Assembly (NCBI GenBank): GCA_963727445.1 | Contig: CAVSGI010000011.1 | Location: 1 to 64,000 of the forward strand | Origin: an uncultured delta proteobacterium | Lineage (GTDB): Bacteria; Myxococcota_A; Polyangia; Polyangiales; B10-G4 | DNA length: 64,000 nt | Direction: 5' to 3' | In this document: positions 1-64,000 of the stretch, piece by piece | How positions within the stretch are numbered: position 1 is the first letter of the stretch | Layout: each line of letters begins with the position of its first letter | Made by a program: the position numbers and the translations under genes | Notes under the pieces: model-generated | Databases searched by the model: none | Told to the model about the DNA's origin: nothing | What the model saw: the letters and a program-made list of their open reading frames with translations, nothing else

Positions 1-30
1 GCGTCACAAACTGGTGAATCGCCGTCGGGC

Positions 31-2340
31 TTGGCAGAGCTGAGACTGAAGCGTGGCTACGGGTGGACACGAACGGTCGGCGAGTGGGCGGCCTTCGCAC
101 CTGAGACAGCCCAAGAGCGCACGACACTCGCGAACGTTGCGGTGGCCGTGAATAGCAACTTCTCAGATTGCACGGCCGACCTCGGCCTCCTCGCCAAGGA
201 CGAGTCCTTCCCAGTCTGTTACGCACCGGAGACCCAGGTCTTCGGCCCCGGACTCGCTGCGTGCGCGAGACTCGACAGCGAGTGCGCGGTTGGCGCGTAC
301 GACTCCGAGAATGATTGTTGCGGCCTCCTTCCGAAGCCCCAAGGCGCGACATGCACGGGCGGCACGTGCGACGGCAGTGGCGGCTGCGCCGCGGCCGACT
401 CCATCCCGGCGCCGAATCCTCCACCTGTGACCGGTTTCGAAGACTGGATGCGCATCACAACCGGTCAGTCGCCGAGCACTCGACACATCGACGTCGATGG
501 GGAGCCGGCGCTCCAGATCAGTCTCGATAGCAACGTAGCGGCGGTCCTCTTCTACGAGCCCGGTGTGGACCTCGCCCAGGTGGCGGTCGGACAGACAGCA
601 CAGCCCTTCGGAGGCGCACTCCTGACGCCTTTGGGTGGCACGGCGCTCAAGGTGAAGGAGATTGAGCTTCGCGTGCCGCGAACCTTGGAGGGGGAGGAAC
701 TATGCGTCGCCCGGGCGCCTCTCGATCAGATTGGAGCGTTCACGAGTGACTGCGCAGGCGCCGATCGGATCCCCTGTCCAGGCGGGGGTATGGGTATCTC
801 CTGCGAGGTGGTTGACGACGACTTCATCGTTCGCGGCGAGGCCTTGAGGGCCGCCTGGGAGCGAGTGCCGGGCGAAATCGTTGCAATCGATGGCGAACTC
901 CGTGATTTCGGGTGCATCGATATCGGCGACGGGAGCTGCTTCACGATCGGATGCGATCCTCCCTGTGAAGGGATCACGACATGCGAGACCGGGTGTGGGC
1001 TTCCGAGCATCACAACCTGTAATCCATTCGGGTGCCCAGGGCCGTGTGTGATCGGCACACGGGAAATCGAGCAGTGCGATGGCGAAGACAACGACTGCGA
1101 CGACCGCGTGGATGAGGGCGCGCGCGCCAGGTGCCGCGATGAGTTTACCTGCACGCAAGATCTGTGTGTGGACGGCGCATGTCTCAACACGCCGATCAAT
1201 GTTCTGTGTGGCGATGGAGCGGCTGCCTGCACGATCGACACCTGCCTGATCCCAGCCGACAACCCCTTCCCGACCGTTGACATGCCGCTGCCCGCAACGC
1301 CTGCCGACGTTCTGAACGGCTGCCATCACCTTGCGCGTAACTCTTTCTGTCAAGAACTTGATGGTTGCCATTGCAACGGAACCGAATTGTGCCTTGGGGT
1401 ATCAGGCAACGCTCCCAGTGGATGTACCTCCGTTCCTCCGATCGATTCACTCGGAGTCCACTATCCGTGCGAAACGGGCGACATCATTGAAGGCGGAGGG
1501 TGCACAGTGGAGCCGTGCTGTGAACCCGCGGAGGCAAGAGACGCATGCCGGCTGACTGCGAGGTGCACTGACGACCCCGGAAACCCGACTTGCCTTTCGG
1601 ACGACCAGCGGCAGGAGTACGATCTCGCGTGCGCGTTCCCAGCGCCAACGAAACTGAGCGAAACCGGCGAGGAGGTTAAGTGTCCGCCTGCTCCCGAGCC
1701 CATCCCGTTGTGCAACGATAGCAATGTCTGCACGTTCGACGTGTGCACTGAATTCACACCGGGCGGCGTTCTCGTTGGTCCTACCTGCAGCTACCCCGCA
1801 GGGGCAGACACGTCCATTGAGGGCTGCGAGCCTGATCCGTCTCACCGCGGCCCTTCGTGCGACACAATTCGGTGCAACGCGGGCGTCTGTGGCGTTTGGC
1901 CCGACTTGGCGCAGGTCGCTGCCTGCGAGGCAATTGACGAAGAGCTGGGGTTGCCCTTCTGTGACGGGGACACGAAATGCATTGGGACGGTCACCGACAC
2001 CGAGTTCGGGATCGCCGGGTGTGTGCTCGACGACGCTTGTGGAGACATTATCAACACTCGTGCGTGCGTAAGCTTCGAATGCAATCCCGACGATGGAATC
2101 CCAGACGCGGCCCGCTGCGAGCCCGTCTTGGACGACTCCTTCTGCGCTGCATTTGGCGACGGCCTCACATGTGGGACCGTAGGGAAGTGCGACTTCCTTG
2201 GCCCACCCGTCGACGGTGGCTGCGTTGCCGAGCCGGTGTGTGACGACAACAATACATGCACTCTGGATGCCTGCGAACCCAGCGACGACGAGATCCCCGT
2301 AGCAATATGCTCCAACGAACCCATCACGCCTTGTCCATAG
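31..2340 (+). CDS. Large Cys-rich secreted/surface protein (myxobacterial type); true start probably upstream of the window
   Basis: 769-aa ORF with many C-x-D-x-x-x-C-T-x-D-x-C motifs and a CDGEDNDCDDRVDEG metal-binding-type motif; no signal peptide at the TTG start. Confidence 0.75.
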   Translation: MAELRLKRGYGWTRTVGEWAAFAPETAQERTTLANVAVAVNSNFSDCTADLGLLAKDESFPVCYAPETQVFGPGLAACARLDSECAVGAYDSENDCCGLLPKPQGATCTGGTCDGSGGCAAADSIPAPNPPPVTGFEDWMRITTGQSPSTRHIDVDGEPALQISLDSNVAAVLFYEPGVDLAQVAVGQTAQPFGGALLTPLGGTALKVKEIELRVPRTLEGEELCVARAPLDQIGAFTSDCAGADRIPCPGGGMGISCEVVDDDFIVRGEALRAAWERVPGEIVAIDGELRDFGCIDIGDGSCFTIGCDPPCEGITTCETGCGLPSITTCNPFGCPGPCVIGTREIEQCDGEDNDCDDRVDEGARARCRDEFTCTQDLCVDGACLNTPINVLCGDGAAACTIDTCLIPADNPFPTVDMPLPATPADVLNGCHHLARNSFCQELDGCHCNGTELCLGVSGNAPSGCTSVPPIDSLGVHYPCETGDIIEGGGCTVEPCCEPAEARDACRLTARCTDDPGNPTCLSDDQRQEYDLACAFPAPTKLSETGEEVKCPPAPEPIPLCNDSNVCTFDVCTEFTPGGVLVGPTCSYPAGADTSIEGCEPDPSHRGPSCDTIRCNAGVCGVWPDLAQVAACEAIDEELGLPFCDGDTKCIGTVTDTEFGIAGCVLDDACGDIINTRACVSFECNPDDGIPDAARCEPVLDDSFCAAFGDGLTCGTVGKCDFLGPPVDGGCVAEPVCDDNNTCTLDACEPSDDEIPVAICSNEPITPCP

Positions 2341-3507
2341 CTCCGGCGGTCCTCCTCCTGTTCCTTCTGAGCGACGCCGCGTGCACAAGCGAGGAAAGCC
2401 TAGCTGTTACGGGGTGGTCTGAACTCGACGTTGTTGCCGTGGCTGGTGATGACCTGGGTTTCGTGGAGCGGCTTGAGTTTGGTGCAGATCTTACTGGAGA
2501 CGGCGTCGCGGACGTGCTTCTGGGCTCTCCCCGGAACGATCGAAGCAACAGGGGGTACCGTCTCAATCGTGGATCCGCGCGCTGGCAGAGTCACCTACCG
2601 TCGCCTCTATTGGGAACGACACGCAGATTACGGTAGCGCCTTGGGGGTTGGCGGCGACCGCGACGCCGACATGCTCACCGACTATGCGACCGTCGCCCGA
2701 TCCAGCAGCGGCGGCATGATTCAACTTCTGTCGGGGAATCAAGAGGAACCTCTCGCGACGTTTCAGGCAACCAGTGATTGTCGCTTGTTTGACTCCGTGG
2801 TCCTAGACGTAGACGCGAATAGTGATGGGACGTCGGATGTGATTGCCTTCGAGTACTCCTCGGCTCCCCCATGCCCGCAGGAACCCACGGTAGCTCGCAT
2901 CTTCGACGGAGCGACGCTGGAGATGGCGACGTTTCCCGTCGATCGAGGAGGCTTTGTCACCATGCAGTCCACGCCGGATTACAACGGCGATGGAATGCGG
3001 GATCTCCTCGCCGCGTTCCCGTACGCCAACGGGGACGAGGGGGAGCTGCAGTTGATTAGCGGCGACGGGGAGGTATTGCAGCGCTACTCAACTTCCGAGC
3101 CTCGTGGGCTCTTTGGGTTGACCTTCTCCACTTGTGACCTCGTCGATGACACCGTGGCCTTTGCGGTCGGAGGCGGCGTCCCGCTTGGTGACGTGGTAAC
3201 CTATGTCTATCGGCTCGATGCTGCTGGCGATGTCACGAGACTCGCGGAGGGTGCTGAGGTCAAGTGCGCCCCAGACATGAATGGAGACGGGAGCAGTGAC
3301 GCGTTGGTCCTGACGGACTCACTCCGTTGGACCGTCGTATCCGGCCGCTCGGGGGCAAGGCTCGTGGACCACTTCACTGCAGAGTTTGCATCTTCCTTCG
3401 CCATAGATGTAGGTGGAGACGTCGATGGCGATGGCCGCGCCGACATTGCTGCGATCACGTATGGAAGAGATCCGAGAATCCTAATCGCTCGCTCCTCCGC
3501 GCGATGA
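2307..3507 (+). CDS. FG-GAP/integrin-alpha-like repeat protein, split by one frameshift near 2550
   Basis: Signal-like N-terminus and DLTGDGVADVLLG in one frame (ORF 2256-2636); DYNGDGMRDLL, DMNGDGSSD and DVDGDGRADIA in the other (ORF 2431-3507); switch at a G5 run; start position approximate. Confidence 0.7.
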
Positions 3508-4937
3508 TTGACGCGCGCGCATGGGTGTCAATCCTGTTGCTCGCGTCGTGTGCGGGGGCGGAACCGAACCCCTCGGACGCGGAGCGACCCTCGGCCCTCT
3601 TCCCCGTTTCGGTGTCCCGAGATGTCGATTTAGTGATCGTGGTCGACTCCACCGACGACGCCCTCACCCTTCGACAGGCGATCTCAGCGCGCCTGCCAGC
3701 GATGCTCGAAACCTTGATGTCCGGCGACTACGACGGAGACGGTGTTGGGGAGGAGGTCGTTCCGAACACCTTGCACGTGGCGGTGACTGCATCGGATGGG
3801 GTAGGGGAGGGGTCGGAGGTCCCTCTCACTTGCCAACAGTCCGACGCTGGACTCATCGCCGGCGCGACCTGCGATGGCGGTGGATGGGCTTCGCTCGACA
3901 GTCCTGCAGACATCGCTGCCGCCAGCGACACCTTGGCTTGCGCGCTGGCAGACGTCGGAGGTGGCTGTCGCGTGCGCCAGCCACGCGTCGCTCTCAACAA
4001 CCTTCTTCTCTTGTGGGGCGGGAGAGCTGACTTCCTTCGTCAGGGTTCGCTCCGCGTGGCGATGGTCATTCAGCTCGCGGATGACTGCAGTGCCGTCTCG
4101 CCCTATCCCTGGTCACCGGAGACATCCGGGCCGCTCGACTGCCCGATGGGTTCACCCGGGTCGGTCGTCTCTCAGGACATCTTTCGATTCCGTTTGCTGC
4201 CGATCGCGGGCGTTCCAGTCGCGCTCGTGGACACGGCCCGAGTCGAGGAGACGGCGCGGCCGAGTCCGAACGCGTGGTTTGGGGAGCCGTTCGATGATCC
4301 CACGATGGTGCGCAGCCTCGATCCGGTCGATCCGACCAGAGCGGCCGCGCTCTGCGACACACCGATTGGCTCCGTGGAGCCTGCCCCCGAGCTGGTCGAC
4401 GCCGTGCGCTGGTGGGGTCCGCCCGCCGATGTGGAGTCACTGTGTCGCTCCGACTTGCTGACCGCGCTGCAGAACTCCGCCGGACGCATTCCGGCCAGCT
4501 TTCGTGCCGCATGTTTGCCCTCCTGGGCCTCCAAGGAGCGCTGCTCGTTGGAGGAGGGGGCGCTCCCGTCGGAAGGGTGCCGCACTGAGGGCGCTGTACG
4601 GAGCACGGCCGACTCGTACAAATGCGTCCTTCCCTCCACCGCATGGTCGATCGACTCCACATCTATCGAGGCGCAGTCTCTTTGCGCCGGCACCGGATAC
4701 TCGGGCTTGCTACAGGTGGAAGGCGCGGATGACGACAGGATCTTTCACGTTGCATGCGATTTCCCCTGCGACGCTGACGAGGATTGTGACGGTTTGCCCG
4801 TCGGGACTGGAAGATGGGGTTGCGAACCAACGACTCGGACCTGCCGCCGAGCTTGCGATTTCGCGCGCCAGTGCGACGACGTCCACACGTGCGTCGACAG
4901 CCTGGGAAGTCGTGGCGTCTGCGTTCCTGAAGCATGA
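3504..4937 (+). CDS. Myxobacterial lipoprotein with vWA-like N-terminal region and Cys-rich C-terminus
   Basis: ATGA overlap with upstream stop; lipobox LLASC; DVDLVIVVDS motif. Confidence 0.7.
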   Translation: MIDARAWVSILLLASCAGAEPNPSDAERPSALFPVSVSRDVDLVIVVDSTDDALTLRQAISARLPAMLETLMSGDYDGDGVGEEVVPNTLHVAVTASDGVGEGSEVPLTCQQSDAGLIAGATCDGGGWASLDSPADIAAASDTLACALADVGGGCRVRQPRVALNNLLLLWGGRADFLRQGSLRVAMVIQLADDCSAVSPYPWSPETSGPLDCPMGSPGSVVSQDIFRFRLLPIAGVPVALVDTARVEETARPSPNAWFGEPFDDPTMVRSLDPVDPTRAAALCDTPIGSVEPAPELVDAVRWWGPPADVESLCRSDLLTALQNSAGRIPASFRAACLPSWASKERCSLEEGALPSEGCRTEGAVRSTADSYKCVLPSTAWSIDSTSIEAQSLCAGTGYSGLLQVEGADDDRIFHVACDFPCDADEDCDGLPVGTGRWGCEPTTRTCRRACDFARQCDDVHTCVDSLGSRGVCVPEA

Positions 4938-5055
4938 CGCTCCCACCTGAGGCAAGTCCCCAGACCCGGTGGGACACCACGAAGCGGCACGAAGCGCCTA
5001 GGGACGCTATTGCTTCGTGATTACCGAATCTGCGAATCGCCTCGTGGTGGCTTGA

Positions 5056-5098
5056 TCAGCTTGGGAAGCTGACACTCTACCAACTGAGTTACGCCCGC
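5056..5098 (-). tRNA. 5' half (43 nt) of tRNA-Gly(CCC); T-arm and 3' acceptor strand missing
   Basis: Minus strand reads GCGGGCG TA ACTC AGTTGGTA GAGT G TCAGC TTCCCAA GCTGA (acceptor 5' strand, D-arm, anticodon arm with CCC), then non-tRNA sequence with no GTTCGA T-loop. Confidence 0.85.
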
Positions 5099-5109
5099 GA
5101 GAGACGGGA

Positions 5110-5138
5110 TAGTTAGCTACTCGCCGATGGGGCGTCAA
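5110..5138 (-). promoter_or_regulatory. Possible sigma70-type promoter upstream of the tRNA half
   Basis: Minus strand TTGACG, 17-bp spacer, TAACTA, ending 11 nt before the tRNA 5' G; the -10 match is weak. Confidence 0.4.
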
Positions 5139-5257
5139 GGGGACTGGCGGGGCGCGGGAGTGGATAGATGGGATGTAAGCGGCTGGCCGCCACTGACGTG
5201 GTAGCCGTAGCCCCACAACCGTAAACGCGGTCAAGAGCCGCAGAGTGGAGGCCAGCC

Positions 5258-6288
5258 GTGGAACACATTGGCATCGATGTTCACAAGAAGACAAGTCAGG
5301 TCTGCATCCAGACGAGCGAGGGAGAGCTGCGGGAGCGGCGCGTGGCGACGACGCGCGATGCGCTGGCGAAGGTGTTCGCGGACCGCGCCCGGGCGAAGAT
5401 CCTGATGGAGGCGTCGACGGACAGCGAGTGGGTGGCGCGGTGGCTCGAGGAGCTGGGCCATGAGGTGATCGTGGCGGACCCGAACTTCGCGCCGATGTAT
5501 GCCACGCGAAGCCGCAAGGTGAAGACGGACCGGCGCGATGCGCGGGCGCTCTGCGACGCCTGCCGGCTCGGCGCGTACCGCCCAGCGCACCGCGCCTCGG
5601 ACGCGGCCCGTCATCGGCGAGCGCAGGTCGCGGTGCGTGATGCGCTGGTGCGCACGCGAACGAAGTACATCTCGCTCACCCGAGCGCTTGTGCGGCGCGA
5701 GGGCTTGTCGCCACGAAGCGGCGGAGCGGCGACCTTCGCGGCGCGCATCGAGGAGCTGTCACTGCCCGCCCACCTGGCGCTCGAGGTCGCGCCGCTGCTC
5801 ACGATGCTCGAGCAGCTCACCATGCAGATCCGCGACGCCGACAAGCGCCTCGCCGAGCTCGCCAAGGGCGACGAGACCGTCGAACGCCTGTGCACCGTGC
5901 CGAGCATCGGGCCGGTGACGGCGGTGACCTTCGTCGCCGTGGTCGACCAGATCGGTCGCTTCCACAACGCCTCACAAGTGCGCGCCTACCTCGGCCTGGT
6001 GCCCCGCGAGCTGAGCTCTGGCGAAAAACGGATGCGGGGCCACATCACGAAGACCGGCAATCGCCGTCTCAGGTCGCTGCTCGTCGAAGCGGCCTGGGGA
6101 TCTTTCGTCACAAACGACCGGAGACGAAGGCGCTACGCGACTGGACGGAGCGCATCGCCGCACGCCGCGGCAAGCGGATCGCGGCGGTGGCGCTGGCGCG
6201 CAAGCTCGCGGGGATCTTGTACGCGATGTGGCGAGACGGGACGCGCTTCGAGGCGACAGCGAGCCGTGAGGAGGCTGCTGCAGCCTGA
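5258..6288 (+). CDS. IS110 DEDD transposase/recombinase, frameshifted near 6096
   Basis: GIDVHK, EAST and KTDRRDA motifs; G4 run where copy 2 has G5; C-terminus continues in the 5890-6288 frame. Confidence 0.9.
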
Positions 6289-6299
6289 CCCGCAACCGA

Positions 6300-6530
6300 C
6301 GATGACCCGCTCTTCGTGAAGGGAACCGATTATGGTGGTCGAGCGCGATGTGCTGGCTGGCTGCTGTCGAACGCCGATGGATAGATGGCGCCGACCACCA
6401 CCGAATCCCACCCTGCGCCGCGGCCTCGATGCCGCCCCAGTCGAGCGCGAACAGAAGGCTGAACAACCCGTCACGTATGAGCGAAACGACGAACCCGAGC
6501 CGAAGCGAAGGAGACGTGCAACGACGTAGA
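6300..6530 (+). ncRNA. Putative bridge/seek RNA of IS110 copy 1 (boundaries approximate)
   Basis: Guide-like segments match the target flanks (6348-6358, 6378-6384) and the donor junction (6405-6410, 6451-6457); enclosing stem TGGTGGTCG/CGACCACCA shows a compensatory change in copy 2. Confidence 0.75.
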
Positions 6531-6898
6531 ACGAAAATCAGACAAACCTGTTGACCGGGGTGGCCGCTTCACAGAAGCCATCACATAGTCTCTCAGGATG
6601 CGCGAGCTGCACTGTCACGTCGGATTCTTCGGCGCGAGGGTATCGACATCAACGAGGCCGCAAACGGGATTTTTCTTCCCCGCTCGCGCCGGGTTGCTCA
6701 GCCGCCGACTACAACTCACTCAGTAATTCACACCAACCGGTACTACACTGAGCTTGGAAGACGACTTCAGGATGCGGCACCAGGCACGGTCCGGGAGGAG
6801 TTGCGGGCGATCGCCACTGAGATACCGGCCGGCGAGTTCCCGTACTAGAACTTCAACTTCGCAGACCTGCCTTTCCTTGCACAAGGACTACTTGGAGA

Positions 6899-7447
6899 AT
6901 GAACACCTTCCTGATCCGTGAGGATGTTGTGAAGTATCAGACTGTTATTCCCGCAGATGAGGCAAGCTGGTCTGAACTGCAGTTCGATGGAAGAGCAAAA
7001 GGGGAGTGGCAGAGGTTGGAGCTGCTGGTCTTCAATGCCACACAAGTTCGAGGAAACTTTTTCCATCTCGCGCCTGGGTGCTTGTGCTTCGACTCCGCAG
7101 CGTTGGATGCGCTGGAGGACCTTTTCGAGATGGCCGGTCAAGTGCTGGAGGCAAGTCTCGGCGAGGAGAAGGAGCCTGTCTTCATTCTGAACGTTACCGA
7201 AATCTATCCTGTCCTCGAACCGTCGCGAGCGACTTGGAGGTTTGACGCTCGCACCGGAAAGAGACTCACCCTTCAGAAGTATGCCTTTCGTGATTTCGGA
7301 TTCGGGGAGTCGACGTTATTCAAGGTTGCAGAGACGGTGCGCGGAGACGTCCTCACTGTGCAACGCGACGACAGAGAGTTGGGCGACGACTTCATTTCGC
7401 GCTATGAGGCAAGCGGGCTAACGGGTCTTACATTCGTCTCCTGCTAG
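6899..7447 (+). CDS. Imm11/DUF1629-like immunity protein
   Basis: 182 aa with FILNVTEIYPVL and STLFKV motifs, ending SGLTGLTF; lies directly downstream of the AHH toxin remnant. Confidence 0.7.
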   Translation: MNTFLIREDVVKYQTVIPADEASWSELQFDGRAKGEWQRLELLVFNATQVRGNFFHLAPGCLCFDSAALDALEDLFEMAGQVLEASLGEEKEPVFILNVTEIYPVLEPSRATWRFDARTGKRLTLQKYAFRDFGFGESTLFKVAETVRGDVLTVQRDDRELGDDFISRYEASGLTGLTFVSC

Positions 7448-7944
7448 GTAGGCAAGTTCTCCCGAACCAGGACGGAGCACTAGACTGTCAAAGGCCAAGC
7501 TCGAGCAGGGTTCGTAACTCAGGCCCGAAGAAACGGCGCCGACTATGCGGAGATCGCAAATCCGACTGGACATCAAAGCTCCGGTTTCCAGCCACCGTGT
7601 AAGCGGACCGGCTCCCCGGACGCCCGAAATTCCGCAGAAGTAGGAGTGTTCCGTCGCGCGCGCCAGATGACATAGCTCTGGATGGAGGGGTGGCTGCGCG
7701 CTCGACGGAACACAGTTTGAGCCGAGCCCAGTCGACGGGAGGTCCTATGGGGAAGTCACGCTTCGGAGCTGACGGTGAGCGTCCAAGCGGCGTGGAGAAT
7801 GCGGCGGCCGACGGCGCCGAGGAGGCACATGCGGAGGCATGAATGTCGCCCGACAGAGGACGCGGCGCACGCACGGGTGGTCGAGGACGGACCGGTACGT
7901 CTCCGGGTCGTGCCGGCCGAGCGCATGTGTTCGTGGCGAATGCG

Positions 7945-9120
7945 TCATGGAGGCGCCCTGACGTTGGGAAGCGGCGCAGCACAGAGCGCCATCGTCATCT
8001 CGTGGCAGCGCGGGCATCGTCTGAGGTCGATGCCGGTCAGTCGGCGGACGAGCGCGACGACAGCGTCTTCGTCCTCGGCCTCGTCGGCGTCGATGACGGG
8101 TGGCGGGGTCTCGACAGGCCTGCTCTTCGACAGCAGCGCCCGGGCCTGGGCGAGACGTCCGTGCACGTGGCGTGAAGAGAGCAAGCCGTAGTGGCGGATG
8201 CGGACGAATCCGTCGGGCAGGACGTGGCGAAGGAGGCGGCGCAAGAAGAGCGGCGCGGGCAGCGTGACCTTCTTCTGATGCCGGGTGCGAAAGGTGACGC
8301 CAGCATCGTCGACGGCGAGGATGCGGCGATTCGACAGGCCGATGCGATGCGTGTAGCGACCGAGGTAGGCGAAGACGGCGTCGGCGTCGCCGAAGGGGCG
8401 CTTGGCGTAGACGAGCCAGTCTCTGTCGTAGAGCGCGTCGAGATCGCCGGCATCGCGGAGCAGACCGCGCGCGTCGAGACGCCGGATGGCATCGAGGTAC
8501 TTACCGCGGAAGAGACGGCCGAGGACGCGCACCGGAAAGAGGAAGCCCTCCTGCGTCGCGCGCCATCGTCCATCGGCATCGAGTCCGCCGCCGGTGACCA
8601 CGCAGTGCAGATGCGGATGCCACGACAGGTCGCGGCTCCACGTGTGAAGCACGGCGGTGAGGCCGAGGTCGGCGCCGAGCCACCGGGGGTCGCGTCCGAG
8701 CTCGAGCAACGTGTCGGCCGCCACACGAAAGAGCGCATCGCACATCCGGCGGCGATTGTTGTACACGAGCGCGCGTAGCTCGGACGGCAGCGTGAAGACG
8801 ACGTGGAAGTGGTGGACGGGGAGCAGACGCGCCCGCCGCGCCTCGAGCCAGCGATGCTGAGCGAGCGCCTGACACTTGGGGCAGTGACGGTTGCGACACG
8901 AGTTGTACGACGGGCGCTCGTGGCCGCACCGCGTACACACGTCGAGGTGACCGCCGAGGGCGGCGGTCCGGCAGCGCATCCAGGCGGTCAGCACGCGTCG
9001 CTCGGGCGAGCCTCGTGGGTAGCGGGGGGCGATCTCGGCCGCGTGAGCCCGCGCGATCGCGCCCACTTCGAAACGAGGTCGCTCCGAAGACGCCGTGGCC
9101 GCCGAACAGGGCGGCGGCAC
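7945..9120 (-). CDS. IS91-family (Y2 HUH) transposase with N-terminal Zn-binding domain
   Basis: YNSCRNRHCPKC, HFHVVFT, HPHLHC (HUH), YLGRY and FVRIRHYGLL motifs. Confidence 0.93.
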   Translation of the reverse strand: MPPPCSAATASSERPRFEVGAIARAHAAEIAPRYPRGSPERRVLTAWMRCRTAALGGHLDVCTRCGHERPSYNSCRNRHCPKCQALAQHRWLEARRARLLPVHHFHVVFTLPSELRALVYNNRRRMCDALFRVAADTLLELGRDPRWLGADLGLTAVLHTWSRDLSWHPHLHCVVTGGGLDADGRWRATQEGFLFPVRVLGRLFRGKYLDAIRRLDARGLLRDAGDLDALYDRDWLVYAKRPFGDADAVFAYLGRYTHRIGLSNRRILAVDDAGVTFRTRHQKKVTLPAPLFLRRLLRHVLPDGFVRIRHYGLLSSRHVHGRLAQARALLSKSRPVETPPPVIDADEAEDEDAVVALVRRLTGIDLRRCPRCHEMTMALCAAPLPNVRAPP

Positions 9121-9126
9121 CGCGAC

Positions 9127-9989
9127 CTAGCCGAAGCGCTCGGCGGTCTCGGAGCCCAAGAGGTCGAGCGGGCTCGGCAACTGGCTGCGGCGGGCGTGTG
9201 TCAGGTGCACGTAGAGCACCGTCGATTCGATGCACGCGTGGCCGAGGATCAGCTGGACGCTGCGCAAATCGGCGCCAGCCTCGATGAGGTGCGTGGCGAA
9301 GCTATGACGCAGCGTGTGCGCCGTGACCGGCTTGTCGATGGCGGCCTGGGCGAGCGCCCGTCGCAGCGGAAGCGTGAACGCTGCCCTCGACAGACCTCCC
9401 CCTTTCGGCCGTGGCCCGGAAAGAGCCACTCACCTGCGGGTCGCACGCGCCGGTAGTAGTCGCGCAGCTGACGGAGCAGCCGCTTGGCGAGCGGCACCTG
9501 TCGCTGCTTTCCGCCTTTGGACGAGCGGACGTCGAGCACGTGCCGGTGGCTGTCGATGTCCGCCACTCGCAGTCGGCACGCTTCGGTGATGCGTAGCCCG
9601 GCCCCGTAACACAGCGTGGCGATCGTCTGATGGGTGACGGACTCGAACGAGGAGAGGAGCCGTTCGACCTCGGTGCCGCTGAGCACCAGCGGAAGCTTCG
9701 TCGGCACCGCCGCGAAGGGCAGCTGCATCACCCACTCGCTCTGCTTCAGCGTCGTGCCGTAGAAGAACCGCAGCGCCGCCGCGCACTGGTTTCGCGTCGA
9801 CGCCGACAGCCCCCGCTCCCGCGTCAACAGCAGCAGGTAGCGCTCCACCTCCTCGAGTCCCAGCTGCCGCGGGTCCTGCCCGAAGTGCTCCGCGAACTTG
9901 CGGACGTGGCGCAGGTACGCCGTGCGCGTCCCCGGACGAAACCCGCGCAACTCCATGTCCGCTTCCATCTTGATGACCAACTCGTCCAT
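9127..9989 (-). CDS. Tyrosine recombinase (IS91-associated, IntI/XerD-like), frameshift near 9400
   Basis: SAM-like N-terminus; [28 protein letters not shown] and Y motifs split over two frames at a G5 run. Confidence 0.9.
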
Positions 9990-10326
9990 CGCCTCGCTCC
10001 TTGCCTCGTCGCACCCGGTGTGGATGCGAGCGAACAGGATCGCGATGGCGAGGGAGGACCGAGCGCCGACCTTCAGAACCGCGGAGAAACCGCCCCGCAG
10101 GGGCTTGGTTGAAGGTATGATCTGTCGACTCCCTGCCCGGCCGGAGGGGAGCGGAGGCCGTTTGTGATGGCTATCAGCTATTCTTGGGCGACTACGATGA
10201 TGTAACCGCGGTAGATCCAGCAACATACCCGGGTGCGAACGGGACTTTCGCTATTTCTTGGGCAGATTCGACGCGGATATTTCCGCAGTTCGAGGTCGCC
10301 GCCGCCTACGTCAACGTCCCAAGTCC

Positions 10327-10821
10327 ATGACGTCAACAAGAAGTCTCATTGCGATTGCGGTGGCCGCGTTCGTCGCGCCTGCGGGTACAGGTTGTTCATG
10401 CGCGGCAAGCCATACGCTCGACGGCGGCGTCATGGACGCTGATGCCGCATCGGTCGAGGATGCATCGGAAGACGCCGACAACCACGATACGTCTGTGGAC
10501 GGTGGCGATGCGCTGGCCTGCAACCCATTCGGGCCATACTTTGGCGCATTGGAATGCACTCCTGAGATCGAGGAGGCTTGTGTCGAGTGGGCTCGCGCGG
10601 CCTGGGGAGGATCTGGGTACGTACACACCACCTGTTTCGATCATGGCGGCGTCAATGCCGCCTGTGATATTGGCGATTACTGTCCAGACCCTGGGTCGAG
10701 CGGTGCTCCTCCGCCCCCATGCCAGTGCACACGCACCCTCATTTGCCCGGGCGGATACCTGTGCGTGAGCGACACTCCGGACGGCCCTCGGCGCTGTGAG
10801 CCGGCGTGCGGCGCACCGTGA
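10327..10821 (+). CDS. Small Cys-rich secreted protein/lipoprotein
   Basis: MTSTRSLIAIAVAAFVAPAGTGC signal, Asp/Ala linker, Cys-rich tail. Confidence 0.7.
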   Translation: MTSTRSLIAIAVAAFVAPAGTGCSCAASHTLDGGVMDADAASVEDASEDADNHDTSVDGGDALACNPFGPYFGALECTPEIEEACVEWARAAWGGSGYVHTTCFDHGGVNAACDIGDYCPDPGSSGAPPPPCQCTRTLICPGGYLCVSDTPDGPRRCEPACGAP

Positions 10822-11033
10822 AGTGAGTGTCGGAGCCTTCCCCGCCGCGCAGAACGGCACTCACATCACCGGATAGATCACCGCGACGATCGAGCCCATG
10901 TCGCCACTACAAACCAAGCTCCGCGTTCGGAGATAGCGGATAGATGGGATGTAAGCGGCTGGCCGCCACTGACGTGGTAGCCGTAGCCCCACAACGTTGA
11001 TCGCGGTCAAGAGCCGCAGAGTGGAGGCCAGCC

Positions 11034-12065
11034 GTGGAGCACATTGGCATCGATGTTCACAAGAAGACAAGTCAGGTCTGCATCCAGACGAAAGAGGGAG
11101 AGCTGTGGGAGCGGCGCGTGGCGACGACGCGCGAAGCCCTGGCGAAGCTGTTCGCCAACCGCGCACGGGCGAAGATCGTGATGGAGGCGTCGACGGACAG
11201 CGAGTGGGTGGCTCGCTGGCTCGAGGAGCTGGGTCACGAGGTGATCGTGGCGGACCCGAACTTCGCGCCGATGTACGCCACGCGGAGCCGCAAAGTGAAG
11301 ACGGACCGGCGCGACGCGCGAGCGCTATGCGACGCCTGCCGGCTCGGCGCGTACCGCCCGGCGCACCGCGCCTCGGACGCGGCTCGGCATCGGCGAGCGC
11401 AGGTCGCGGTGCGTGACGCGCTGGTGCGCACGCGAACGAAGTACATCTCGCTCACCCGGGCACTTCTACGGCGCGAGGGGCTGTCGCCGCGAAGCGGCGG
11501 AGCGGCAACGTTTGCCGCGCGCATCGAGGAGCTGTCGCTGCCAGCGCACCTGTCGCTCGAGGTCGCCCCCCTGCTCGTGATGCTCGAGCAACTCACCGCG
11601 CAGATCCGCGACGCCGACAAGCGCCTCGCCGAGCTCGCCAAGGGCGACGAGGTGGTCGAGCGTCTGTGCACGGTGCCGAGCATCGGGCCCGTCACGGCGG
11701 TGACCTTCGTCGCGGTGGTCGACCAGATCGGCCGCTTCCACAACGCCTCGCAAGTGCGTGCCTATCTGGGCCTGGTGCCGCGCGAGCTGAGCTCGGGCGA
11801 AAAACGAATGAGAGGCCACATCACGAAGACGGGTAGTCGTCGCCTTCGGTCGCTGCTCGTCGAAGCGGCCTGGGGGATCTTGCGGCACAAACGACCGGAG
11901 ACGGCGCCGCTTCGCGAATGGACACTGCGCATCGCCGCGCGGCGCGGCAAACGAATCGCGGCGGTCGCGCTGGCGCGCAAGCTCGCGGGGATCTTGTACG
12001 CGATGTGGCGAGACGGGACGCGCTTCGAGGCGACCGTGAGTCGTGAGGAGGTGGCTGCGGCCTGA
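11034..12065 (+). CDS. IS110 transposase, intact (343 aa)
   Basis: DEDD RuvC-like motifs, GLVP..SSG and ARKLA motifs. Confidence 0.95.
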   Translation: MEHIGIDVHKKTSQVCIQTKEGELWERRVATTREALAKLFANRARAKIVMEASTDSEWVARWLEELGHEVIVADPNFAPMYATRSRKVKTDRRDARALCDACRLGAYRPAHRASDAARHRRAQVAVRDALVRTRTKYISLTRALLRREGLSPRSGGAATFAARIEELSLPAHLSLEVAPLLVMLEQLTAQIRDADKRLAELAKGDEVVERLCTVPSIGPVTAVTFVAVVDQIGRFHNASQVRAYLGLVPRELSSGEKRMRGHITKTGSRRLRSLLVEAAWGILRHKRPETAPLREWTLRIAARRGKRIAAVALARKLAGILYAMWRDGTRFEATVSREEVAAA

Positions 12066-12082
12066 CCTGCAAACGTGACGAA

Positions 12083-12315
12083 CGATGACCCGCTCTTCGT
12101 GAAGGGAACCGATTATGGTGATCGAGCGCGACATGCTTACTGGCTGCTGTCGAACGCCGACGGATAGATGGCGCCGATCACCACCGAATCCCACCCTGCG
12201 CCGCGGCCTCGAAGCCGCCCCAGTCGAGCGCGAACAGAAGGCTGAACAACCCGTCACGTACGAGCGAAACGACGAACCCGAGCCGAAGCGAAGGAGACGA
12301 GCCACGACGACGTAG
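12083..12315 (+). ncRNA. Putative bridge/seek RNA of IS110 copy 2 (boundaries approximate)
   Basis: Target guides CATGCTTACT (12132-41) and CGGATAG (12161-67); donor guides ATCCCA and ACAGAAG identical to copy 1. Confidence 0.75.
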
Positions 12316-13942
12316 AGCGCAAAATCAAAAACAACGCAGTTGACCGGGGTGGCCGCTTCACAGAAGTAACCACGAACGGCCTCGCGCCGCCGCAGGCGGT
12401 GTGACGAGTCGACAGATCGTACCTTGAACCAAGCCGCCTGCGGCGGCGGCTCCCTCGCGCCTGCCGCGTGTTATGCTGGACCCGCTGCCCATTCGGGGGT
12501 GCGGAATGCTCAGCCGACTCCTCTCAGGGCAGCTGGGAGGCAGCATTGGACAAGGGGTCCTACGAGCTCCGTGGCCTTCGTCCCCGCGGTCGAGAATAGC
12601 GTCCCGGTTCCTTGCACGTCCCACGCAGGTGGCGCGTGTATTCGTGCGCCCGCTGTGAGTCGGCGCTCGTCGAATTCCCCATAGCGCCTCTCCACCCGAA
12701 GCGGTCCCGGTAGGCTCGGCTCAAACTGTGTTCCGTCGAGCGCGCAGCCACCGCTGCCTGCAGTAGCGTCCGTCAAGGTGGTGTAAGAGGCCACCGCGTC
12801 ATCGTGGGCTAAGCGGTCATCGGCAGCGTCGGCTCCTCCGTGTCGTCGTTCGGCTTCCGGACCAAGTCCTCGAGAGAGCCGATGGTGAGGTAGCGCCTCA
12901 TGATGGCCCACTCGTCGTGCTGCTCCGCCAAGACGGCGCCGAGCAGACGAATGACAGAGTCGCGGTTGGGGAAGATGCCGACGACGTCGCTGCGGCGCCT
13001 GAGTTCCTTGTTCAGTCGTTCCTGCGGGTTGTTGCTCCACACGCGACGCCAGTGCGCCTCCGGGAAGCTCGTGAAGGCGAGCAGCTCCGGCGCGGCCTCG
13101 TCGAGGAGCTTCGCCGCGTCGCCGAAGCGCTCCTCGAGCTTGGAGACGACCTCGCTGTGCTGCGCCCAGACGGCGTCGGCGTTCGGCTGCTGGAAGATGC
13201 TGCGCACGAGCGTGGCGACGAGGCCCTGCGCGCTCTTCGGCACGCGCGTCAGCAGGTTCCGCATGAAGTGCGTCTTGCATCGCTGCCACGACGCGCCCGG
13301 GAGCACGGCGCCGACGGCGGCCTTCAGCCCCTCGTGCGCGTCGCTCACGACGAGCTTGACGCCGCTGAGACCTCGCGCGACGAGACCGCGAAGAAACGTC
13401 GTCCACGACGCTCCGTCCTCGACCGTGACGACGTCGACACCGAGCACCTCGCGGTGACCGTCGGCGTTCACGCCCGTCGCGACGACGACCGCGACATTGA
13501 CGATGCGGCCGAGCTCGCGGCTCTTGACGCACATCGCGTCGAGCCAGACGTACGGGTACGCCTCCGCATCCAGCGGCCGATTGCGGAACGCATCGACCTG
13601 CTCGTCAAGGCTCTTCGCGAGCTCGCTCACCTGCGACTTGCTGATGCCTTCGATGCCTGTTAACGAGCGACGTATCTGAGGTCGCTGCCCTCGATTTCGC
13701 GCACGAAGCGTGAGGGGAACGGGTTCGGCGAGGGGCCGATGGTCATCGCCGATTTCTTCGGTCGGCGGGGTCGTCCGGGCTCTGATGCGCGCCGGAGGCG
13801 GAGCATCGGTGCGGAGCCGGTCGCGTTAAATAGATGACGGGGGTGGGTTTGGCCGCCACTCCCCCGTCGTGCTCCGACGCAGCTGAATACGAAGCGGAGC
13901 ACTACACGAGTCGTCTACTTCGACGTCGACGTCAAGTCTTGG

Positions 13943-14485
13943 ATGAGCGCGCCGCCGTCGGTATCGGCGGTCCGGCCGGCGCGCTGTCCGTGCTGCGGTG
14001 CGCCCGGCGCGGCCGCCGGGAGGCCGAAAGCGCTGGTCGGGCATGGGCTCAGGAGCCGGATCCTGCTCGGTCCGGCCAGCCCCGATGACCGTCCCGAGGT
14101 CGCGGCGCTCGAGGCCCGACGCTACCGATGCCGGCGGTGCGGGGCGATCGTCGTCAGCTTGCCGCGCGGCGTGCTGCGCCGACTTCGCTACACCGCCGTG
14201 GCCATCGCCCTCGCGCTCGCGATGTGGGTCGACGGGACGTCGAGCGCCGCAGTCCGCACCCGCGTCAGCCCCTTCGCCATCGTCGGCGACGACGCCATCC
14301 GCGGCTGGCGCTCGCTTCGCCGATGGGCACGTGCAGCCCGTCGGCTCTGGCCGCCGATCCGTCCTGCGCCCCACGCCTCGCCGCGACTGCTCGCGGCCGA
14401 CGTCGTCCGCCAGCTCGCCGCGCTCGCGCCGCTGACGACCGGCGCCCTCGTCCGCGACGCGTGCGCCGGAGCGCTTCGATGCTGA
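13943..14485 (+). CDS. Transposon accessory Zn-ribbon protein
   Basis: CPCC and RYRCRRC motifs; first gene of the element. Confidence 0.65.
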   Translation: MSAPPSVSAVRPARCPCCGAPGAAAGRPKALVGHGLRSRILLGPASPDDRPEVAALEARRYRCRRCGAIVVSLPRGVLRRLRYTAVAIALALAMWVDGTSSAAVRTRVSPFAIVGDDAIRGWRSLRRWARAARRLWPPIRPAPHASPRLLAADVVRQLAALAPLTTGALVRDACAGALRC

Positions 14486-14592
14486 GGGACATCGGGTGCG
14501 ATCTCGCACGGATGCAGGGCCCACCACATGGGGTCGTCGCGGTCGCCACGACGGCCGGTGCCTCCTCGGCGCTCGACCGAAAGGAGACATCG

Positions 14593-15921
14593 ATGACCGA
14601 CAAGCTCAGTGCCAAAGACCACGCCGAGGCCGTCGCGCTCTTCCGCGCGCAGGTGATCGGGCCGCTCGTGTGCCGCGACGACCTGACGCACGGCGAGCTC
14701 GCCGAGGCGCTGCGCGAGCTCAGCGCGCAGCCCTTCCGTCCGCCCGGCGCCGACGTGAGCCGCACGTACGCCATCTCGACGCTCGAGCGCTGGCTCTACC
14801 GATACCGAAAAGGGGGGCTCGGTGCGCTCGTCCCTCAGCGCCGCAGCGATCGCGGCCACGCGCAGGCGCTCGACGACGCGCAGAAGAAGCTGCTCGTCGC
14901 CATCCGCAAGGCGCACCCGCGCGTGAGCGCCGCGCTGATCTTGAGGACGCTCGTCTCGGACGGCCGTCTCGAGGCGGGAGTCGTCACCGAATCGACGCTC
15001 CGGCGTTTCTACGCCGAGCGCGGTCTCGACCGCCAGACGCTGAAGCACGCGGAGCACGGGCCGCGCCGCCGCTGGCAGTCGCCCCGGCCGAACGCGGTCT
15101 GGCACGCCGATGTCGTGCACGGCCCGGCGCTCCGCATCGCGGGCAAGAGCGTGCCGCTGCGCATCCACGGCATCCTCGATGACCACAGCCGCTACGTCGT
15201 GGCGATCGAGGCGTGCGCGACAGAGCGCGAGAGCGAGATGCTCCGGCTGATCGTCAAGGCGATGCGCCTGCACGGTCCGCCGGACGTGCTCTACCTCGAT
15301 AACGGCGCGACGTACGTCGGCGACACGCTCAAGACGGCGTGCTTTCGCCTCGGTGTCGCGCTCGTGCACGCGCGTCCACGCGACCCGCAGGCGCGGGGCA
15401 AGATGGAGCGCCTGTGGCGGACGCTTCGCGAGCAGTGTCTGTCGCACCTGCACGAGCCCGCGTCGCTTCACGACGTGCAGCTGCGCCTGCTCGCCTGGCG
15501 CGACAAGCACTACCTCGTCACCCCGCACGGCTCGCTGATGGGCAAGACGCCCGCCGAGGTCTACGAGGCCTACGAGCCCGAGCACGTGACCGAGCCGATG
15601 CTGCGCGAAGCCCTCATCGTCCGCGGACGTCGCCGCGTCCGTCGCGACTGCACCGTCTCGGTCGCCGGCCGCGACTTCGAGGTCGCCCAGGGCTACCTCG
15701 CGGGGCGCCTCGTCACGATCGGCCGGTGCCTGCTCGACCCGACCGAGCCGCCGTGGGTCGAGCACGAGGAGCAGCGCCTCGTGCTCAGCCCCGTCGACCC
15801 GACGAGCAACGCCCGACGTCGACGGACGGCCGAGCGACGACGCCGCGGCCTCGACGCCGTCGACTTCGACCCGCCGGGCGCGCTCCTCGCCGAGCTCACG
15901 AAGAAGGGCGGTCGCTCGTGA
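14593..15921 (+). CDS. DDE (rve/Mu-type) transposase
   Basis: AAGGAG RBS before ATG; WHAD, LDDHSR, YLDNG and GKMERLWR motifs; Mu-like C-terminus. Confidence 0.9.
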   Translation: MTDKLSAKDHAEAVALFRAQVIGPLVCRDDLTHGELAEALRELSAQPFRPPGADVSRTYAISTLERWLYRYRKGGLGALVPQRRSDRGHAQALDDAQKKLLVAIRKAHPRVSAALILRTLVSDGRLEAGVVTESTLRRFYAERGLDRQTLKHAEHGPRRRWQSPRPNAVWHADVVHGPALRIAGKSVPLRIHGILDDHSRYVVAIEACATERESEMLRLIVKAMRLHGPPDVLYLDNGATYVGDTLKTACFRLGVALVHARPRDPQARGKMERLWRTLREQCLSHLHEPASLHDVQLRLLAWRDKHYLVTPHGSLMGKTPAEVYEAYEPEHVTEPMLREALIVRGRRRVRRDCTVSVAGRDFEVAQGYLAGRLVTIGRCLLDPTEPPWVEHEEQRLVLSPVDPTSNARRRRTAERRRRGLDAVDFDPPGALLAELTKKGGRS

Positions 15922-16733
15922 GCGCCCCGCGATGGCTCGGCGCCTTCGGTCTTTCGCGTGCGCCCTTCAGCAAGGAGCTCGGTGACGCCGAGCTGTGGGT
16001 CCCCGCCTCGCGCAAGCGCATCGTCGACCGCGTCGTCGAGGCGTGCCACGAGCGCGGACACGTCCTGCTCACCGGCGAGCCCGGCGTCGGCAAGACCTGC
16101 GTCCTACGCGCCGTGCGCCGCCGCCTCCCCAGCGACGGCTTTCGCCTCACCTACTGTCACAACGCCACCCTCGGGCGCCGCGATTTCTACCGTCAGCTCT
16201 GCCTCGCGCTCGGCCTGAGCCCGAGCGCCACCGCCGCCGCCGTCTTCTACGCCATCAACACGCACGTCACCGAGCTCGGCACCGAGCGCATCCACCCCGT
16301 CTTCCTCCTCGACGAGGCGCACCTGCTTCACCAGGACGTCCTCGACCACCTCCACATCCTCACCAACTACGAGTGGGACTCCGCCGCGCTCCTCTCGCTC
16401 GTCCTCGTGGGCCTGCCCGACCTCGACGACCGCCTCGCCCTGCGCAAGAACCGCTCGCTGCAGAGCCGCGTCCACACGCGCCTCCACCTCGGCGAAGCGC
16501 TCCCCGAGGACACCGCCGAGTACGTCGGTCATCGCATGAAGCTCGCCGGCTGCTCCCGCGACGTCTTCACCACCGACGCCATCGCCCTGCTCCACGAGGT
16601 CTGCGCCGGGCGCCTGCGCGACATCGACCGCCTTGCGACCGACGCCCTCAAGCGCGCCGCCCGCCGCAAGGCCCGCAAGGTCGACCACCAGATCGTCGAG
16701 CTCGTCTTCAAGGGCGACGACATCGACGACTGA
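15918..16733 (+). CDS. ExeA/TnsC-like AAA ATPase
   Basis: Walker A GEPGVGKT, Walker B FLLDEAH; GTGA overlap with the transposase stop. Confidence 0.9.
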   Translation: MSAPRWLGAFGLSRAPFSKELGDAELWVPASRKRIVDRVVEACHERGHVLLTGEPGVGKTCVLRAVRRRLPSDGFRLTYCHNATLGRRDFYRQLCLALGLSPSATAAAVFYAINTHVTELGTERIHPVFLLDEAHLLHQDVLDHLHILTNYEWDSAALLSLVLVGLPDLDDRLALRKNRSLQSRVHTRLHLGEALPEDTAEYVGHRMKLAGCSRDVFTTDAIALLHEVCAGRLRDIDRLATDALKRAARRKARKVDHQIVELVFKGDDIDD

Positions 16734-17490
16734 CAGCGCCGCGCCACGCACCATGATGGCCTTCGCGTCTCGGCAGCGCATCGCCGGACGCGAGGGCCAT
16801 CGCCTGCGTCAGCTGCTCGTCATGCCGCGAGGGGCATCAAGCAGGCTGCGTGAAAATCCCTCGGATAGCGTGCGCGGTAACAATGCCGAGCTGCTTCACG
16901 ACGGCGTCGACCTTCCGCGTCGATACGCCCTGCACCCACGTCTCGGCGATGACCGCCACGAGCGCCTTCTCGCTCCGCTTGCGCGGCTCGAGCAGCCAGT
17001 CCGGAAAGTAGCTCCCCTTGCGCAGCTTCGGAATCGCCAGGTCGATGCTGCCGACCCGCGTGTCCCAACGCCGTCGTCGAAATCCGTTGCGCTGATTCGT
17101 CCGCTCCTCGCTCCGCACGCCCCACGGCGCGTTGCACAGCCCCTCGGCCTCCATCTCCATCAGCGCCTCGGCCATGAACTGCACCATCGACCGGAGCTGG
17201 TCGCCGTCCGCTGCTTCGAGGTGCTTGCGCATCAGCGCCACTGCATCCATCGTCTTCTTCGTCTCGGTCATCGTCGTCCTCCTCGTTGGTTCGCAACTCG
17301 AAGATGACGCGATGGCCGAGACGTTAATAGGTCTCAGGCTTGATCACTCGTGCCTGCTCTTACACCACGCGATTGGACGTTACCCTGCCTGCACAGCTAC
17401 GTCATCTGGCGCGCGCGACGGAACACTCCTACTTCTCGGAAACTCGGGCGTCCGGTGAAGGGGTTGGCTTCCGTGGAGGCTGGAAACCGG

Positions 17491-17898
17491 AGCTACAAGA
17501 ACCCGAAGATCCTCGACGCCGAGGCGCTTCGCGCCGCGAGCGTCGCCCTCGCCGACGTCGACATCCGGAACGAGAGCTTCGAGGCGCTCCTCGAGAACGC
17601 CCGCCCCGGCGACTTCGTCTACTTCGATCCGCCTTACGCGCCTGTGAGCGAGACCGCGAACTTCACGAGCTATGCCCAGGACGGCTTCGGCCCGGACATG
17701 CAGGTGAAGCTGCGCGACGTCTACCGCGTGCTCGACCGGCGCGGCTGCAAGCTGATGCTCTCCAACAGTGACGTCCCCTTCATCCGCGACCTGTACCGCG
17801 GCTTCGAGATCGACACCGTGGCGGCACCCCGCGCCGTGAACTGCGACGCGACCCGCCGCGGCAAGGTCAGCGAGGTCGTCGTCCGCAACTACCAGTGA
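17491..17898 (+). pseudogene. DNA adenine methylase (Dam/D12 class), C-terminal part only
   Basis: YKNPKI, DFVYFDPPY, FTSY and LSNS motifs; 5' part replaced by the element B end. Confidence 0.85.
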
Positions 17899-17901
17899 GG
17901 C

Positions 17902-18991
17902 TCAGCCGAAGGCCGCGGCGAAGAGCAGGACCGCGGCGGCCATCAGGGCGACGTTCGCGAAGAGCCAGTGGCGATCGCGCCGCTTTTCGTGCAGCGCCTC
18001 GGGTGTGATCCCGGCGTAGACGCGAGTCACGCGGAGCTCGGCCTGTGCTCGGTAGGCGCCCTCCCCGGCCGTGACGCCTTCGCCCAGAACGTGCCAATCG
18101 GGGCACAGCGCCTCACCGAAGACGCGCGCGCCCCGCAGGTCCAGGGCGTGCGCGGCGCCGTCGAGCGCCACCAGAACGGGGCGCGCGCGATCCTCTTCGC
18201 GCACGAGGCCGGAGACGACCGGCCCGACGCGCGCCGCGACGAGCCACCGCTGCTGGCGAAGGGCGAGGGCGCCGAAGAGCGCGGTCAGGCCGAGGACCAG
18301 CGCCAACGCGGCTCGAAGTGGGGTGGACGACGCGACTCTCGCGCGTGAGAGCGGTCCGTCGGGCCAAGCGCCCCCCGGCGAGAGCTCCACCACCGCGTCA
18401 CCGTAGCGCAGACGCGCCCGTCCCTTCGGCTCGAGCTCGAAGGAGACCAGCGCGGTGAGCACGCCGAGCGGTGTCGATGGACGCTCGAGGGCGGCCACCT
18501 CGTAGACATCCCCGCCCTCGGTCACCCGGCTCACGACAATCGCGCGATGGTTGCGCTCCCAGGCAACCCAGCCGGCCCCCTCGCCCTCCGAGGCGAGCAC
18601 CGGCGCCCATCGACTAGTGCAGCCCGGGAGATTCGATCCGGTCGTAGAGGGGGCCAACCGAGTCGAGGAGCATCAGGCCGCAGTCGGAGCCGAAGCCGCC
18701 CCGCGGATAGCCGATCACGACGACGCCGGGCGAGAGCCTGGCTCGCGACACCAGGACGCGCGCACGCTCGACGCTGGGCTCGAATCGCGGGTGCACCTCG
18801 CGCCCGCCCAGGAGCCGCGCGTAGGAGTGATCGCCCAGATCGACGTGCTCCGGCTCCTGCTCGTCCGCCCAGGGGTCGTCGGCGAAGCGGGGCGGCGCCG
18901 GGAGCCAAGCCACCCCGACCAACGCCAACACCCCCAAGCCCGTCATCCCCGCCAGCGCCGCCCGACCCACGAAGGACTTCGACAACACCAC
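17902..18991 (-). CDS. Hypothetical membrane protein, probably one gene with a frameshift near 18630
   Basis: Overlapping ORFs 18614-18991 and 17902-18657 with hydrophobic segments. Confidence 0.5.
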
Positions 18992-19100
18992 CCGAGAAAA
19001 GATTCCTAGCGACCCAGCGAGTACGTTCCGGCACCGAATCCGCCCCCGGCAACGCAGGGGGCCCGAGCCGCAGCCCCGTTCCTCCGGTCAGTGGTGGCGG

Positions 19101-19266
19101 CTACTCGACGTTGACCGGAATGTTCTGGGTGGCGCCGTCCATGAAGGTGAGGCCGCGGACGCGGATTTCGTGCCCGCGGACCTTCACGTTGGCCTCGTAG
19201 CGGCCCGGGGAGATCGGCACGTGATCGTCGCCCACCCGGAATGTCGCGACCGGCTCCTCGCTGCCC
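19101..19266 (-). pseudogene. 3' fragment of a gene truncated at a repeat end
   Basis: Reads ..EEPVATFRVGDDHVPISPGRYEANVKVRGHEIRVRGLTFMDGATQNIPVNVE* with high-GC3 codons and no start. Confidence 0.6.
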
Positions 19267-19286
19267 GCTGATAGCCATCACAAACG

Positions 19287-20746
19287 CAATGCCGATCAGA
19301 TAGCCGGCAAGTGATCGGAATAATTGGGCTGGTGGAGGTCGCTATCTGCTGTGCAGGAAACGGATCAGACTGCGGTTCATCTCGAGGAGGTGACCGTGCT
19401 GCAAGGAATCGTCGAGAGGTGCGCCGAGCTGGGGGCGCCGACAGGCCTGGACACTTTGCGGCGCGGGTTGCCGGCAACGTGGATCGAAGAGGCGCTTGTA
19501 GCCACGGGTACGGCAACGGTACGACGGCGGCGTCTTCCGGCTGAGCAGGTCGTGTGGCTGGTGCTGGGGATGGCGCTGTTCAAGGACCGCTCGATCACGG
19601 AGCTGGTGAACAAGCTGGACCTAGCGCTCGCTGGGCGGAAGGTCACGGTGGCGCCGAGTGCAGTCACTCAGGCGCGCGCTCGTGTGGGAAGCGAGCCACT
19701 GCGCTGGCTATTCGACAAGTGCGGCACGCGTTGGGCGGACGAAAGCGCGAACAGTGATCGCTGGCATGGCCTGGCCTTGTACGGGGTCGACGGGACGTGT
19801 CTACGAGTTCCAGATTCGCAGGCCAATCGCGCGCACTTCGGTCTGCCGCCAGGCCCACGCGCGGTACTTGGCGGGGGATATCCCGTGGTGCGCGCGGTCG
19901 CGCTGACAGCACTCCGTTCACACATGATTCGGAGCGTGCGATTCGGCCCCTTCACCGCGGGTGAGCACACCTATGCGCGTGAGCTTTGGGGCGACATCCC
20001 CGACGATTCCCTGACCATTCTCGATCGCGGATTCCAGGCGTCCAACGTCTTGTTCCCGCTGCACGCCGCAGGCCGCAACCGCCACTGGCTGGTGCGAGCG
20101 CGCTCTGACACCAACGGCAAGGTCATCAAGCGCTTCGGTCCCAACGACACGTTGGTGCAGTTCACGATCACCGCACCGACACGGCGCAAGGATCCTTCGT
20201 TGCCGATGCATTGGCAGGTGAGATGTGTTCGCTACAAGCATCGCGGAGGCAAACCACAGATGCTGCTCACGTCGCTTCTGAACCCCGTCGAGCATCCGGC
20301 AAGAGAGCTCGTCGCGCTCTATCACGAGCGTTGGGAAATCGAGATGAGCTTCGACGAGCTCAAGGCCGACATGCTCGAACGTCACGTCCCCATCCGCAGC
20401 CAGACGCCAGAAGGCGTACGACAAGAGCTGTGGGGCATTCTTCTCGCCTACAATCTCGTGCGGCGTGAGATGGAGCGGGTCGCTGAGGATGCTGGCGTCA
20501 GCCCGCTGCGCATCAGCTTCATCGCCTCCTATCGCTACATCCGAGACGAGTTTCTCTGGTGCGCAATCGCAGCTCCGGGCGCCATCCCGAAGCACCTTCG
20601 ACGGCTGCGCGAGCACCTTGCTCTGTATGTGCTTCCGCCCCGTCGTTCAGACCGCGCCTATCCTCGACAACGAAAACGCAGGATGAGCCAGTACCCACCC
20701 AACCGCAGAAGAAACACTGCTCCGAAGTCTTAACTGAATGGCATTG
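19287..20746 (+). mobile_element. IS4-family element without flanking target duplication
   Basis: Inverted repeats CAATGCCGATCAGATA / CAATGCCATTCAGTTA. Confidence 0.9.
19324..20733 (+). CDS. IS4-family DDE transposase (true start probably further downstream)
   Basis: [21 protein letters not shown] and [15 protein letters not shown] (YREK) motifs. Confidence 0.92.
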
Positions 20747-20781
20747 CGTTCATGCTGACTATCAACCATGCTGACTATCAA

Positions 20782-20940
20782 TCCTGCTTCGCCGGCTGGC
20801 TCGAGAGCGAGACCGCCGAAGAGATCATCCTCTACAACTACAGCTCCGACCCCGACGGCCCCGACTGCGACTGGAACATGGGCCAGGTGAACCCGACGAA
20901 CATCTACCGGCACGTGCTTCGGTTCACGCGGCGGCCCTGA
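20782..20940 (+). pseudogene. 3' fragment of a gene truncated at a repeat end
   Basis: Reads ..CFAGWLESETAEEIILYNYSSDPDGPDCDWNMGQVNPTNIYRHVLRFTRRP* directly after the repeat. Confidence 0.55.
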
Positions 20941-21029
20941 GCCCAAGTCGCCGAGCCCTAAAGTGCGTACCTTGTACGGTTGTGTGGACCCGGTCGTACG
21001 TGTGACCCTTCTACTCGAGGGTGGTAGGC

Positions 21030-24000
21030 ATGCGAGTCGGCGTTTTCCTGGGGTTGTCGGTCCTCTTTGTCACGGCGTGTAGTGGCGGCGACGAGCCACC
21101 CGACGGCGCCATGGACAGCGCCACCGACAGCACGATCGGCGATGGGACCGTGGACGGCGACGGCGCGCCCATGGACGTTCCGCTTTCGGACGTCGGGCCC
21201 ACGTGCACCACCGACGTCGATTGCGACGACGGAGATGCCTGCAACGGAACCGAGACCTGCGACACCGCGACGGGTATGTGTGCCGGCGGCACCGCACCCG
21301 CGGATGGAACGACCTGTGACGCGGATGGGATGCCCTCCACCCCGGACATCTGCCTCGCTGGAACCTGCGTCGCCTCCACCTGCGGCGACGGCTATACGGA
21401 CACGGCTACGGACGAAGAGTGTGACGACGCCAACACGACCATCGGTGACGGTTGCGACGCCTGCCGGGTCGAGTGCCTGGCCGACACCGACTGCGACGAC
21501 ATGGACCCGTGCAACGGCGTCGAGGCCTGCGACCCTCTGACGCGCGCGTGCACGACGGGTTCCTCGGCTCGCGACGGCACCATCTGCGACGCGGACAGCG
21601 ATCCCACGACCCGCGACATCTGCCGAGGTGGGACCTGCGACGCCTCGATCTGCGGTGATGGGTACGTGGATACGGTCGGGGGGGAGTACTGCGACGACGG
21701 CAACGTCATCGATGGCGATGGTTGCGATTCGACGTGCACGATCGACTGCAGCACGGACTCCGACTGTGAGGACGGAAACGCCTGCAACGGCACCGAAACC
21801 TGCGACGCGACCACCATGGTCTGCGTGGTCGGGACGGTCAGCCCAGACGGGACGGTCTGCGACGCGGATGGCGTGCGTTCCACCCGCGACATCTGCCTGG
21901 GCGGATTGTGCGGCCTCTCGATTTGTGGCGACGGTTACGTCGACCGACGCGAGGACTGCGACGACGGCAACACCGTCGACGGGGACGGATGCGACAACGA
22001 TTGCAGCTATTCCTGCCGCCGCGACCGTGACTGCGACGATGGAAGCCCGTGCAGCGACGACACGTGCGACACCGGCGCACACCGCTGCAACTTCACACCG
22101 GCGGGCGCAGGAACGGTGTGCCGCGCCTCGACCGGCGGGTGCGATCCCGCGGAGACATGTGACGGCGCGTCCACCGCCTGCCCCGCCGACGCATTCGAAG
22201 CGGCGGGGGCCGTGTGCCGAGACTCTACCGGCGGGTGCGATCCCGCCGAGACCTGCGACGGTACGACCGCGGCTTGTCCCGCCGACGCGCTCGAGGCCGC
22301 TGGCTTCGTGTGTCGCGCGGCGGTGAGCCTCTGCGATATCGAGGAAACCTGCGACGGCAGCAGCGCCGCCTGCCCGACCGACGCCCTCGCGTCGGCCGGC
22401 ACCGTGTGCCGGGCATCGGCCGGAGCCTGCGACGTCGACGAAGTCTGCGATGGCGCATCCAACACGTGCCCGGGCGACTTGCTGGCCGCTGCCGGCTCGG
22501 TCTGCCGGGCCGCCGTCGGCACCTGCGACATCGACGAAACCTGCGACGGGTCGTCGGCCGCCTGTCCGACGGACGCGGTGGCCAGCGCGGGCACCGCCTG
22601 CCGCGCGTCCGCTGGCGCATGCGACGTCGGCGAAACGTGCGACGGCACCAGCGGCAGCTGCCCGAGCGATGGCTTCGCCGCCGCGGGCACGGTCTGCCGA
22701 TCCTCCATGGACACCTGTGACGTCGAGGAGACGTGCACAGGCTCCAGCGCGACCTGTCCCGCGGACGCTTTCGCCGGGCTGACCGTGATCTGCCGCGCGT
22801 CGACCGCCCCCTGCGATGCGACCGAGACCTGCGACGGATCGACCGCGGCGTGCCCCCCCGACGGCTACGAGCCGACGGGCACGGTCTGTCGAAGCGCCGC
22901 CGATGCGTGCGACGCCGACGAGATCTGCGATGGCTTCAGCTACGCCTGCCCGGCTGACGCCTTCGCGCCGGTGGGCACCACCTGCCCCGGAGGCACCTGC
23001 GACGGGCTGGGAATGTGCTCCGCCGGCTGTACGCCCGGGGCGTCGTGCAGCACGGGCAATCCCTGCGAGCTCGGGACGATCGACTGCAGCAGCGGCTCAC
23101 CCGTGTGTGTGTCCGCCGGGCCCGCTCCGTCGACGACGGTCTGCCGCCCGGCGACCGCGCCCTGCGACATCGAGGAGCGCTGCTCGGGCACCAGCACCTC
23201 CTGCCCCGGTGACCGCTTCCTCACCGGAACCGTCTGCCGGCCGGCGTCCGGCGCCTGCGACGTCCCCGAGACGTGCACCGGAGGCAGCGGATCGTGTCCG
23301 CCAGACGGATTCGCGGCATCCGGAGTCGTCTGCAGGACCGCCGCCGGACCATGCGACGTCGACGAAACCTGTACCGGCGGAAGCAGCGCGTGCCCACCGG
23401 ACTCCTTCAGCTCGGCGGGCACGGTCTGCCGAGCGTCGGCGGGCGTCTGTGACGTTGCGGAGACCTGCGACGGCGCCGCCGCGCTGTGTCCGACGGATTC
23501 CTTCGCCGCCTCCGGCACCACCTGCCGTGGATCCACGGGCGCTTGCGATCTGGAAGAGCGTTGCGATGGCGCCACCGCCGATTGCCCCGCCGACGCCCTC
23601 ACCGCCGCGGGGACCGTGTGCCGCAGCGCCACCGGCGCCTGCGACGTCGCGGAGACCTGCGACGGAGCGAGCACCGCGTGTCCAGCGGACGGTTGGGCCG
23701 CCGCCGGTACGACGTGTCGTGCGGTCGCAGGGCCTTGCGACGTCGCCGAGCAGTGCACCGGCGGGTCGGCGGCCTGCCCCCCCGATGCCTTCGACACCTC
23801 CGGCTCGATCTGTCGGGCGTCCGGCGGCGCATGCGACGTCCCAGAGGCCTGCAACGGAACCGGCGTGATGTGCCCGCTGGACGTCTTCGTGTCGGCCGGC
23901 ACCGAATGTCGCGCGTCGGCTGGCGCCTGCGACGTGGCCGAGGCGTGTAGCGGCACGTCCGCCACGTGTCCCGCCGACGGGGCGCGCTCCTTCGGAACAC

Positions 24001-26544
24001 TCTGTCGGGCGGCCTCTGGTCTGTGCGACCTCGATGAGCGGTGCGATGGGTCCAGCCCGACCTGTCCGGCCGACGCGCTCGCCGCGTCCGGAACCGTCTG
24101 TCGCTCGGCGGCTGGCGCCTGTGACATGGCCGAGACCTGCAGCGGCTCCTCCGCGTCTTGTCCGGCCGACGGTCTTCAGGCCTCCGGCTTCGTGTGTCGC
24201 TCCGCGACGGGAGAGTGCGACCTCGCCGAGACCTGCGATGGGGCGAGCACGTCGTGTCCCATGGATGGGTATGCCCCGAGCGGCCAGATGTGTAGCGGCG
24301 GTACGTGCGACGGCCTCGGCATGTGCGTGTCGGGATGCACCGGAGGCGCCTCGTGCAGCACGGGCAACCCGTGCGAGGTCGGCACGATTGACTGCAGCAC
24401 CGGCAGCCCGGTCTGCGTGTCGGCCGGTCCGGCGAGCGCGGGGGTCGTCTGTCGGGCGGCGACCGGGCCCTGCGACGTTCCCGAGACCTGCACGGGCTCG
24501 AGCACCACGTGTCCTTCCAACGCCTTCGAGCCTTCGAGCACCGTCTGCCGCGGAGCCGCGGGGGCGTGCGATGTCGCGGAGACCTGCACCGGCTCGAGCG
24601 CCAGCTGCCCCGCCGACAACCTGGCCACGAGCGGCACCGTCTGCCGAGCCGCCGCGGGGACCTGCGACGTGGCCGAGACCTGCTCCGGGTCGAGCCCGAG
24701 CTGTCCCGCCGACTCGTTCGTCAGCAGCGGCACCAGCTGCCGGGCGTCGGCGGGGCCGTGCGACGTGGCGGAGTCCTGCACGGGCTCGAGCGCGAGCTGC
24801 CCCGCCGACGGATTCGCCAGCTCTAGCACCGTGTGTCGGACTGCGAGCGGCGCATGCGACGTGGCCGAGACCTGCTCCGGCGTGAGTGCCGCGTGTCCGG
24901 CGAACGGCTACGCGAGCTCCGGCACGATTCTGTCGAAGCGCGAGCGGTGCGTGCGACGTGGCCGAGACCTGCTCCGGGTCCAGCGCCTCGTGCCCGGCGA
25001 ACGGCTACGCAAGCGCCGGAACGACCTGCCGCGCCGCGGTGGGGCCGTGTGACGCGACCGAAACCTGCTCAGGGTCCAGCGCATCGTGTCCCGCCGACGG
25101 CTACGCGAGCTCCGGAACGACCTGTCGGGCGGCGAGCGGCGGGTGTGACGTCGCGGAGAGCTGCACGGGCTCGAGCGCATCCTGCCCGGCCGACGGCTTC
25201 CAGAGCGGCGGGACGACGTGTCGCTCCTCCGCCGGCCCCTGTGACGTCACGGAGAGCTGCACGGGCTCGAGCGCGTCCTGCCCGCCCGACGGATTCCAGA
25301 GCTCCTCGACGGTCTGCCGTGCGTCGGCCGCACTGTGTGACGCCGCCGAGACGTGCACCGGATCGGGTGCGCTCTGTCCGGCGGACGCACCAGCTTCGGC
25401 CGGCACGGTCTGCCGCGCCATGAGCGGGATGTGCGACGTCGCCGAGATGTGCGACGGGACCTCGATGTCCTGTCCGGCGGACGCGAGCGCGCCCGATGGC
25501 ACCTCGTGCGACATCGATGGCAACCCCGCCACGCCGGACGTGTGCCTCGCGGGTGTGTGCACGGGCTCTTCGTGCGGCGACGGAACCGTGGACATGGCGA
25601 GCGGCGAGCAGTGCGACGACATGAACACCACGCGCCTCGACGGCTGCGACCCGTTCTGTCTCATCGAGCAGAGCGTACGCTTCGACAGCATCGCCGTTCA
25701 GGGGCCGAGCTTCGGGTGTACCGACATCGACAGCGACGGATCCATCGACAACCAGATCGGCACCGCGTTCTCGTCGACGGCGCGAAGCCAGCTCAACGGG
25801 GACGTCGCGACGTCCGTCGACAACGGCGACTTCAACTTGCTGATGCCACTGCTGGGCCTCGACGACCTGCTCGGGCAGAACGACCCGGCTCTGCGTCTGG
25901 GTATCGTGAACTCCAACGACGCGGTGAGCCCCTTCGACGGAACCAGGGGCGAGGATTTCCTGGCGTGGGCGAGCGCCGTCGACGGGACGGGCCTGCCCAC
26001 ATCGATCGTCGATCCGGCCATGGTGAGCGGGGGCATGCTCACCTCGTCGGGCCGGATCGCCAACATGGACGTGCTCCTCTACGGCGATTGGGTGTCGTGG
26101 ACCTTCGAGCGTGCGCGGATCAGCGGCACGGTGGTTCCCGACACCGGGATGATGCGCGTCGACTCCATCTCCAACGGGATGCTCTGCGGAGCGATCCCCG
26201 CGGCTTCGCTCGATCGCAGCGTGATGCCGGACACCCTCGCGTCGGTCTGCCCGGCCTACGCTGGCGACTCGTTCCTTGACGCGCTCGTGGGTGGCTGTCG
26301 CTTCAGCTTCATCACGCTGATCACCGGCAGTCAGCCTGACATCGATATCGAAGGCGACGGGATCTACAGCCCGGCCCTCGAAGACACCAACGGCGACGGA
26401 CGCATCGACCGCTGCCGCGATGGGGCCAGCGGCACCATCATCACCGGTGACAACTGCGCCCAGGACCCCCGCTTCGACGACGCCTACTCGGTCGCTTTCA
26501 GCTACACGGCCATCCGCGCCGACCTGGTCGGCGTCGCGCCGTAG
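21030..26544 (+). CDS. Giant Cys-rich lipoprotein with DUF4215-type and ~32 disintegrin-like repeats; one frameshift near 24929
   Basis: Lipobox VTAC; CGDG..CDDGN..GDGC repeats; 32-aa units VCRAAAGPCDVAETCTGSSASCPADGF continue across ORFs 21021-25052 and 24886-26544. Confidence 0.88.
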
Positions 26545-26562
26545 AAGCTATCTCGAAACTCA

Positions 26563-26718
26563 GCGCTCGCGATCTGCATGACCGCACCGGAGGGAGGGTC
26601 CCACCCCGGGGCTCGGGGGCCTTGCAGATGCGAGCGCGGGACAAGACCAGTGACGTGGTCTCGTCGGCAATCCGGCTTCGCGTCGCCTGACGGCGCCGCT
26701 GCGATTCAGAACTGCCTG
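26563..26718. repeat. Cluster of hairpins between convergent genes (terminator/REP-like)
   Basis: GCGCTCGCGATCTGCA...TGCAGATGCGAGCGC and GACAAGACCA...TGGTCTCGTC inverted repeats. Confidence 0.5.
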
Positions 26719-26720
26719 GG

Positions 26721-28667
26721 CTAGTTACCCAGCTTGATGAGGAAGACGTCGCCCATGCCGTTGCTAGTGAGCATGGCCTCGCCGAGGTCGACCGAGCTCT
26801 CGAAGCTTCCAGTCACGTAGATCGCGCCGGTCGAGTCCGCGGCGATGTTCAGGCCGAGGTCGATGCCGGTTCCGCCGAAGGCGCGCGACCACGCCACCGA
26901 ACCATCGGAAGCGAGGGACAGGACGAGGACGTCGTCCATGCCCTGGCTGACGACGTCGCGCCCGAGGTCGACGGTGCCCACGAAGCTACCGATGGCCGCG
27001 ACCGCCCCCGCCCTGGGGGACACGATCCCGTATGGATAGTCGCGCCCCGTTCCCCCGAAGGCCATCGACCACTGGTGGGTTCCTCCCGACGAGTACTTGG
27101 CGACGGCGAGGTCAGAAAAACCAGCGCTCACGAGGGGATCCCCACCGAAGACGGCGCTGCCCTCGAACGCACAGGTCGTGAGCAGGGATCCGTCCGAGCG
27201 GTCGATGTCGATCGCCGTCCCATAGTCGAAACCGGTGCCCCCGTAGTCGAAGCCGCGGACGAACGATCCATCCGCTGCGTCGAGCTCCGCGAGGAAGGCG
27301 TCGGTGTTACCGATGGACGTGAGCATGCTCGGACCGAAGGTGATGCTGGTTCCGAAGGAGCCGATGATGAAGGCGTGGTCGTCGCTCGAGACCGCGATCC
27401 CCTCGGCGAAGTCGGTACCGCTCGGCCCGCCGACGCGGGTGTTCCAAAGGTAGCCGCCGTCCGAGCCCCGGTACTTCACCGCGAAGCCATCGAACAAGCC
27501 CATCGCGGTGATCGGCGTGCCCGAGCCGAAGTCCACCGTGCTCTGGAAGTTGCCCGTGAGGATCGGGTTGTCGGCGGAGTCCACTGCGATGTCGAAGCAG
27601 CCGTCGGTGCCGGAATCGCCGAAGGTGCGTGACCAGATGGGTGATCCGTCCGCGCCGGAGAGCTTGACGAGGAAGACGTCGAAGCCGCCCGCGCTCGTCG
27701 TGGGGCCGTCCCCGAAGTCCGCCGTCTGCTGATAGAAGCCCGAGACGAAGACGTCGCCCGCCGAGTCGACCGTCAACGCCTGCGTCTGGTCCGCGTCGAT
27801 GCCGCCGAACCGCTTGGCCCACATGAGTGAGCCGTCCGTTCCGGCATACTTGGCGACGAAGATGTCCTCGGCGCCGGCGCTGCTCAGGGTGGTGCCGCCG
27901 AAATCGGCGTCGCCGTGAAAGTAGCCGGCCGCCACGACGTTGTCCTCGGCGTCGATGGCGAGACTGGTGCCGGAATCGAAATCGGCGTCCCCGAACTCGA
28001 GCGCCCACACCACGCCACCCGGCGAGAAGACGGCCTCGACGTCCTTGGCCGCGTCCATCGAGACCATGCACGAGCCCAGGCCCGTGCAGTCGCCGGTCCA
28101 GCCTTCGAACGTGAACCCGGGCTCGGCCTCGGCCGCGAGAGTCACCTCCGTGCCTATCTCGAAGCCGGCCGAACAGGAGGAGCCGCAGTCGATCCCGGCC
28201 GGCATGGAGGAGACCGTGCCTCGTCCACCGCCGGACTTCGTCACCGTGAGGTCGAAGACGAGGCGCTCGAAGGTCGCCGTCACGGACACCGCGTGATCGG
28301 CGACGACCTCGCAGGTGCCCATGCCCGTGCAGTCACCGCCCCACCCCGCGAACATGGACATGGCGTCCGGGGTGGCCTCGAAGGACAGCATCGTGCCGTA
28401 ATCGACGTCGGTCGTGCACATCATGCCGCAATCGATCCCCGCCGGCGTCGAAACGACCGTGCCCGAGCCGGCGCCAGCCAGCGCGACGGTTACCGATTGA
28501 ATGGCATCGACGCAGGTGTTGCTCGAGGGCTCGCAGATGTAGCCGTCGCGGCACCGTCCCTCCGGATCGCACGCGGTGGGCGCCGGTCCCACGTCCACCG
28601 TGCAGCCAACAGCCATCGAGACGCATGCGATCGTCGCAACGGCGAGCTCTTTCGACAGTCTGCGCAT
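26721..28667 (-). CDS. Lipoprotein with two InlB B-repeat-like domains and an SBBP beta-propeller
   Basis: AVGC lipobox; GSGTVVSTPAGIDCG..FAGWGGDC twice; repeated D-x-F-L/V-x-K..W-x-x-x-F-G motifs. Confidence 0.85.
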   Translation of the reverse strand: MRRLSKELAVATIACVSMAVGCTVDVGPAPTACDPEGRCRDGYICEPSSNTCVDAIQSVTVALAGAGSGTVVSTPAGIDCGMMCTTDVDYGTMLSFEATPDAMSMFAGWGGDCTGMGTCEVVADHAVSVTATFERLVFDLTVTKSGGGRGTVSSMPAGIDCGSSCSAGFEIGTEVTLAAEAEPGFTFEGWTGDCTGLGSCMVSMDAAKDVEAVFSPGGVVWALEFGDADFDSGTSLAIDAEDNVVAAGYFHGDADFGGTTLSSAGAEDIFVAKYAGTDGSLMWAKRFGGIDADQTQALTVDSAGDVFVSGFYQQTADFGDGPTTSAGGFDVFLVKLSGADGSPIWSRTFGDSGTDGCFDIAVDSADNPILTGNFQSTVDFGSGTPITAMGLFDGFAVKYRGSDGGYLWNTRVGGPSGTDFAEGIAVSSDDHAFIIGSFGTSITFGPSMLTSIGNTDAFLAELDAADGSFVRGFDYGGTGFDYGTAIDIDRSDGSLLTTCAFEGSAVFGGDPLVSAGFSDLAVAKYSSGGTHQWSMAFGGTGRDYPYGIVSPRAGAVAAIGSFVGTVDLGRDVVSQGMDDVLVLSLASDGSVAWSRAFGGTGIDLGLNIAADSTGAIYVTGSFESSVDLGEAMLTSNGMGDVFLIKLGN

Positions 28668-28669
28668 GA

Positions 28670-29431
28670 TCAATCCGCCGTGAGCCAGAGGATGAGGGCC
28701 GTGATGCCCGCCGCGAGCGCTGCGCCTCCTGCGATGAGCATCACCGTGAAGGCCGTTTCGAGGGTGGGGTTGCGATCCTGAATGTCCGCCTGGGTGGCCG
28801 CGTACTCCGGCTCGTCGTACGGCGGCAGGTGCATGGCGCGAATCTCGCGGAGTTGATCGGCCTGCCCGTCGAGATCGGACCACAGGGAGTAGGTCCACCC
28901 GCCGGCCACGCCCGCCCCGGCGGCGAGAGCGAGCGCACCGACGGTGAACGCCCAGGGCAGCGCGTGGCTGGGCTCGGGCGGCGGAGCCTCGTGCGGCGTC
29001 CGCTCCAGAGGCTCCTGTCGTTCCTCGGGCGTGGCGACCGGCGGGGCCGGCCGCTCTCCCGTCAGGCGCTCGATCGCATCGGCCGCGAATTGGCGCACGT
29101 TCTCATCGGCGGAGGAGGAGCTCCAGATGCGCTCGTAGGTTTCGACGGCGTCGTCCGGGCGTTCGGCCCACTCGTAACACGCGCCCAGGCGCGCGAGAGC
29201 CCCGGGTGTCGGGTAGATGCCGTAGGCCTCTTCGCAGGACTCGATGCCCCCGTCGACATCTCCGTCGTCGATCTGTCGGCGCGCGCGATCGAAGAGGCCC
29301 ATCGCGCGTTCGCGCACGCCCTCGCCTTCCTCGCCACTCTGGGCGAAAGCGCGAGCGGTTGAGAATGCGGACGCAATCACGATCGCTAGAGCGACCGCGA
29401 ACGACCGGCGGATGAAACCGTCCTTCCCCAC
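28670..29431 (-). CDS. TPR-containing exported/membrane protein
   Basis: Signal peptide, TPR-like helices (EEAYGIYP..LGACYE), C-terminal TM segments; start inferred at GTG. Confidence 0.7.
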   Translation of the reverse strand: MGKDGFIRRSFAVALAIVIASAFSTARAFAQSGEEGEGVRERAMGLFDRARRQIDDGDVDGGIESCEEAYGIYPTPGALARLGACYEWAERPDDAVETYERIWSSSSADENVRQFAADAIERLTGERPAPPVATPEERQEPLERTPHEAPPPEPSHALPWAFTVGALALAAGAGVAGGWTYSLWSDLDGQADQLREIRAMHLPPYDEPEYAATQADIQDRNPTLETAFTVMLIAGGAALAAGITALILWLTAD

Positions 29432-29439
29432 GCGCGCGA

Positions 29440-31166
29440 TTATAGCGGAGGAAGGTCCTGCGGTCGTGGGCCACGCCTCATCATGCTGGAGGCGGTCATC
29501 ATGGCGGGCGGCTCGGGGGCCGTCATCACGGGCGGTGGCGTGGTCTCCATGACGCTGGCGGTCGTGGTCGTCTGGGCCGTGTGGCCGCGCATTCCGCGCG
29601 GGCGTGAGCGCCCCCGCCTGCGGATCGGCTCGAGGGTCGCCAGGGCGTGGCCGTCTTCGGGGTGCACCGTCGCGGATACGAATCCAGCCCGTCGGAGCTC
29701 GAGCTCTTCTTCGCACCTGGAGGCATCGCATGGGGTCGACGCGCAGATGCGCTCGCCGCCGGCCCAGACCGATGCGCCGGGGGGATCGCTCTCGACGCGA
29801 CACGTGGTGTCGGACGCGGCCTCGGCCGTCGCGACCTCCGGCGACTCCTCTTCGTCGGCCGGCAGCTCCTCCTCGTTCGAAGCCTCGCTCACCGCGTGTT
29901 CATCCGCGGGGCTCGACTCCGTGGTCGCCGTTTCGTCGTCCTGCGTGAGCACTGCCACCGCGGCGGCGCCAGCGACGGCGCCCACCAGGATCAGCAGGAG
30001 CATCGGGAGCGGCACTCCCTTCGTGCGTTGAGGAGGCGGCTGCGACCTGGCCTTCGCGACCTCTCGCGCCGATGGCAGCTCGAGCGAGTTTTCCGTCGTT
30101 CGCTCGAACGCCGATTCGATGGGCTCCCCCCCGCAGCCAGCCCCTCCAGGAGCTTCTGCTTCGCCGTGCGCTCCGCGCTGAAGAGATCCGTCATCAGGTC
30201 TGAGACCTCTTCGGCTCCGATCGCGCGGCCCTTGCTCGCGACGTACTGGTCGAGCGCGCGCTTGAGATCGCGTGCGGTGGGGAAGCGATCGTCGCGGTTC
30301 TTCTTCAACGCGCGAAGCACGATCGCTTCGAGCTCGGGCGGGTAGTCGTCGACCACATCGCTCGGCGGTATCGGCTCGGTCTCGAGGAGGCGATACAAGA
30401 GCTCGACCTCGAGCGGGCCGTCGTACAACCGCGTGCCCGTCGTCATCTCGTAGAGCACCACGCCGAGGGACCAGATGTCGGCGCGCCGGTCGACGCCCTC
30501 GCCCCGTGCCTGCTCGGGGCACATGTAGGCGAACTTGCCCTTCACCTGCCCGGCACGCGTCACCGTCGTGCGCCCCGCGCTCTTCGCAATACCGAAGTCG
30601 AGGACCTTGACGTGCCCATCGTAGGTCAAGAAGAGATTCTGAGGTGAGACGTCGCGATGGACGACGCCCAGCGGCTCGCCATCGCGGCCATGCATCTCGT
30701 GTGCGTGGTGCAGGCCCGCCGCGGCGCGCGAGATGACGTGTGCCGCGAGGATCGGATCGAAGCGCCGCTCCCGTCGGCGGAGCGCCCGAATCGTCTTCGA
30801 GAGCGTCTCGCCGAACAGGTACTCGAGCGCCATGAAATACGTGTCGCCGGTGTGGCCGAACTCGTAGATCTGGACGACGTTGGGGTGGTTGATCTGGGCC
30901 CCGAGCCGCGCTTCATCGAGGAACATCTCGACGAACTCGTCGCGCTCCACCAGCTTGCGGAGGACGCGCTTGATGACGACCGGGCGCTGGAAGCCTTCGG
31001 GCCCCATCTGTCGAGCGAGGTAGATCCCAGCCATTCCCCCCGAGGCGATCTCCGTGAAGATCTCGTATCGCCCAATCTGCCGGGAATCAGCCGCCGGGTA
31101 GGTCCCGGATTTCTCGTCCCTGGCCCCCGCGACGGTCGTCTTGTCTTCGCTCGGCACTTGGGCCAA
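29440..31166 (-). CDS. Transmembrane Ser/Thr protein kinase with PEGA-like C-terminus; frameshift near 30128
   Basis: IASGGMA, VVIKR, HRDVSPQN, DFG and YMCPEQ motifs; TM and VESDPPGA in the second frame; switch at a C7 run. Confidence 0.9.
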
Positions 31167-31229
31167 CGACTCCTGTGGTTCAGGTTACAGGTCCCCGATA
31201 CGGAGTGGCAAGGGCGTGAACCGTGATGA

Positions 31230-31587
31230 TTGGTCCATTATCGCGACGTGGAGCTCGTTGGGGGACGGTTCGAGCTGCGAGGCGAAGCCGGCGCCGGAGC
31301 CATGGCAAAGGTCTTTCGCGCTCACGACCTCCACACCGACGAGACGGTCGCCGTCAAGATCCTCCACCCGGGCTCGGACACCAACTACCGCCGTTTCGAG
31401 CGGGAAGCGAGCGTGCTCGCCACGCTTCGCACCCCGGGCGTCGTGCGTTACGTGGCCCACGGGCGCGCGCCCGATGGCCAGCCGTTCCTCGCGATGGAGT
31501 GGCTCGATGGGTTCGACCTCGAAGAGTGGCTGCGGGATCGCACGTGCACCGCGGATGAGGTGCTGGTGCTCGGCTGCGCGTTGGCGA
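31230..31587 (+). pseudogene. Ser/Thr kinase N-lobe, truncated by a repeat unit
   Basis: GAGAMAKV, VAVKIL, RFEREA and LAMEWL motifs, then abrupt switch to repeat sequence. Confidence 0.85.
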
Positions 31588-31682
31588 GCTCCGGTTTCCA
31601 GGCCTCGACGGAAGCCAACCCCCTCACCGGACGTCCGAGTTTCGCAGTAGGTATGATCTGTCGACTGGCCCGCGCGGGGCCA
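31588..31682 (-). repeat. Empty repeat unit C (both end regions of element A fused at AGG)
   Basis: GCTCCGGTTTCCAG..TCACCGGACGTCCGAGTTTCGCAGT joined to AGGTATGATCTGTCGACT (18/18 identical to 10113-10130). Confidence 0.85.
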
Positions 31683-31808
31683 TTCCATTCTACACATCAC
31701 ACTGTAAAGTGGGACGCGGATGATTGGACACGGATGCCGCGGTCTGGTTTGAGCATCTACGCACGGTTCAGGCTGCAGAGGCTCTGCGCGAGCACGGCGC
31801 CGCCCTCG

Positions 31809-32597
31809 ATGACGTCAGCCGCGCTCGCCATCTTGACCTCCAGCGTGATGTTCGGTGCAGGATGCGGCCGGGCCAACTACGACGTCATCGATGCATCGGC
31901 GGAAACCGGCATGGACGGAAGTGACCTCCATGACGCGGACGGCGGCAACCCGTTCCTGACCGAGGCGCTCCTCGCCCACTTCCCGCTCGACGAGACCTCG
32001 GGCTCTTCATTCGTCGATGCGACCGGTCATGGCTACGACGGATCTTGCACCGCGTGTCCGAGGCTCGGCGTTCCCGGCCGATCGAACAATGCGGTACGCT
32101 TCGACGGCACCAACGCGATCGTCGTCGTCAACACGATCAACTACGGCCCGGGTGATCAAGTGTCCGTCGCCGCATGGGTGCGACACGACAGCGCCGGGTG
32201 CGCTTCAGTCAGCGACGCCGAATGCTACGTGGTCGCCAAGAACCAATTCAACAACCTCACCCCTTACAACCTTCAGGTCACGGTGGCTGGGGCGGCGGAG
32301 CTCTACGTTGGAGACGTCGGCACCGAAGCAGGCAGCGCCGCCGGCACCGTTGGAGACGGCGCCTGGCACCACCTGGTCGGGACTTTCGATGGAGCCAACA
32401 TCGCCCTCTTCGTCGACGGAGCGATGCGCGGCACGGGAACCGGCACACCCCAGTCGAACACCGAGCCGCTCGCGATCGGAGCCTCGGCGACCGGTGCTTC
32501 GTACCGGCCATTCGTCGGCGACATCGATGACGTTCGGATCTACGAGCGCGCGCTGTCCGCGGATGAGGTCGCGCAGCTCTACGCGGCCTATCAGTAA
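31809..32597 (+). CDS. LamG/concanavalin A-like domain lipoprotein
   Basis: FGAGC lipobox-like signal; AHFPLDE, SVAAWV, WHHLVGTFDG and GDIDDVRIYERALS motifs. Confidence 0.85.
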   Translation: MTSAALAILTSSVMFGAGCGRANYDVIDASAETGMDGSDLHDADGGNPFLTEALLAHFPLDETSGSSFVDATGHGYDGSCTACPRLGVPGRSNNAVRFDGTNAIVVVNTINYGPGDQVSVAAWVRHDSAGCASVSDAECYVVAKNQFNNLTPYNLQVTVAGAAELYVGDVGTEAGSAAGTVGDGAWHHLVGTFDGANIALFVDGAMRGTGTGTPQSNTEPLAIGASATGASYRPFVGDIDDVRIYERALSADEVAQLYAAYQ

Positions 32598-32603
32598 CCG
32601 GGC

Positions 32604-32630
32604 TCACCGGACGCCCGAGTTTCCGAGAAG
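32604..32630 (-). repeat. Isolated internal module of the repeat scaffold
   Basis: TCACCGGACGCCCGAGTTTCCGAGAAG is the exact reverse complement of 17432-17458. Confidence 0.85.
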
Positions 32631-32783
32631 ATGTGACCGCTCACTCGTGACAGATGACGAAGCCGCCGGAGCTCCAACCTGGATAGACGTCCACCTCGAT
32701 CTCGTTCGGCGTACCCGTAGGCCAGATGAGGCCCTGATCACAGGTGCGTCCAGCCGCGGCGAAGGTGAGGTTCGCTCTGCCCG

Positions 32784-32921
32784 GCTCCGGTTTCCAGCCT
32801 CCACGGAAGCCAACCCCCCCTCACCGAACGTCCGAGTCTCGCAGTAGGAGCGATTATGTAGCCCCTGGCTCACGGGAGGATGGCGGAAGGCCGTTCATGC
32901 TCGTTCATGCTGACTATCAAC
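32784..32921 (-). repeat. Complete minimal repeat unit D with a 10-bp internal duplication
   Basis: GCTCCGGTTTCCAG...GGC CGTTCATGCT CGTTCATGCT GACTATCAAC. Confidence 0.85.
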
Positions 32922-32941
32922 ACCGAACTTGTCGAACTTCG

Positions 32942-34315
32942 TCACCCCGCGAGGAAGACGCGCCGCACCCAGAGCTCTTGGCCATCCCACCAGGCGACGA
33001 GGAAGCCGAGATCGTCGGTGCCGACGGCGCACATGCCCGGGATGGCCGCAGGAGCGGGCGAGGCGATCGTGACTTCGCTGCCGCGCGGCAGGCCGTCCGG
33101 GCCGATCAGGCGAAAGCGATGCTGGTTTTCGCCACTATCGGCCGTGCTGTAGCAGGTGCCGGCGACCCCCAACTTGTCCGAGCCAGCGACATCCACTGGA
33201 GAGTTGCCGCCGGTCAGCGGCTGGGGCGCGCGCATGGGCCTTCGCTCGAAGGGATCGATCACCTGGAAGCGCGTTTGATCACCGCCCGCTGCCACAATCA
33301 CGACGAAGTCGCGGAGCGCGGCGATGGCGGCCGAGTCGTCCACCACATCGCTGAAGCTGTGAAGAAGCCCGGTCTGTATTGGCTCGCCTGCCATGAACGG
33401 GCTCGAACCGGCGAGGGTCAGTAGATCAGCGGGGCGCGCCTCCTCGGGTGGATGACTGACCAGAACCGCGATTCGGCTCCGAAGGCCGACCGCGTGAATC
33501 GGGGGTGCGTCGAGGGACGCGGGGGATACTCGGAATCCCGCGCCGGTCTCCCGGAACGGGCTGACGGCAAGCATGGCGTCCTCGTCGCGTAGCGCGACCC
33601 AACGGTCGAGGTGCGTGAGTCGCACGAGTGCCAGACTGGCTTGATGCGTGGTGCCGAGATCCATGATCGGCGTGGCCGGTCGGAAGTTCCGGTCGAAGAG
33701 CCGGCCGCTGACCTGGGAGACGTCGCCCTCGAGCTGCTCGCTGGCCACCGCCCAGCGCCCTTCGGCATAGAGCAGCTCGCCACCGCCCGTCATCGGCTGC
33801 TCGAGGACCCGGGTGTCGATCCGCGTTCCGTCGGCGTCGAGAGAGAGGATCACTCCGTGCGGAACCGTGCGGTCGCCCTCCGCGCCACCGAACAATCGCT
33901 GAGCGAGCACGGCCCAGCGGCCCGCGCCCCACGCGATCTCCACGGGTTCGTCGCGCGTGGCGTAGTCGCGCCCCTCGTCCCTGTCCATGATTCGCCGCGG
34001 CTCGCCGAGGGTGCAGCACGGATCCCACGCCGGGATGTTCGGCGGATCGTCCCAGTCTTCGGCCTCGGGGTAGTCGCTCGGTCGCGCGTCACCGCCGAGG
34101 TCGGGATCGGGCTCCGCGGGCAGGACGCCGGGTGATGCGTCACCCGACGCGTCGGCGCCTCCCGCCGCATCCCGGCGCGCGCCGTCCGTTCGCGACGACC
34201 CATCCCGCGATCCCGCATCCCGAACGGACGCATCCTCGCTCCGCTCGTGTGTCGCGTAACACGCGCAGAGCACCACCGACGCCGCGATGAGTGCGGTGTT
34301 GCGCGAAACCCCCAT
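32942..34315 (-). CDS. Hypothetical lipoprotein
   Basis: MGVSRNTALIAASVVLCAC signal/lipobox, Asp-Ala-Gly linker, beta-rich body. Confidence 0.7.
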   Translation of the reverse strand: MGVSRNTALIAASVVLCACYATHERSEDASVRDAGSRDGSSRTDGARRDAAGGADASGDASPGVLPAEPDPDLGGDARPSDYPEAEDWDDPPNIPAWDPCCTLGEPRRIMDRDEGRDYATRDEPVEIAWGAGRWAVLAQRLFGGAEGDRTVPHGVILSLDADGTRIDTRVLEQPMTGGGELLYAEGRWAVASEQLEGDVSQVSGRLFDRNFRPATPIMDLGTTHQASLALVRLTHLDRWVALRDEDAMLAVSPFRETGAGFRVSPASLDAPPIHAVGLRSRIAVLVSHPPEEARPADLLTLAGSSPFMAGEPIQTGLLHSFSDVVDDSAAIAALRDFVVIVAAGGDQTRFQVIDPFERRPMRAPQPLTGGNSPVDVAGSDKLGVAGTCYSTADSGENQHRFRLIGPDGLPRGSEVTIASPAPAAIPGMCAVGTDDLGFLVAWWDGQELWVRRVFLAG

Positions 34316-34584
34316 GGGATGAGTATGGGGCGCGTCAAGCGTGGTCGCAACGAAGCGTGGGATCCCGTCAATCCACTTTCCCCGGGCAAGTGGGTGGTCT
34401 CGACGCGACTCGGCGCTACTATCCTCTCGGCTCTGCGGCACTACACACTGGCATGGAGCTTCGTGGGGCTGGCGGCGCTAAGCGCGTGCCGCGACGGTGA
34501 GGAGTCGACGGACGGCGGCGTCACCGACGGGGCGACCGACGCCGGGATCGCGTCGCCGCCCGACATCCGCTGGCCGGGGCGATC

Positions 34585-34719
34585 GGGGACGGTTCGAACT
34601 TCCGTCACGCGGCGCTGCCCCGGACGCGCGCGTTACGGACGGCGGTCGGGGATGGTTCGGACTTTCCGTCACGCGGCGCTGGACCGAACGCGCGCGTTGC
34701 GGAAGTTCGGACCGTCCCC
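34585..34719. repeat. REP/MITE-like hairpins (one partial and one complete 72-bp unit)
   Basis: GGGGAYGGTTCGRACTT(T)CCGTCAC arms paired with GTTGCGGAAGTTCGGACCGTCCCC. Confidence 0.8.
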
Positions 34720-34730
34720 AGACGCCGTCT

Positions 34731-35236
34731 GGCGGTACGCGCCCAGCCGGCAGGCGTCGCACAGCGCCCGCGGATCGCGCCGGTCCGTCTTCACTTTGCG
34801 GCTTCGCGTGCCGTACATCGGCGCGAAGTTGACTCGACCCTTCGGGTCGTCGACAGGTCTGTACCCGCGCGGCTCCGTGGACTTGCGTCCACTCCGCTTC
34901 GCACGGCTACAGCCATGTTCGGGTCCGCCACGATCACCTCGTGACCCAGCTCCTCGAGCCAGCGAGCCACCCACTCGCTGTCCGTCGACGCCTCCATCAC
35001 GATCTTCGCCCGTGCGCGGTTGGCGAACAGCTTCGCCAGGGCTTCGCGCGTCGTCGCCACGCGCCGCTCCCACAGCTCACCCTCTTTCGTCTGGATGCAG
35101 ACCTGACTTGTCTTCTTGTGAACATCGATGCCAATGTGCTCCACGGCTGGCCTCCACTCTGCGGCTCTTGACCGCGATCAACGTTGTGGGGCTACGGCTA
35201 CCACGTCAGTGGCGGCCAGCCGCTTACATCCCATCT
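34731..35236 (-). mobile_element. IS110 copy 3, 5' remnant with an 89-bp insertion
   Basis: Near-identical to 10942-11360; left end GTTGATAG|ATGGGATG; truncated next to the REP-like hairpin. Confidence 0.9.
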
Positions 35237-35330
35237 ATCAACCTAGTCGACCGCATGGAGTGCGTTCGCATTCTTAGCTTGCGCCGGTACTCCTGCGTGA
35301 CGGCTATCCTCGGCGCAGCTCACTGGATGG

Positions 35331-36236
35331 CTAGAAGCTCAACGTTGCCGTCGTTCCGCTGCCGTTGACGACACCGGGACGGAGGCTCAGCCGAATGGTT
35401 CCGGAATCGTTGAGTGCGACGTCATCGTGCACGACCGACCGGTGGCCGATCAGGCCGATGGTGGCGATGATGATGCCAACCAGATCCAGGCCGAAGGCGA
35501 TCCAGGCGAAGGTCTCTCCAGCGTTGTTGTGGAACGCATCTGCTTCGTATCCGATGTCGTAGGACGACCGGGACTTGCAGGTCTTACCCACGGTGAGCCC
35601 CAAGATTCCGCCGATGACGGGGATGAGCCCCGTGCCGACGGCTGCTCCGCGACATCCAGAGTTGTATTCGGTGTCATCCGACGACACTGTCGCCGTCATG
35701 ATCACTTTCGGCACGTAAGCCGCGATGAAGAACCCGACGGCCGACCAGATGTAGCCCCATCGGGGCGAGTATCCGTAGTGCGGATTGAGGGCCGGGGACG
35801 GCGGCCCGTTCGAGGATGGCCAGGTCGCGGCGCCGGTCGCGGGCACGGTGCCAGGTGCCGCCATCGGCGCCGCCGGTGTGGTGGGTGTGGTGGGCGTCGC
35901 GACGTCGCTCGTTTGCTGCCATCCCGTCGCCGACGGTTGTGTCTGCGTGGTGGGAGTCGTCGGCGTAGGCGTCGGAGTGATGGGCGCCGGTGTGGTAGCA
36001 GGGCCAGGCGTCGCCGCGGGCGCGCCGGCGACGCACTGCGGTCCCGAGGCCTGCATTCCGGCCGGACACTGCGGCGTTCCGATGCAGTTGTGCGCGGGGC
36101 CGAGCGACTGCCCGGGCCAACAGCAGACCCCCTGCACCGAGACGAGCCCGCCCTGGCATTGGGCTTCGCTGGTTCGCGCTATGGCGGTGACCGCGACCGC
36201 GAGGGACAGCGCCCCGACGATGGAGCTCCACTTCAT
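35331..36236 (-). CDS. Secreted/membrane protein with CCWPGQS Cys module and Pro/Thr linker
   Basis: Signal peptide, low-complexity linker, three hydrophobic segments. Confidence 0.7.
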   Translation of the reverse strand: MKWSSIVGALSLAVAVTAIARTSEAQCQGGLVSVQGVCCWPGQSLGPAHNCIGTPQCPAGMQASGPQCVAGAPAATPGPATTPAPITPTPTPTTPTTQTQPSATGWQQTSDVATPTTPTTPAAPMAAPGTVPATGAATWPSSNGPPSPALNPHYGYSPRWGYIWSAVGFFIAAYVPKVIMTATVSSDDTEYNSGCRGAAVGTGLIPVIGGILGLTVGKTCKSRSSYDIGYEADAFHNNAGETFAWIAFGLDLVGIIIATIGLIGHRSVVHDDVALNDSGTIRLSLRPGVVNGSGTTATLSF

Positions 36237-36643
36237 GATTGACCTCCGTCGACGGGGCCGAGCCCGTTCATGAGGGACATCACCAGCGCTTGATATTCAT
36301 CGCGCAGGGCCTTCGGGATCTTGAAGCCGTCACCGCGACGCTGGACGTAGCCGCCGGACGCGGTGACCAGGATCCAGCCTTCCCGGTAGAGCTGCACCGT
36401 GAACTGTGACGCGCTTCCCCTATGGACGTAGCTGGCGCCCACCACGATCTGACCGCGGGCGGGATCGACCGTGACCGGCTGGTAGCCCTGAGCCGACAGC
36501 AGCTGTGAGACCCGGTTGAAGAGGTCTCCCTGCGGAACGCGGCCATAGGGGCCGACGGTGTAGACCGGGGATTGCCCCCACCCGCATCCTCCGATGCCAA
36601 CCCCAATCATCAGCGCGATTCCCAGCGCCCACATCGCCTTCAT
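36233..36643 (-). CDS. Small hypothetical lipoprotein
   Basis: GGAGG RBS, IGGC lipobox-like motif, ATGA overlap with the next gene. Confidence 0.7.
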   Translation of the reverse strand: MKAMWALGIALMIGVGIGGCGWGQSPVYTVGPYGRVPQGDLFNRVSQLLSAQGYQPVTVDPARGQIVVGASYVHRGSASQFTVQLYREGWILVTASGGYVQRRGDGFKIPKALRDEYQALVMSLMNGLGPVDGGQS

Positions 36644-36901
36644 GAACGACCCTCCCCGCGGGGGCGTATATCACATACATCCTAGGGAGCGACACAGTCG
36701 TCCCCCGGCGCAGCGAACCCCCACGGACACTGCGGGGCCCTGCGCAGCGCGTGTACTCGTCGCTCCAGCTCTGCCCGGGCCAACAGCACTGACGGCGGTC
36801 TCCTCCGTGACGACCTTCCCGTCGGGACAGTTGGCGCCGGTCGTCGTCGTCCCTTGCGTGGTGGACGCGTCGACGGTCGCCGTGCCGGCGGGGACGAAGA
36901 A

Positions 36902-36973
36902 GGGGACGGTCCGAATTTCCGTAACGCCAGGCCCCGGAAAACACCCCCAGTTACGGAAGTTCGAACCGTCCCC
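36902..36973. repeat. 72-bp REP/MITE-like hairpin
   Basis: 24-bp arms GGGGACGGTCCGAATTTCCGTAAC / GTTACGGAAGTTCGAACCGTCCCC. Confidence 0.85.
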
Positions 36974-37056
36974 GTTCGCCCTCCGCGTCGCGATGGGATC
37001 CAGGACCCGGGTGGGACGGAGTTCGCCGCGCGCGGGCGAGGCGGATACCATAGGCC

Positions 37057-38454
37057 ATGGCCCGAAGTTGCCACAGCAGTAGCGATGGCCGCCTCGTTCG
37101 GGTTGAAGCTAGAGCCCGTTGGCCGTCCTTCGTCGCTCCTCATTGCGAGCGACACCACATCCTTCGCGCTCCTCCGTTCCGGAATCGTGGTCGTTCATTC
37201 ACCTTTGCCCTGCTCGGCCTCGCGTGGATCGTTTGCGGCGCCGCGTGCGGGCGCATCGATTACGACGTCGACCCCGGTCAGCTCGATGGCGCGGCTGACG
37301 CCGATGCACGCGCAATGGAGGCCGGAACGGAAGACGCGCAACCCGACGTCGATGCGGGCTCCGTGGATGCGGGCTCCGTGGATGCGACTGTTGAAGACGC
37401 CGGAGCCCGGCCGCTCGCGCTCGCGGCTGGATATGGTCACACCTGCGCCACACGCGCGTCCGGACAGCTCGCGTGTTGGGGCTCCAACGTCCGGGGTCAG
37501 CTCGGCGACGGCACCACGGAGAACCAAGCCCTCCCCACAGATGTCGCCGCGTCGTCCGAAGCCGTCGCGCTCGCTGGTGGATACGCGTTCACGTGCGCGG
37601 TGCTCGCTTCGGGCTCGACGGAGTGCTGGGGCGCCAACGGCTCCGGCCAGCTCGGCGATGGCACCACCGAAGACCATCTCACGCCTCTTCCGGTCACGGA
37701 CCTCGTCGACGTCGTCCAGCTCGTCGCCGGCGGCTCTTTCGCCTGCGTCCGCCGCTCCGTGCTCGATCCCGTCTGCTGGGGTCTGAACACCTCCGGGCAA
37801 AGCGGTGACGGAACCACGGTACAACACCTCACGCCTGCGCTTTCCTCGGTCGGCACCGTGACCGACATCAGCGCGGGGTCCTCGCACACCTGTGCAGTGC
37901 TGCCGAGCGGCGCGGCTCGATGTTGGGGCCGCAATATCCACGGCCAGCTCGGTAACGGCACGACGACCGACTCCTCCGTTCCCGTCGAAGTCGTGGGGCT
38001 GAGCGGCGTCGTCGAGATCTCCGCAGGAGGCTCGCACAGTTGCGCGCGACTCGCGTCGGGGGCGGTGTCCTGTTGGGGCGAGAACATCCACGGTGAGCTC
38101 GGTGACGATACGACGACCGGGCGACTCGTGCCCGTCGCCGTAGTGGGGATGACCGATGCAGTGCAGCTGGTCGCGTCGGATTGGTTCACGTGTGCCCGCT
38201 TGGCCTCCGGCGAGGTCGCGTGCTGGGGCAACAACACGTCCGGGCAGCTGGGTGACGGCACAACCACCAGTCGTTCGGTCCCAGCGCTCGTGCTCGGCAT
38301 CTCCGATGCGATTGACATCGCGGCGGGAGACGCTCATGCTTGCGCTCGCGAAGCGCCCGGAGCCGTCGTATGCTGGGGCAGCAACACCCTCGGCCAGCTC
38401 GGGGACGGCACGACCAGCCAGCGTCCCAGCCCGGTCGAGGTCGTGGGCCTCTGA
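37057..38454 (+). CDS. RCC1-repeat beta-propeller lipoprotein (start uncertain)
   Basis: Seven HTCA..CWG.N..GQLGDGTT repeats. Confidence 0.9.
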   Translation: MARSCHSSSDGRLVRVEARARWPSFVAPHCERHHILRAPPFRNRGRSFTFALLGLAWIVCGAACGRIDYDVDPGQLDGAADADARAMEAGTEDAQPDVDAGSVDAGSVDATVEDAGARPLALAAGYGHTCATRASGQLACWGSNVRGQLGDGTTENQALPTDVAASSEAVALAGGYAFTCAVLASGSTECWGANGSGQLGDGTTEDHLTPLPVTDLVDVVQLVAGGSFACVRRSVLDPVCWGLNTSGQSGDGTTVQHLTPALSSVGTVTDISAGSSHTCAVLPSGAARCWGRNIHGQLGNGTTTDSSVPVEVVGLSGVVEISAGGSHSCARLASGAVSCWGENIHGELGDDTTTGRLVPVAVVGMTDAVQLVASDWFTCARLASGEVACWGNNTSGQLGDGTTTSRSVPALVLGISDAIDIAAGDAHACAREAPGAVVCWGSNTLGQLGDGTTSQRPSPVEVVGL

Positions 38455-38535
38455 GTGGTGTCGTGCCGGGCTGGCGGGACCTCAGCTGCGTCGCGTCGCG
38501 GCGCGTGAGGAGAGCGAGGCCGACGTGATTGTCCG

Positions 38536-39131
38536 GTGAGCGAGCGGTTGTCGTACGACGTCGAGCGTCGCTATCGGGTGTGGCTCTGGCTCGCTCCTCA
38601 CGATGCGCCACGGCTCTGGAACTGGGCGGTGTGGAGCCGCATCGAGCCCTCGCTTCGACCGCTCGTTCGGTCCGACCGCGGAGAGACGATTGTCGAGGCG
38701 CATCACTTCGCGCAACAAGAAGCGGAGGACGCAGAGCCTCCGCTGGAAGGCCGCCGCCCACGAGCGGTGGACCCACCGCTCTCCGAAGAGCGCGAGCACG
38801 GAGCCCACGTTCGATGGCATGCGTGCGTTCGCGCCCAGCCTCGACCTCTGCGACGAACGGCCGTTCGACGCGATGCTCGCGCTGGACGATTCCCGGCGGT
38901 GGACGACCGGCGAGCACCCGCTGAGGTACTCCTGGTCGCCGCTCCTGGCAATCGCCGAGGACACCGGGATTGACGCGCGGTCCGGTCTTCCGTGATCCCA
39001 AGGGGCCCACCGAGGCACGTCGTCGAGGCCGAAGGCCTCTCCCCGCCCTGGGAGGTCGTGTACGCCCGCGAGCCGGTCGGCGCCGAGACCCGCGAGGACC
39101 GGAGAGCCGCCGCCCTGATCGCCGAGGTCCT
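38536..39131 (+). pseudogene. Fragmented hypothetical gene(s)
   Basis: Coding-like segments shift between ORFs 38536-38973, 38603-38995 and 38992-39270. Confidence 0.35.
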
Positions 39132-39187
39132 CACATCGCGTACAACTCCCGCGAGCTTGCGCGCGAGCGCGACGGCCGCGATCCGCT
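39132..39187 (-). mobile_element. Short scrap of an IS110 transposase 3' end
   Basis: Encodes RIAAVALARKLAG, as in copies 1 and 2. Confidence 0.7.
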
Positions 39188-39334
39188 CGCCGCTACATGC
39201 GCACGGGGGGATCCGAGTAGCGACGTGCATCCTGTGCGTCTTGATCTGCACGGGGCGCTCCGCGGCATGACGAGGACAGGTCCGCCAGGCGTTAGGCGCC
39301 TGAGTCTCTCGGCGCTCGAGGCTCGGCCCCCGGC

Positions 39335-39670
39335 TCAGCGGCGCAGGCACGCGCGTTCGGTCGCGTACCCTTCGCCGTCGGCGTGTGTCCACTCGGCCTC
39401 GCCGCACGTGAAGCCCTCGCCGCAGTCCGCGTCCGTCTGGCACCGGCGTGTGCAGTAGTGGCCGTCCGAAGCGGACAGGCAGCGGACCTCGCGCGGCGAG
39501 CCGTGGCAGTCCGCACTCTCCGCGCACGGTCCACCGAGCTCCGAGCCGCCGGCCAGCCCACGGCAGTCCCGGTAGGTCGCGAAGCCGGCGAGCGCGAGCA
39601 GGCCGATCCCGACGAGGATCGCGTTGCGCTTCGTGAACCGCCTGCGTGGGGTGCGGGTGCTGGTGGTCAC
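39335..39670 (-). CDS. Small membrane-anchored Cys-rich protein
   Basis: TM segment then C..ADC..C..YCTRRCQTDADC. Confidence 0.65.
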   Translation of the reverse strand: MTTSTRTPRRRFTKRNAILVGIGLLALAGFATYRDCRGLAGGSELGGPCAESADCHGSPREVRCLSASDGHYCTRRCQTDADCGEGFTCGEAEWTHADGEGYATERACLRR

Positions 39671-39928
39671 GGCGGCATGCTACCACGCACGGATCGGCGC
39701 CCCGCTTCGATGGCGTGTGGGGTGGAAGGCTCGATCAGCGGAGCGAGCTCGCCCCGCTCGTCGAGACGAAGGCGTCGACCGGACCCGTCCACGTCCCGTC
39801 GCAATCCGCGTAGAGCGTCGGGAGGTCGCCCTCACCTCGAATGTGCGCTGCACGTCCTTCGGTTTCCCTCCTTGCGAACGCGACCGACGCCCGTCGCGAT
39901 CTCCCCTTCCACGTCATTGGACCAGGCA

Positions 39929-40717
39929 CTAGCGGCAGGGGGCGGCGATGGTGCTGCCGCGCGCGTTGCACTCCCACACGCCGCCGGGGCCGGGGCTCAT
40001 CGCGCAGGAGTCGATGTAGAAGCCGCTCACGCCGCAGTCCGGGACGCTCGTCTGCCAGCCTTCGGTCAGCGTGCAGGCGCTCCCGGAGTCCGCACCGCTC
40101 GGCACGCAACCGCCCAGCGCGGTCCAGCGCTGCTCTTCGGTGCCGTCGCAGTTGTAGTCGAAATCGACGGCCGCCGGCGCCCCTGGGATCGGCGTGTCCC
40201 GATAGCCGCTCACCCCTGGGCTGACTCCATCGTTTTCGTCGTTGCAGTCGACCCAGCTCGAGACGGTGGTCCAGGTCGCGGCGGTGGCGCCGGATGGGCA
40301 CGAGCTCGGCGGCGTCGTGGGCGCCGCGCAGGCCATCGTCGTCTCGGCGCCTGAAGGCGGATAGCGGTCGCCGTCGCAGTCCGCGTAAAAGGTGACGTCC
40401 ATCGTGCACGCGTCGGCATCGGCGTCGCCACTGGTATCGGCGTCCGCGTCGCCGCTCGCGTCTGCGACTGCGTCAGCGCTCGCATCGTCGCCGCTCGCGT
40501 CTGCGTCGGCGTCGGCGGTCGCGTCCATGGACCCGTCCGCGACCGCGGAATCGGGGCCCGCGTCCGGGATGGTGGCATCCGGCGCCCCGCCGTCCCCACC
40601 CGCGTCCGAGCTCGCGTCGGCGGAACCGTCGGGCAGCGGCACGCGCCGGCCGTCATCGCCACAGGCGAGAAGCAGCGACGAAAGCAGGATCAACATGACG
40701 AGCGGAAAAGAGCGCAC
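39929..40717 (-). CDS. Lipoprotein with Asp/Ala linker and putative metal-binding Cys motif
   Basis: LLAC lipobox; FYADCDGD, DCNDEND and DYNCDG motifs. Confidence 0.8.
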   Translation of the reverse strand: MRSFPLVMLILLSSLLLACGDDGRRVPLPDGSADASSDAGGDGGAPDATIPDAGPDSAVADGSMDATADADADASGDDASADAVADASGDADADTSGDADADACTMDVTFYADCDGDRYPPSGAETTMACAAPTTPPSSCPSGATAATWTTVSSWVDCNDENDGVSPGVSGYRDTPIPGAPAAVDFDYNCDGTEEQRWTALGGCVPSGADSGSACTLTEGWQTSVPDCGVSGFYIDSCAMSPGPGGVWECNARGSTIAAPCR

Positions 40718-40772
40718 GACGACCTCCGGGGCTCATCGACGTGATGGGCCCGCTGGATATTCTGCGATGAAA

Positions 40773-42695
<1,923 letters not shown>

Positions 42696-42794
42696 TCGTC
42701 CCTCGAAGAGAGCCTGGGAACGGGGACTCTCCAGCGGATGCCATTGAACCCGCCAGGCCCCCGGAAAGTCAATATTATTCGCGGCAAGATGGGG

Positions 42795-45590
42795 TCAATC
42801 GAGCAGCCGGAGGCCGGGGGGAAGGCTTTCGCCGAAGATCCGGCGTTCTTCGGCTTCGTCGAGGTGCGTCACCTCCAGGACCATCCGGCGCCACGCCTCC
42901 GGCGCACCCGCATCGGAGAGGCGCTGTGCCACCTGCTCTCGAGCCGCTTCGCCCAGATCTCGCTGGCGATCGCCGCTCACGCGACAGAGCACGGCCGCCG
43001 CGAAGGCGGCCTGTTCTTCGGCCGCGAAGTCCGCGCCGAGCGCCGCGCCCAACCACCGCTCGGCGTCGGCCCGCGGCACCACGGTGTGTGCGCTTCCATA
43101 GAAGGGAACCCGCGCACCGAGCCGCCCGAGCGCCCACCAGCTCTGGGTGTTCTCGTCGTGCTCCAGCAGCCGCGTCATCAGCCAGTCGCCGATCTTCACC
43201 TTTCGCTCGGGCGAGACGCGCTCGAGGGAGCCGGCGAGGCGCACCATGTCGTCGTAGCCCGCCATCTTCGGGCCGGACGGACGCTTGCGGGGGCGCTTGG
43301 TGGGCGGATGCAGGTACCACTCGATCGCGGAGAGGATCTTCTCCTGCATCTCGGGGGCGAGCCCACCGGCGACGCGCCGCCACATGATCCACCACTCGGC
43401 CCAGTTCTGTGACTCCGGCACGTACTGGATCATCGCGTCCCAGAGCGACCAGAGCTCTTTCACGCGCCACTCGTCGAGGGGGTAGCCGAACCCCGGACGC
43501 AGCGTGTAGCCCGCGAGGTTGAGCCAGATGCGCTCGTGTGCGGCCGAGCGCCGGCGGCGCTTCACGTTCGCGAAGAGGGCACCGAAGAGCTCACGGAGCA
43601 AGGGCGTATCCCAGGTGTCGCGGCTGCCGATGATCTTCTCGAGGTTGTTCCGCAGCGTCTTCACCTCGCCCGGTTTCACGCCGTCGGTGCTCTTGCCGTA
43701 GATGCGCCGGACGAGATCGGTGGCTTCCTCGAAGCGCGGGTGAAGGCGCGTGACCTTCTGGGCGGCGACCTCCTTGGCGCTCGCCCCGCGCAACGCCATC
43801 TCCAGCTTCCAGCGCCGCTTCGGATCCGCTGCGTCCACGCAGCTCATCTCGAGCGTGCCGACCTCGGTGAGCGCGGTGATCACCTTCACCGGGATCTCCA
43901 CGTCCTTCTGAGAGGGATCGTCGCTCTCGAGCACCGCCGCCATGAGGGGCAGGTCGTGGTAACCCTCTCCGCCGATGTCCACGATGTCGCCCGGACGGTG
44001 ATGGCGGACGTCCTGGGAGGTCGCGACCAACGGGAAGCGCACCGGCTTGCCGAGCCTCAGGGACATGGCGCGCCGCTCGAGCTCGACGTCCTCGCCTTCT
44101 TCGGCGCCGCGCGGGAGCACGCACACGCCCTTGCGCGCGCCCTCTCCGTCGTCCGGCAGCACCAGGAAGTAGCTGCGCGCCGAGCCGCCACCGATGCGCA
44201 GGCCCATGCCCCGGCGCGCCAGGCCGTACGCCACCGCCCCACGCGCGACGGCGAGCTCGGGCGCGTCGTTCTCGAGGCGCTTCGGTGCATCGCCGCGCCA
44301 GTCGCCGAGGACCTCGATGAGGCGCTTCGCCAGGGCGTCGCCGCGGAAGACGCCGCCGTTCAAGAGCACGGCGTCCGGGACGGCCGGACCGTCCTCGGGG
44401 CCGATGCCCAAAGCGTCGCGCGCGAGCTCGTCGTGGTGAGCGAGGAAGGCGGCGACGTGACGGGTGATGCCCGCGTCGGCGACGTAGGGCAGGCCGAACT
44501 CGACGATGGCGCCGCGCCGCTTCTCGGGGCGCGCGCTCGCCTCCACCTTCGGGAAGAACCCGTCGAGCACCAGCTTCTCCACTTCCTCGCGACTGATGTC
44601 GGTGGAGCGCGCCCCGCCGATCAGCTTCGAGCCCGAGCCGAGGACCGTGATCTTCGTCGCGTCGGGCGCGCCCGCCGACAGCAGCTGCTCTTTCGCGGCG
44701 CGCGCCTGCTGGATGAGCTGACTGAAGCGGCTCGCCCCGAGCTGCGAGCCGCCGCCCACCCGCGGCTCGGCCACGCGCGCGAGGGCGAGGTCCATGTTGT
44801 CGCCGCCCAGCATGAGGTGATCGCCGACGGCGATGCGGGTCAGGCGGGGCCCGCTCTCACGCAGCTCGACCTTGATGAGCGTGAGGTCCGTGGTGCCGCC
44901 GCCCACGTCCACCACCACAGCGAGGTGCACGCCTTCGAGGGACTCTTCGAGGACGTCGCGATGGCGATCGAGCCACTGGTACATGGCGGCCTGCGGCTCC
45001 TCGACCAGGCGCACGCGATCGAGACCGGCCCGCTTCGCGGCGTCGAGGGTCAGCGCGCGGGCGCCCTCGTCGAAGGAAGCGGGGACCGTGAGCATGATCT
45101 CCTGCTTCGCGAGGGGGTGCTTCGGGTGGGCGTGCTCCCACGCGGCGGAGACGTGCCGGAGGTAGCTCGCGCTCGCCTCCACCGGCGAGACCTTCGGCAC
45201 CTCCTCGGGTGCACCCCAGGGCAGGATGTCGGCCGTGCGATCGACGCCGTCGTGGGAGAGCCAGCTCTTGGCGCTCGCCACCAGCCGCCCCGGCACCTTG
45301 GCGCCGAGCTCGAGGGCGAGCTGACCGACCACCGCCGGCTCCCCTTCGCCCTCGTGGCTCCACGGCAGCACCGTCTCCCCCGCCCCGAGCTGCCCCGCGG
45401 CGGGGTGGTAGCGAACCGAAGGCAGCATGTCCCGCGGCGCGATCTCCCCCGGCGCCACGAGCTGGTCGACGCGAAACGACTCGATCTGCGGCGCCTCCCC
45501 CTCCTCGAGAGTCACGGAGGTGTCGGCGCTCGCCACCACGGTGTGGGTCGTGCCGAGATCGATACCGACGATGTAGCGGGGCGCGGCCAT
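42795..45590 (-). CDS. Hsp70-family protein with DUF3731-type C-terminus
   Basis: GIDLGTT, TVPASFD, EEPQAA and DVGGGTTD motifs; LRPGFGYPLDEWR. Confidence 0.9.
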   Translation of the reverse strand: MAAPRYIVGIDLGTTHTVVASADTSVTLEEGEAPQIESFRVDQLVAPGEIAPRDMLPSVRYHPAAGQLGAGETVLPWSHEGEGEPAVVGQLALELGAKVPGRLVASAKSWLSHDGVDRTADILPWGAPEEVPKVSPVEASASYLRHVSAAWEHAHPKHPLAKQEIMLTVPASFDEGARALTLDAAKRAGLDRVRLVEEPQAAMYQWLDRHRDVLEESLEGVHLAVVVDVGGGTTDLTLIKVELRESGPRLTRIAVGDHLMLGGDNMDLALARVAEPRVGGGSQLGASRFSQLIQQARAAKEQLLSAGAPDATKITVLGSGSKLIGGARSTDISREEVEKLVLDGFFPKVEASARPEKRRGAIVEFGLPYVADAGITRHVAAFLAHHDELARDALGIGPEDGPAVPDAVLLNGGVFRGDALAKRLIEVLGDWRGDAPKRLENDAPELAVARGAVAYGLARRGMGLRIGGGSARSYFLVLPDDGEGARKGVCVLPRGAEEGEDVELERRAMSLRLGKPVRFPLVATSQDVRHHRPGDIVDIGGEGYHDLPLMAAVLESDDPSQKDVEIPVKVITALTEVGTLEMSCVDAADPKRRWKLEMALRGASAKEVAAQKVTRLHPRFEEATDLVRRIYGKSTDGVKPGEVKTLRNNLEKIIGSRDTWDTPLLRELFGALFANVKRRRRSAAHERIWLNLAGYTLRPGFGYPLDEWRVKELWSLWDAMIQYVPESQNWAEWWIMWRRVAGGLAPEMQEKILSAIEWYLHPPTKRPRKRPSGPKMAGYDDMVRLAGSLERVSPERKVKIGDWLMTRLLEHDENTQSWWALGRLGARVPFYGSAHTVVPRADAERWLGAALGADFAAEEQAAFAAAVLCRVSGDRQRDLGEAAREQVAQRLSDAGAPEAWRRMVLEVTHLDEAEERRIFGESLPPGLRLLD

Positions 45591-45611
45591 CTCGGGCCCC
45601 TATAGCACTGC

Positions 45612-47421
45612 TCAGGCGCCGCCCAAGTCCGTCGCGTCGCCGAAGGCGTAGACCGAGCCGTCCTCGGCGACGAGCCAGTAGCCGTCACCGCTGGCGGTGG
45701 GCTCGATGTGGATCACGTCGCTCGGCAAGGACATGGCCGAGGCGTCGCCGAGGTCGCTGGCGCAGCCGTATGCGAAGACCTGACCGCTCTCGGTCACGAC
45801 CCAGTAGCCGCTGCACGAGGGATGGCTCGCGATGTGGCTGCATCCCGAGGTGGTGCCGGAGCTGCTCGGCATCCCGTGAACGGGCAGGACCATGCCGCGC
45901 TTGGGCGTCGCGTAGACCGTGCAGTCGCTCCCCACCATCCACGCGCCGCGGTGGACGCTGGTCTGCTCGGCGGCGATGCCGAGGATCTCCACGCCGGCGC
46001 TCAGCGTGACGCCGCGGTCGACGAGGTCGTCGAGCTCGTCGGCGTCGAAGGCGCGGCTGTCACCGACGAGGTTGACGATCCAATAGCCGCTCCCGTCGGG
46101 GTCGGCGACCATGTCCGAGGCGAGGCCGAGCCCGCCCGTGCCGTGCAGGGTCGCGTCGCCGTAGGTGAAGACACGCGAGGTGATGCCGAGGGCGTAGAAG
46201 CCGTAGCCCGAGGGGTCGGCCTCGACCGCTTCGGCGCGGCCGTCGGGTGCGCCGGTGGGCCCCATGCAACAGCGCGCATCGCCGAAGGGCACGAGGGTGC
46301 CGCCGCGGCCGTAGATCCAGTAGCCGTTGCCGCTCGGGGTGCGCGCCATTCCGATGGCGTCGGAGAGCGAGGTGGCGCAGGAGCGCTCCGGACAGCACGC
46401 GATCTCCGTGCGGGTGCAGTCGCGCGTCTCGGTGGTCATCTCCATGGTGCAGGCCAGGTCCACGCAGCGCGGGGTCGTCACCACGCGGCTCTGGGTGCCG
46501 CTGTCGTCGCAGCTCTCGGTGAAGCCTTCGCATGCGGACCAGGGATCGCTCGCCACCGCGCCGCAATCGGCATCCGTCCGGCAGGCGTCACAGACCTGCA
46601 TGCCTTCGTTGCAGTAGCGCTCACACGGGGCGTCCACGTGCCGCGAGCACATGCCGTCCGGGCCGCAGGTGTCGGTGCCGTTGCACCAGAATCCGTCGCT
46701 GCAGGGCTGGCTCGTGCAGTCGACGCGGTCCTCGCAGTCGGTCATGCCGTCACAGTCCTCGTCCACACCGTCGTTGCAGTCGGTTTCTGCCGTCGCGCAC
46801 GCGTCAGCGCAGCCTCGGACCAGGTCGCAGACCTGTCCCGACGGGCAGGCCGAGTCCGAGCTGATCGCGAAGCAGCTCCCCTCCCGACAGACGTTTTGCG
46901 CGCAGCTCACCACCGCAGCCGCGGCGCAGTCGCTGTCGCTCGCACAAGTCGCATCGCCGCAGTCCAGGGGCTGCTCGGGAGCGCACGTCGAACCCACGCA
47001 AACGCCGCCCTCGCACTGATCGGAGCCCGGGCACGACACACCGGCGCAAGCGTGGCTGATCACCACCGTGACCTCGTAGGGGTCGTCGAGCTCGATGGAG
47101 ACGACGCGCGAGCCGATGATCGCGTCGCTCGGCGAGATCAGTCGGACGCGCACGTAAGCGGGACCACGGGGCAGCCCGAAGAGCTCGGCGACCCGGATCC
47201 CGCCGATGGCGTCCTCGTCCACCATCGCCGTGCGTCGCTCGTGCTCGCCGCCGTCCATTTCATCGGTGAGTGGCGTGACGCTGAAGTCGGTCTCGATGAC
47301 GTTGAAGTCCCGCCCTGGGGTGTAGTCGGTGCGCAGATTCACCCGGAGACTGGAAGGCGAGTCCTTCCCGCAAGACGAGACCACCATGGCCACCAAGACC
47401 AAGCACACCCTCCTTCGCATC
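45612..47421 (-). CDS. Cys-rich lipoprotein with C-terminal GYW..FGDA repeat propeller
   Basis: VSSC lipobox; repeats TPSGNGYW..FGDA, DPDGSGYW and TASGDGYWLVAEDGSVYAFGDA. Confidence 0.8.
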
Positions 47422-47502
47422 ACCGTGACGCTAACATTTTCCGGGCAGAGCGGTCGTGCAAAACGACCCTGTAGTGGCCTTTGGAGAATGTAGGCTCATC
47501 GC

Positions 47503-48114
47503 ATGATGAAGATTCGCATCTCGACATTCGCTCTCCTGTGCCTCTCGGCCTTTTCGGCGTGCGGCGACGACGGGTCTCCTGGCGATTCCAGTGTCACTGT
47601 CGACAGCGCCGCTGGCGACTCGGCGAGCGGCGACTCGGCGAGCGGTGACTCGGCGAGCGGTGATGGCGCGACCAGCGATGGTGGCGGCGACGCGGCGGCC
47701 GGCTGCATCAGCGGCGGCTGCCCCTCCGGCCAGATGTGTTGCACCGGCGTCCCCTACCCGGCGGAGGGGCAATGCGCGGAGATGTGCAACCTTCGCTGTG
47801 ACCGGAACGCGAAGGAGAACTTCGAGACCATCGACGAAGACGCGATCCTCACCGCTCTCACCTCGCTGCCGATCAGCGAGTGGAGCTACCGCGACGAGGG
47901 CGGGGACGTGCGTCACGTCGGACCGATGGCCCAGGACTTCCACCAGCGCTTCGGCGTGGGCGCCGACGACCGGGTGATCCATCCCGTCGACGCGACTGGC
48001 GTGACCATCGCCGCGATCCAGGCCCTGACGCGGCGCGTCGACGCGCTCGAGCGCGACAACGCCGCCCTGCGCGAACATGCGCTCTCGCTCGAGGAGCAGA
48101 TTCGCGGGCGCTGA
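47503..48114 (+). CDS. Lipoprotein with peptidase S74 (intramolecular chaperone) domain
   Basis: FSAC lipobox; DRNAKENF, WSY and HVGPMAQDF motifs; C-terminal coiled coil. Confidence 0.85.
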   Translation: MMKIRISTFALLCLSAFSACGDDGSPGDSSVTVDSAAGDSASGDSASGDSASGDGATSDGGGDAAAGCISGGCPSGQMCCTGVPYPAEGQCAEMCNLRCDRNAKENFETIDEDAILTALTSLPISEWSYRDEGGDVRHVGPMAQDFHQRFGVGADDRVIHPVDATGVTIAAIQALTRRVDALERDNAALREHALSLEEQIRGR

Positions 48115-48128
48115 CGCGGCATTGGGGT

Positions 48129-50804
48129 ATGGTGCCTCGCGTCGTGGCCGACACCGAGCCGTCACCGATCGGACATGGAGAGTGGATCGTTCGGGGGGCG
48201 ATCGGTGGATGGTTCGCCGGCGCTGGCGCGGGGCTCATCGACGGAATCGTCAGCTGGGGATCCTCTGCGCAGTTCGTCCCGGGCTTCGGCGCGCGGCTCC
48301 TCTTCCTGCTCCATCAGCTCTCGAGCTCGGGCTTCGTTGGTGCCGTCGCGGGCGCCGGGCTCACCGCGCTCTTGGTGGTGCTCGGCGGCACGCGGTTGGG
48401 CGAGCTGTGGCGCGCGCTCCTCGATCCCTCCCGGCGTCTGAGCGCGCTCGCCCTGCTGCTTGTCGCCCCGATGGTGATCGCGGTGGCTGGTCGGCTCGCC
48501 TTCGACACCGCGATGGAGGGCCTCGCCACGCGTCGTCACGTCGGACTGCAGCTCGGCCTCTCCATGCTGCTCGGGGCGGGTGCGCTCCTCGCGGTGATCG
48601 CGTCGACGGTGCTCCTGGCCCTCCCCGTCGAAAGGCTCCTCGCTCTGCTCTGCCGAAGGAGCCCGCGGCTGAACCGCGCGATTCACGGCCGCGCGATGCT
48701 CGCCATCGTCGCCGCCGCCCTCGCTTCGATCGGCGCGGTCGCCGGCGTCGTCTACTTCAGAGATCTCCTCGTCGTGCTGCCGCTCCGCGGGCTCTGGGTG
48801 GCCCTCGGCGCGCTGGTGCTCGCGTTCCCGGGGCTCGCCGCGGGACGCATCTGCGCGCGCGCGCTGTGGCGCAGGAACCTCGGGATACGTGCGGGGGTGA
48901 TCGTCGTGCTCTTCGCCGGCAGCGTCGGGACCGCGCTGGCGACGGGCAGCGTGCAGTCGGTTCGCCAGGCGGTGATCACCTTCACCGGTCTGGGCGGCAC
49001 CTTCATCGAGGGCTACCGCGGGCTCGTCGACTTCGACGGCGACGGCTACAGCAGCATCCTGGGCGGGGGCGACTGCGACGACTTCGATCGTACGGCGCAT
49101 CCGGGAGGGACCGAGATCCCCGGCGATGGGATCGATCAGAACTGCATCGGCGGAGACGCGGTCCTCGATCGAGACCCGGACGAGGTCCGCTTCGCCCACG
49201 TGCCAGCCGCCCTCCCGAACCGGACCAACGTGGTGCTCATCACCATCGACACGGTGCGCGCCGATCACTTCGGGATGTATGGGTACGAGCGGAACACCAC
49301 CCCGCGCATGGACGCGCTCGCCGAGGATTCGATCGTCTTCGACAACGCCTGGGCGCACGCGCCGTCCACTCGCTACTCCATGCCTGCGATCCTCACCGGC
49401 CGTTATCCCCTCAACGTCTACTACGACCGTTCGGTGCGGCCCTGGCCGGGCATCGAGCGGCGCGCGACCACCATCGGGGAGATCATGAAGCGCCGCGGCT
49501 TCAGCACCGCGGCCTTCACCAACCACTGGTACTTCTCGGCCCAACGCCGGATGGATCAGGGCTTCGACGTCTACGACAACGCGAACTCCCGTCTGCACCG
49601 GCAAGACCCACGGCGCGGGCCGGCCACGAGCCACGGCTCGTCATCGGAGGAGCAGACGGACGCCGCGCTTCGCTTCCTGGAAGGTGTAGGAGACCGTCGC
49701 TTCTTCCTGTGGGTGCACTACTACGACCCGCATCACGAGTACGAATCGCACGAGGGCTTCGAATCCTTCGGCGACGAGCCGATGGACGTCTACGACCAGG
49801 AGATCCTCTTCACGGATCACCACATCGGTCGCCTCCTCGCCGATTTGAAGGAGCGCGGCCTCTACGACGACTCGATCATCGTGCTCACCGGCGACCACGG
49901 GGAGGGCTTCGGCGAGCACGGCGTCGACTTCCACGGCTATCACCTCTACGCGGCGCAGACCAAGGTGCCGCTCCTGATCAAGATCCCCGGCATCGAGCCG
50001 CGCCACGTGATCACCGCCGCGGGTCACGTGGACATTCTGCCCACACTCGCGAACCTGGTCGGCGCGCAGCCCACCGCGGAGATGATGGGGCGGTCGTTGG
50101 TCGGGCTCGCGATCGGCGAGGAAGAGGAGGACCCGAACCGCTACGTCTTCCAGCAGGTGGCGTGGACCGGTCACGACATTCGAGGCGCCGCCAGTGCGCA
50201 TTGTCACGTCATCCACAACATCCGCCCACACAGCAGCTGGGAGCTCTACCGCGTCGACCGTGACCCGGACGAGTTGCACGACATCATCGACGACCCGGGG
50301 CGCTGCGCCGATGCCAAGCCCGTGCTGGAAGCGTTCCTCGACTGGTCGGAGCTCTCGTCCGACGACGAGGGCGCAGTCGAGGTGCTCGACCGTGAGCCCG
50401 AGGTGCAACGTCGCGTCGACGTGGAGGTGGGCGACGAGCTCACGCTGGTGGGGCTCGATCTGCCCGAGGAGCCGGTCCGGCACGGCCGGCGAATGCAGAT
50501 CACCTGGACCTGGCGGGTCCGCGGGCCAATGGATGCGGGGTGGCGGGTCTTCGCGCACGTCCGCGGCGGGGAGCACGGGCGATTCCTCGCCGACCACGAT
50601 CCGCCGCGTGCCTTCGAGACGTGGCCCGAGGAGCGCTGGATTCGCTACACCACCACCGTGAGCGTGCCCTACTCGGCGGCGGCGGGTGAGTACGTGATCC
50701 ACTTCGGCGTCTATCGCGGCCGCGTGCGCAAGCCTCTCACGAGCGATCGCGTGGAGATCGAGGATCGCGACGAGGCGAAGGTCGGGACGATCGTGGTGCG
50801 CTGA
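48129..50804 (+). CDS. Membrane-bound sulfatase/alkaline-phosphatase-superfamily protein
   Basis: Multiple TM segments; DQNC metal-binding motif; ITIDTVRAD, HYYDPH and GDHGE motifs. Confidence 0.88.
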   Translation: MVPRVVADTEPSPIGHGEWIVRGAIGGWFAGAGAGLIDGIVSWGSSAQFVPGFGARLLFLLHQLSSSGFVGAVAGAGLTALLVVLGGTRLGELWRALLDPSRRLSALALLLVAPMVIAVAGRLAFDTAMEGLATRRHVGLQLGLSMLLGAGALLAVIASTVLLALPVERLLALLCRRSPRLNRAIHGRAMLAIVAAALASIGAVAGVVYFRDLLVVLPLRGLWVALGALVLAFPGLAAGRICARALWRRNLGIRAGVIVVLFAGSVGTALATGSVQSVRQAVITFTGLGGTFIEGYRGLVDFDGDGYSSILGGGDCDDFDRTAHPGGTEIPGDGIDQNCIGGDAVLDRDPDEVRFAHVPAALPNRTNVVLITIDTVRADHFGMYGYERNTTPRMDALAEDSIVFDNAWAHAPSTRYSMPAILTGRYPLNVYYDRSVRPWPGIERRATTIGEIMKRRGFSTAAFTNHWYFSAQRRMDQGFDVYDNANSRLHRQDPRRGPATSHGSSSEEQTDAALRFLEGVGDRRFFLWVHYYDPHHEYESHEGFESFGDEPMDVYDQEILFTDHHIGRLLADLKERGLYDDSIIVLTGDHGEGFGEHGVDFHGYHLYAAQTKVPLLIKIPGIEPRHVITAAGHVDILPTLANLVGAQPTAEMMGRSLVGLAIGEEEEDPNRYVFQQVAWTGHDIRGAASAHCHVIHNIRPHSSWELYRVDRDPDELHDIIDDPGRCADAKPVLEAFLDWSELSSDDEGAVEVLDREPEVQRRVDVEVGDELTLVGLDLPEEPVRHGRRMQITWTWRVRGPMDAGWRVFAHVRGGEHGRFLADHDPPRAFETWPEERWIRYTTTVSVPYSAAAGEYVIHFGVYRGRVRKPLTSDRVEIEDRDEAKVGTIVVR

Positions 50805-50833
50805 GGTTGCGCCTCGGCGAGCGCGTCCCGCTG

Positions 50834-51571
50834 TCAGGCCGCATTCACCAGGTGGATCAGCGCCTCGACGTTGCCCTTCGGTCCGTGCACGGGGCAGTCG
50901 ATGCGACCGCGCACGTCGAAGCCCAGCGCCTCTGCGGACTTCTCGACGTCGCGGATCGCCTGCGCGCGGAGCTCCGGGTCGCGGACGACGCCGCCCTTGC
51001 CGACCTTGCCCTTGCCCACTTCGAACTGTGGCTTGACCAGCGCGACGATGGTCCCACTGGGCGCGAGGAGCGCCTTGGCGGCGGGGAGCAGCTTGTCGAG
51101 GCCGATGAAGGAGGCGTCGATGACCACCATGTCGACCGGCTCGGGCAGGTCGCCGGGTTTCAGATGGCGGGCATTCGTCCGCTCCATCACCACCACGCGT
51201 GGATCGTTGCGCAGCGTGTGGTGGAGCTGGCCATAGCCGACGTCGATGGCGTAGACGCGGGTCGCGCCCCGGCTCAGGACGCAGTCTGTGAAGCCACCGG
51301 TGCTGGCGCCGAAGTCCGCCACGACCCATCCCTTCGGGTCGACCGCGAAGGCGTCGAGGCCAGCCTCGAGCTTGAGCCCGCCGCGAGAAACGTAAGGCAG
51401 GTCCTCGCCCCGGACCTCGAGCGCCGCGTCCTCGGCCAGCTGTGTCCCCGCCTTCTCCACGCGGGTCTCGCCCGAGAAGACGCGGCCGGCGAGGATCAGC
51501 GCCCGCGCCCGCTCGCGGCTCGGCGAGAGCCCCCTCTCGGCCAGGAGGAGATCGGCTCGTTTCTTGGCCAT
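50834..51571 (-). CDS. tlyA: TlyA-family rRNA 2'-O-methyltransferase
   Basis: S4 domain; YVSRGGLKL, GASTGGFTD and LVKPQFE motifs. Confidence 0.95.
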   Translation of the reverse strand: MAKKRADLLLAERGLSPSRERARALILAGRVFSGETRVEKAGTQLAEDAALEVRGEDLPYVSRGGLKLEAGLDAFAVDPKGWVVADFGASTGGFTDCVLSRGATRVYAIDVGYGQLHHTLRNDPRVVVMERTNARHLKPGDLPEPVDMVVIDASFIGLDKLLPAAKALLAPSGTIVALVKPQFEVGKGKVGKGGVVRDPELRAQAIRDVEKSAEALGFDVRGRIDCPVHGPKGNVEALIHLVNAA

Positions 51572-51712
51572 CGGGTCGAGAATAGCTGCATTTTCGGCCC
51601 TGTCAGTCGAGCACCCACCAGACCGTCCTTCCGCTGTGGCCCAAAGCCGACGCTTGGGCTACATCACGCCCCGCCAAGCCCCGAACGGCATACGAACAGG
51701 AGAGAACGGAAC

Positions 51713-52207
51713 ATGGCAGAAGGTCTCAACAAGGTCATCCTCATCGGCAATCTCGGGATGGATCCCGAGCTCCGATTCACCCAGAACGGTCAGGCGATCC
51801 TGCGCATGCGCCTGGCGACCACCGAGTCCTACGTCGACCGCAACAAGGAGCGCCAGGAGCGCACCGAGTGGCACACGGTCATCGTCTGGGGCAACCGCGG
51901 CGAGGCGCTGAACAAGATCCTCAGCAAGGGCCGGAGCATCTGCGTCGAGGGACGCATCCAGACCCGCCAGTGGGAAGACAAGGACAACAACAAGCGCTCG
52001 ACGACCGAGATCGTCGCGACGAACATCGTGCTCCTCGGCGGCGGTCGCGGCGGTGGCGGCGGCGGTGGGGGTGGTGACTACGGCGGCGGCGGTGGCGGCG
52101 GCTACGGCGGTGGCGGCGGTGGCGGCGGTGGCGGCGGCGGTGGCGGCGGCGGCGGCGGCGGCGGCGACTACCCGGACGACTTCGGCGACGACGACATTCC
52201 GTTCTAG
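51713..52207 (+). CDS. ssb: Single-stranded DNA-binding protein
   Basis: LNKVILIGNLG, TEWH, Gly-rich linker, DDDIPF tail. Confidence 0.97.
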   Translation: MAEGLNKVILIGNLGMDPELRFTQNGQAILRMRLATTESYVDRNKERQERTEWHTVIVWGNRGEALNKILSKGRSICVEGRIQTRQWEDKDNNKRSTTEIVATNIVLLGGGRGGGGGGGGGDYGGGGGGGYGGGGGGGGGGGGGGGGGGGGDYPDDFGDDDIPF

Positions 52208-52283
52208 CGGGGTGCCCGCACGCAGGGACCTTTGATCCACGTGCCCCCCTTTTGGCACCATGTGGTGTCTGGGGGGGTCACGC

Positions 52284-52808
52284 ATGGATCCGATCGAAGA
52301 AGAGCTGGCGATCGTCGAGGAGCGAAGCTCGGAGCCGCCGACCATCACGCCGGACGTGCTCGACGAGCCGATCTCCGAGCTCTGCGACGGCCCGGCGATC
52401 TCGGTCTCGTCCTCGGCCACCATCGGCGAGGCGATCCGGATGATGCAGGAGCACCGGATCGGCTCGGTGTTGGTGGTCGACGGTGAGCGGTTGGCCGGAA
52501 TCGTCACCGAGCGCGATGTGCTCACCAAGGTCACCGGCAAGGACCTGTCTTTTCAGGAGTCGCCGGTGACCAAGGTGATGACCGCCGACCCCGAGACCTT
52601 GCAGCCGGGCGACAGCCTCATCTTCCTGATGAACAAGATGCACGTCGGCGGCTTCCGCCACGTGCCCATCGTCGATCCGGAGGGCAAGCCCCTGCACGTC
52701 CTGTCGCTACGCGCCGTGCTCCGCTACCTCATCGAGCAGTTCGGCGCGCGCGTCATGAACATCCCGCCCGACCCGTTCCGCGGCGAGAGCAAGGAGGGGA
52801 GCGGGTAG
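52284..52808 (+). CDS. CBS-domain protein
   Basis: GIVTERD and FRHVPIVD motifs. Confidence 0.9.
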   Translation: MDPIEEELAIVEERSSEPPTITPDVLDEPISELCDGPAISVSSSATIGEAIRMMQEHRIGSVLVVDGERLAGIVTERDVLTKVTGKDLSFQESPVTKVMTADPETLQPGDSLIFLMNKMHVGGFRHVPIVDPEGKPLHVLSLRAVLRYLIEQFGARVMNIPPDPFRGESKEGSG

Positions 52809-52818
52809 CTCCCCGCTC

Positions 52819-53856
52819 TCACTCGCAGCCCTGCTGCGCGGCATCGCGCAAGAAGGCGTCCACGGCGCGCGCCTGCGTGCGCGCGAGGTCCTCGTGCATG
52901 CCGAAACGGGTGATGGCGATGGCGTAGGGCGCACCCTCGTCGGTCGCGTAGACGGTGTAGTCCTCGTCGCCGCTGCGCCAGACGCAGCGCGCCGGGTTGC
53001 GGTTGCACTCGCGCGGACGGCGGTGGCGCATGGTGCCGAGGCGCTCCGAAAACGCGGCGGCGGCGTCGTCGCCGCAGTGGTGCTCGGTGAGCGCCTCGGG
53101 CACGAGGCCGGTCTGTTCCGAGACGAAGACGCTGAGCTGCGAAGGCGGCGCGGCGTCGGCAGAGCGCACCGCCTCGTGAACGCCGCAGACGCCGTCGCCG
53201 CCCCGGACGAAGGTGCGCGCAGCACTACCCTCGCGATTGGGAATGCGCTGCGGGTAGTGGACGATGGCGTTGAGGAAGACCGTGTCGCCTTCGCCTTCGC
53301 GAAAGAAGAACGCGTAGCCGGCGCGCGAGTCGTCTTTCACGGTGCAGCGCGAGAGCTCGCGATTGCAGCTGAACTCGTCGCCGTGGTTGAACACGAAGCC
53401 CAGCCCGGGGTTGTTGGCGATGTTCCGCATCTCGCAGTACTGGTGGATCCCCGCCTCGGCCGGGTCGAAGACACCCACGCCCCACGCCGGATCGACCAGG
53501 CGGCGAAAAGCGAGCCGGTCGGTGGCCGCGGCGAGGATGGCGGCTTCGAGCGTCTCGGCGGTGGGGGAGGTCAAGGGCGGCTCGGCGGGCGCCGCCTCGG
53601 CGACCTCTTCCTCTGCTTCTTCTTCCTCTTCTTCTGCCTCGGTCTCCGAGTCGATTTCCGTCTCCGACTCGGTCTCCGTCTCCGCCACCGTCTCGGTCTC
53701 CGCGCCCGACTCCGTTTCCGTCGCCGTCTCCGTCTCCGTCTCCGAGACCGTCTCGGTCTCCGCGGCCGTATCGGTCTCGGTCTCCGCCACCGGCTGCGCG
53801 CCCCCACAGCCCACGACCGCGCACAGAAGCGCGGCTCCCCAATGCGTTCCCTTCAT
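52819..53856 (-). CDS. Hypothetical lipoprotein with Glu-Thr repeat linker
   Basis: VVGC lipobox; (ET)n and poly-E tracts. Confidence 0.7.
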   Translation of the reverse strand: MKGTHWGAALLCAVVGCGGAQPVAETETDTAAETETVSETETETATETESGAETETVAETETESETEIDSETEAEEEEEEAEEEVAEAAPAEPPLTSPTAETLEAAILAAATDRLAFRRLVDPAWGVGVFDPAEAGIHQYCEMRNIANNPGLGFVFNHGDEFSCNRELSRCTVKDDSRAGYAFFFREGEGDTVFLNAIVHYPQRIPNREGSAARTFVRGGDGVCGVHEAVRSADAAPPSQLSVFVSEQTGLVPEALTEHHCGDDAAAAFSERLGTMRHRRPRECNRNPARCVWRSGDEDYTVYATDEGAPYAIAITRFGMHEDLARTQARAVDAFLRDAAQQGCE

Positions 53857-53942
53857 GGCCGCAGAGGGTAGCGAAAAATCTCTGCCCGGGTGTAAGCGCG
53901 CCCCCGGAGCGGCGTTTCTCCGCTGAACGACGGAGGAAGGCC

Positions 53943-55478
53943 ATGAATCGAGTCACGAAAATTGCCTGTGTCCTCGCGCTGATCGGCGCGACGGGAGCCT
54001 GTGGGGGCGCGACCTATTACTCGAGCCCGGCGGAGGGCGATTACGCGGCGGATGAAGCGGGCGGCTATTACGGGGGCGAGATGGCGGAGGCCACGGGGGC
54101 CGACTACCAGGCGGGCGAGAGCTACTCCCACACCGAGGAGAGCCCGGTCATCGACACGCGACAGGATCGCCTGGCGACCTTCTCTCTCGACGTCGACACC
54201 GCGAGCTACACCATCATGCGCCGCGACATCGACTCCGGCCGGCTCCCGGAGCCCGCCAGCGTGCGCGCCGAAGAGTACGTGAACTTCTTCGACTTCGAAG
54301 ATCGCGGGCCCGACCCGCAGTCGGACACCCCCTTCGCGGTGCACCTCGAGGCGGCGCCCTCACCCTTCGGCCAGGGCAAGCACCTGCTCCGCATCGGCGT
54401 TCGCGCCATGGACGTGGCCGAGCAGGCGCGCCCCCGCACCAACCTCGTCTTCCTCGTCGACGTCTCCGGCTCGATGGCGTCGTCGGAGAAGCTCGGCCTC
54501 GTGCAGTACTCGCTCCAGCAGCTTTCGCAGAACCTCCGCGGAAACGACCGGGTCGCGATCGTGACCTACGCCGGCGCAGACCGCATCGTCCTGCCGCCGA
54601 CCGAGCTCAGCCACCGCGCGCCGGTCGAGCAGGGCATCGCGGGTCTCAGCGCTGGCGGCGGCACCAACGGCGCCGCGGGCATCCGCACCGCCTACGACCT
54701 GGCCGCCCAGCACCTCGTCCGCGGCGGCATCAACCGCGTCATCCTCTGCACGGACGGCGACTTCAACGTCGGCCTCACCGGTGAAGGGCTCATCCAGGAG
54801 GTCGAGCGCCGCCGGGAGCAGGGCATCACCCTGAGCGTGTTCGGCTTCGGGCGCGGAAACCTGAACGACTCCTTCATGGAGCAGCTCGCCGACCGCGGCA
54901 ACGGCAACTACGGCTTCATCGACAACCGCCGCGAGGCGGACCGCGCCCTCGGCCGCGACCTCTCGGCGACCCTGCAGGTGGTCGCCAAGGACGCCAAGGT
55001 GCAGGTCGAGCTCAACGACCGCATCGTGCAGAGCCACCGCATCATCGGCTACGACAACCGCATCCTCGCCCACGAGGACTTCGCTGACGACACGGTGGAC
55101 GCGGCCGAGGTCGGCGCGGGCGATTTCGTCACCGCGTTCATCGAGATCGAGCTTCGCGATGGCGTCGACCTGCGGCAGACCACCGAGTCCCTCGCCGAGG
55201 TTCGCCTCCGCTACAAGGATGCCGACGGCGACCAGAGCTACCTCCGCCGTTATCCCTTCACCGCTCAGGACGCCGTCGGCAGCTTCGAGCGCGCCTCGAG
55301 CTCCTTCCGCTTCGGCGCGGCGGTGGTCGAGTACGCCGAGATCCTCGCCCACTCCCAGCACGCGGACGCCGCCGAGCTCCCGCGCGTCATCGCCATCGCC
55401 GAGGGGGCGCTGGGCCAGCAGGAGGAGCAGCGCGAGTTCGTCGAGCTGGCGCGACGGGCCCAGCAGCTGATGCGCTGA
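53943..55478 (+). CDS. vWA-domain lipoprotein (YfbK/DUF3520 type)
   Basis: TFSLDVDTASY, DVSGSM (MIDAS), TDGDFNVG and IGYDNR motifs. Confidence 0.92.
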   Translation: MNRVTKIACVLALIGATGACGGATYYSSPAEGDYAADEAGGYYGGEMAEATGADYQAGESYSHTEESPVIDTRQDRLATFSLDVDTASYTIMRRDIDSGRLPEPASVRAEEYVNFFDFEDRGPDPQSDTPFAVHLEAAPSPFGQGKHLLRIGVRAMDVAEQARPRTNLVFLVDVSGSMASSEKLGLVQYSLQQLSQNLRGNDRVAIVTYAGADRIVLPPTELSHRAPVEQGIAGLSAGGGTNGAAGIRTAYDLAAQHLVRGGINRVILCTDGDFNVGLTGEGLIQEVERRREQGITLSVFGFGRGNLNDSFMEQLADRGNGNYGFIDNRREADRALGRDLSATLQVVAKDAKVQVELNDRIVQSHRIIGYDNRILAHEDFADDTVDAAEVGAGDFVTAFIEIELRDGVDLRQTTESLAEVRLRYKDADGDQSYLRRYPFTAQDAVGSFERASSSFRFGAAVVEYAEILAHSQHADAAELPRVIAIAEGALGQQEEQREFVELARRAQQLMR

Positions 55479-55500
55479 CGAATCGACGCCGTCCTGACCG

Positions 55501-55533
55501 GACCCCGCTCTCCGCCCTGTGGAGAGCGGGGTC
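55501..55533. terminator. GC-rich hairpin after the vWA gene
   Basis: 13-bp perfect stem GACCCCGCTCTCC/GGAGAGCGGGGTC; no U-tract. Confidence 0.55.
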
Positions 55534-55601
55534 TCGTCGCTCGTGGCGTGCATTGTCACGAGCGGCGCGTAGCTCAGCGGGTGTAGTCTGCCGCCCGAGA
55601 A

Positions 55602-56873
55602 ATGAAGAAGGTCTCCGCCAAAGAAGCCGTCGCCGTCGTGCGCTCCGGCCATCGCGTCTATCTCCACGAGGCGTCGATGGTGCCCATCGTTCTGGTGGAG
55701 GCGTTGGTCGAGCGCAAAGACGAGCTCGAGAGCGTCGAGATCGTCCACCTCCACACCGACGGCCCCGCGCCCTACGCGGACTCGAGCTGCTCCAAGAGCT
55801 TCCGTCACAACGCGCTCTTCGCCGGTCCGAACGTGCGAGACGCCATCGAGGCGGGGCGCGCCGACTTCACGCCGGTCTTCCTCTCGGAGATCCCCTCCAT
55901 CTTCCGCGACGGGACGCTCCCCATCGACGTGACCTTCATCCAGGTGACGCCGCCCGACGCTCACGGCTTCTGCCGTCTCGGTCTCTCCATCGCGACGGCG
56001 CTCTCCGCGGTGGAGCACGCGAAGATCGTGGTCGCCGAGATCAACCCGCGCGTCCCGCATACGATGGGCACGTCCGCCGTGCACGTCTCGGAGATCGACT
56101 ACGCGGTGGAGGTCGACCACCCCCTTCCGACGGTGGAGCCCGCGCCCTTCGGCCCGATCGAGGAGGCGATCGGCAGGAATGTCGCCGCCCTGGTACCGGA
56201 CGGGGCCACGCTGCAGGTGGGGATCGGCAACGTCCCCAACGCCGTGATGGCGGCGCTGAAAGGGCACCGAGACCTGGGCCTGCACACCGAGATGATGAGC
56301 GACGGTCTGGTCGAGCTGATCGAGGCGGGGGTGATCACCAACAGTCTCAAGACGCGATTCGAGCGACGTGGCGTCTGCTCCTTCGCGATGGGGAGCGACA
56401 AGCTCCATCGCTTCCTCGACGGCAATCCCATCGTCGAGATGCACCCGAGTCACATCGTCAACGACCCGAACGAGGTCGGTAAGCAGCATCTGATGACGTC
56501 GATCAACTCGGCCATCGAGATCGACATCACGGGTCAGGTCTGCGCCGACTCGGTGGGCGAGCGCATCTTCAGCGGCATCGGCGGACAGATGGACTTCGTG
56601 CAGGGCTCCCTGCGTTCCCCCGGCGGCAAGGCGATCATCGCGCTCCCCTCCACCACCCGCGGCGGCAAGATCTCGCGCATCGTCCCCCAGCTCCGCCCCG
56701 GAGCCGGCGTCGTCACCACCCGCGGCCACGTCCACTGGGTCGTCACCGAGCACGGCGCCGTGAACCTCCGCGGCCGCACCCTGCGCGAACGGGCCAAGCT
56801 CCTCACCTCCATCGCCCACCCCGACTTCCGCGCCGGCCTCCGCGCCGCCGCCGCCGCCCGCAATCTCTGCTGA
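55602..56873 (+). CDS. Acetyl-CoA hydrolase / 4-hydroxybutyrate CoA-transferase family
   Basis: LQVGIG, LHTEM, SGIGGQMDF and VVTEHG motifs. Confidence 0.93.
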   Translation: MKKVSAKEAVAVVRSGHRVYLHEASMVPIVLVEALVERKDELESVEIVHLHTDGPAPYADSSCSKSFRHNALFAGPNVRDAIEAGRADFTPVFLSEIPSIFRDGTLPIDVTFIQVTPPDAHGFCRLGLSIATALSAVEHAKIVVAEINPRVPHTMGTSAVHVSEIDYAVEVDHPLPTVEPAPFGPIEEAIGRNVAALVPDGATLQVGIGNVPNAVMAALKGHRDLGLHTEMMSDGLVELIEAGVITNSLKTRFERRGVCSFAMGSDKLHRFLDGNPIVEMHPSHIVNDPNEVGKQHLMTSINSAIEIDITGQVCADSVGERIFSGIGGQMDFVQGSLRSPGGKAIIALPSTTRGGKISRIVPQLRPGAGVVTTRGHVHWVVTEHGAVNLRGRTLRERAKLLTSIAHPDFRAGLRAAAAARNLC

Positions 56874-57014
56874 GGCACTGCTGGGGAGGCTGGACCACGC
56901 TGGAGCGACATGCGCTCCATCGGGTGGGCAGGGTGGCCACTCGCGGATGCATTAAGTCTTTGTCAATGGCGCTCAGAGCTCGGCACCTGCCTTGCAGTCC
57001 CGACGCTCGAACCA

Positions 57015-58064
57015 ATGAAGCCGGCAACTCCGAGTCCCCGCGCCGGTTGGGTTCTGATCGCGCTGATGATCGGGTGCTCTTCTGCGCCGATGCCGAGCGA
57101 TCGGGCACCCGACCCTTCTTCGCCTTCCGATGGCGGCACCCGCCTGATGCCCGATGGGGCCGCGTCGGCTGACGACGCCGGCGCGCCTGGTCGGCCACCC
57201 GACGCATCCACACCGCCCGATACCGGCGCGCCCACCGCCACCGGCGGGGACGGATGTGGTCTCGACCCCGGCGACAACGATCGCGTCTGGACCCTCGAGC
57301 ACGACGGGCGCACGCGTCGCTTCGCGGTGCACTTCCCCGCCGGGTACGACCCCGACGCGCCGACGCCCGTGGTCATCGATCTTCACGGCCGCAACAGCAA
57401 CGCGAGCCAGGAGATGATCGTGTCGGGCATGCGCAGCAAGGGAGATCGCGAAGGCTTCATCGCGGTCCATCCCGAGGGCGTGGACGAGACCTGGAACGCC
57501 GGGATCTGCTGCGGCAGCGCCATGAGCAACGACGTGGACGACGTGGGCTTCGTCGCTGCGCTCCTCGACGCCCTCGAAAGCGCGCTCTGCATCGACACCG
57601 ATCGCGTTTTTGCCACCGGGCTGTCGAATGGCGGCTACATGGCGCATCGCCTCGCATGCGATCTCGCGGACCGTATCGCGGCCGTCGCCCCGGTGTCGGG
57701 GCCCAACGGCACGGTCCCCTGCTCACCCGCGAGACCGATATCCGTCCTTCACTTTCACGGGACCGACGACAACATCGTCCCCTACGACGGGTTCGGCGGC
57801 TTCTTCTCGGTGCCCGACACGATGCAGGAGTGGGCGCAGCGGAACGGCTGCTCTGCCACGAGCGAGGTGTACCTGACGATGGGCGACGTCACCTGCAAGC
57901 GCTGGCCCGGCTGCCGTGACGGCGTCAGCGTGGAGCTCTGCACCATCGACGGAGGGGGCCATCAGTGGCCTGGTGGGACGACAATCCCCTTCCTCGGCAA
58001 CAACACGAACGACATCCACGCCACCGACGCGATGTGGACCTTCTTCCAGGCCCACCCGCGCTGA
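57015..58064 (+). CDS. PHB-depolymerase/LpqP-family esterase lipoprotein
   Basis: DLHG, WNAG.CCG, GLSNGG, HGTDD and GGGHQWPG motifs. Confidence 0.9.
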   Translation: MKPATPSPRAGWVLIALMIGCSSAPMPSDRAPDPSSPSDGGTRLMPDGAASADDAGAPGRPPDASTPPDTGAPTATGGDGCGLDPGDNDRVWTLEHDGRTRRFAVHFPAGYDPDAPTPVVIDLHGRNSNASQEMIVSGMRSKGDREGFIAVHPEGVDETWNAGICCGSAMSNDVDDVGFVAALLDALESALCIDTDRVFATGLSNGGYMAHRLACDLADRIAAVAPVSGPNGTVPCSPARPISVLHFHGTDDNIVPYDGFGGFFSVPDTMQEWAQRNGCSATSEVYLTMGDVTCKRWPGCRDGVSVELCTIDGGGHQWPGGTTIPFLGNNTNDIHATDAMWTFFQAHPR

Positions 58065-58082
58065 GGCTCCGTCTCCGCGCGC

Positions 58083-58685
58083 TCAGAGCTCGTGGAAGAT
58101 CGGCTCGCGGATGCTCGTGAACTCTTTGATGGCCGCGAGCGCCGCGTCGTCGAGACGGGTGAAGCGGATCCCCATCCCCGTGTTCAGGTTGCTGTCGAAG
58201 GTCAGGCCTTCGCGCGTCCAAGCGACCACGCCCTCGGCTTGGATCTCGATGCCGCCGGGAAAGGCGAAAGAGAGCGTCACCGCAGTGTCGATCGCCAGCA
58301 ACGAAACGGTGGTGACGAAGATGCCCCCCTCGGAGATGTCCCCGGAGAAGCCGACGAAGAAGTTCGTCTCGGTCTGCAGACCGATCTCGACGTTGATCTG
58401 AGCGCGCGGCGACTTGCGCCGCTCGTCCTCGACCACCGCTGGCGCCGCGCCGTCCCGACCATCGTCCGCGGCCTCGGGCACCGAGGGCGAGCCGGATGCC
58501 TCGTACCAGTCGCGGTAGGCCTTTACGAGCGCGTCCTTCTTGCTGTTCTTGCCCCGGTCGATTCCCACCGACTTGAGCTGGCCGATCATCTTCTTCTTGC
58601 TCAGCTTGGCGAAGGCTTCGGGTGTGGGTCGGGCCGGCTCCGACTTCTTGGCTTCGCTCTCGGGCGTGCTCGCGTCAGTCCGCAT
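58083..58685 (-). CDS. Myxococcales PilZ-domain protein
   Basis: RKSPR, DISEGG and GMGIRF motifs. Confidence 0.88.
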   Translation of the reverse strand: MRTDASTPESEAKKSEPARPTPEAFAKLSKKKMIGQLKSVGIDRGKNSKKDALVKAYRDWYEASGSPSVPEAADDGRDGAAPAVVEDERRKSPRAQINVEIGLQTETNFFVGFSGDISEGGIFVTTVSLLAIDTAVTLSFAFPGGIEIQAEGVVAWTREGLTFDSNLNTGMGIRFTRLDDAALAAIKEFTSIREPIFHEL

Positions 58686-58700
58686 CGTCAGGGCCGTCCT

Positions 58701-60153
58701 TCAGGTGTCGCGCGATTTCGCAGCCTCTTCCTCGCGGAGGAGAGACGCGAGCTGTGCAGTGATCGCATCCATCTGTCTCTGCCGATACTTCGGCCCGATC
58801 TCGTTCTCTTCGAACATGCGCTCCAGATCCGCGGCCTGGTCGAGGAGGTCCTTCTTCTGAAGCTTGCGAGCGCGCGCCGCGTGAACCGGGTCGCCGGCGC
58901 CGCTGCGATAGGCGAAGAGCAGGCCCATGATCAAGAAGACGAGCCCCGCACCGACCGCGATCCAGCGCTCGGGCCCCGGGCCCTCGATACCCGACAGGTG
59001 AATGACGAGCTCCTCGAGGGGAGGATCGGTGGGCTCGCGCTGCAACTCGGTGATCAGCAGCCGGTGACCTTCGGTCTCGGCGACCTCGGCCGAAGGCATG
59101 CCTGCGACGTCGAGGCGCATGTCGGGAGAGGCCAGCGCTTCGACCCGCACCGCGAAGGTGCGGAAGGGAACGGGGACGCGGAAGTCGATCTCGGTTCCGT
59201 CGAGCTCGAGGTCGTAGGCGTAGACCAGGTTGACGCGACCTGGCGGCAGGGAGCCCTCGAGGGTGAAGCCACCCTCCCTCTCGGCGAAGCGCTGGTCGGT
59301 CATGACCTCCTGAGACTGGAAGGCGGTGGCGCCTTCCGGCAGCGCGACCTCCAGGCCCTCGGTCGGGAAGACGTAGAATCTCGCGCGCCAGGTTCACCAG
59401 CTGCAGCTGGTGGACGACGTGGAGGCGCTCCGAGCGGAGCTCGAGGAAGGTGCGATGCAGCATCAAGAGCACGGCGCGGCTAGAGCGCGTGGTGGGCAGC
59501 TTGATGATCGAGACGTGGTAGCCCTGGTCGCTGGGGAGCTGGAAGGGATCCGAGCTCATGCGGGCACCGTCGGCGTAGACGTTGATGCGATAGGCCTGCG
59601 ACTGGCCCGTGGGCAGGTCGGAGAAGAGGGTGAGACCGGTGTCGTCCGTCTCCTGCCGGTTGTGGTCGCGCTCGCCGTCCTGGTGCATCACGGCGAGCTC
59701 CACCTCGACGCCATCCACCGGTAGGCCGTTTTCGTCCACGACCATCACTCGGATCGCGCCGACCGGCACCTCGCGGCTGGGAAGCGCCGAGGAGAGCTCG
59801 GCGGCTTCGCCCGACAGGGCCTGCCGAATGTGGTCGTCTGGCACGCCGGGCTCGTCCCGCTCCTCGCGCGCTTCCTGATCGGTGCGCACTTCTTCGTCAG
59901 CGATTTGCTGGCGCGCTTCGACGGGACCGGTGGGCGGCGGATGACCGGGCGGCAGCGCCTGCTGCGTGGGGTGGCCAGGCGGCAGCGCTTGCTGGGTGGG
60001 ATGGCCGGGCGGCATCGCCTGCTGGGTCGGCGGATGGCCTGGCGGCGTCGCCTGGGTCGGCGGATGCCCGGGCGGAAGGGGCCCTTCGGGCTGCTGGGCA
60101 GCGGCCGAGAGCGGAAGGAGGAGGAGAGCGGCGATGAGCAGGCTACGCATCAC
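58701..60153 (-). CDS. Exported/membrane protein with PPGHP repeats; frameshift near 59380
   Basis: ORF 58675-60153 N-terminus joins the 58701-59303 frame; signal peptide and C-terminal TM; ATGA-coupled to ccmF. Confidence 0.7.
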
Positions 60154-63100
60154 TTGTCCTCCTCTTCGTCGTCGGAGTCCTCTTCATCGTCGGAGTCGTC
60201 TTCGTCGTCGGAGTCGTCTTCGTCGTCGGAGTCGTCTTCGTCGTCGGAGTCGTCTTCGTCGTCGGAGTCCTCTTCGTCGTCGGAGCCGTCTTCGTCGTCG
60301 GAGCCCTCCTCGGCTTCGGCCTCGGCTTCGGCCTCCGCCTTGGACGCGGCCTCTGTCTCTGTCTCGGCCTCTGTCTCTGTCTCGGCCTCCGACGCTTCTT
60401 CCTCCTCCGCCGTCATCTTCACCACGAACTTGTGCGCGCACTTCTTACAGAAGGCCGCGTCGGGGTCGTTCCAGGTGTCGCACTCCTCGCACTTGTGCTC
60501 GCTCACGCGGGCGCCGCAGGCCTTGCACCAATCGGCGTCGCCATCGTTCTCGGTTTCGCAGCTCCAGCAGGTGATGGAACCGGCGAGCGGCGGGGTGGAA
60601 TCGGGGTGCGCCTCGCTCTCGGGCTTCGCCTTGGCCTTCGATTTCGACGTCTTCGGCTTTTTCTTCTTCTTCGCGGCGTCGTCGCGTAGGCGATCGCGGT
60701 AGGGCGAGCCCCTGCCGAGCTTCTCGAGGTGGTTCGCGACCAGCTTCTCGGCGTCGACCACGAAGGCGGCGATGTCCTCGTCGAGGAGCTTGAGGACCTC
60801 GCGCGCGCGGGCGCGGAGGCGCCGCTCGAGGCGGTCGTAGTCCTCGTCCGAGATCTTGCCCATGTCGCGCTCGAACGCGAGGTCCTTGAGGCTCTTCACC
60901 AGGGCGTCCTTCTCCTCCCCCAGCGCCTGCCGCTCGACGCTCGGGGCCGTCGCCGCGAAGGCCAGCGCCTCTTCGGCGCCGAAGGCCCCGCGAAGGCTCT
61001 GCCAGAGGAACCCGAGGAAGGCGAGAACTACCACCGCGGCCAGGAAGATGAACACCATGCCCATCGCCTGCGTCGCACCAAAGCGCAGCATCAGCGCGGC
61101 GATTGTCAGCACCACCAGCGCCGCACCCCCACGGGTGAAGGCACGCAGGCGCTGAACCCGTGCGTTTGCCTCGCGTATGGTGCCTTCGCGCCCGAGGATC
61201 TCCTTCACCGACGGGGAGACAGCGATGAAGGTGCCGAAGATCAGGAAGAGCGCACCGATCCAGATCCACATCACCAGCGGCCGGACGATCACGCGGAAGG
61301 TGCCGCGTCGGCTCTGGGGGTCGACCGACGCCATGATCACGTAGATGTCCTCCACCACACCGTAGCGGATGGCGACCTCGGTGGTGGGCATGTCCGGATG
61401 CGTCCGGTAGATGAACTTCGCCGGCGAGACCAGCGCGACTTCGTCGCCTTCGTCGTCGAGGATGGTCATGTCGGTGAAGACCATCCGCTTCGAGCCGTCG
61501 TTCTCCATCCGCACGTCGTCGTAACGGATCTGGTAGCCCTTGATGTCGAGCGACTCGCCCGGACGGAGCGCCGCTTCCTTCTCGACGTCGTAGGCCGCAC
61601 CGGTGAAGCCGATGTACATCAGCACCACCGCGACGTGGACGAGGTAGCCGCCGTAACGGCGCTTCGCGCGGCTGACGAGGGTGACGAGCGCCGTGCCGAA
61701 GCTCTCCCCCTTGCTCCGCATGCGCACCGACGTGCCCCGCCAGAACTCCTGTACGACGGTGGCGACCACGAAGACGCAGGTGATGACCGAGATCAGCGGC
61801 GCGACGGAGAAGAGCGCGGCCAGGACTTTGTCGGCCGGCGCGTCGTAGACCGCTTCGGCTGGGATGTACGCGGGGAAGCCCACGGCCGAGCCAAAGGCGA
61901 GGTGCAACAGACCCGCGCCGAGCGCGACGGACACAGGAATGGTGAAGGCGCGGACGAGGTTCTTACCCGTGGCCTTGCGCCAGGAGATGAGCGGACCAAC
62001 GCCGGCGAGGATCAACAGCACGATGCCGTAGGGCACCATCCACCGGTTGTAGATGGGGGGGCCGACGGTGACTTCCTCGGACCACAGCCACTCGGACAGG
62101 AGCGGGAAGGTGGTGAGCACCAGGGTGGTCACCATCATGGCGACCAGGATCCAGTTGTTCAGAAGGAAGGCGAACTCCCGGCTCGCGAGCGATTCGATCT
62201 TGTGGACCGCCTTCAGCTCCTTCCAGCGCCAGACGATGAGCGCGGTGCAGACGACCGCGATGAAGCCCATGTACCAGACGAAATAGATGCCGATGTTGCT
62301 CTCGGCAAAGGAGTGGACGCTGGCGATCAGCCCCGAACGGGTCAGGAACGTCCCGAAGATCGTCATGAAGAAGGTCAGACAGATCAGGAAGAGGTTCCAG
62401 CCCTTCAGCATCCCGTAGCGTTCTTGGATGATCACGGAGTGCAGGAAGGCCGTGCCGACCAGCCAGGGCATGAAGGAGGCGTTCTCCACCGGATCCCATG
62501 CCCAGTAACCGCCCCACCCGAGCTCCTCGTAGGACCAGAGCGCGCCGAGCAGTAGGCCGCACGACAGGAAGAGCCACGCCATGAGCGTCCACTTGCGAAT
62601 GGCGAGGAGCCACTCGTCGTGGAGACGCCCGGTGGCGAGCGCGGCGACGGCGAAGGAGAAGGGGATCGACCAACCGACGAAGCCCATGTAGAGCGTCGGC
62701 GGGTGAATGATCATCCAGTAGTTCTGAAGGAGCGGGTTGAGCCCCTCTCCGTCCATGGGCGTCGACGCGGGCGTGATGGCGAAGGGGTTCGCCGCGAAGA
62801 GCATCAGGATCTGGAAGAAGGCGAGGATGCTCATCAGGGTCGCGATGACCCAGGGCTGAAGCTCGACGAAGCGGCCGCGCATCCAGCGCGTGCACACCGC
62901 CGTCCATCCGCTCAAGAGGAACGACCACCACAGCAGTGACCCGTCCTGGCCGCCCCATAGAGAGGTGACGAGGTACCACCACGCCATGGAGCGATCGCTG
63001 TAGCGAGCGACGTAGCGAATGCGGAAGTCGTGCGTCTGGAACGCGTACGCCAACAGGCAGATGCCCAGCGCGATGAGCGCACAGGTCGCGTAGGCGCCGA

Positions 63101-63230
63101 AGCGAGCGGCGCCGAGCATCTGAGGACGGCCACGCCCCGCTGCGAGGCTGACCGCGAAGGTATAGGCGGCGGAAACGAGCGTCGCGCAGATGATGAGGGA
63201 TCCCAGTAGAGGGACGTCGATGGCAGGCAT
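60150..63230 (-). CDS. ccmF: Cytochrome c heme lyase CcmF with long C-terminal extension (TMs, double Zn-ribbon, acidic tail)
   Basis: WGGQDGSLL, HPPTLY and WGGYWAWDPVEN motifs. Confidence 0.93.
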   Translation of the reverse strand: MPAIDVPLLGSLIICATLVSAAYTFAVSLAAGRGRPQMLGAARFGAYATCALIALGICLLAYAFQTHDFRIRYVARYSDRSMAWWYLVTSLWGGQDGSLLWWSFLLSGWTAVCTRWMRGRFVELQPWVIATLMSILAFFQILMLFAANPFAITPASTPMDGEGLNPLLQNYWMIIHPPTLYMGFVGWSIPFSFAVAALATGRLHDEWLLAIRKWTLMAWLFLSCGLLLGALWSYEELGWGGYWAWDPVENASFMPWLVGTAFLHSVIIQERYGMLKGWNLFLICLTFFMTIFGTFLTRSGLIASVHSFAESNIGIYFVWYMGFIAVVCTALIVWRWKELKAVHKIESLASREFAFLLNNWILVAMMVTTLVLTTFPLLSEWLWSEEVTVGPPIYNRWMVPYGIVLLILAGVGPLISWRKATGKNLVRAFTIPVSVALGAGLLHLAFGSAVGFPAYIPAEAVYDAPADKVLAALFSVAPLISVITCVFVVATVVQEFWRGTSVRMRSKGESFGTALVTLVSRAKRRYGGYLVHVAVVLMYIGFTGAAYDVEKEAALRPGESLDIKGYQIRYDDVRMENDGSKRMVFTDMTILDDEGDEVALVSPAKFIYRTHPDMPTTEVAIRYGVVEDIYVIMASVDPQSRRGTFRVIVRPLVMWIWIGALFLIFGTFIAVSPSVKEILGREGTIREANARVQRLRAFTRGGAALVVLTIAALMLRFGATQAMGMVFIFLAAVVVLAFLGFLWQSLRGAFGAEEALAFAATAPSVERQALGEEKDALVKSLKDLAFERDMGKISDEDYDRLERRLRARAREVLKLLDEDIAAFVVDAEKLVANHLEKLGRGSPYRDRLRDDAAKKKKKPKTSKSKAKAKPESEAHPDSTPPLAGSITCWSCETENDGDADWCKACGARVSEHKCEECDTWNDPDAAFCKKCAHKFVVKMTAEEEEASEAETETEAETETEAASKAEAEAEAEAEEGSDDEDGSDDEEDSDDEDDSDDEDDSDDEDDSDDEDDSDDEEDSDDEEEDK
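60163..60306. repeat. 18-bp coding tandem repeat (SDDEDD)n
   Basis: Repeated TCTTCGTCGTCGGAGTCG units. Confidence 0.85.
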
Positions 63231-63522
63231 GGTCCACTGGGACTCTAGCAGACCCCCATCGAAACGTTGCGGACGAGGCCTCGCTTGGCGCAGAGGAGCC
63301 CGCTGGGCCGTGCCAGGGCCCGGACCACAGCCCGGTACTTTTTCAGATCGCGTCGCAGCTGGGAGCGCAGCGATTCGCCCCTTCGTCGCAGACCGTGCCG
63401 GCGGCGCGGCGCGCGCGGGGGCAGAAGTCCTCCTCGATCGGCACAGATTGTGCGCCCCGAGTCACGAAGGATGTCTGCGCGGGACGGCCTGCGGTAGCAT
63501 CCGCCGCCCCTGGGAGGTGACC

Positions 63523-64000
63523 GTGGATCGACGAAGCACTCGCGTGCGTGCCCCTGGCATCACGCTGCTCTCTCTGGTGGCGGCGGTGATGCTCGTCTCG
63601 CCGCTCTTCGTGTCGGGTCAGGAGCACGCCACGCCCGCCGAACGACGCGACCCGCTGGCTGAGCTCTTTCAGACGCCGCCGGTCGTGGACCACCTGCCGA
63701 ACGGGCTGACCGTGATGACCGTCCCGTGGGACAGCCCTGGGATCATCGCGTACTACACGCTCGTCCGCGTGGGGTCGCGCGACGAGGTGGAGCCTGGCAA
63801 GAGCGGCTACGCGCACCTCTTCGAGCACATGATGTTCCGCGGGACCGAGCGCTTCCCCGAGGCAGCGTACGAGGCGAAGATCCAGTCCTTCGGCGCCGAC
63901 AACAACGCCTACACCACGCAGGACTTCACGCTCTACACGACCACGGCGCCGGCGGGCGTGCTCGATGAGCTCGTCGATCTCGAGGCCGACCGCTTCGAGC
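63523..64000 (+). CDS. M16 (pitrilysin) family peptidase, 3' end outside the window
   Basis: GGAGG RBS then GTG; LPNGL, GYAHLFEHMMFRGT (HxxEH) and NAYT motifs; not in the ORF track. Confidence 0.92.
   Translation, partial: MDRRSTRVRAPGITLLSLVAAVMLVSPLFVSGQEHATPAERRDPLAELFQTPPVVDHLPNGLTVMTVPWDSPGIIAYYTLVRVGSRDEVEPGKSGYAHLFEHMMFRGTERFPEAAYEAKIQSFGADNNAYTTQDFTLYTTTAPAGVLDELVDLEADRFE

What the first reader, a model, noticed from the sequence alone, without database searches (positions are those of the whole stretch)
6300..12315. IS110 bridge-RNA guides co-vary with each copy's own target site
Seen: copy 1 sits in TGGAT[AG]CCATCACAT. Its 3' non-coding end has TGGATAG (6378-84) and ATGTGCTGGCT (6348-58; 10/11 match to the reverse complement of core plus right flank). 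Copy 2 sits in CGGAT[AG]TAACCACG and carries CGGATAG (12161-67) and CATGCTTACT (12132-41; 8/10). The donor-junction guides ATCCCA and ACAGAAG, matching CACAGA-AG-ATGGGAT, are unchanged. The enclosing stem has a compensatory pair: TGGTGGTCG/CGACCACCA versus TGGTGATCG/CGATCACCA. Established: IS110/IS1111 elements use a bispecific guide RNA. Inference: this is natural retargeting caught within one genome, with guide order right-target, left-target, right-donor, left-donor.
Basis: partly seen in the sequence, partly recalled or inferred. Interest (0 to 1): 0.82.

Follow-up and report, generated by a model that had tools for sequence, protein, structure and literature searches.

The report
Two retargeted guide-RNA insertion sequences
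Two closely related lineages of a jumping gene in one bacterial genome carry slightly different built-in guide RNAs, and every copy sits at the DNA site that its own guide matches, which is a clean natural example of a mechanism already known from laboratory work.

Summary
Window 5168-6577 and 10944-12366 are two copies of an IS1111-group, IS110-family insertion sequence. Each carries a ~176-nt bridge/seekRNA gene downstream of the recombinase gene.

The genome holds 8 copies in two lineages, A with 3 copies and B with 5, which differ by 120 substitutions. All 7 copies with both flanks sit in their own lineage's site, and the eighth fits on its one readable side. Five of the 9 A/B differences in the RNA fall in the 18 guide nucleotides. 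Two more form the compensatory stem pair, and a G-U intermediate survives in two copies.

Guide-to-flank matching also holds across 58 related loci from other genomes and 46 from metagenomes. In both sets, 0 of 10,000 permutations reached the observed score. The fold shows covariation. The guide order is the one published for IS1111 elements.

The mechanism is known (Durrant 2024; Siddiquee 2024), so this is a new member of a known kind. The lineages are long diverged, so the retargeting event itself is not caught. The targets are two variants of the end of a ~125-nt repeat linked to IS91-type elements. No expression data were obtained.

The parts
5168..6577 (+). Copy 1, lineage B: complete IS, 1410 nt, counting one copy of the AG core
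   Evidence: Junctions read. Boundaries. An empty paralogous site is seen.
5258..6288 (+). Copy 1 recombinase gene, broken by loss of one G from a G-run near 6096
   Evidence: Pfam PF01548 + PF02371.
5161..5167 (+). Copy 1 left target half plus core, TGGAT-AG
   Evidence: Identical to the left-target guide at 6378-6384.
6578..6586 (+). Copy 1 right target half, CCATCACAT
   Evidence: With the core, it is complementary to 6348-6358 at 10 of 11 positions.
6308..6483 (+). Copy 1 bridge/seekRNA gene. Outer stem P0 is 6308-6322 paired with 6466-6483.
   Evidence: The 5' and 3' tails form a duplex better than shuffled tails in 64 of 65 family members.
6333..6400 (+). Target-binding module. Stem P1 is 6333-6346 paired with 6388-6400 and encloses RTG, hairpin P2 (6359-6375) and LTG.
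   Evidence: Folds. Consensus and covariation. The pair G6338-C6395 is A-U in copy 2 and G-U in the C21 copies.
6348..6358 (+). Right-target guide (RTG), complementary to the top strand of the AG core plus the right flank
6378..6384 (+). Left-target guide (LTG), the same sense as the left flank plus AG. It is followed at 6385-6388 by ATGG, which equals the first 4 nt of the IS.
6405..6410 (+). Right-donor guide ATCCCA, complementary to TGGGAT at the IS left end
6415..6449 (+). Stem-loop P3 between the two donor guides
6451..6457 (+). Left-donor guide ACAGAAG, identical to the IS right tip plus core
10944..12366 (+). Copy 2, lineage A: complete IS, 1423 nt
11034..12065 (+). Copy 2 recombinase gene, intact, 343 aa
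   Evidence: Pfam. NCBIfam NF033542 'IS110 family RNA-guided transposase', 277 bits against a cut-off of 140. Full-length similarity to the ISCro4 and IS621 recombinases.
10937..10943 (+). Copy 2 left target half plus core, CGGAT-AG
12367..12374 (+). Copy 2 right target half, TAACCACG
12091..12266 (+). Copy 2 bridge/seekRNA gene. RTG 12131-12141, LTG 12161-12167, RDG 12188-12193, LDG 12234-12240. P1 is 12116-12129 paired with 12171-12183.
   Evidence: Same register as copy 1, with no indels between them in this stretch.
5174..5183 (+). Left subterminal inverted repeat of copy 1 (TGTAAGCGGC). Its partner is 6563-6573. In copy 2 the pair is 10950-10959 and 12352-12362.
   Evidence: Read. Relatives have a 9-bp perfect pair.
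10163..10177 (-). Uninterrupted B-like site, CTGATAG followed by CCATCACA, at the start of the target repeat upstream of the IS91-type genes

Best explanation
These are two lineages of one IS1111-group, IS110-family insertion sequence.

Components:
- Each element encodes a DEDD/serine bridge recombinase of 343 aa.
- Downstream of that gene, each encodes a ~176-nt bridge RNA (seekRNA).

RNA fold:
- An outer stem P0 closes the whole RNA.
- Stem P1 encloses the target-binding module. [quoted passage not shown]
- A small hairpin, P2, follows.
- The donor guides sit on either side of stem-loop P3. They read the abutted ends of the excised circle (CACAGA-AG-ATGGGAT) in the same way.

Action: recombinase bound to this RNA brings circle and target together and exchanges strands at AG. 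The element is inserted without a duplication beyond the shared AG.

The two lineages: A and B have identical ends and donor guides, and recombinases that are 95% identical. They differ at 5 of the 18 target-guide nucleotides. Each lineage therefore goes to its own variant of the end of a ~125-nt repeat, CGGATAG/TAACCAYG for A and TGGATAG/CCATCACA for B.

Shown here: the sequence matches, their covariation within the genome and across the family, and the conserved covarying fold. Inferred from published work on relatives: that the RNA is made, that it binds the enzyme, and that a circle is the donor.
For: Protein family:
- Pfam PF01548 + PF02371.
- NCBIfam NF033542, 277 bits.
- Full-length match to the solved bridge recombinases ISCro4 (3e-15) and IS621 (3e-14). 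The GIDV, MEA, KTDxxDA and SSG motifs are aligned.

Within the genome:
- There are 8 copies and all 8 carry the RNA.
- The left guide equals the left flank at 7 of 7 positions in all 7 copies that have a left flank.
- The right guide matches its own site at 8-10 of 11 positions. Against the other lineage's site it matches at 5-6 of 11.
- C21a and C21b are identical, as are C12 and C9a, yet each pair sits in different flanks. Both lineages therefore moved recently.

Across the family, genomes set:
- 67 of 79 related loci have the homologous RNA.
- In the 58 of 71 rows with both flanks, the own-flank score is 8.3 of 11 (RTG) and 6.0 of 8 (LTG). Against other loci's flanks it is 5.6 and 3.3.
- 0 of 10,000 permutations reached the observed total.

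Across the family, metagenome replicate:
- 71 of 80 loci have the RNA and 46 are usable.
- Own-flank scores are 8.6 of 11 and 6.0 of 7, against 5.6 and 3.0 for other loci.
- 0 of 10,000 permutations reached the observed total.

Donor guides covary with the elements' own ends, again with 0 of 10,000 permutations reaching the observed value.

Structure:
- 88% of cells are paired, against 34-50% when partners are slid.
- 16 of 26 pairs show changes on both sides, and 0 of 500 shuffles reach the observed values.
- P0 is supported in 64 of 65 sequences.

Literature: the guide order matches the IS1111 rule in Siddiquee 2024. The RNA lies in the right end, as Durrant 2024 report for IS1111 elements.
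Against: - There is no evidence here that the RNA is made. The two RNA-library contigs that touch the element cover only 10940-11082.
- No circle-junction or excision joint was seen in the four runs laid.
- No Rfam family matches the RNA. No sigma-70-like promoter or terminator brackets it.
- Pairing is imperfect. The fourth base right of the core is mismatched in all 8 copies. Copy 2's right guide has 3 mismatches in 11 to its own site.
- Three perfect type-B sites are empty.
- The within-genome copies lie in a repeat family, so some may have spread together with their flank and not by separate insertions.
- In the family tests 13 of 71 and 25 of 71 rows were dropped for lack of a recognisable end. 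A few kept rows match poorly: L051, L069, L055, L065 and L027 score 4-5 of 11.
Confidence: 0.9

Rival explanations
1. History rival; the mechanism is not disputed. The two lineages did not diverge in this genome. They had already specialised on different repeat variants and came to share a cell by separate transfers, so nothing was 'caught in the act'.
For: - The lineages differ by 120 substitutions and 13 gap columns spread along the whole element. Within a lineage the differences are 0-4, or 17-20 for the outliers C11a and C24.
- Near-identical type-A-like elements lie in several wetland and marsh metagenomes behind other left flanks. One contig carries yet another guide variant.
- The same RNA family occurs in many phyla.
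Against: - Both target variants are ends of one repeat family resident in this genome.
- Lineage A shows ongoing small steps here: a G-U then A-U stem pair and a C/T change inside the guide.
- No relative closer than 70% protein identity was retrieved from either collection, so no outside source is identified.
Confidence: 0.4
2. The within-genome agreement of guide and flank is inherited and not selected anew. Copies spread together with the adjacent repeat, by recombination between repeats or as part of a larger mobile unit, so 8 of 8 is far fewer than 8 independent events.
For: - C9a, C9b and C12 share an identical right flank for about 60-118 nt.
- Copies and repeats lie in clusters with about 4.5-kb spacing on C9 and C21.
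Against: - Left flanks differ immediately beyond the 8 conserved nucleotides in every copy.
- C21a and C21b are identical yet have different right-flank subtypes.
- Copy 1's site has an uninterrupted paralogue with exact junctions.
- The rule holds in 104 loci from other genomes and metagenomes.
Confidence: 0.1
3. Site choice is made by the protein or by the structure of the target repeat. The short matches in the non-coding end are a by-product or chance.
For: - The targets lie at the edge of a GC-rich structured repeat.
- A 2026 preprint reports a target stem-loop as an extra determinant for ISPpu10 (abstract only).
Against: - Matches covary position by position over 7 nt on the left and about 10 nt on the right, in two independent locus sets.
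- Flank positions beyond the guides carry almost no information across the family.
- Guide enrichment of the lineage differences has P = 6e-4.
- Relatives have been reprogrammed experimentally (Siddiquee 2024 abstract).
Confidence: 0.03

Closest known systems
IS1111-group elements with a 3' seekRNA: ISEc11, ISPa11, ISKpn4, ISPst6 (Siddiquee et al. 2024, Nat Commun; PMC11187229)
   Same: - A DEDD recombinase of 330-350 aa with the GL-P----SG motif.
- Subterminal inverted repeats.
- A long non-coding region downstream of the gene.
- An RNA with a top-strand match placed 5' of a bottom-strand match.
- Site-specific insertion with no duplication beyond the shared core.
   Different: - A different clade. 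No nucleotide match in the plasmid collection, and the relatives found lie in Polyangiales, Acidobacteriota, Gemmatimonadota and Rokubacteria MAGs.
- A different target.
- The RNA here has not been shown experimentally.
IS621 bridge RNA and recombinase (Durrant et al. 2024; Hiraizumi et al. 2024; PDB 8WT6)
   Same: - A homologous recombinase over its full length.
- Two pairs of guides that read both strands of target and donor around a dinucleotide core.
- Natural guide-target covariation.
   Different: - In IS621 the RNA lies in the left end and the bottom-strand guide comes first in each loop. Here the RNA lies in the right end and the order is reversed.
- Here the donor guides flank a stem-loop inside a junction closed by a long outer stem. 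They do not sit in a second internal loop.
- The core is AG, not CT.
IS4321/IS5075 and the IS1111 elements that target integron attC sites (Partridge and Hall 2003; Post and Hall 2009; seen only as reference-list entries)
   Same: IS1111-type elements whose specific target is a repeated end or recombination site of another mobile element.
   Different: The target here is the start of a ~125-nt repeat found next to IS91-type transposase and Xer-like recombinase genes. No integron integrase reaches its family cut-off in this genome.
ISPpu9 with its Ssr9 RNA, and ISPpu10, in Pseudomonas putida (PMC12288879, start of the abstract only; preprint 10.64898/2026.03.19.712850, abstract only)
   Same: A multi-copy IS110-family element inserted into copies of one structured repeat in a single genome, with the RNA gene downstream of the transposase in ISPpu9.
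   Different: Those reports concern one lineage and one target. Here two co-resident lineages have split a repeat family between them.

Membership tests
IS110 family, IS1111 group | Recombinase with an N-terminal DEDD (RuvC-like) domain and a C-terminal Tnp domain | tested here: met
   - PF01548 (7e-20) and PF02371 (1e-23).
- NF033542, 277 bits against a cut-off of 140.
- Full-length alignment to ISCro4 and IS621.
IS110 family, IS1111 group | Conserved catalytic Asp/Glu/Asp/Asp and the Ser of the G(L)-P----SG motif | tested here: met
   - GIDV, MEA, KTDRRDA and GLVPRELSSG align with the same motifs of ISCro4.
- The motif is as described in Siddiquee 2024.
- The residue roles are those given for IS621 in Hiraizumi 2024.
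IS110 family, IS1111 group | Subterminal inverted repeats of 7-17 bp set back from the tips | tested here: met
   The pair is 5174-5183 with 6563-6573, and 10950-10959 with 12352-12362. It is 10-11 bp with one indel. Relatives have a perfect 9-bp pair.
IS110 family, IS1111 group | The longer non-coding region lies downstream of the recombinase gene | tested here: met
   301 nt (12066-12366) and 289 nt (6289-6577) lie downstream. 90 nt lie upstream.
IS110 family, IS1111 group | Site-specific insertion with no duplication beyond a shared core dinucleotide | tested here: met
   All copies sit in one of two defined sites. The empty paralogue of copy 1's site has a single AG.
Bridge RNA / seekRNA | Guides for both strands of the target and of the donor junction, in the IS1111 order | tested here: met
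   The order agrees with Siddiquee 2024.
Bridge RNA / seekRNA | Guides covary with target and donor across natural relatives | tested here: met
   In each test, 0 of 10,000 permutations reached the observed value.
Bridge RNA / seekRNA | Conserved secondary structure maintained by compensatory change | tested here: met
Bridge RNA / seekRNA | A discrete RNA is made and binds the recombinase | not testable with these tools
   The RNA-library contigs cover only 10940-11082. There are no raw reads for this organism.
Bridge RNA / seekRNA | A circular intermediate with abutted ends and a junction promoter | tested here: inconclusive
   - No joints appear in the four runs laid.
- By eye, TTGACC at 6551-6556 and 12340-12345 lies 17 nt before GAAG|AT across the junction.
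- TTGAC is kept at that distance in relatives.
Any Rfam family | A match to a curated covariance model | tested here: not met
   No hit on the RNA at E <= 1 in 4500-13000. No hit at gathering score in the whole window.
IS1111 elements that target integron attC sites | The target is an attC site of an integron cassette array served by an integron integrase | tested here: not met
   - The best TIGR02249 matches score 128 + 82 bits against a cut-off of 265, and they skip model positions 182-240.
- The recombinase beside the C12 repeat array scores best as generic XerD/XerC, below every cut-off.

The most novel reading that the evidence does not exclude
The two co-resident lineages form a natural specificity and cis/trans experiment. 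They have identical ends, identical donor guides and 95% identical recombinases. Relatives' RNAs work in trans when overexpressed. Yet no copy sits in the other lineage's site: 7 of 7 with both flanks, plus 1 read on one side only. No near-cognate repeat site with one or two left-half changes is occupied, 0 of 11. Perfect sites are mostly filled: 3 of 3 for lineage A and 5 of 8 for lineage B. This would mean that in its native setting the bridge RNA acts preferentially on the element that encodes it, and that a single mismatch in the 7-nt left guide blocks insertion. A second unreported detail is that the left guide runs on for 4 nt into a copy of the element's own first bases. The RNA strand therefore equals the finished left junction over 11 nt. 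This could be a bottom-strand counterpart of the published handshake guides.
Probability: 0.3. Interest if true: 0.55.

Novelty: new member of a known kind. Interest (0 to 1): 0.33.

Why it matters
The finding adds a well-documented natural clade of IS1111-type bridge RNAs. About 130 loci carry the RNA, a covarying four-stem fold is defined, and the guide footprints are mapped: 7 nt on the left, including the core, and about 10 nt on the right.

It also adds a pair of near-identical natural systems that differ at only five guide positions. Such a pair is a ready-made substrate for three tests:
- how many guide changes are needed to retarget;
- which mismatches are tolerated;
- whether the RNA works in cis.

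It does not change the known mechanism.

Tried and rejected
- Rfam, at E <= 1 on 4500-13000 and at gathering score on the whole window, found nothing on the RNA. The only hit was a sub-threshold tRNA-like match at 5031-5098, and ARAGORN found no tRNA there.
- The promoter and terminator scan of 10900-12420 found no promoter, and terminator-like sites were no more frequent than in shuffles.
- Sequencing runs: 20 of the 22 listed runs hold at least part of the element, 3 of them half or more of its sampled words. Of the four laid, none shows a joint. The two RNA-library contigs stop at about 11080, so they say nothing about the RNA.
- The plasmid collection gave no nucleotide match.
- The metagenome scan gave no relative above 70% protein identity, so no fine-grained series of guide intermediates could be built. 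The loci were used as a replication set instead.
- The integron hypothesis for the target repeat was rejected for lack of an integron integrase above its cut-off.
- A conserved target determinant beyond the guide footprint was sought. Information content in the right flank beyond about +10 is near zero in 43 loci.
- My first Pfam query for the integrase used the wrong frame (9430-10014) and found nothing. The match lies in the frame of 9249-10226.
- My first estimate of the IS starts, 5167 and 10938 in note 1, was off. The correct starts are 5168 and 10944.
- Single-sequence folds pair the right-donor guide into a stem, and their z-scores are only -0.6 and -2.5. I rely on the alignment-based structure instead.

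Full report
**What is there.** The stretch 5168-6577 (copy 1) and the stretch 10944-12366 (copy 2) are two copies of one insertion sequence. Each begins ATGGGATG and ends CACAGAAG. Each has a subterminal inverted repeat and a 343-codon gene. A non-coding tail of 289-301 nt follows the gene.

The protein carries Pfam DEDD_Tnp_IS110 and Transposase_20. It scores 277 bits on NCBIfam NF033542, 'IS110 family RNA-guided transposase', against a cut-off of 140. It aligns over its full length with the solved bridge recombinases ISCro4 (3e-15) and IS621 (3e-14), with the catalytic motifs in register. Copy 1 has lost one G from a G-run near 6096 and is frameshifted.

**Checking the observation.**
- In copy 1, TGGATAG at 6378-6384 equals the left flank plus the AG core at 5161-5167.
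- In copy 1, 6348-6358 is complementary to AG plus the right flank at 10 of 11 positions.
- In copy 2, CGGATAG at 12161-12167 equals 10937-10943.
- In copy 2, 12132-12141 matches its right flank at 8 of 10 positions.
- ATCCCA and ACAGAAG are unchanged between the copies and match the abutted ends.
- The stem pair is G-C in copy 1 and A-U in copy 2.

**All copies in the genome.** The window is contig C11 of a 9.47-Mb assembly in 27 contigs. BLAST finds 8 near-full copies and a few 5' fragments. A family HMM finds the RNA region in exactly these 8 places. They fall into two lineages.
- Lineage A is copy 2 plus two identical copies on C21.
- Lineage B is copy 1, three copies on C12 and C9 that differ by 0-2 substitutions, and a more diverged copy at the start of C24.

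A and B differ by 120 substitutions and 13 gap columns. Their proteins are identical at 325 of 343 residues.

Every lineage-A copy lies between CGGATAG and TAACCA(C/T)G. Every lineage-B copy lies between TGGATAG and CCATCACA. The left flank of the C24 copy is cut by the contig end.

The left guide equals the left flank at 7 of 7 positions in all 7 copies that have one. The right guide matches its own site at 8-10 of 11 positions, and the other lineage's site at 5-6 of 11.

The two C21 copies keep G in the 5' arm of the stem but already have T in the 3' arm. They are therefore a G-U intermediate between G-C in lineage B and A-U in copy 2.

Of the 9 lineage differences in the 178-nt RNA region:
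- 5 lie in the 18 guide nucleotides (P = 6e-4);
- 2 form the compensatory pair;
- 1 lies in a hairpin loop;
- 1 lies in an internal loop of the outer stem.

An uninterrupted paralogue of copy 1's own site on C21 shows the exact junction and a single AG.

**The family.** A scan of one genome per species returned 79 loci encoding relatives at 55-68% identity. They come mostly from Polyangiales, Acidobacteriota, Gemmatimonadota and Rokubacteria MAGs. Of these, 67 have a homologous RNA region downstream of the gene.

I aligned 68 such regions with the three distinct sequences of this genome (alignment A1, 71 rows). I located each element's ends by the conserved subterminal repeat, independently of the target guides. 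Fifty-eight rows had both flanks and 13 were dropped.
- The right guide matches its own right flank at 8.3 of 11 positions on average, against 5.6 for other loci's flanks.
- The left guide matches at 6.0 of 8, against 3.3.
- None of 10,000 permutations of guide-to-flank assignment reached the observed total.

Position by position, the left guide reads 7 nt including the core, and the right guide about 10 nt. Both donor guides also covary with the elements' own ends.

The same test on an independent set of 80 metagenome loci used 46 of them, since 71 had the RNA. Scores were 8.6 of 11 against 5.6, and 6.0 of 7 against 3.0. Again 0 of 10,000 permutations reached the observed total.

A few kept rows match poorly. 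L051, L069, L055, L065 and L027 score 4-5 of 11. At least L027 has a duplicated right end that misled the end-finder.

**Structure.** RNAalifold on A1 gives three helices:
- P1, which encloses the target guides;
- P2, a small hairpin between them;
- P3, which lies between the donor guides.

Counting pairs for this structure gives 88% of cells paired, against 34-50% when partners are slid. Sixteen of 26 pairs have changes on both sides, and no shuffle of 500 reaches the observed values.

A fourth, long-range helix, P0, joins the sequence just upstream of P1 to the sequence just after the left-donor guide. I tested 66 of the 71 A1 rows. L050, L091, L054, L083 and the second L055 hit were left out as poor or duplicate rows. 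One further row could not be parsed. In 64 of the remaining 65 sequences this duplex is more stable than the mean of shuffled tails, -25.8 against -16.8 kcal/mol, although the arm sequences differ widely between clades.

The RNA is thus about 176 nt long, 6308-6483 in copy 1 and 12091-12266 in copy 2. Single-sequence folds recover P1 but are otherwise unreliable.

**Comparison with what is known.**
- Siddiquee et al. 2024 show that IS1111 elements have the long non-coding region downstream. They show that it yields a seekRNA essential for transposition. In IS1111 elements the top-strand match lies 5' of the bottom-strand match, the reverse of IS110 elements. The RNA can be supplied in cis or in trans (abstract, sections 6, 9 and 13, and passages).
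- Durrant et al. 2024 found the mechanism through covariation between RNA loops and 5,511 targets and 2,201 donors. They place the RNA in the right end of IS1111 elements (passages).
- Hiraizumi et al. 2024 define handshake guides next to the top-strand guides (passages).
- A 2026 paper shows that the same complex carries out excision (abstract and passages).

Everything seen here fits that picture, so the element is a new member of a known kind. Two library searches, 'IS1111, IS91, target' and 'bridge RNA, IS110, in cis, in trans', returned no title or abstract start in their listings that names an IS91-linked target or co-resident lineages. I did not read those papers in full.

**The target.** Both sites lie at the start of a structured repeat of about 125 nt. 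The genome holds 28 full copies and more partial ones, clustered on a few contigs. In the window, one copy of its first half lies just upstream of a tyrosine-recombinase gene, split over two frames, and an IS91-family transposase gene (NF033538, 392 bits). These occupy 7945-10226 on the minus strand. On C24 a full copy lies just past the 3' end of another IS91-type gene. On C12 an array of six lies beside a Xer-like recombinase gene. No integron integrase reaches its cut-off, and the repeat matches no Rfam family. I could not settle what the repeat is.

**Site census.**
- Lineage A has no empty perfect site, and its 3 occupied sites are all there are.
- Lineage B has 5 occupied sites and 3 empty perfect sites.
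- Six repeat copies differ from the A site. Four read CGGGTAG-TAACCATG, with one change in the left half. One has a further change in the left half and one a change in the right half. All 6 are empty.
- Five B-like sites begin CTGATAG. Four lie in full repeat copies, and the fifth, at window 19268, diverges after AACG. All 5 are empty.

The ends and donor guides of the two lineages are identical, and relatives' RNAs act in trans in assays. The absence of any cross-insertion therefore hints at cis-preference. The numbers are small, and the copies may not be independent.

**Limits.**
- No expression or circle data were obtained.
- The switch between guides is not caught. The lineages are old relative to their recent bursts.
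- No close outside relatives were retrieved that could order the steps.

Noticed in passing
Window 10113-10170 (-), 12371-12424 (+), 17408-17493 (+), 31583-31669 (-), 32782-32895 (-), 7578-7664 (-). Also G000 contigs C12, C24, C21, C20, C9, C5.: A structured repeat of about 125 nt. The genome holds 28 full copies and more partial ones. Its variable first 16 nt hold the IS target and its last ~46 nt are highly conserved. It occurs in same-strand arrays 0.8-7.5 kb apart, bounding segments that hold unrelated genes such as an Mrr endonuclease and ORFs without a family. It also lies beside IS91-type transposase and Xer-like recombinase genes. It has no Rfam match, and no integron integrase reaches its cut-off. 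What it is remains unexplained.
   Followed up: partly
Window 7945-10226 (-): An IS91-family transposase gene at 7945-9120 (NF033538, 392 bits), preceded by a tyrosine-recombinase gene. The recombinase's N- and C-terminal parts lie in different frames (9249-10226 and 9127-9429), so it looks frameshifted. An intact paralogue is on C22. From recall, some IS91-family elements carry such an upstream integrase gene; no call here checked this.
   Followed up: partly
Window 6385-6388 and 12168-12171; alignment A1 columns 101-104: The 4 nt after the left-target guide (ATGG) equal the first 4 nt of the element, so the RNA strand equals the finished left junction over 11 nt. Across 58 loci the first of these positions matches the element's first base in 93% of loci, against 59% for other loci. 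For example, every locus in the clade whose left end starts with T also has T there. The other three positions add little. This may be a bottom-strand counterpart of the published handshake guides.
   Followed up: partly
Window 34731-35239 (-): A 5' fragment of a lineage-A copy, 99.7% identical over 323 nt. It is followed by an 86-nt insert, then 100 nt at 93%, and is then truncated. It lacks the RNA region. Its left flank ends TTGATAG. A B-like site, AGGATAG followed by CCGTCACG, lies about 60 nt upstream.
   Followed up: partly
L027:3150-3340 (Sandaracinaceae MAG): The last ~105 nt of this relative's right end are present twice in tandem. The first CACAGAAG tip is joined to the sequence that normally follows the internal left-donor guide. 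This looks like recombination between the tip and its internal look-alike.
   Followed up: no
L055:3092-3225 and 3859-3992: Two identical copies of the RNA region lie 767 nt apart downstream of one recombinase gene.
   Followed up: no
Window 12136 and 12138, as read in run X2: A 1184-nt metagenome contig of a near-identical element (29 differences) carries C>T and T>G inside the right-target guide. This is a third natural guide variant. Its own flank could not be read fully from the table.
   Followed up: no
Window 6551-6556 and 12340-12345: TTGACC lies 17 nt before the tip. In a circle it would face GAAG|AT across the junction, as in the junction promoters described for this family. TTGAC is kept at that distance in relatives. 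This was judged by eye only.
   Followed up: no
Window 5031-5098 (-): A tRNA-like match below the Rfam gathering score (26.2 bits against 29) lies just left of copy 1. ARAGORN calls no tRNA there.
   Followed up: yes

Follow-up and report, generated by a model that had tools for sequence, protein, structure and literature searches.

The window, i.e. the whole stretch of 64,000 nucleotides that was analysed, is the start of contig C11 in the source assembly of an uncultured delta proteobacterium (G000; 9.47 Mb, 69% GC). It holds several related short units, here called outer units, two of which are split by a larger inner element. In composite A the inner element occupies 7640..10113 on the minus strand (2,474 bp) and carries genes for an IS91-family HUH Y2 transposase (7945..9120, minus strand, 391 aa) and an integron-like tyrosine recombinase (9127..9989, minus strand, frameshifted near 9397-9405). 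Its downstream (ori-side) end is marked by hairpin gamma (7646..7713), a long stem of putative attC-like design, which is followed by T′ (7716..7729, plus strand), an inner inverted copy of the far end that is predicted to pair with the far end in a circle junction. The upstream (ter-side) end T and its short hairpin lie at 10090..10113 on the minus strand. The element is bordered by the two halves of an outer unit in plus orientation: the left half (7580..7639), a variant of the so-called delta module with the final arm ATTCCGCAGAA at 7629-7639, and the right half (10114..10173), which comprises the spacer GGTATG, a XerD-like arm, a hairpin and the presumed origin terminus.

Element B (12424..17432, minus strand) is a non-coding derivative of the inner element, inserted at the same AA^G site (the caret marks the crossover). 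The loop of its hairpin gamma holds an IS256/Mutator element, which is itself interrupted by an rve-type element. The left half of outer unit B (17433..17491, minus strand) lies in a DNA methyltransferase gene and the right half at 12365..12423 (minus strand). A and B face each other (7577-17494). Compared with C21:6866 and C12:22426, which are empty, they show swapped delta and right-half alleles. This is what one would expect from an inversion of 10114-12423 at the crossovers, but the combination seen in A also occurs empty at C21:216.

Unit C (31590..31692 with a presumed right end, plus strand) is an empty miniature origin end of an ISCR-like (family-1) element within a kinase gene fragment. 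Its dif-like core (31639..31666, plus strand) consists of a XerC-like arm GTTTCGCAGTA (31639-49), the spacer GGTATG (31650-55) and a XerD-like arm ATCTGTCGACT (31656-66), with the crossover position at 31649/31650. It is followed by a partial unit (32598..32640, plus strand), in which the arm GTTTCCGAGAA continues into a different partner, GATGTG..., and by the empty unit D (32786..32916, plus strand) with a second right-half allele, GGAGCG.... Unit C joins two gene fragments in frame: 31230-32597 is an open chimeric frame of 455 aa that combines a kinase N-lobe, the read-through of unit C and a LamG domain. Elsewhere in the window, 21021-25600 encodes a long protein that is rich in cysteine and has some 30 tandem repeats of 96 bp. 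A search of 4500-36000 against Rfam gave no match.

A profile of the delta module matched 46 positions in the genome, and a recognisable centre is kept in 34 of these units, 30 of them empty and four filled. Two Y2_Tnp families are present in the genome. One is represented by the 391-aa transposase of the inner element, the other (family 1) by an ISCR-like protein of 487 aa, which scores 333 bits against NF052416, under the cut-off of 925. On contig C24 an empty outer unit begins 89 bp past the stop codon of an intact gene for this ISCR-like transposase, in the same orientation. The outer unit is therefore the origin end of a separate ISCR-like element. The left end of the delta module was also considered as the origin and rejected, as the transposase lies upstream and the origin terminus at the right end. 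Since empty units outnumber filled ones by 30 to 4 and an empty unit stands behind an intact ISCR-like transposase gene, we regard the empty form as the ancestral state. Copies of an IS110 element (5258-6560 and 11034-12364, with a third fragment at about 34726-35242) abut the origin terminus of outer units; elsewhere in the genome, this IS110 end stands behind at least six more units.

The two layers of composite A are two different mobile elements, one inside the other and in opposite orientation. A preceding sequence-only reading had recognised two layers, but had taken them for a single element with an excisable core of its own; the outer layer, however, belongs to another transposase. The cassette-like design that it proposed was borne out, but not the notion that unit C is A minus its core. 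The left half of unit C is not that of A, since it carries the common delta allele and an arm ending in TA. Unit C is thus most simply a never-occupied site rather than an excision scar. The different right partner noted in unit D is a second natural right-half allele, found in 6/34 units. The arm alleles are combined with the right-half alleles in each of the four possible ways (12, 6, 4 and 2 units), which fits the suggested exchange of modules at the crossover, though with a core other than AGG; recurrent change or gene conversion could also account for this distribution. A G follows the arm in 33/34 units, a figure that is partly built into the search pattern.

The exact register of the junctions proved decisive for a model in which one two-layered element is processed by its recombinase, which excises the core at the triplet AGG and leaves unit C. 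All strings on which this model was built are present in the window, namely GAAGT-AGG-AGTGTT (AGG at 7642-44) and GTTGA-AGG-TATGATC (10113-15) in A, GCAGT-AGG-TATGATCTGTCGACT in unit C and GCAGT-AGG-AGCGATT in unit D. A MAFFT alignment yields the AGG register too, yet at the price of a 4-nt gap in both unit C and unit D, and this accounts for the error: the left boundary at 7642-44 is off register by 4 nt, and the crossovers in A are AA^G at 7639/7640 and 10113/10114. The right-hand AGG (10113-15) and that of unit C (31649-51) both span the true crossover. When 7640-10113 is removed from A, the common empty form results, and among empty sites genome-wide there are nine (7+2) of the AA^G forms and none of those predicted by the AGG model. 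An empty twin of A at C21:216, which has the same delta variant and a left flank identical over at least 113 bp (up to the contig end), reads GAGAA^GGCATG and is thus empty in the AA^G form. A twin of the inner element on C22 (99.8% identical, far end beyond the contig edge) ends in CAAG-ACGG without an AGG; its position is an AA^G within an 11-6-11 palindrome of unrelated sequence, the empty homolog of which is C10:1573038. In a second myxobacterial genome (G097, see below) the junctions have the triplet CTT, or AAG on the complementary strand, and AGG is absent. With zero predicted empty sites, AAG-A in C22, CTT in G097 and an outer unit that belongs to another transposase, we reject the AGG model as to its register and regard it as very improbable altogether. 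What holds is a fixed crossover beside hairpin gamma, with AA^G as the true core; the breakpoints of the delta-module copies, the scatter of which would have spoken against a site-specific exchange, are fixed.

All four gamma ends visible in G000 (A, B, C21:12684 and C12:54758) follow an arm ending in GAA; they are preceded by GAGAA or GCAGAA and start with GTAGGAG. At their far ends, A and B have GGTT(G/C)AA, then GGTA. As AGG is not the core and two separate mobile elements are involved, the circle junction forecast earlier, GGTTGA followed by AGG, is wrong; the AA^G model forecasts GGTT(G/C)-AA-GTAGGAG, which in A would be GGTTG-AA-GTAGGAG. The circle junction of the inner element had no match in the assembly, and neither circle nor excision event was observed there. 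Some further arrangements in G000 deserve mention. T-like ends in opposite orientation occur at C20:105267 and C12:8989 on the other side of the 6-bp spacer (G^AT), i.e. at the XerD-side boundary. In the unit at C12:54821 the outer arm of gamma joins the right half directly via GGCGG, likely a deletion scar of an inner element, and the same array on C12 contains a second recombinase fragment (29316-29912, 51% identical). The perfect 11-6-11 palindromes at C22:5142-5169, C10:1573038 and C10:1575247 lie beside another tyrosine recombinase gene, in a duplicated element, and one of them received the C22 twin.

A candidate chromosomal dif site was located at C3:34506, reading ATTTCGCAGAA GATAGA TTATGTAAACT. 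It is identical in the congener G001 and lies at the peak of the cumulative GC skew, with a switch of KOPS motifs from 8:0 to 4:16. It also resembles the Myxococcus and Geobacter dif sites given in PMC2731167. The core of unit C deviates from this candidate at 6/22 arm positions and is one of only 13 positions genome-wide (both strands) with at most six arm mismatches; the left arm of A is identical to the XerC arm of dif at 10/11 positions. Judged by these similarities, the centre of the outer unit is a putative mimic of chromosomal dif, and its core would represent a dif/pdif-like 11-6-11 site. The inner element is inserted exactly at the boundary between XerC arm and spacer of this site, which we take to be the position of XerC cleavage.

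The 391-aa transposase of the inner element belongs to the IS91 family, with matches to PF04986 and PF14319, a score of 392 bits against NF033538 (cut-off 125) and the motifs HPHLH and YLGRY, i.e. an HUH motif and two catalytic tyrosines. Its recombinase has a SAM_4 domain and is intact (287 aa) in the C22 twin. Although its best match in the PDB is VchIntI4, it lacks the IntI insertion (query 178-207 stands opposite 180-249 of the 2A3V chain), and with 209 bits it remains under the TIGR02249 cut-off of 265. This insertion is described as essential for integron function in PMC8138268. The lack of it agrees with the placement of IS91 recombinases in an integron-like subgroup without IntI insertion, as outlined in bioRxiv 10.1101/542381. 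The gene pair as such is already in print in that preprint and in PMC9208149, the latter listing 245 IS91-'XerD' couples in 15 phyla. We found no published description of the ends, the target or the mechanism of this subgroup in the accessible portions of these sources. The recombinase gene lies upstream of the transposase gene in 77/79 GTDB loci, the other two being short contigs, and it is located between both element ends in A, C22 and G097.

The ends of the inner element are structured. Hairpin gamma, at the position where it had been proposed, is real (z -3.5; 0/200 shuffled sequences fold as well). End T has GGTTG in A and GGTTC in B and C22, beside a short hairpin. For the circle junction, the predicted fold has an outer stem measuring 9-13 bp in G000, while the one in G097 reaches about 25 bp; when 30 nt of the far end are included for A, the small terminal hairpin out-competes the T/T′ pairing. 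T′ is fold-predicted in A, and relatives have the same layout. Many of them start with GTT-GAAC (GTT-GAACGAAGCC) and end with GTTCAAC, a hairpin and GTT, which suggests an attC-like design. Among the loci listed, a fuzzy search found the left motif in 59/67, the inner copy in 60/67 and both in 55/67, counts that come without a shuffled control and include false matches and on which none of our conclusions is based. For IntI, the substrate is the folded bottom strand of attC (PMC3053210).

In a search of 100 related genomes, 19 were found to contain a transposase match at E <= 1e-30. The same two layers are present in G097, a second myxobacterial genome of the same order but a different family (97% complete). 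It has 21 near-full empty units. Compared with its likely dif, its units show two pattern mismatches in 18 cases and three in two; a reversed control gave none. Among 59 loci compared there, every one of the 12 distinct right junctions is preceded by a XerC-like arm with the final bases TAA (four arm variants). Of the 11 distinct left junctions, ten are situated in the unit itself, and a group II intron separates the remaining one from it. Three of six candidate family-1 (ISCR-like) loci carry a unit about 100-250 bp past the last aligned residue. At L124:650-4080 and L119:6524-11411 the group II intron sits within the same CTT triplet at the left junction of the element, so that in G097 a third mobile element uses the dif-like core. 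This placement is reminiscent of group IIC-attC introns.

Outside these two genomes the picture is different. In G080 no dif-like unit site was found, and its element lies in a different repeat. Across all 104 loci, 71 ends could be scored, and only five of them resemble a XerC arm with three mismatches or fewer; the majority of these five lie out of register or represent the element's own repeat. Homing to dif as a trait of the whole family was therefore rejected, and dif-like homing is a habit of a subfamily. The apparent match at L009 was discarded, as it is the element's own repeated end and the true target is another 11-6-11 palindrome. At L008 the flank is similar to a XerD arm, but this locus lacks its left end, and a clear dif was not found in that genome. 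The int-IS91 family reaches 87 matches in G102 and 50 each in G103 and G104, tandem copies included; such tandem copies occur in G080, G104 and G105.

These data bear on the possibility that the inner element behaves like an IMEX, in that the HUH enzyme makes a folded circle which host XerC(D) integrates at dif-like sites, its own recombinase being an accessory. The crossover is indeed at the boundary between XerC arm and spacer in both G000 and G097, and the host encodes XerD (above cut-off) and XerC (333 bits against a cut-off of 335). Moreover, CTXphi-type IMEXs use a XerC-initiated exchange that is resolved by replication, according to PMC9226527. Yet no element occupies chromosomal dif in G000, G001 or G097, the copy on C22 resides in a palindrome with seven arm mismatches to the candidate dif, relatives whose ends are built in the same way insert into many targets other than dif, which correspond to the guide bases of the relatives themselves, and the recombinase is retained in 77/79 loci. 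We consider integration by the host enzymes unlikely.

Further clues to the mechanism came from the relatives, for which we compared 28 regions in G104 (of 50 matches), 25 in G102 (of 87) and 16 in G101 (of 21). In all three genomes the constant part of the right end extends to one triplet base and is followed by two variable bases; the two bases ahead of GGAC at the left end vary as well. In one repeated target, the left end shows AA in one copy and TG in the other (L301 and L190), with AA on the right. The dinucleotide is therefore neither derived from the target nor duplicated, and a target-site duplication was rejected. Left dinucleotides other than the guide are present among the right flanks in 11/13, 10/11 and 6/7 cases (nominal p 0.001, 0.003 and 0.007, which assume independent copies and uniform dinucleotides, although the copies are not independent). 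A point against this match of left and right flanks is that TT, the commonest right dinucleotide in G101 (7/16), never occurs on the left there (0/16). Taken together, the pattern of both ends suggests that the varying dinucleotide results from an exit by the HUH enzyme and an entry by the recombinase. In the simplest reading, the recombinase would bring the element in at N^NN, and exit would occur at GTTC/GTCC, two bases farther outward. These correspond to the tetranucleotides cut by IS91-family transposases (PMC13181058). In G000 and G097 the carried dinucleotide equals that of the target (both AA in G000), and the two-cut model is therefore borrowed from the relatives. The strand convention for IS91-family cleavage at GTTC/GTCC is presumed here.

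An alternative would be that plain IS91 rolling-circle transposition at CTTC/CTTG does everything, which would leave the recombinase with no task but the resolution of circles or cointegrates. Read on the coding strand, the ends in the window are CTTC/CTTG, like the IS91 targets in PMC13181058. Filled units account for 4/14 of those with an AA (GAAG) arm and for 0/20 of those with a TA (GTAG) arm, to which unit C belongs (Fisher p 0.02, copies not independent). However, the genome offers 132,151 GAAG/CTTC sites, and still every insertion is in an 11-6-11 dyad; the CTTC seen in the window belongs to an arm of such a dyad. In G101, G102 and G104 positions 1-4 of the ori-side flank are variable, without a conserved tetranucleotide, specificity resides on the opposite side, and two bases seem to be carried. 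The simple IS91 rule of a GAAG tetranucleotide was dropped on these grounds, and we find it improbable that the transposase acts alone.

Conversely, the recombinase alone could excise and integrate the element by staggered cuts with a Tn916-like coupling sequence, the HUH enzyme only replicating the circle. The varying dinucleotide resembles a coupling sequence, and the tandem copies in G080, G104 and G105 would be in line with this option. Tyrosine recombinases are known to make cuts with a stagger of 6-8 bp, and the 2-nt stagger required here is far from that. In addition, the second cut falls exactly after GTTC/GTCC, the tetranucleotides of the IS91 family (PMC13181058). A division of labour that leaves the HUH enzyme such a minor role appears doubtful to a similar degree.

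A comparison with known systems shows that the inner element shares traits with several of them. Like IS91, IS801 and IS1294, it has a Y2 HUH transposase above the NF033538 cut-off and causes no target duplication, and its upstream end has GTTC with a subterminal hairpin (for the motif GTTC/CTCG, see PMC13181058). In contrast to IS91, it targets an 11-6-11 dyad instead of a tetranucleotide beside oriIS, its two ends are predicted to pair with each other, and two flanking bases seem to be carried.

As in integron cassettes, a long end hairpin is completed by the far end in the predicted circle, and the nearest structure is VchIntI4. IntI crosses over after the first base of the triplet, and so does the inner element (G^TT in many relatives). 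Unlike a cassette, it carries the recombinase inside the mobile unit, without the IntI insertion and together with an HUH gene; the triplet in this genome is CTT, and there is no attI/Pc platform. With respect to the consensus RYYYAAC...GTTRRRY, the RYYYAAC side and the element start fit in G080 and G019; the window has AAA/CTT. The spacers of the core sites are 1-3 and 5 nt in this comparison, against the usual 5 and 5-6 nt of attC.

With the IMEXs CTXphi and TLCphi the inner element shares its position at the edge of the XerC arm in a dif-like site and a predicted folded single-strand substrate, a folded single strand being the substrate of CTXphi. It differs in encoding its own recombinase and in using dispersed dif mimics instead of chromosomal dif, and most of its relatives are not associated with dif-like sites. 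Homing of an insertion sequence to dif-like sites on other mobile DNA is also known from the IS1202-type pdif hunters (ISAjo2; PMC10132070), and cargo between dif-like sites recalls the dif modules of Acinetobacter. IS1202, as characterised there, has a DDE transposase, terminal inverted repeats and a 5-bp duplication and inserts 5 bp outside the XerC arm (PMC10132070). These features are absent here, and the inner element splits the dif-like site itself. The outer unit, found 89 bp behind an ISCR-like transposase gene and mostly as solo copies, is comparable to ISCR and miniature oriIS derivatives; a point of difference is its dif-like core. Going by titles, we found no published report of a dif-like core in an ISCR origin. 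Likewise, no report of a carried dinucleotide or of homing into a dif-like ISCR origin was found in the titles, listings and text passages covered by our literature search.

On the observed junctions, empty alleles, resemblance to dif and identical layout in a second genome we base the following scenario, which we hold to be probable, albeit with considerable reservation. Unit C is an unoccupied dif-like site in an ISCR origin, and the int-IS91 element is located in such sites at AA^G, where it likely arrives as a folded single-stranded circle produced by the HUH enzyme and is likely inserted by its own recombinase. The Y2 transposase would copy the element out, starting two bases into the flank and ending at GTTC. 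The joined ends would then fold into an attC-like hairpin, and the recombinase would exchange one strand at AA^G with the double-stranded 11-6-11 site, before replication completes the insertion. Landing sites would be plentiful in G000 because the ISCR-like origin carries a mimic of dif.

More tentatively, and with more doubt than confidence, one may envisage shuffling on two tiers, in which the ISCR-like element stacks captured DNA between copies of its origin that serve as working pdif sites reshuffled by XerCD, and this arrangement is parasitised by a cassette that exits through an HUH enzyme and enters through an insertion-less relative of IntI. If true, such a system would be a living intermediate of rolling-circle transposons, Xer/dif mobile elements and integron cassettes, and a small number of guide bases at the end hairpin's foot would determine which target is chosen.

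IS91 transposases are paired with an integron-like recombinase in many phyla, and in the accessible parts of the literature cited above we did not find a published role for this recombinase. The locus described here offers matched filled and empty sites, a crossover defined to the base and a testable division of labour between HUH enzyme and recombinase. If our interpretation is right, recombination of hairpins is possible without the IntI insertion; the element would also point to a way in which integron cassettes may have arisen and would provide a compact system for site-specific insertion, the target of which follows guide bases in the element's own end.

Follow-up and report, generated by a model that had tools for sequence, protein, structure and literature searches.

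The 89-bp insert in the third IS110 copy of the window, the 64,000-nucleotide stretch of DNA analysed here, belongs to a family of non-autonomous, gene-less two-hairpin elements of 77-103 bp. We are highly confident that this is a mobile family defined by its two-hairpin geometry. The insert itself is confirmed as real. The window reads GTT, 86 nucleotides, and GTT again, and all eight other IS110 copies of the same genome (G000; two copies in the window, six on C9, C12, C21, and C24) carry a single GTT at the homologous point. Thus, the 89 bp in copy 3 are extra. The original prediction of an exact 89-bp insert with GTT on both sides is therefore borne out, and the analysis also supports its description as a mobile element that lacks genes and offers a clean pair of filled and empty sites. 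The comparison with public runs covered the assembled contigs of four out of 24 runs. Contigs of the runs X2 and X3 join 34827 to 34917 and skip the 89 nucleotides, which represents the empty joint. As evidence against an assembly artefact, the left junction is also spanned by one weak contig of run X5 (depth 2.5), whose IS110 haplotype is a different, copy-2-like one. Copy 3 is a 5' relic of about 510 bp, and its frame is shifted by the insert after the codons for ADPN. Compared to the intact copy 2 it has one difference in 320 nucleotides to the right of the insert and seven in 100 nucleotides to the left. The effect in the window is small because the element sits in an IS110 copy that is already truncated.

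Table 1. Positions of the element, its structural parts, and the IS110 copies in the window
Feature	Position	Strand	Description
Target triplet GTT	34828..34830	+	Within the IS110 gene (Asn codon, - strand); insertion 3' of the triplet
Element proper, 89 bp, gene-less	34831..34919	+	Model match of 103.6 bits and boundary analysis
Left arm	34831..34851	+	Conserved start GAC pairs with 34849-34851 and closes the short hairpin 34835-34849
Internal GTCGAC	34849..34854	+	Can pair with the first bases and with the last bases of the element
Long imperfect hairpin	34853..34919	+	Reaches the last base of the element; stem varies with compensation
Most conserved apex	34870..34901	+	GC-TCC-GTGGAC loop GTCCAC-TCC-GC; 3x3 internal loop and 2-nt bulge
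IS110 copy 3	34731..35239	-	Left end and first ~100 transposase codons only; NF033542 match 34791-35144
IS110 copy 2	10936..12366	+	Intact, empty allele; site near 11259-11261
IS110 copy 1	5160..6577	+	Empty allele; site near 5483-5485

Both hairpins that had been noticed in the insert, GACCC-TTC-GGGTC with six base pairs and GTGGAC-TTGC-GTCCAC at 34877-34892, exist. The second is the mere tip of a 67-nt imperfect hairpin, whose stem is in register with a C.C mismatch at 34864/34907 and has a 2-nt bulge near the apex on the 3' arm. The linear element folds with -20.7 kcal/mol on the + strand (3/200 shuffles as good) and with -27.5 kcal/mol on the - strand (0/200), and the bottom strand of the linear form is the more stable one in 59 of the 62 copies, which are not independent of each other. 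The circularised form, whose folding the original prediction had suggested as a check, is a rod that none of 300 shuffles equals on either strand. In all four elements folded as circles 73-81% of the bases are paired. The internal GTCGAC may splint the junction of the circle and so hold both ends in register; in the alignment its pairs connect column 4 to 39, 41 to 106, and 42 to 105. Close members of the family begin with the conserved NACT, which is followed by a short variable hairpin, an internal motif of the GT-N-N-AC type, and a long hairpin that extends to the last base and has a conserved apex. The short hairpin of the left arm differs in sequence and length among the copies, and its inner hairpin is missing in one 77-bp copy (L302). 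Two-sided change is found in ten of the 17 pairs of the long hairpin. In the seed alignment, 15 of the 29 pairs show such compensatory change and none of 500 shuffles reaches the observed support, which is somewhat overstated given that the copies are related and that this alignment also served to derive the structure. The paired cells amount to 94% in this alignment versus 28-43% in slid controls. The columns of the apex are invariant in alignment A1, and the apex is likely a putative site for recognition by a protein. Terminal inverted repeats are absent from the element sequence.

Judged by its gene content, G000 is probably a myxobacterium. Searching G000 with the 89-mer by blastn reveals four relatives at 79-82%. 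These are all located within (GTTCCC)n-like tracts and adjoin pairs of short genes, whose products look by eye like four-helix-bundle proteins. Blastn matches were obtained in 36 of 301 genomes of the order. A covariance model built from 17 copies, which also captures more distant variants, e.g. hairpins fused to duplicated tRNA 3' ends, matches 43/151 genomes of the order, 10/151 genomes of the phylum, and 2/113 genomes of another class, of which G367 alone has 16 matches. It has six matches in G000 and finds three full copies in a single 53-kb prophage contig. Hairpin modules related to the element and fused to duplicated tRNA 3' ends are present in family f9 (L218, L219, L225, L228, L295, L296), often as tandem copies behind an inverted T-arm piece. 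High-copy variants with at least 28 matches each are found inside longer intergenic REP-like repeats of G067, G135, and G045 (L237-L254, L261-L274). Plasmid and phage collections gave no match in blastn searches. A first viral pattern had no matches, three later ones match one prophage contig, and a microvirus-like contig matched by a viral pattern was judged to be a chance hit on reading the sequence. A short gapped pattern scan of genome contigs resulted in 120 loci that are due to chance, as the model matches none of the 100 given to it. The all-genome pattern scan was too loose and says nothing about other phyla. The seven loci of the metagenome scan are not independent data because several are identical to loci of G001 and G081. 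Rfam recognises nothing but tRNA and YrlA in ten loci. In the literature (main texts, mostly open-access) we found no description of the two-hairpin family, which is thus apparently undescribed so far, and supplementary REP tables could hold related repeats.

For analysing the junctions, 28 events were picked by hand from 65 model matches (62 plus three from the prophage), leaving out copies that are paralogous, in tandem, or poorly bounded as well as a single copy within an Rhs-type gene. The flanks of these events are unrelated to one another. The left triplet is GTT in 23 events, CTT in two, and GTG in three, with a T in the middle position in all 28. The right triplet is GTT in 17 events. 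The triplets on both sides are equal in 16 events including the window copy and unequal in 12 (and in 30 of the 62 raw matches), which excludes a 3-bp target duplication. A genome-wide search had been expected to reveal copies that are all bounded by GTT or GYT. Relatives do exist, but only the mentioned 17 events end with GTT and two targets are CTT, so that a common boundary on both sides does not hold. In the 11 T-loop events the TT of the target is kept at 20 of 22 bases on the left versus 11 of 22 on the right (Fisher p = 0.007). The following C-R-A is kept at 33 of 33 bases, a number that is partly circular since the same bases were used to recognise the loops. The three insertions in the prophage are separate events, and all of them start after GTT and end with AAC. 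These copies have an internal CTT opposite the AAC end, at the place where the window copy has GAC (34852-34854). Hence, the last triplet is part of the element and changes with the bases that it pairs with. By this comparison the last three bases are shown to be set, as far as sequences can tell, by pairing with the internal motif and not by the target. A C follows the target in 21/28 events (background: 49% of the GTT in G000 are followed by C), and the tract-borne target in G367 is CTT. The third base is G on the left in three of the 28 events and departs from T on the right in seven. Given the three events with G as third left base, and since old copies are perhaps enriched for junction mutations, a one-base shift or a short overlap at the junction is possible. 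Taken together, the family appears to insert 3' of (G/C)TT, usually before C, without target duplication or terminal inverted repeats. Insertion at GTT|C, which gives the element as listed in Table 1, is most likely for the window copy, and the left boundary could be one base earlier (34830-34918).

In total 17 of the 28 events are located in tRNA or 5S genes, 16 of them in tRNA genes or their relics and one in a 5S gene. The tRNA events comprise 11 in the T-loop in sense orientation, three in the D-loop, one in the anticodon loop, and one at the 3' end, the latter five all antisense. The presence of both orientations relative to the tRNA genes points to an event at the DNA level. The majority of the tRNA events belong to long tRNA arrays, in which genes for HNH, RtcB, or Ro60 are present as well. 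The tRNA genes of mobile tRNA arrays are thus repeatedly broken by such inserts, and element-interrupted tRNA genes in these loci were missed or mis-called by ARAGORN. A second pair from a single genome is provided by the tRNA-Leu(CAA) gene, which is filled on C255 of G005 and empty on C328, and orthologous Trp, Tyr, and Ser tRNA genes are empty in other arrays. Other events are in simple-repeat tracts and mobile-element genes. In G059 (L223:746-1345, L311) two different transposase genes of the IS91 type have a 90-bp member directly ahead of their HUH motif, and in the one translated this member is in frame and adds 30 codons without a stop. One IS91-type transposase gene of G053 is cut by the element. 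An event in G038 had been labelled by eye as insertion into an IS91 transposase gene, which tblastn did not confirm, and is not counted as an IS91 insertion. The model match upstream of the IS91 gene in G009 is a duplicate of a tRNA-Leu 3' end and not an IS end.

Some of the arrays and tracts have features of their own. The prophage (G513; L410:8499-14732) is a tailed one with a 26-gene tRNA array including HNH and Ro60 genes; three tRNA genes of this array are broken by the element, and a gene for an Arr-type rifampin ADP-ribosyltransferase is present. G000 also has a tRNA array (C9:32100-35300), which is degenerate, contains the same HNH gene at 61% identity, is split by a protein-coding gene, and has no model match. 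Near-identical units between (GGGAAC)n tracts are located on C27 and C6 of G000 (L173:6100-8420 and L174:6800-8740). Besides a 37-bp tandem array and long hairpins, each contains a convergent pair of short genes, which are four-helix-bundle-like by eye, and each looks like a mobile unit in its own right.

The original prediction had also noted a beta-like motif at 34849-34865 and placed the insert in the same family as the beta repeats of the window. The motif is present but its likeness to beta is weak, as 35 of 1000 shuffles are as good against the best beta copy and 486 of 1000 against the beta-alpha unit. The four bases after GTCGAC vary across the family. Membership in the beta family is not supported by the family model, which matches none of the beta or alpha repeats of the window. 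Beta and alpha look like a system separate from the two-hairpin element. These repeats are found at 7577-7730, 10112-10162, 12365-12425, 17383-17494, 31587-31665, and 32784-32840 of the window and on C12 of G000 (C12:22426-31126), and alpha has about 40 occurrences in G000. In the window they flank a unit of an IS91 transposase and a tyrosine recombinase (7945-9990), and they are fused to a gene-less beta-alpha unit of about 125 bp between genes on C12, C9, C21, and C24. Beta and alpha may represent either a landing pad or ends of the IS91 type. The gene for the tyrosine recombinase (9249-10226, - strand), located upstream of that for the IS91 transposase, is split over two frames near 9405; its copy on C22 is in one frame, and the split could be an assembly error. 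Intact IS110 copies abut the left end of beta (window 12365; G000 C9:929210, C9:933698, C12:32203, C21:2470, C21:6986, and C24:1411), which suggests that beta is their target. No beta match adjoins copy 1 of the window, which is apparently frameshifted near 6100 as judged by eye, and this could be an assembly error as well. At the place where copy 3 is truncated, GGGGAC-type repeats are present (34570-34730 and 36900-36981) that resemble the terminal repeats beside two Y1-like genes of G000 (L195, L196). Similar clusters are also found on C12, C20, and C21. In addition, the window contains a very long gene of Cys-rich repeats with 96-bp units (21021-26544), which is broken across frames near 24900-25050.

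How might such an element move? By analogy to known systems, a nuclease/ligase of the HUH type, either Y1/RAYT-like or Y2/IS91-like, could act on it in trans. This is our tentative first choice, held with slightly less than even confidence. The reason is the layout shared by IS91 and IS200/IS605 elements, which have a target motif 5' of one end, no target duplication, and palindromes near both ends (IS91: available part of PMC13181058; IS200/IS605: available part of PMC8266576). One strand of the element would be released as a rod-shaped circle of about 90 nt, in which the internal GT-N-N-AC motif would bring the two ends into line. The conserved apex would be recognised by an enzyme whose gene is located elsewhere, and this enzyme would join the circle directly 3' of GTT to DNA that is single-stranded or looped. 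Joining into exposed or looped DNA would explain why T-loops of tRNA genes, antisense tRNA-gene loops, a 5S gene, simple-repeat tracts, and mobile-element genes are hit. Several points count against the HUH enzyme. The more stable linear strand is the bottom one, yet by the geometry it is the top strand that has the target motif on its 5' side. One cut 3' of GTT leaves the three events unexplained in which the third left base is not T. Furthermore, no mobilising gene was found among the neighbours of the copies, the model has no convincing match beside the Y1, GIY-YIG, RT, and IS91 genes inspected, and no circle was observed.

Among the neighbouring ORFs, of which 146 out of 167 were scanned, there is no Y1, integrase, or GIY-YIG gene, and no TnpA gene beside any copy. 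The family model has no convincing match at 26 loci, which are mostly Y1 loci, with two weak matches in the palindrome of L336, and none at 16 further Y1, RT, and IS91 loci. Y1 was found in 21/23 f16 genomes, where the model has matches in none of the 23, and was not found in G008, which holds three model matches. Y2 is present in 6/23 f9 genomes versus model matches in 17/23. G000 itself encodes four Y1-like proteins and two types of Y2 transposase. None of the six model matches of G000 is located at any of its seven Y2 matches, and L001 and L175 contain none. The 53 ORFs of the prophage and the tyrosine recombinases were checked and none tracks the element. The order-wide tallies of Y1, Y2, and the array HNH include the unpublished genome G122 as one of the 151 genomes, and no other claim rests on it. 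Altogether, no IntI, Y1, Y2, GIY-YIG, HNH, or RT gene is tied to the element, and these absences exclude none of the candidates because genomes are incomplete and relics outlast their enzymes.

Alternatively, the element could be an integron-like ORF-less cassette, a circle with an attC-like hairpin that is recombined into secondary GTT sites by IntI or by a related tyrosine recombinase, for example that encoded upstream of the IS91 transposase gene of the window. The attC layout consists of an R box, an unpaired spacer, an L box, and a terminal structure (available part of PMC11641012), and a similar arrangement can be drawn on the circular fold of the element, with a duplex box at the junction followed by a loosely paired spacer, another box, and the terminal structure, but the spacer is symmetric and partly paired. 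The more stable bottom strand and the predominance of GTT targets, which resemble the attG target GWT from -1 to +2 that integron integrases cut between G and WT (available part of 10.1101/2022.09.11.507474), would fit, and junction mutations that prevent excision might be over-represented among old copies. The crossover would however be located after GT or GTT and not after G, the internal triplet is GAC or CTT and not AAC, two of the targets are CTT, and a copy with a gene between the ends was not seen. None of the 13 IntI matches in G000, which is 86% complete, is over the cut-off (best 128 versus a cut-off of 265 bits), the same is true for all five relatives tested (best 181.5, a C-terminal fragment), and a crude scan of G000 did not reveal clustered canonical attC sites or an array. 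The GTT on both sides had originally been taken as the integron crossover triplet. A crossover G|TT is at odds with the one-sided retention of the TT in T-loops, the AAC ends of the prophage copies, and the IntI result for G000, and we regard the cassette as unlikely.

Similarly improbable is homing-like copying, in which a free-standing nickase (GIY-YIG or the HNH of the arrays) would nick T-loop-like DNA after GTT and the hairpin module would be copied by repair. This would suit the preference for tRNA and 5S genes, the frequent C after the target, and the HNH gene in the element-bearing arrays that were scanned. On the other hand, most GIY-YIG matches in 32 element-bearing genomes are UvrC-sized with short stand-alone frames in only a few, and the model has no match in ten GIY-YIG loci. 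Of the 151 genomes, 129 have the array HNH, yet the query used did not find it in the three f8 genomes, all of which hold the element. An RNA route is doubtful to a still greater degree. Here, a tiny RNA rod would be reverse-transcribed in an msDNA-like way, or would be spliced from tRNA precursors and religated by RtcB so that the interrupted tRNAs still work. The self-splinted junction, as seen in the circular folds, would place exon ends side by side, RtcB and Ro60 genes are present in tRNA arrays, and msDNA-like repeats have reportedly been observed in a myxobacterium (Nannocystis). This is opposed by copies that are antisense in D-loops and the anticodon loop or located in protein genes and repeat tracts, by the lack of model matches at all four RT loci, by RT not being found in G008 and G038, and by the Rfam result.

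It seems very unlikely that the element is a minimal donor which an IS110-type enzyme or a serine recombinase recombines at a core of the two base pairs TT. Mismatched cores would explain the varying third base on either side, and TT is common to both sides where the target is CTT (L300, L306, L307). The three prophage copies end with AAC and have no core match, yet their junctions are clean, and the compensated stems point to a single-stranded substrate. The targets have three to four bases in common, which is too few for an RNA-guided IS110 site. An ordinary DDE-type MITE, for which only the events with equal triplets including the window copy would speak, is refuted by the unequal triplets and also by the missing terminal inverted repeats, and since homologues exist in many genomes and the left junction is present in the independent run X5, hardly anything is left for it or for an assembly artefact.

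In comparison to known systems, the element shares with DDE MITEs (available part of PMC10969869) the small size, the absence of genes, and presumed mobilisation in trans, and differs in having neither terminal inverted repeats nor a target duplication. No match to a retron msd was seen at the four RT loci. Small bulged hairpins are also characteristic for REP/REPIN sequences with their TnpA-REP (RAYT) and for IS200/IS605 derivatives, which are thought to be moved in trans as single strands by an HUH enzyme (available parts of PMC8266576, PMC6006769, and PMC3733652). REPs have a GTAG foot conserved 5' of the hairpin and are cleaved at C|T, whereas the GTAG on the bottom strand of the element is not conserved and the junctions are at GTT. 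Furthermore, the element is present here in low copy number, inside genes at GTT, with two unlike hairpins, and was not found beside Y1 genes. With IS200/IS605 derivatives it has in common a hairpin at each end, the target 5' of the left end, and the missing duplication; a consistent guide tetranucleotide of the IS200/IS605 type, which would be located 5' of each hairpin and pair with the cleavage site, was not evident by eye. Integron cassettes including ORF-less ones and attG (available parts of PMC11641012, 10.1101/2022.09.11.507474, and PMC8876359) are alike in the folded single-strand site, the more stable bottom strand, the GTT-like targets, and the lack of genes. In contrast to attC, the crossover is after GT or GTT instead of G|TT, there is no AAC in the pairing box and no evident offset extrahelical base near the box, neither IntI nor an array accompanies the element in G000, and the body of the element is itself a hairpin. 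attC sites have two to three extrahelical bases; the element has the C.C mismatch in its stem and the 2-nt bulge close to the apex. IS91 (available part of PMC13181058) also has no target duplication, two unlike ends with palindromes, and a short motif beside one end, and GTTC is the commonest target context of the two-hairpin element. However, IS91 has an intact tetranucleotide beside oriIS and a related one at terIS, whereas the element splits the GTT|C of the empty site and has no fixed tetranucleotide at its far end (GTT, GGT, AAC). It also has no sequence in common with the tested IS91 loci of G000 and encodes no transposase. It is conceivable, if rather on the unlikely side, that the elements constitute a new class of self-splinting, rod-shaped single-stranded DNA circles of about 80-100 nt that insert after GTT in T-loop-like motifs, maybe as a branch of a cross-phylum superfamily of two-hairpin, tRNA-invading elements. 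If the mechanism is true, they would be among the smallest bacterial mobile elements, and the 89-nt substrate together with the target GTT|C would give a search for an enzyme that joins single-stranded DNA a defined starting point. Judged by analogy, the element would work like other non-autonomous single-strand elements but departs from attC, IS91, REPs, and MITEs in their defining features, and under the proposed mechanism its junction rule would fit none of integrons, IS91, IS200/IS605, REPs, and MITEs.
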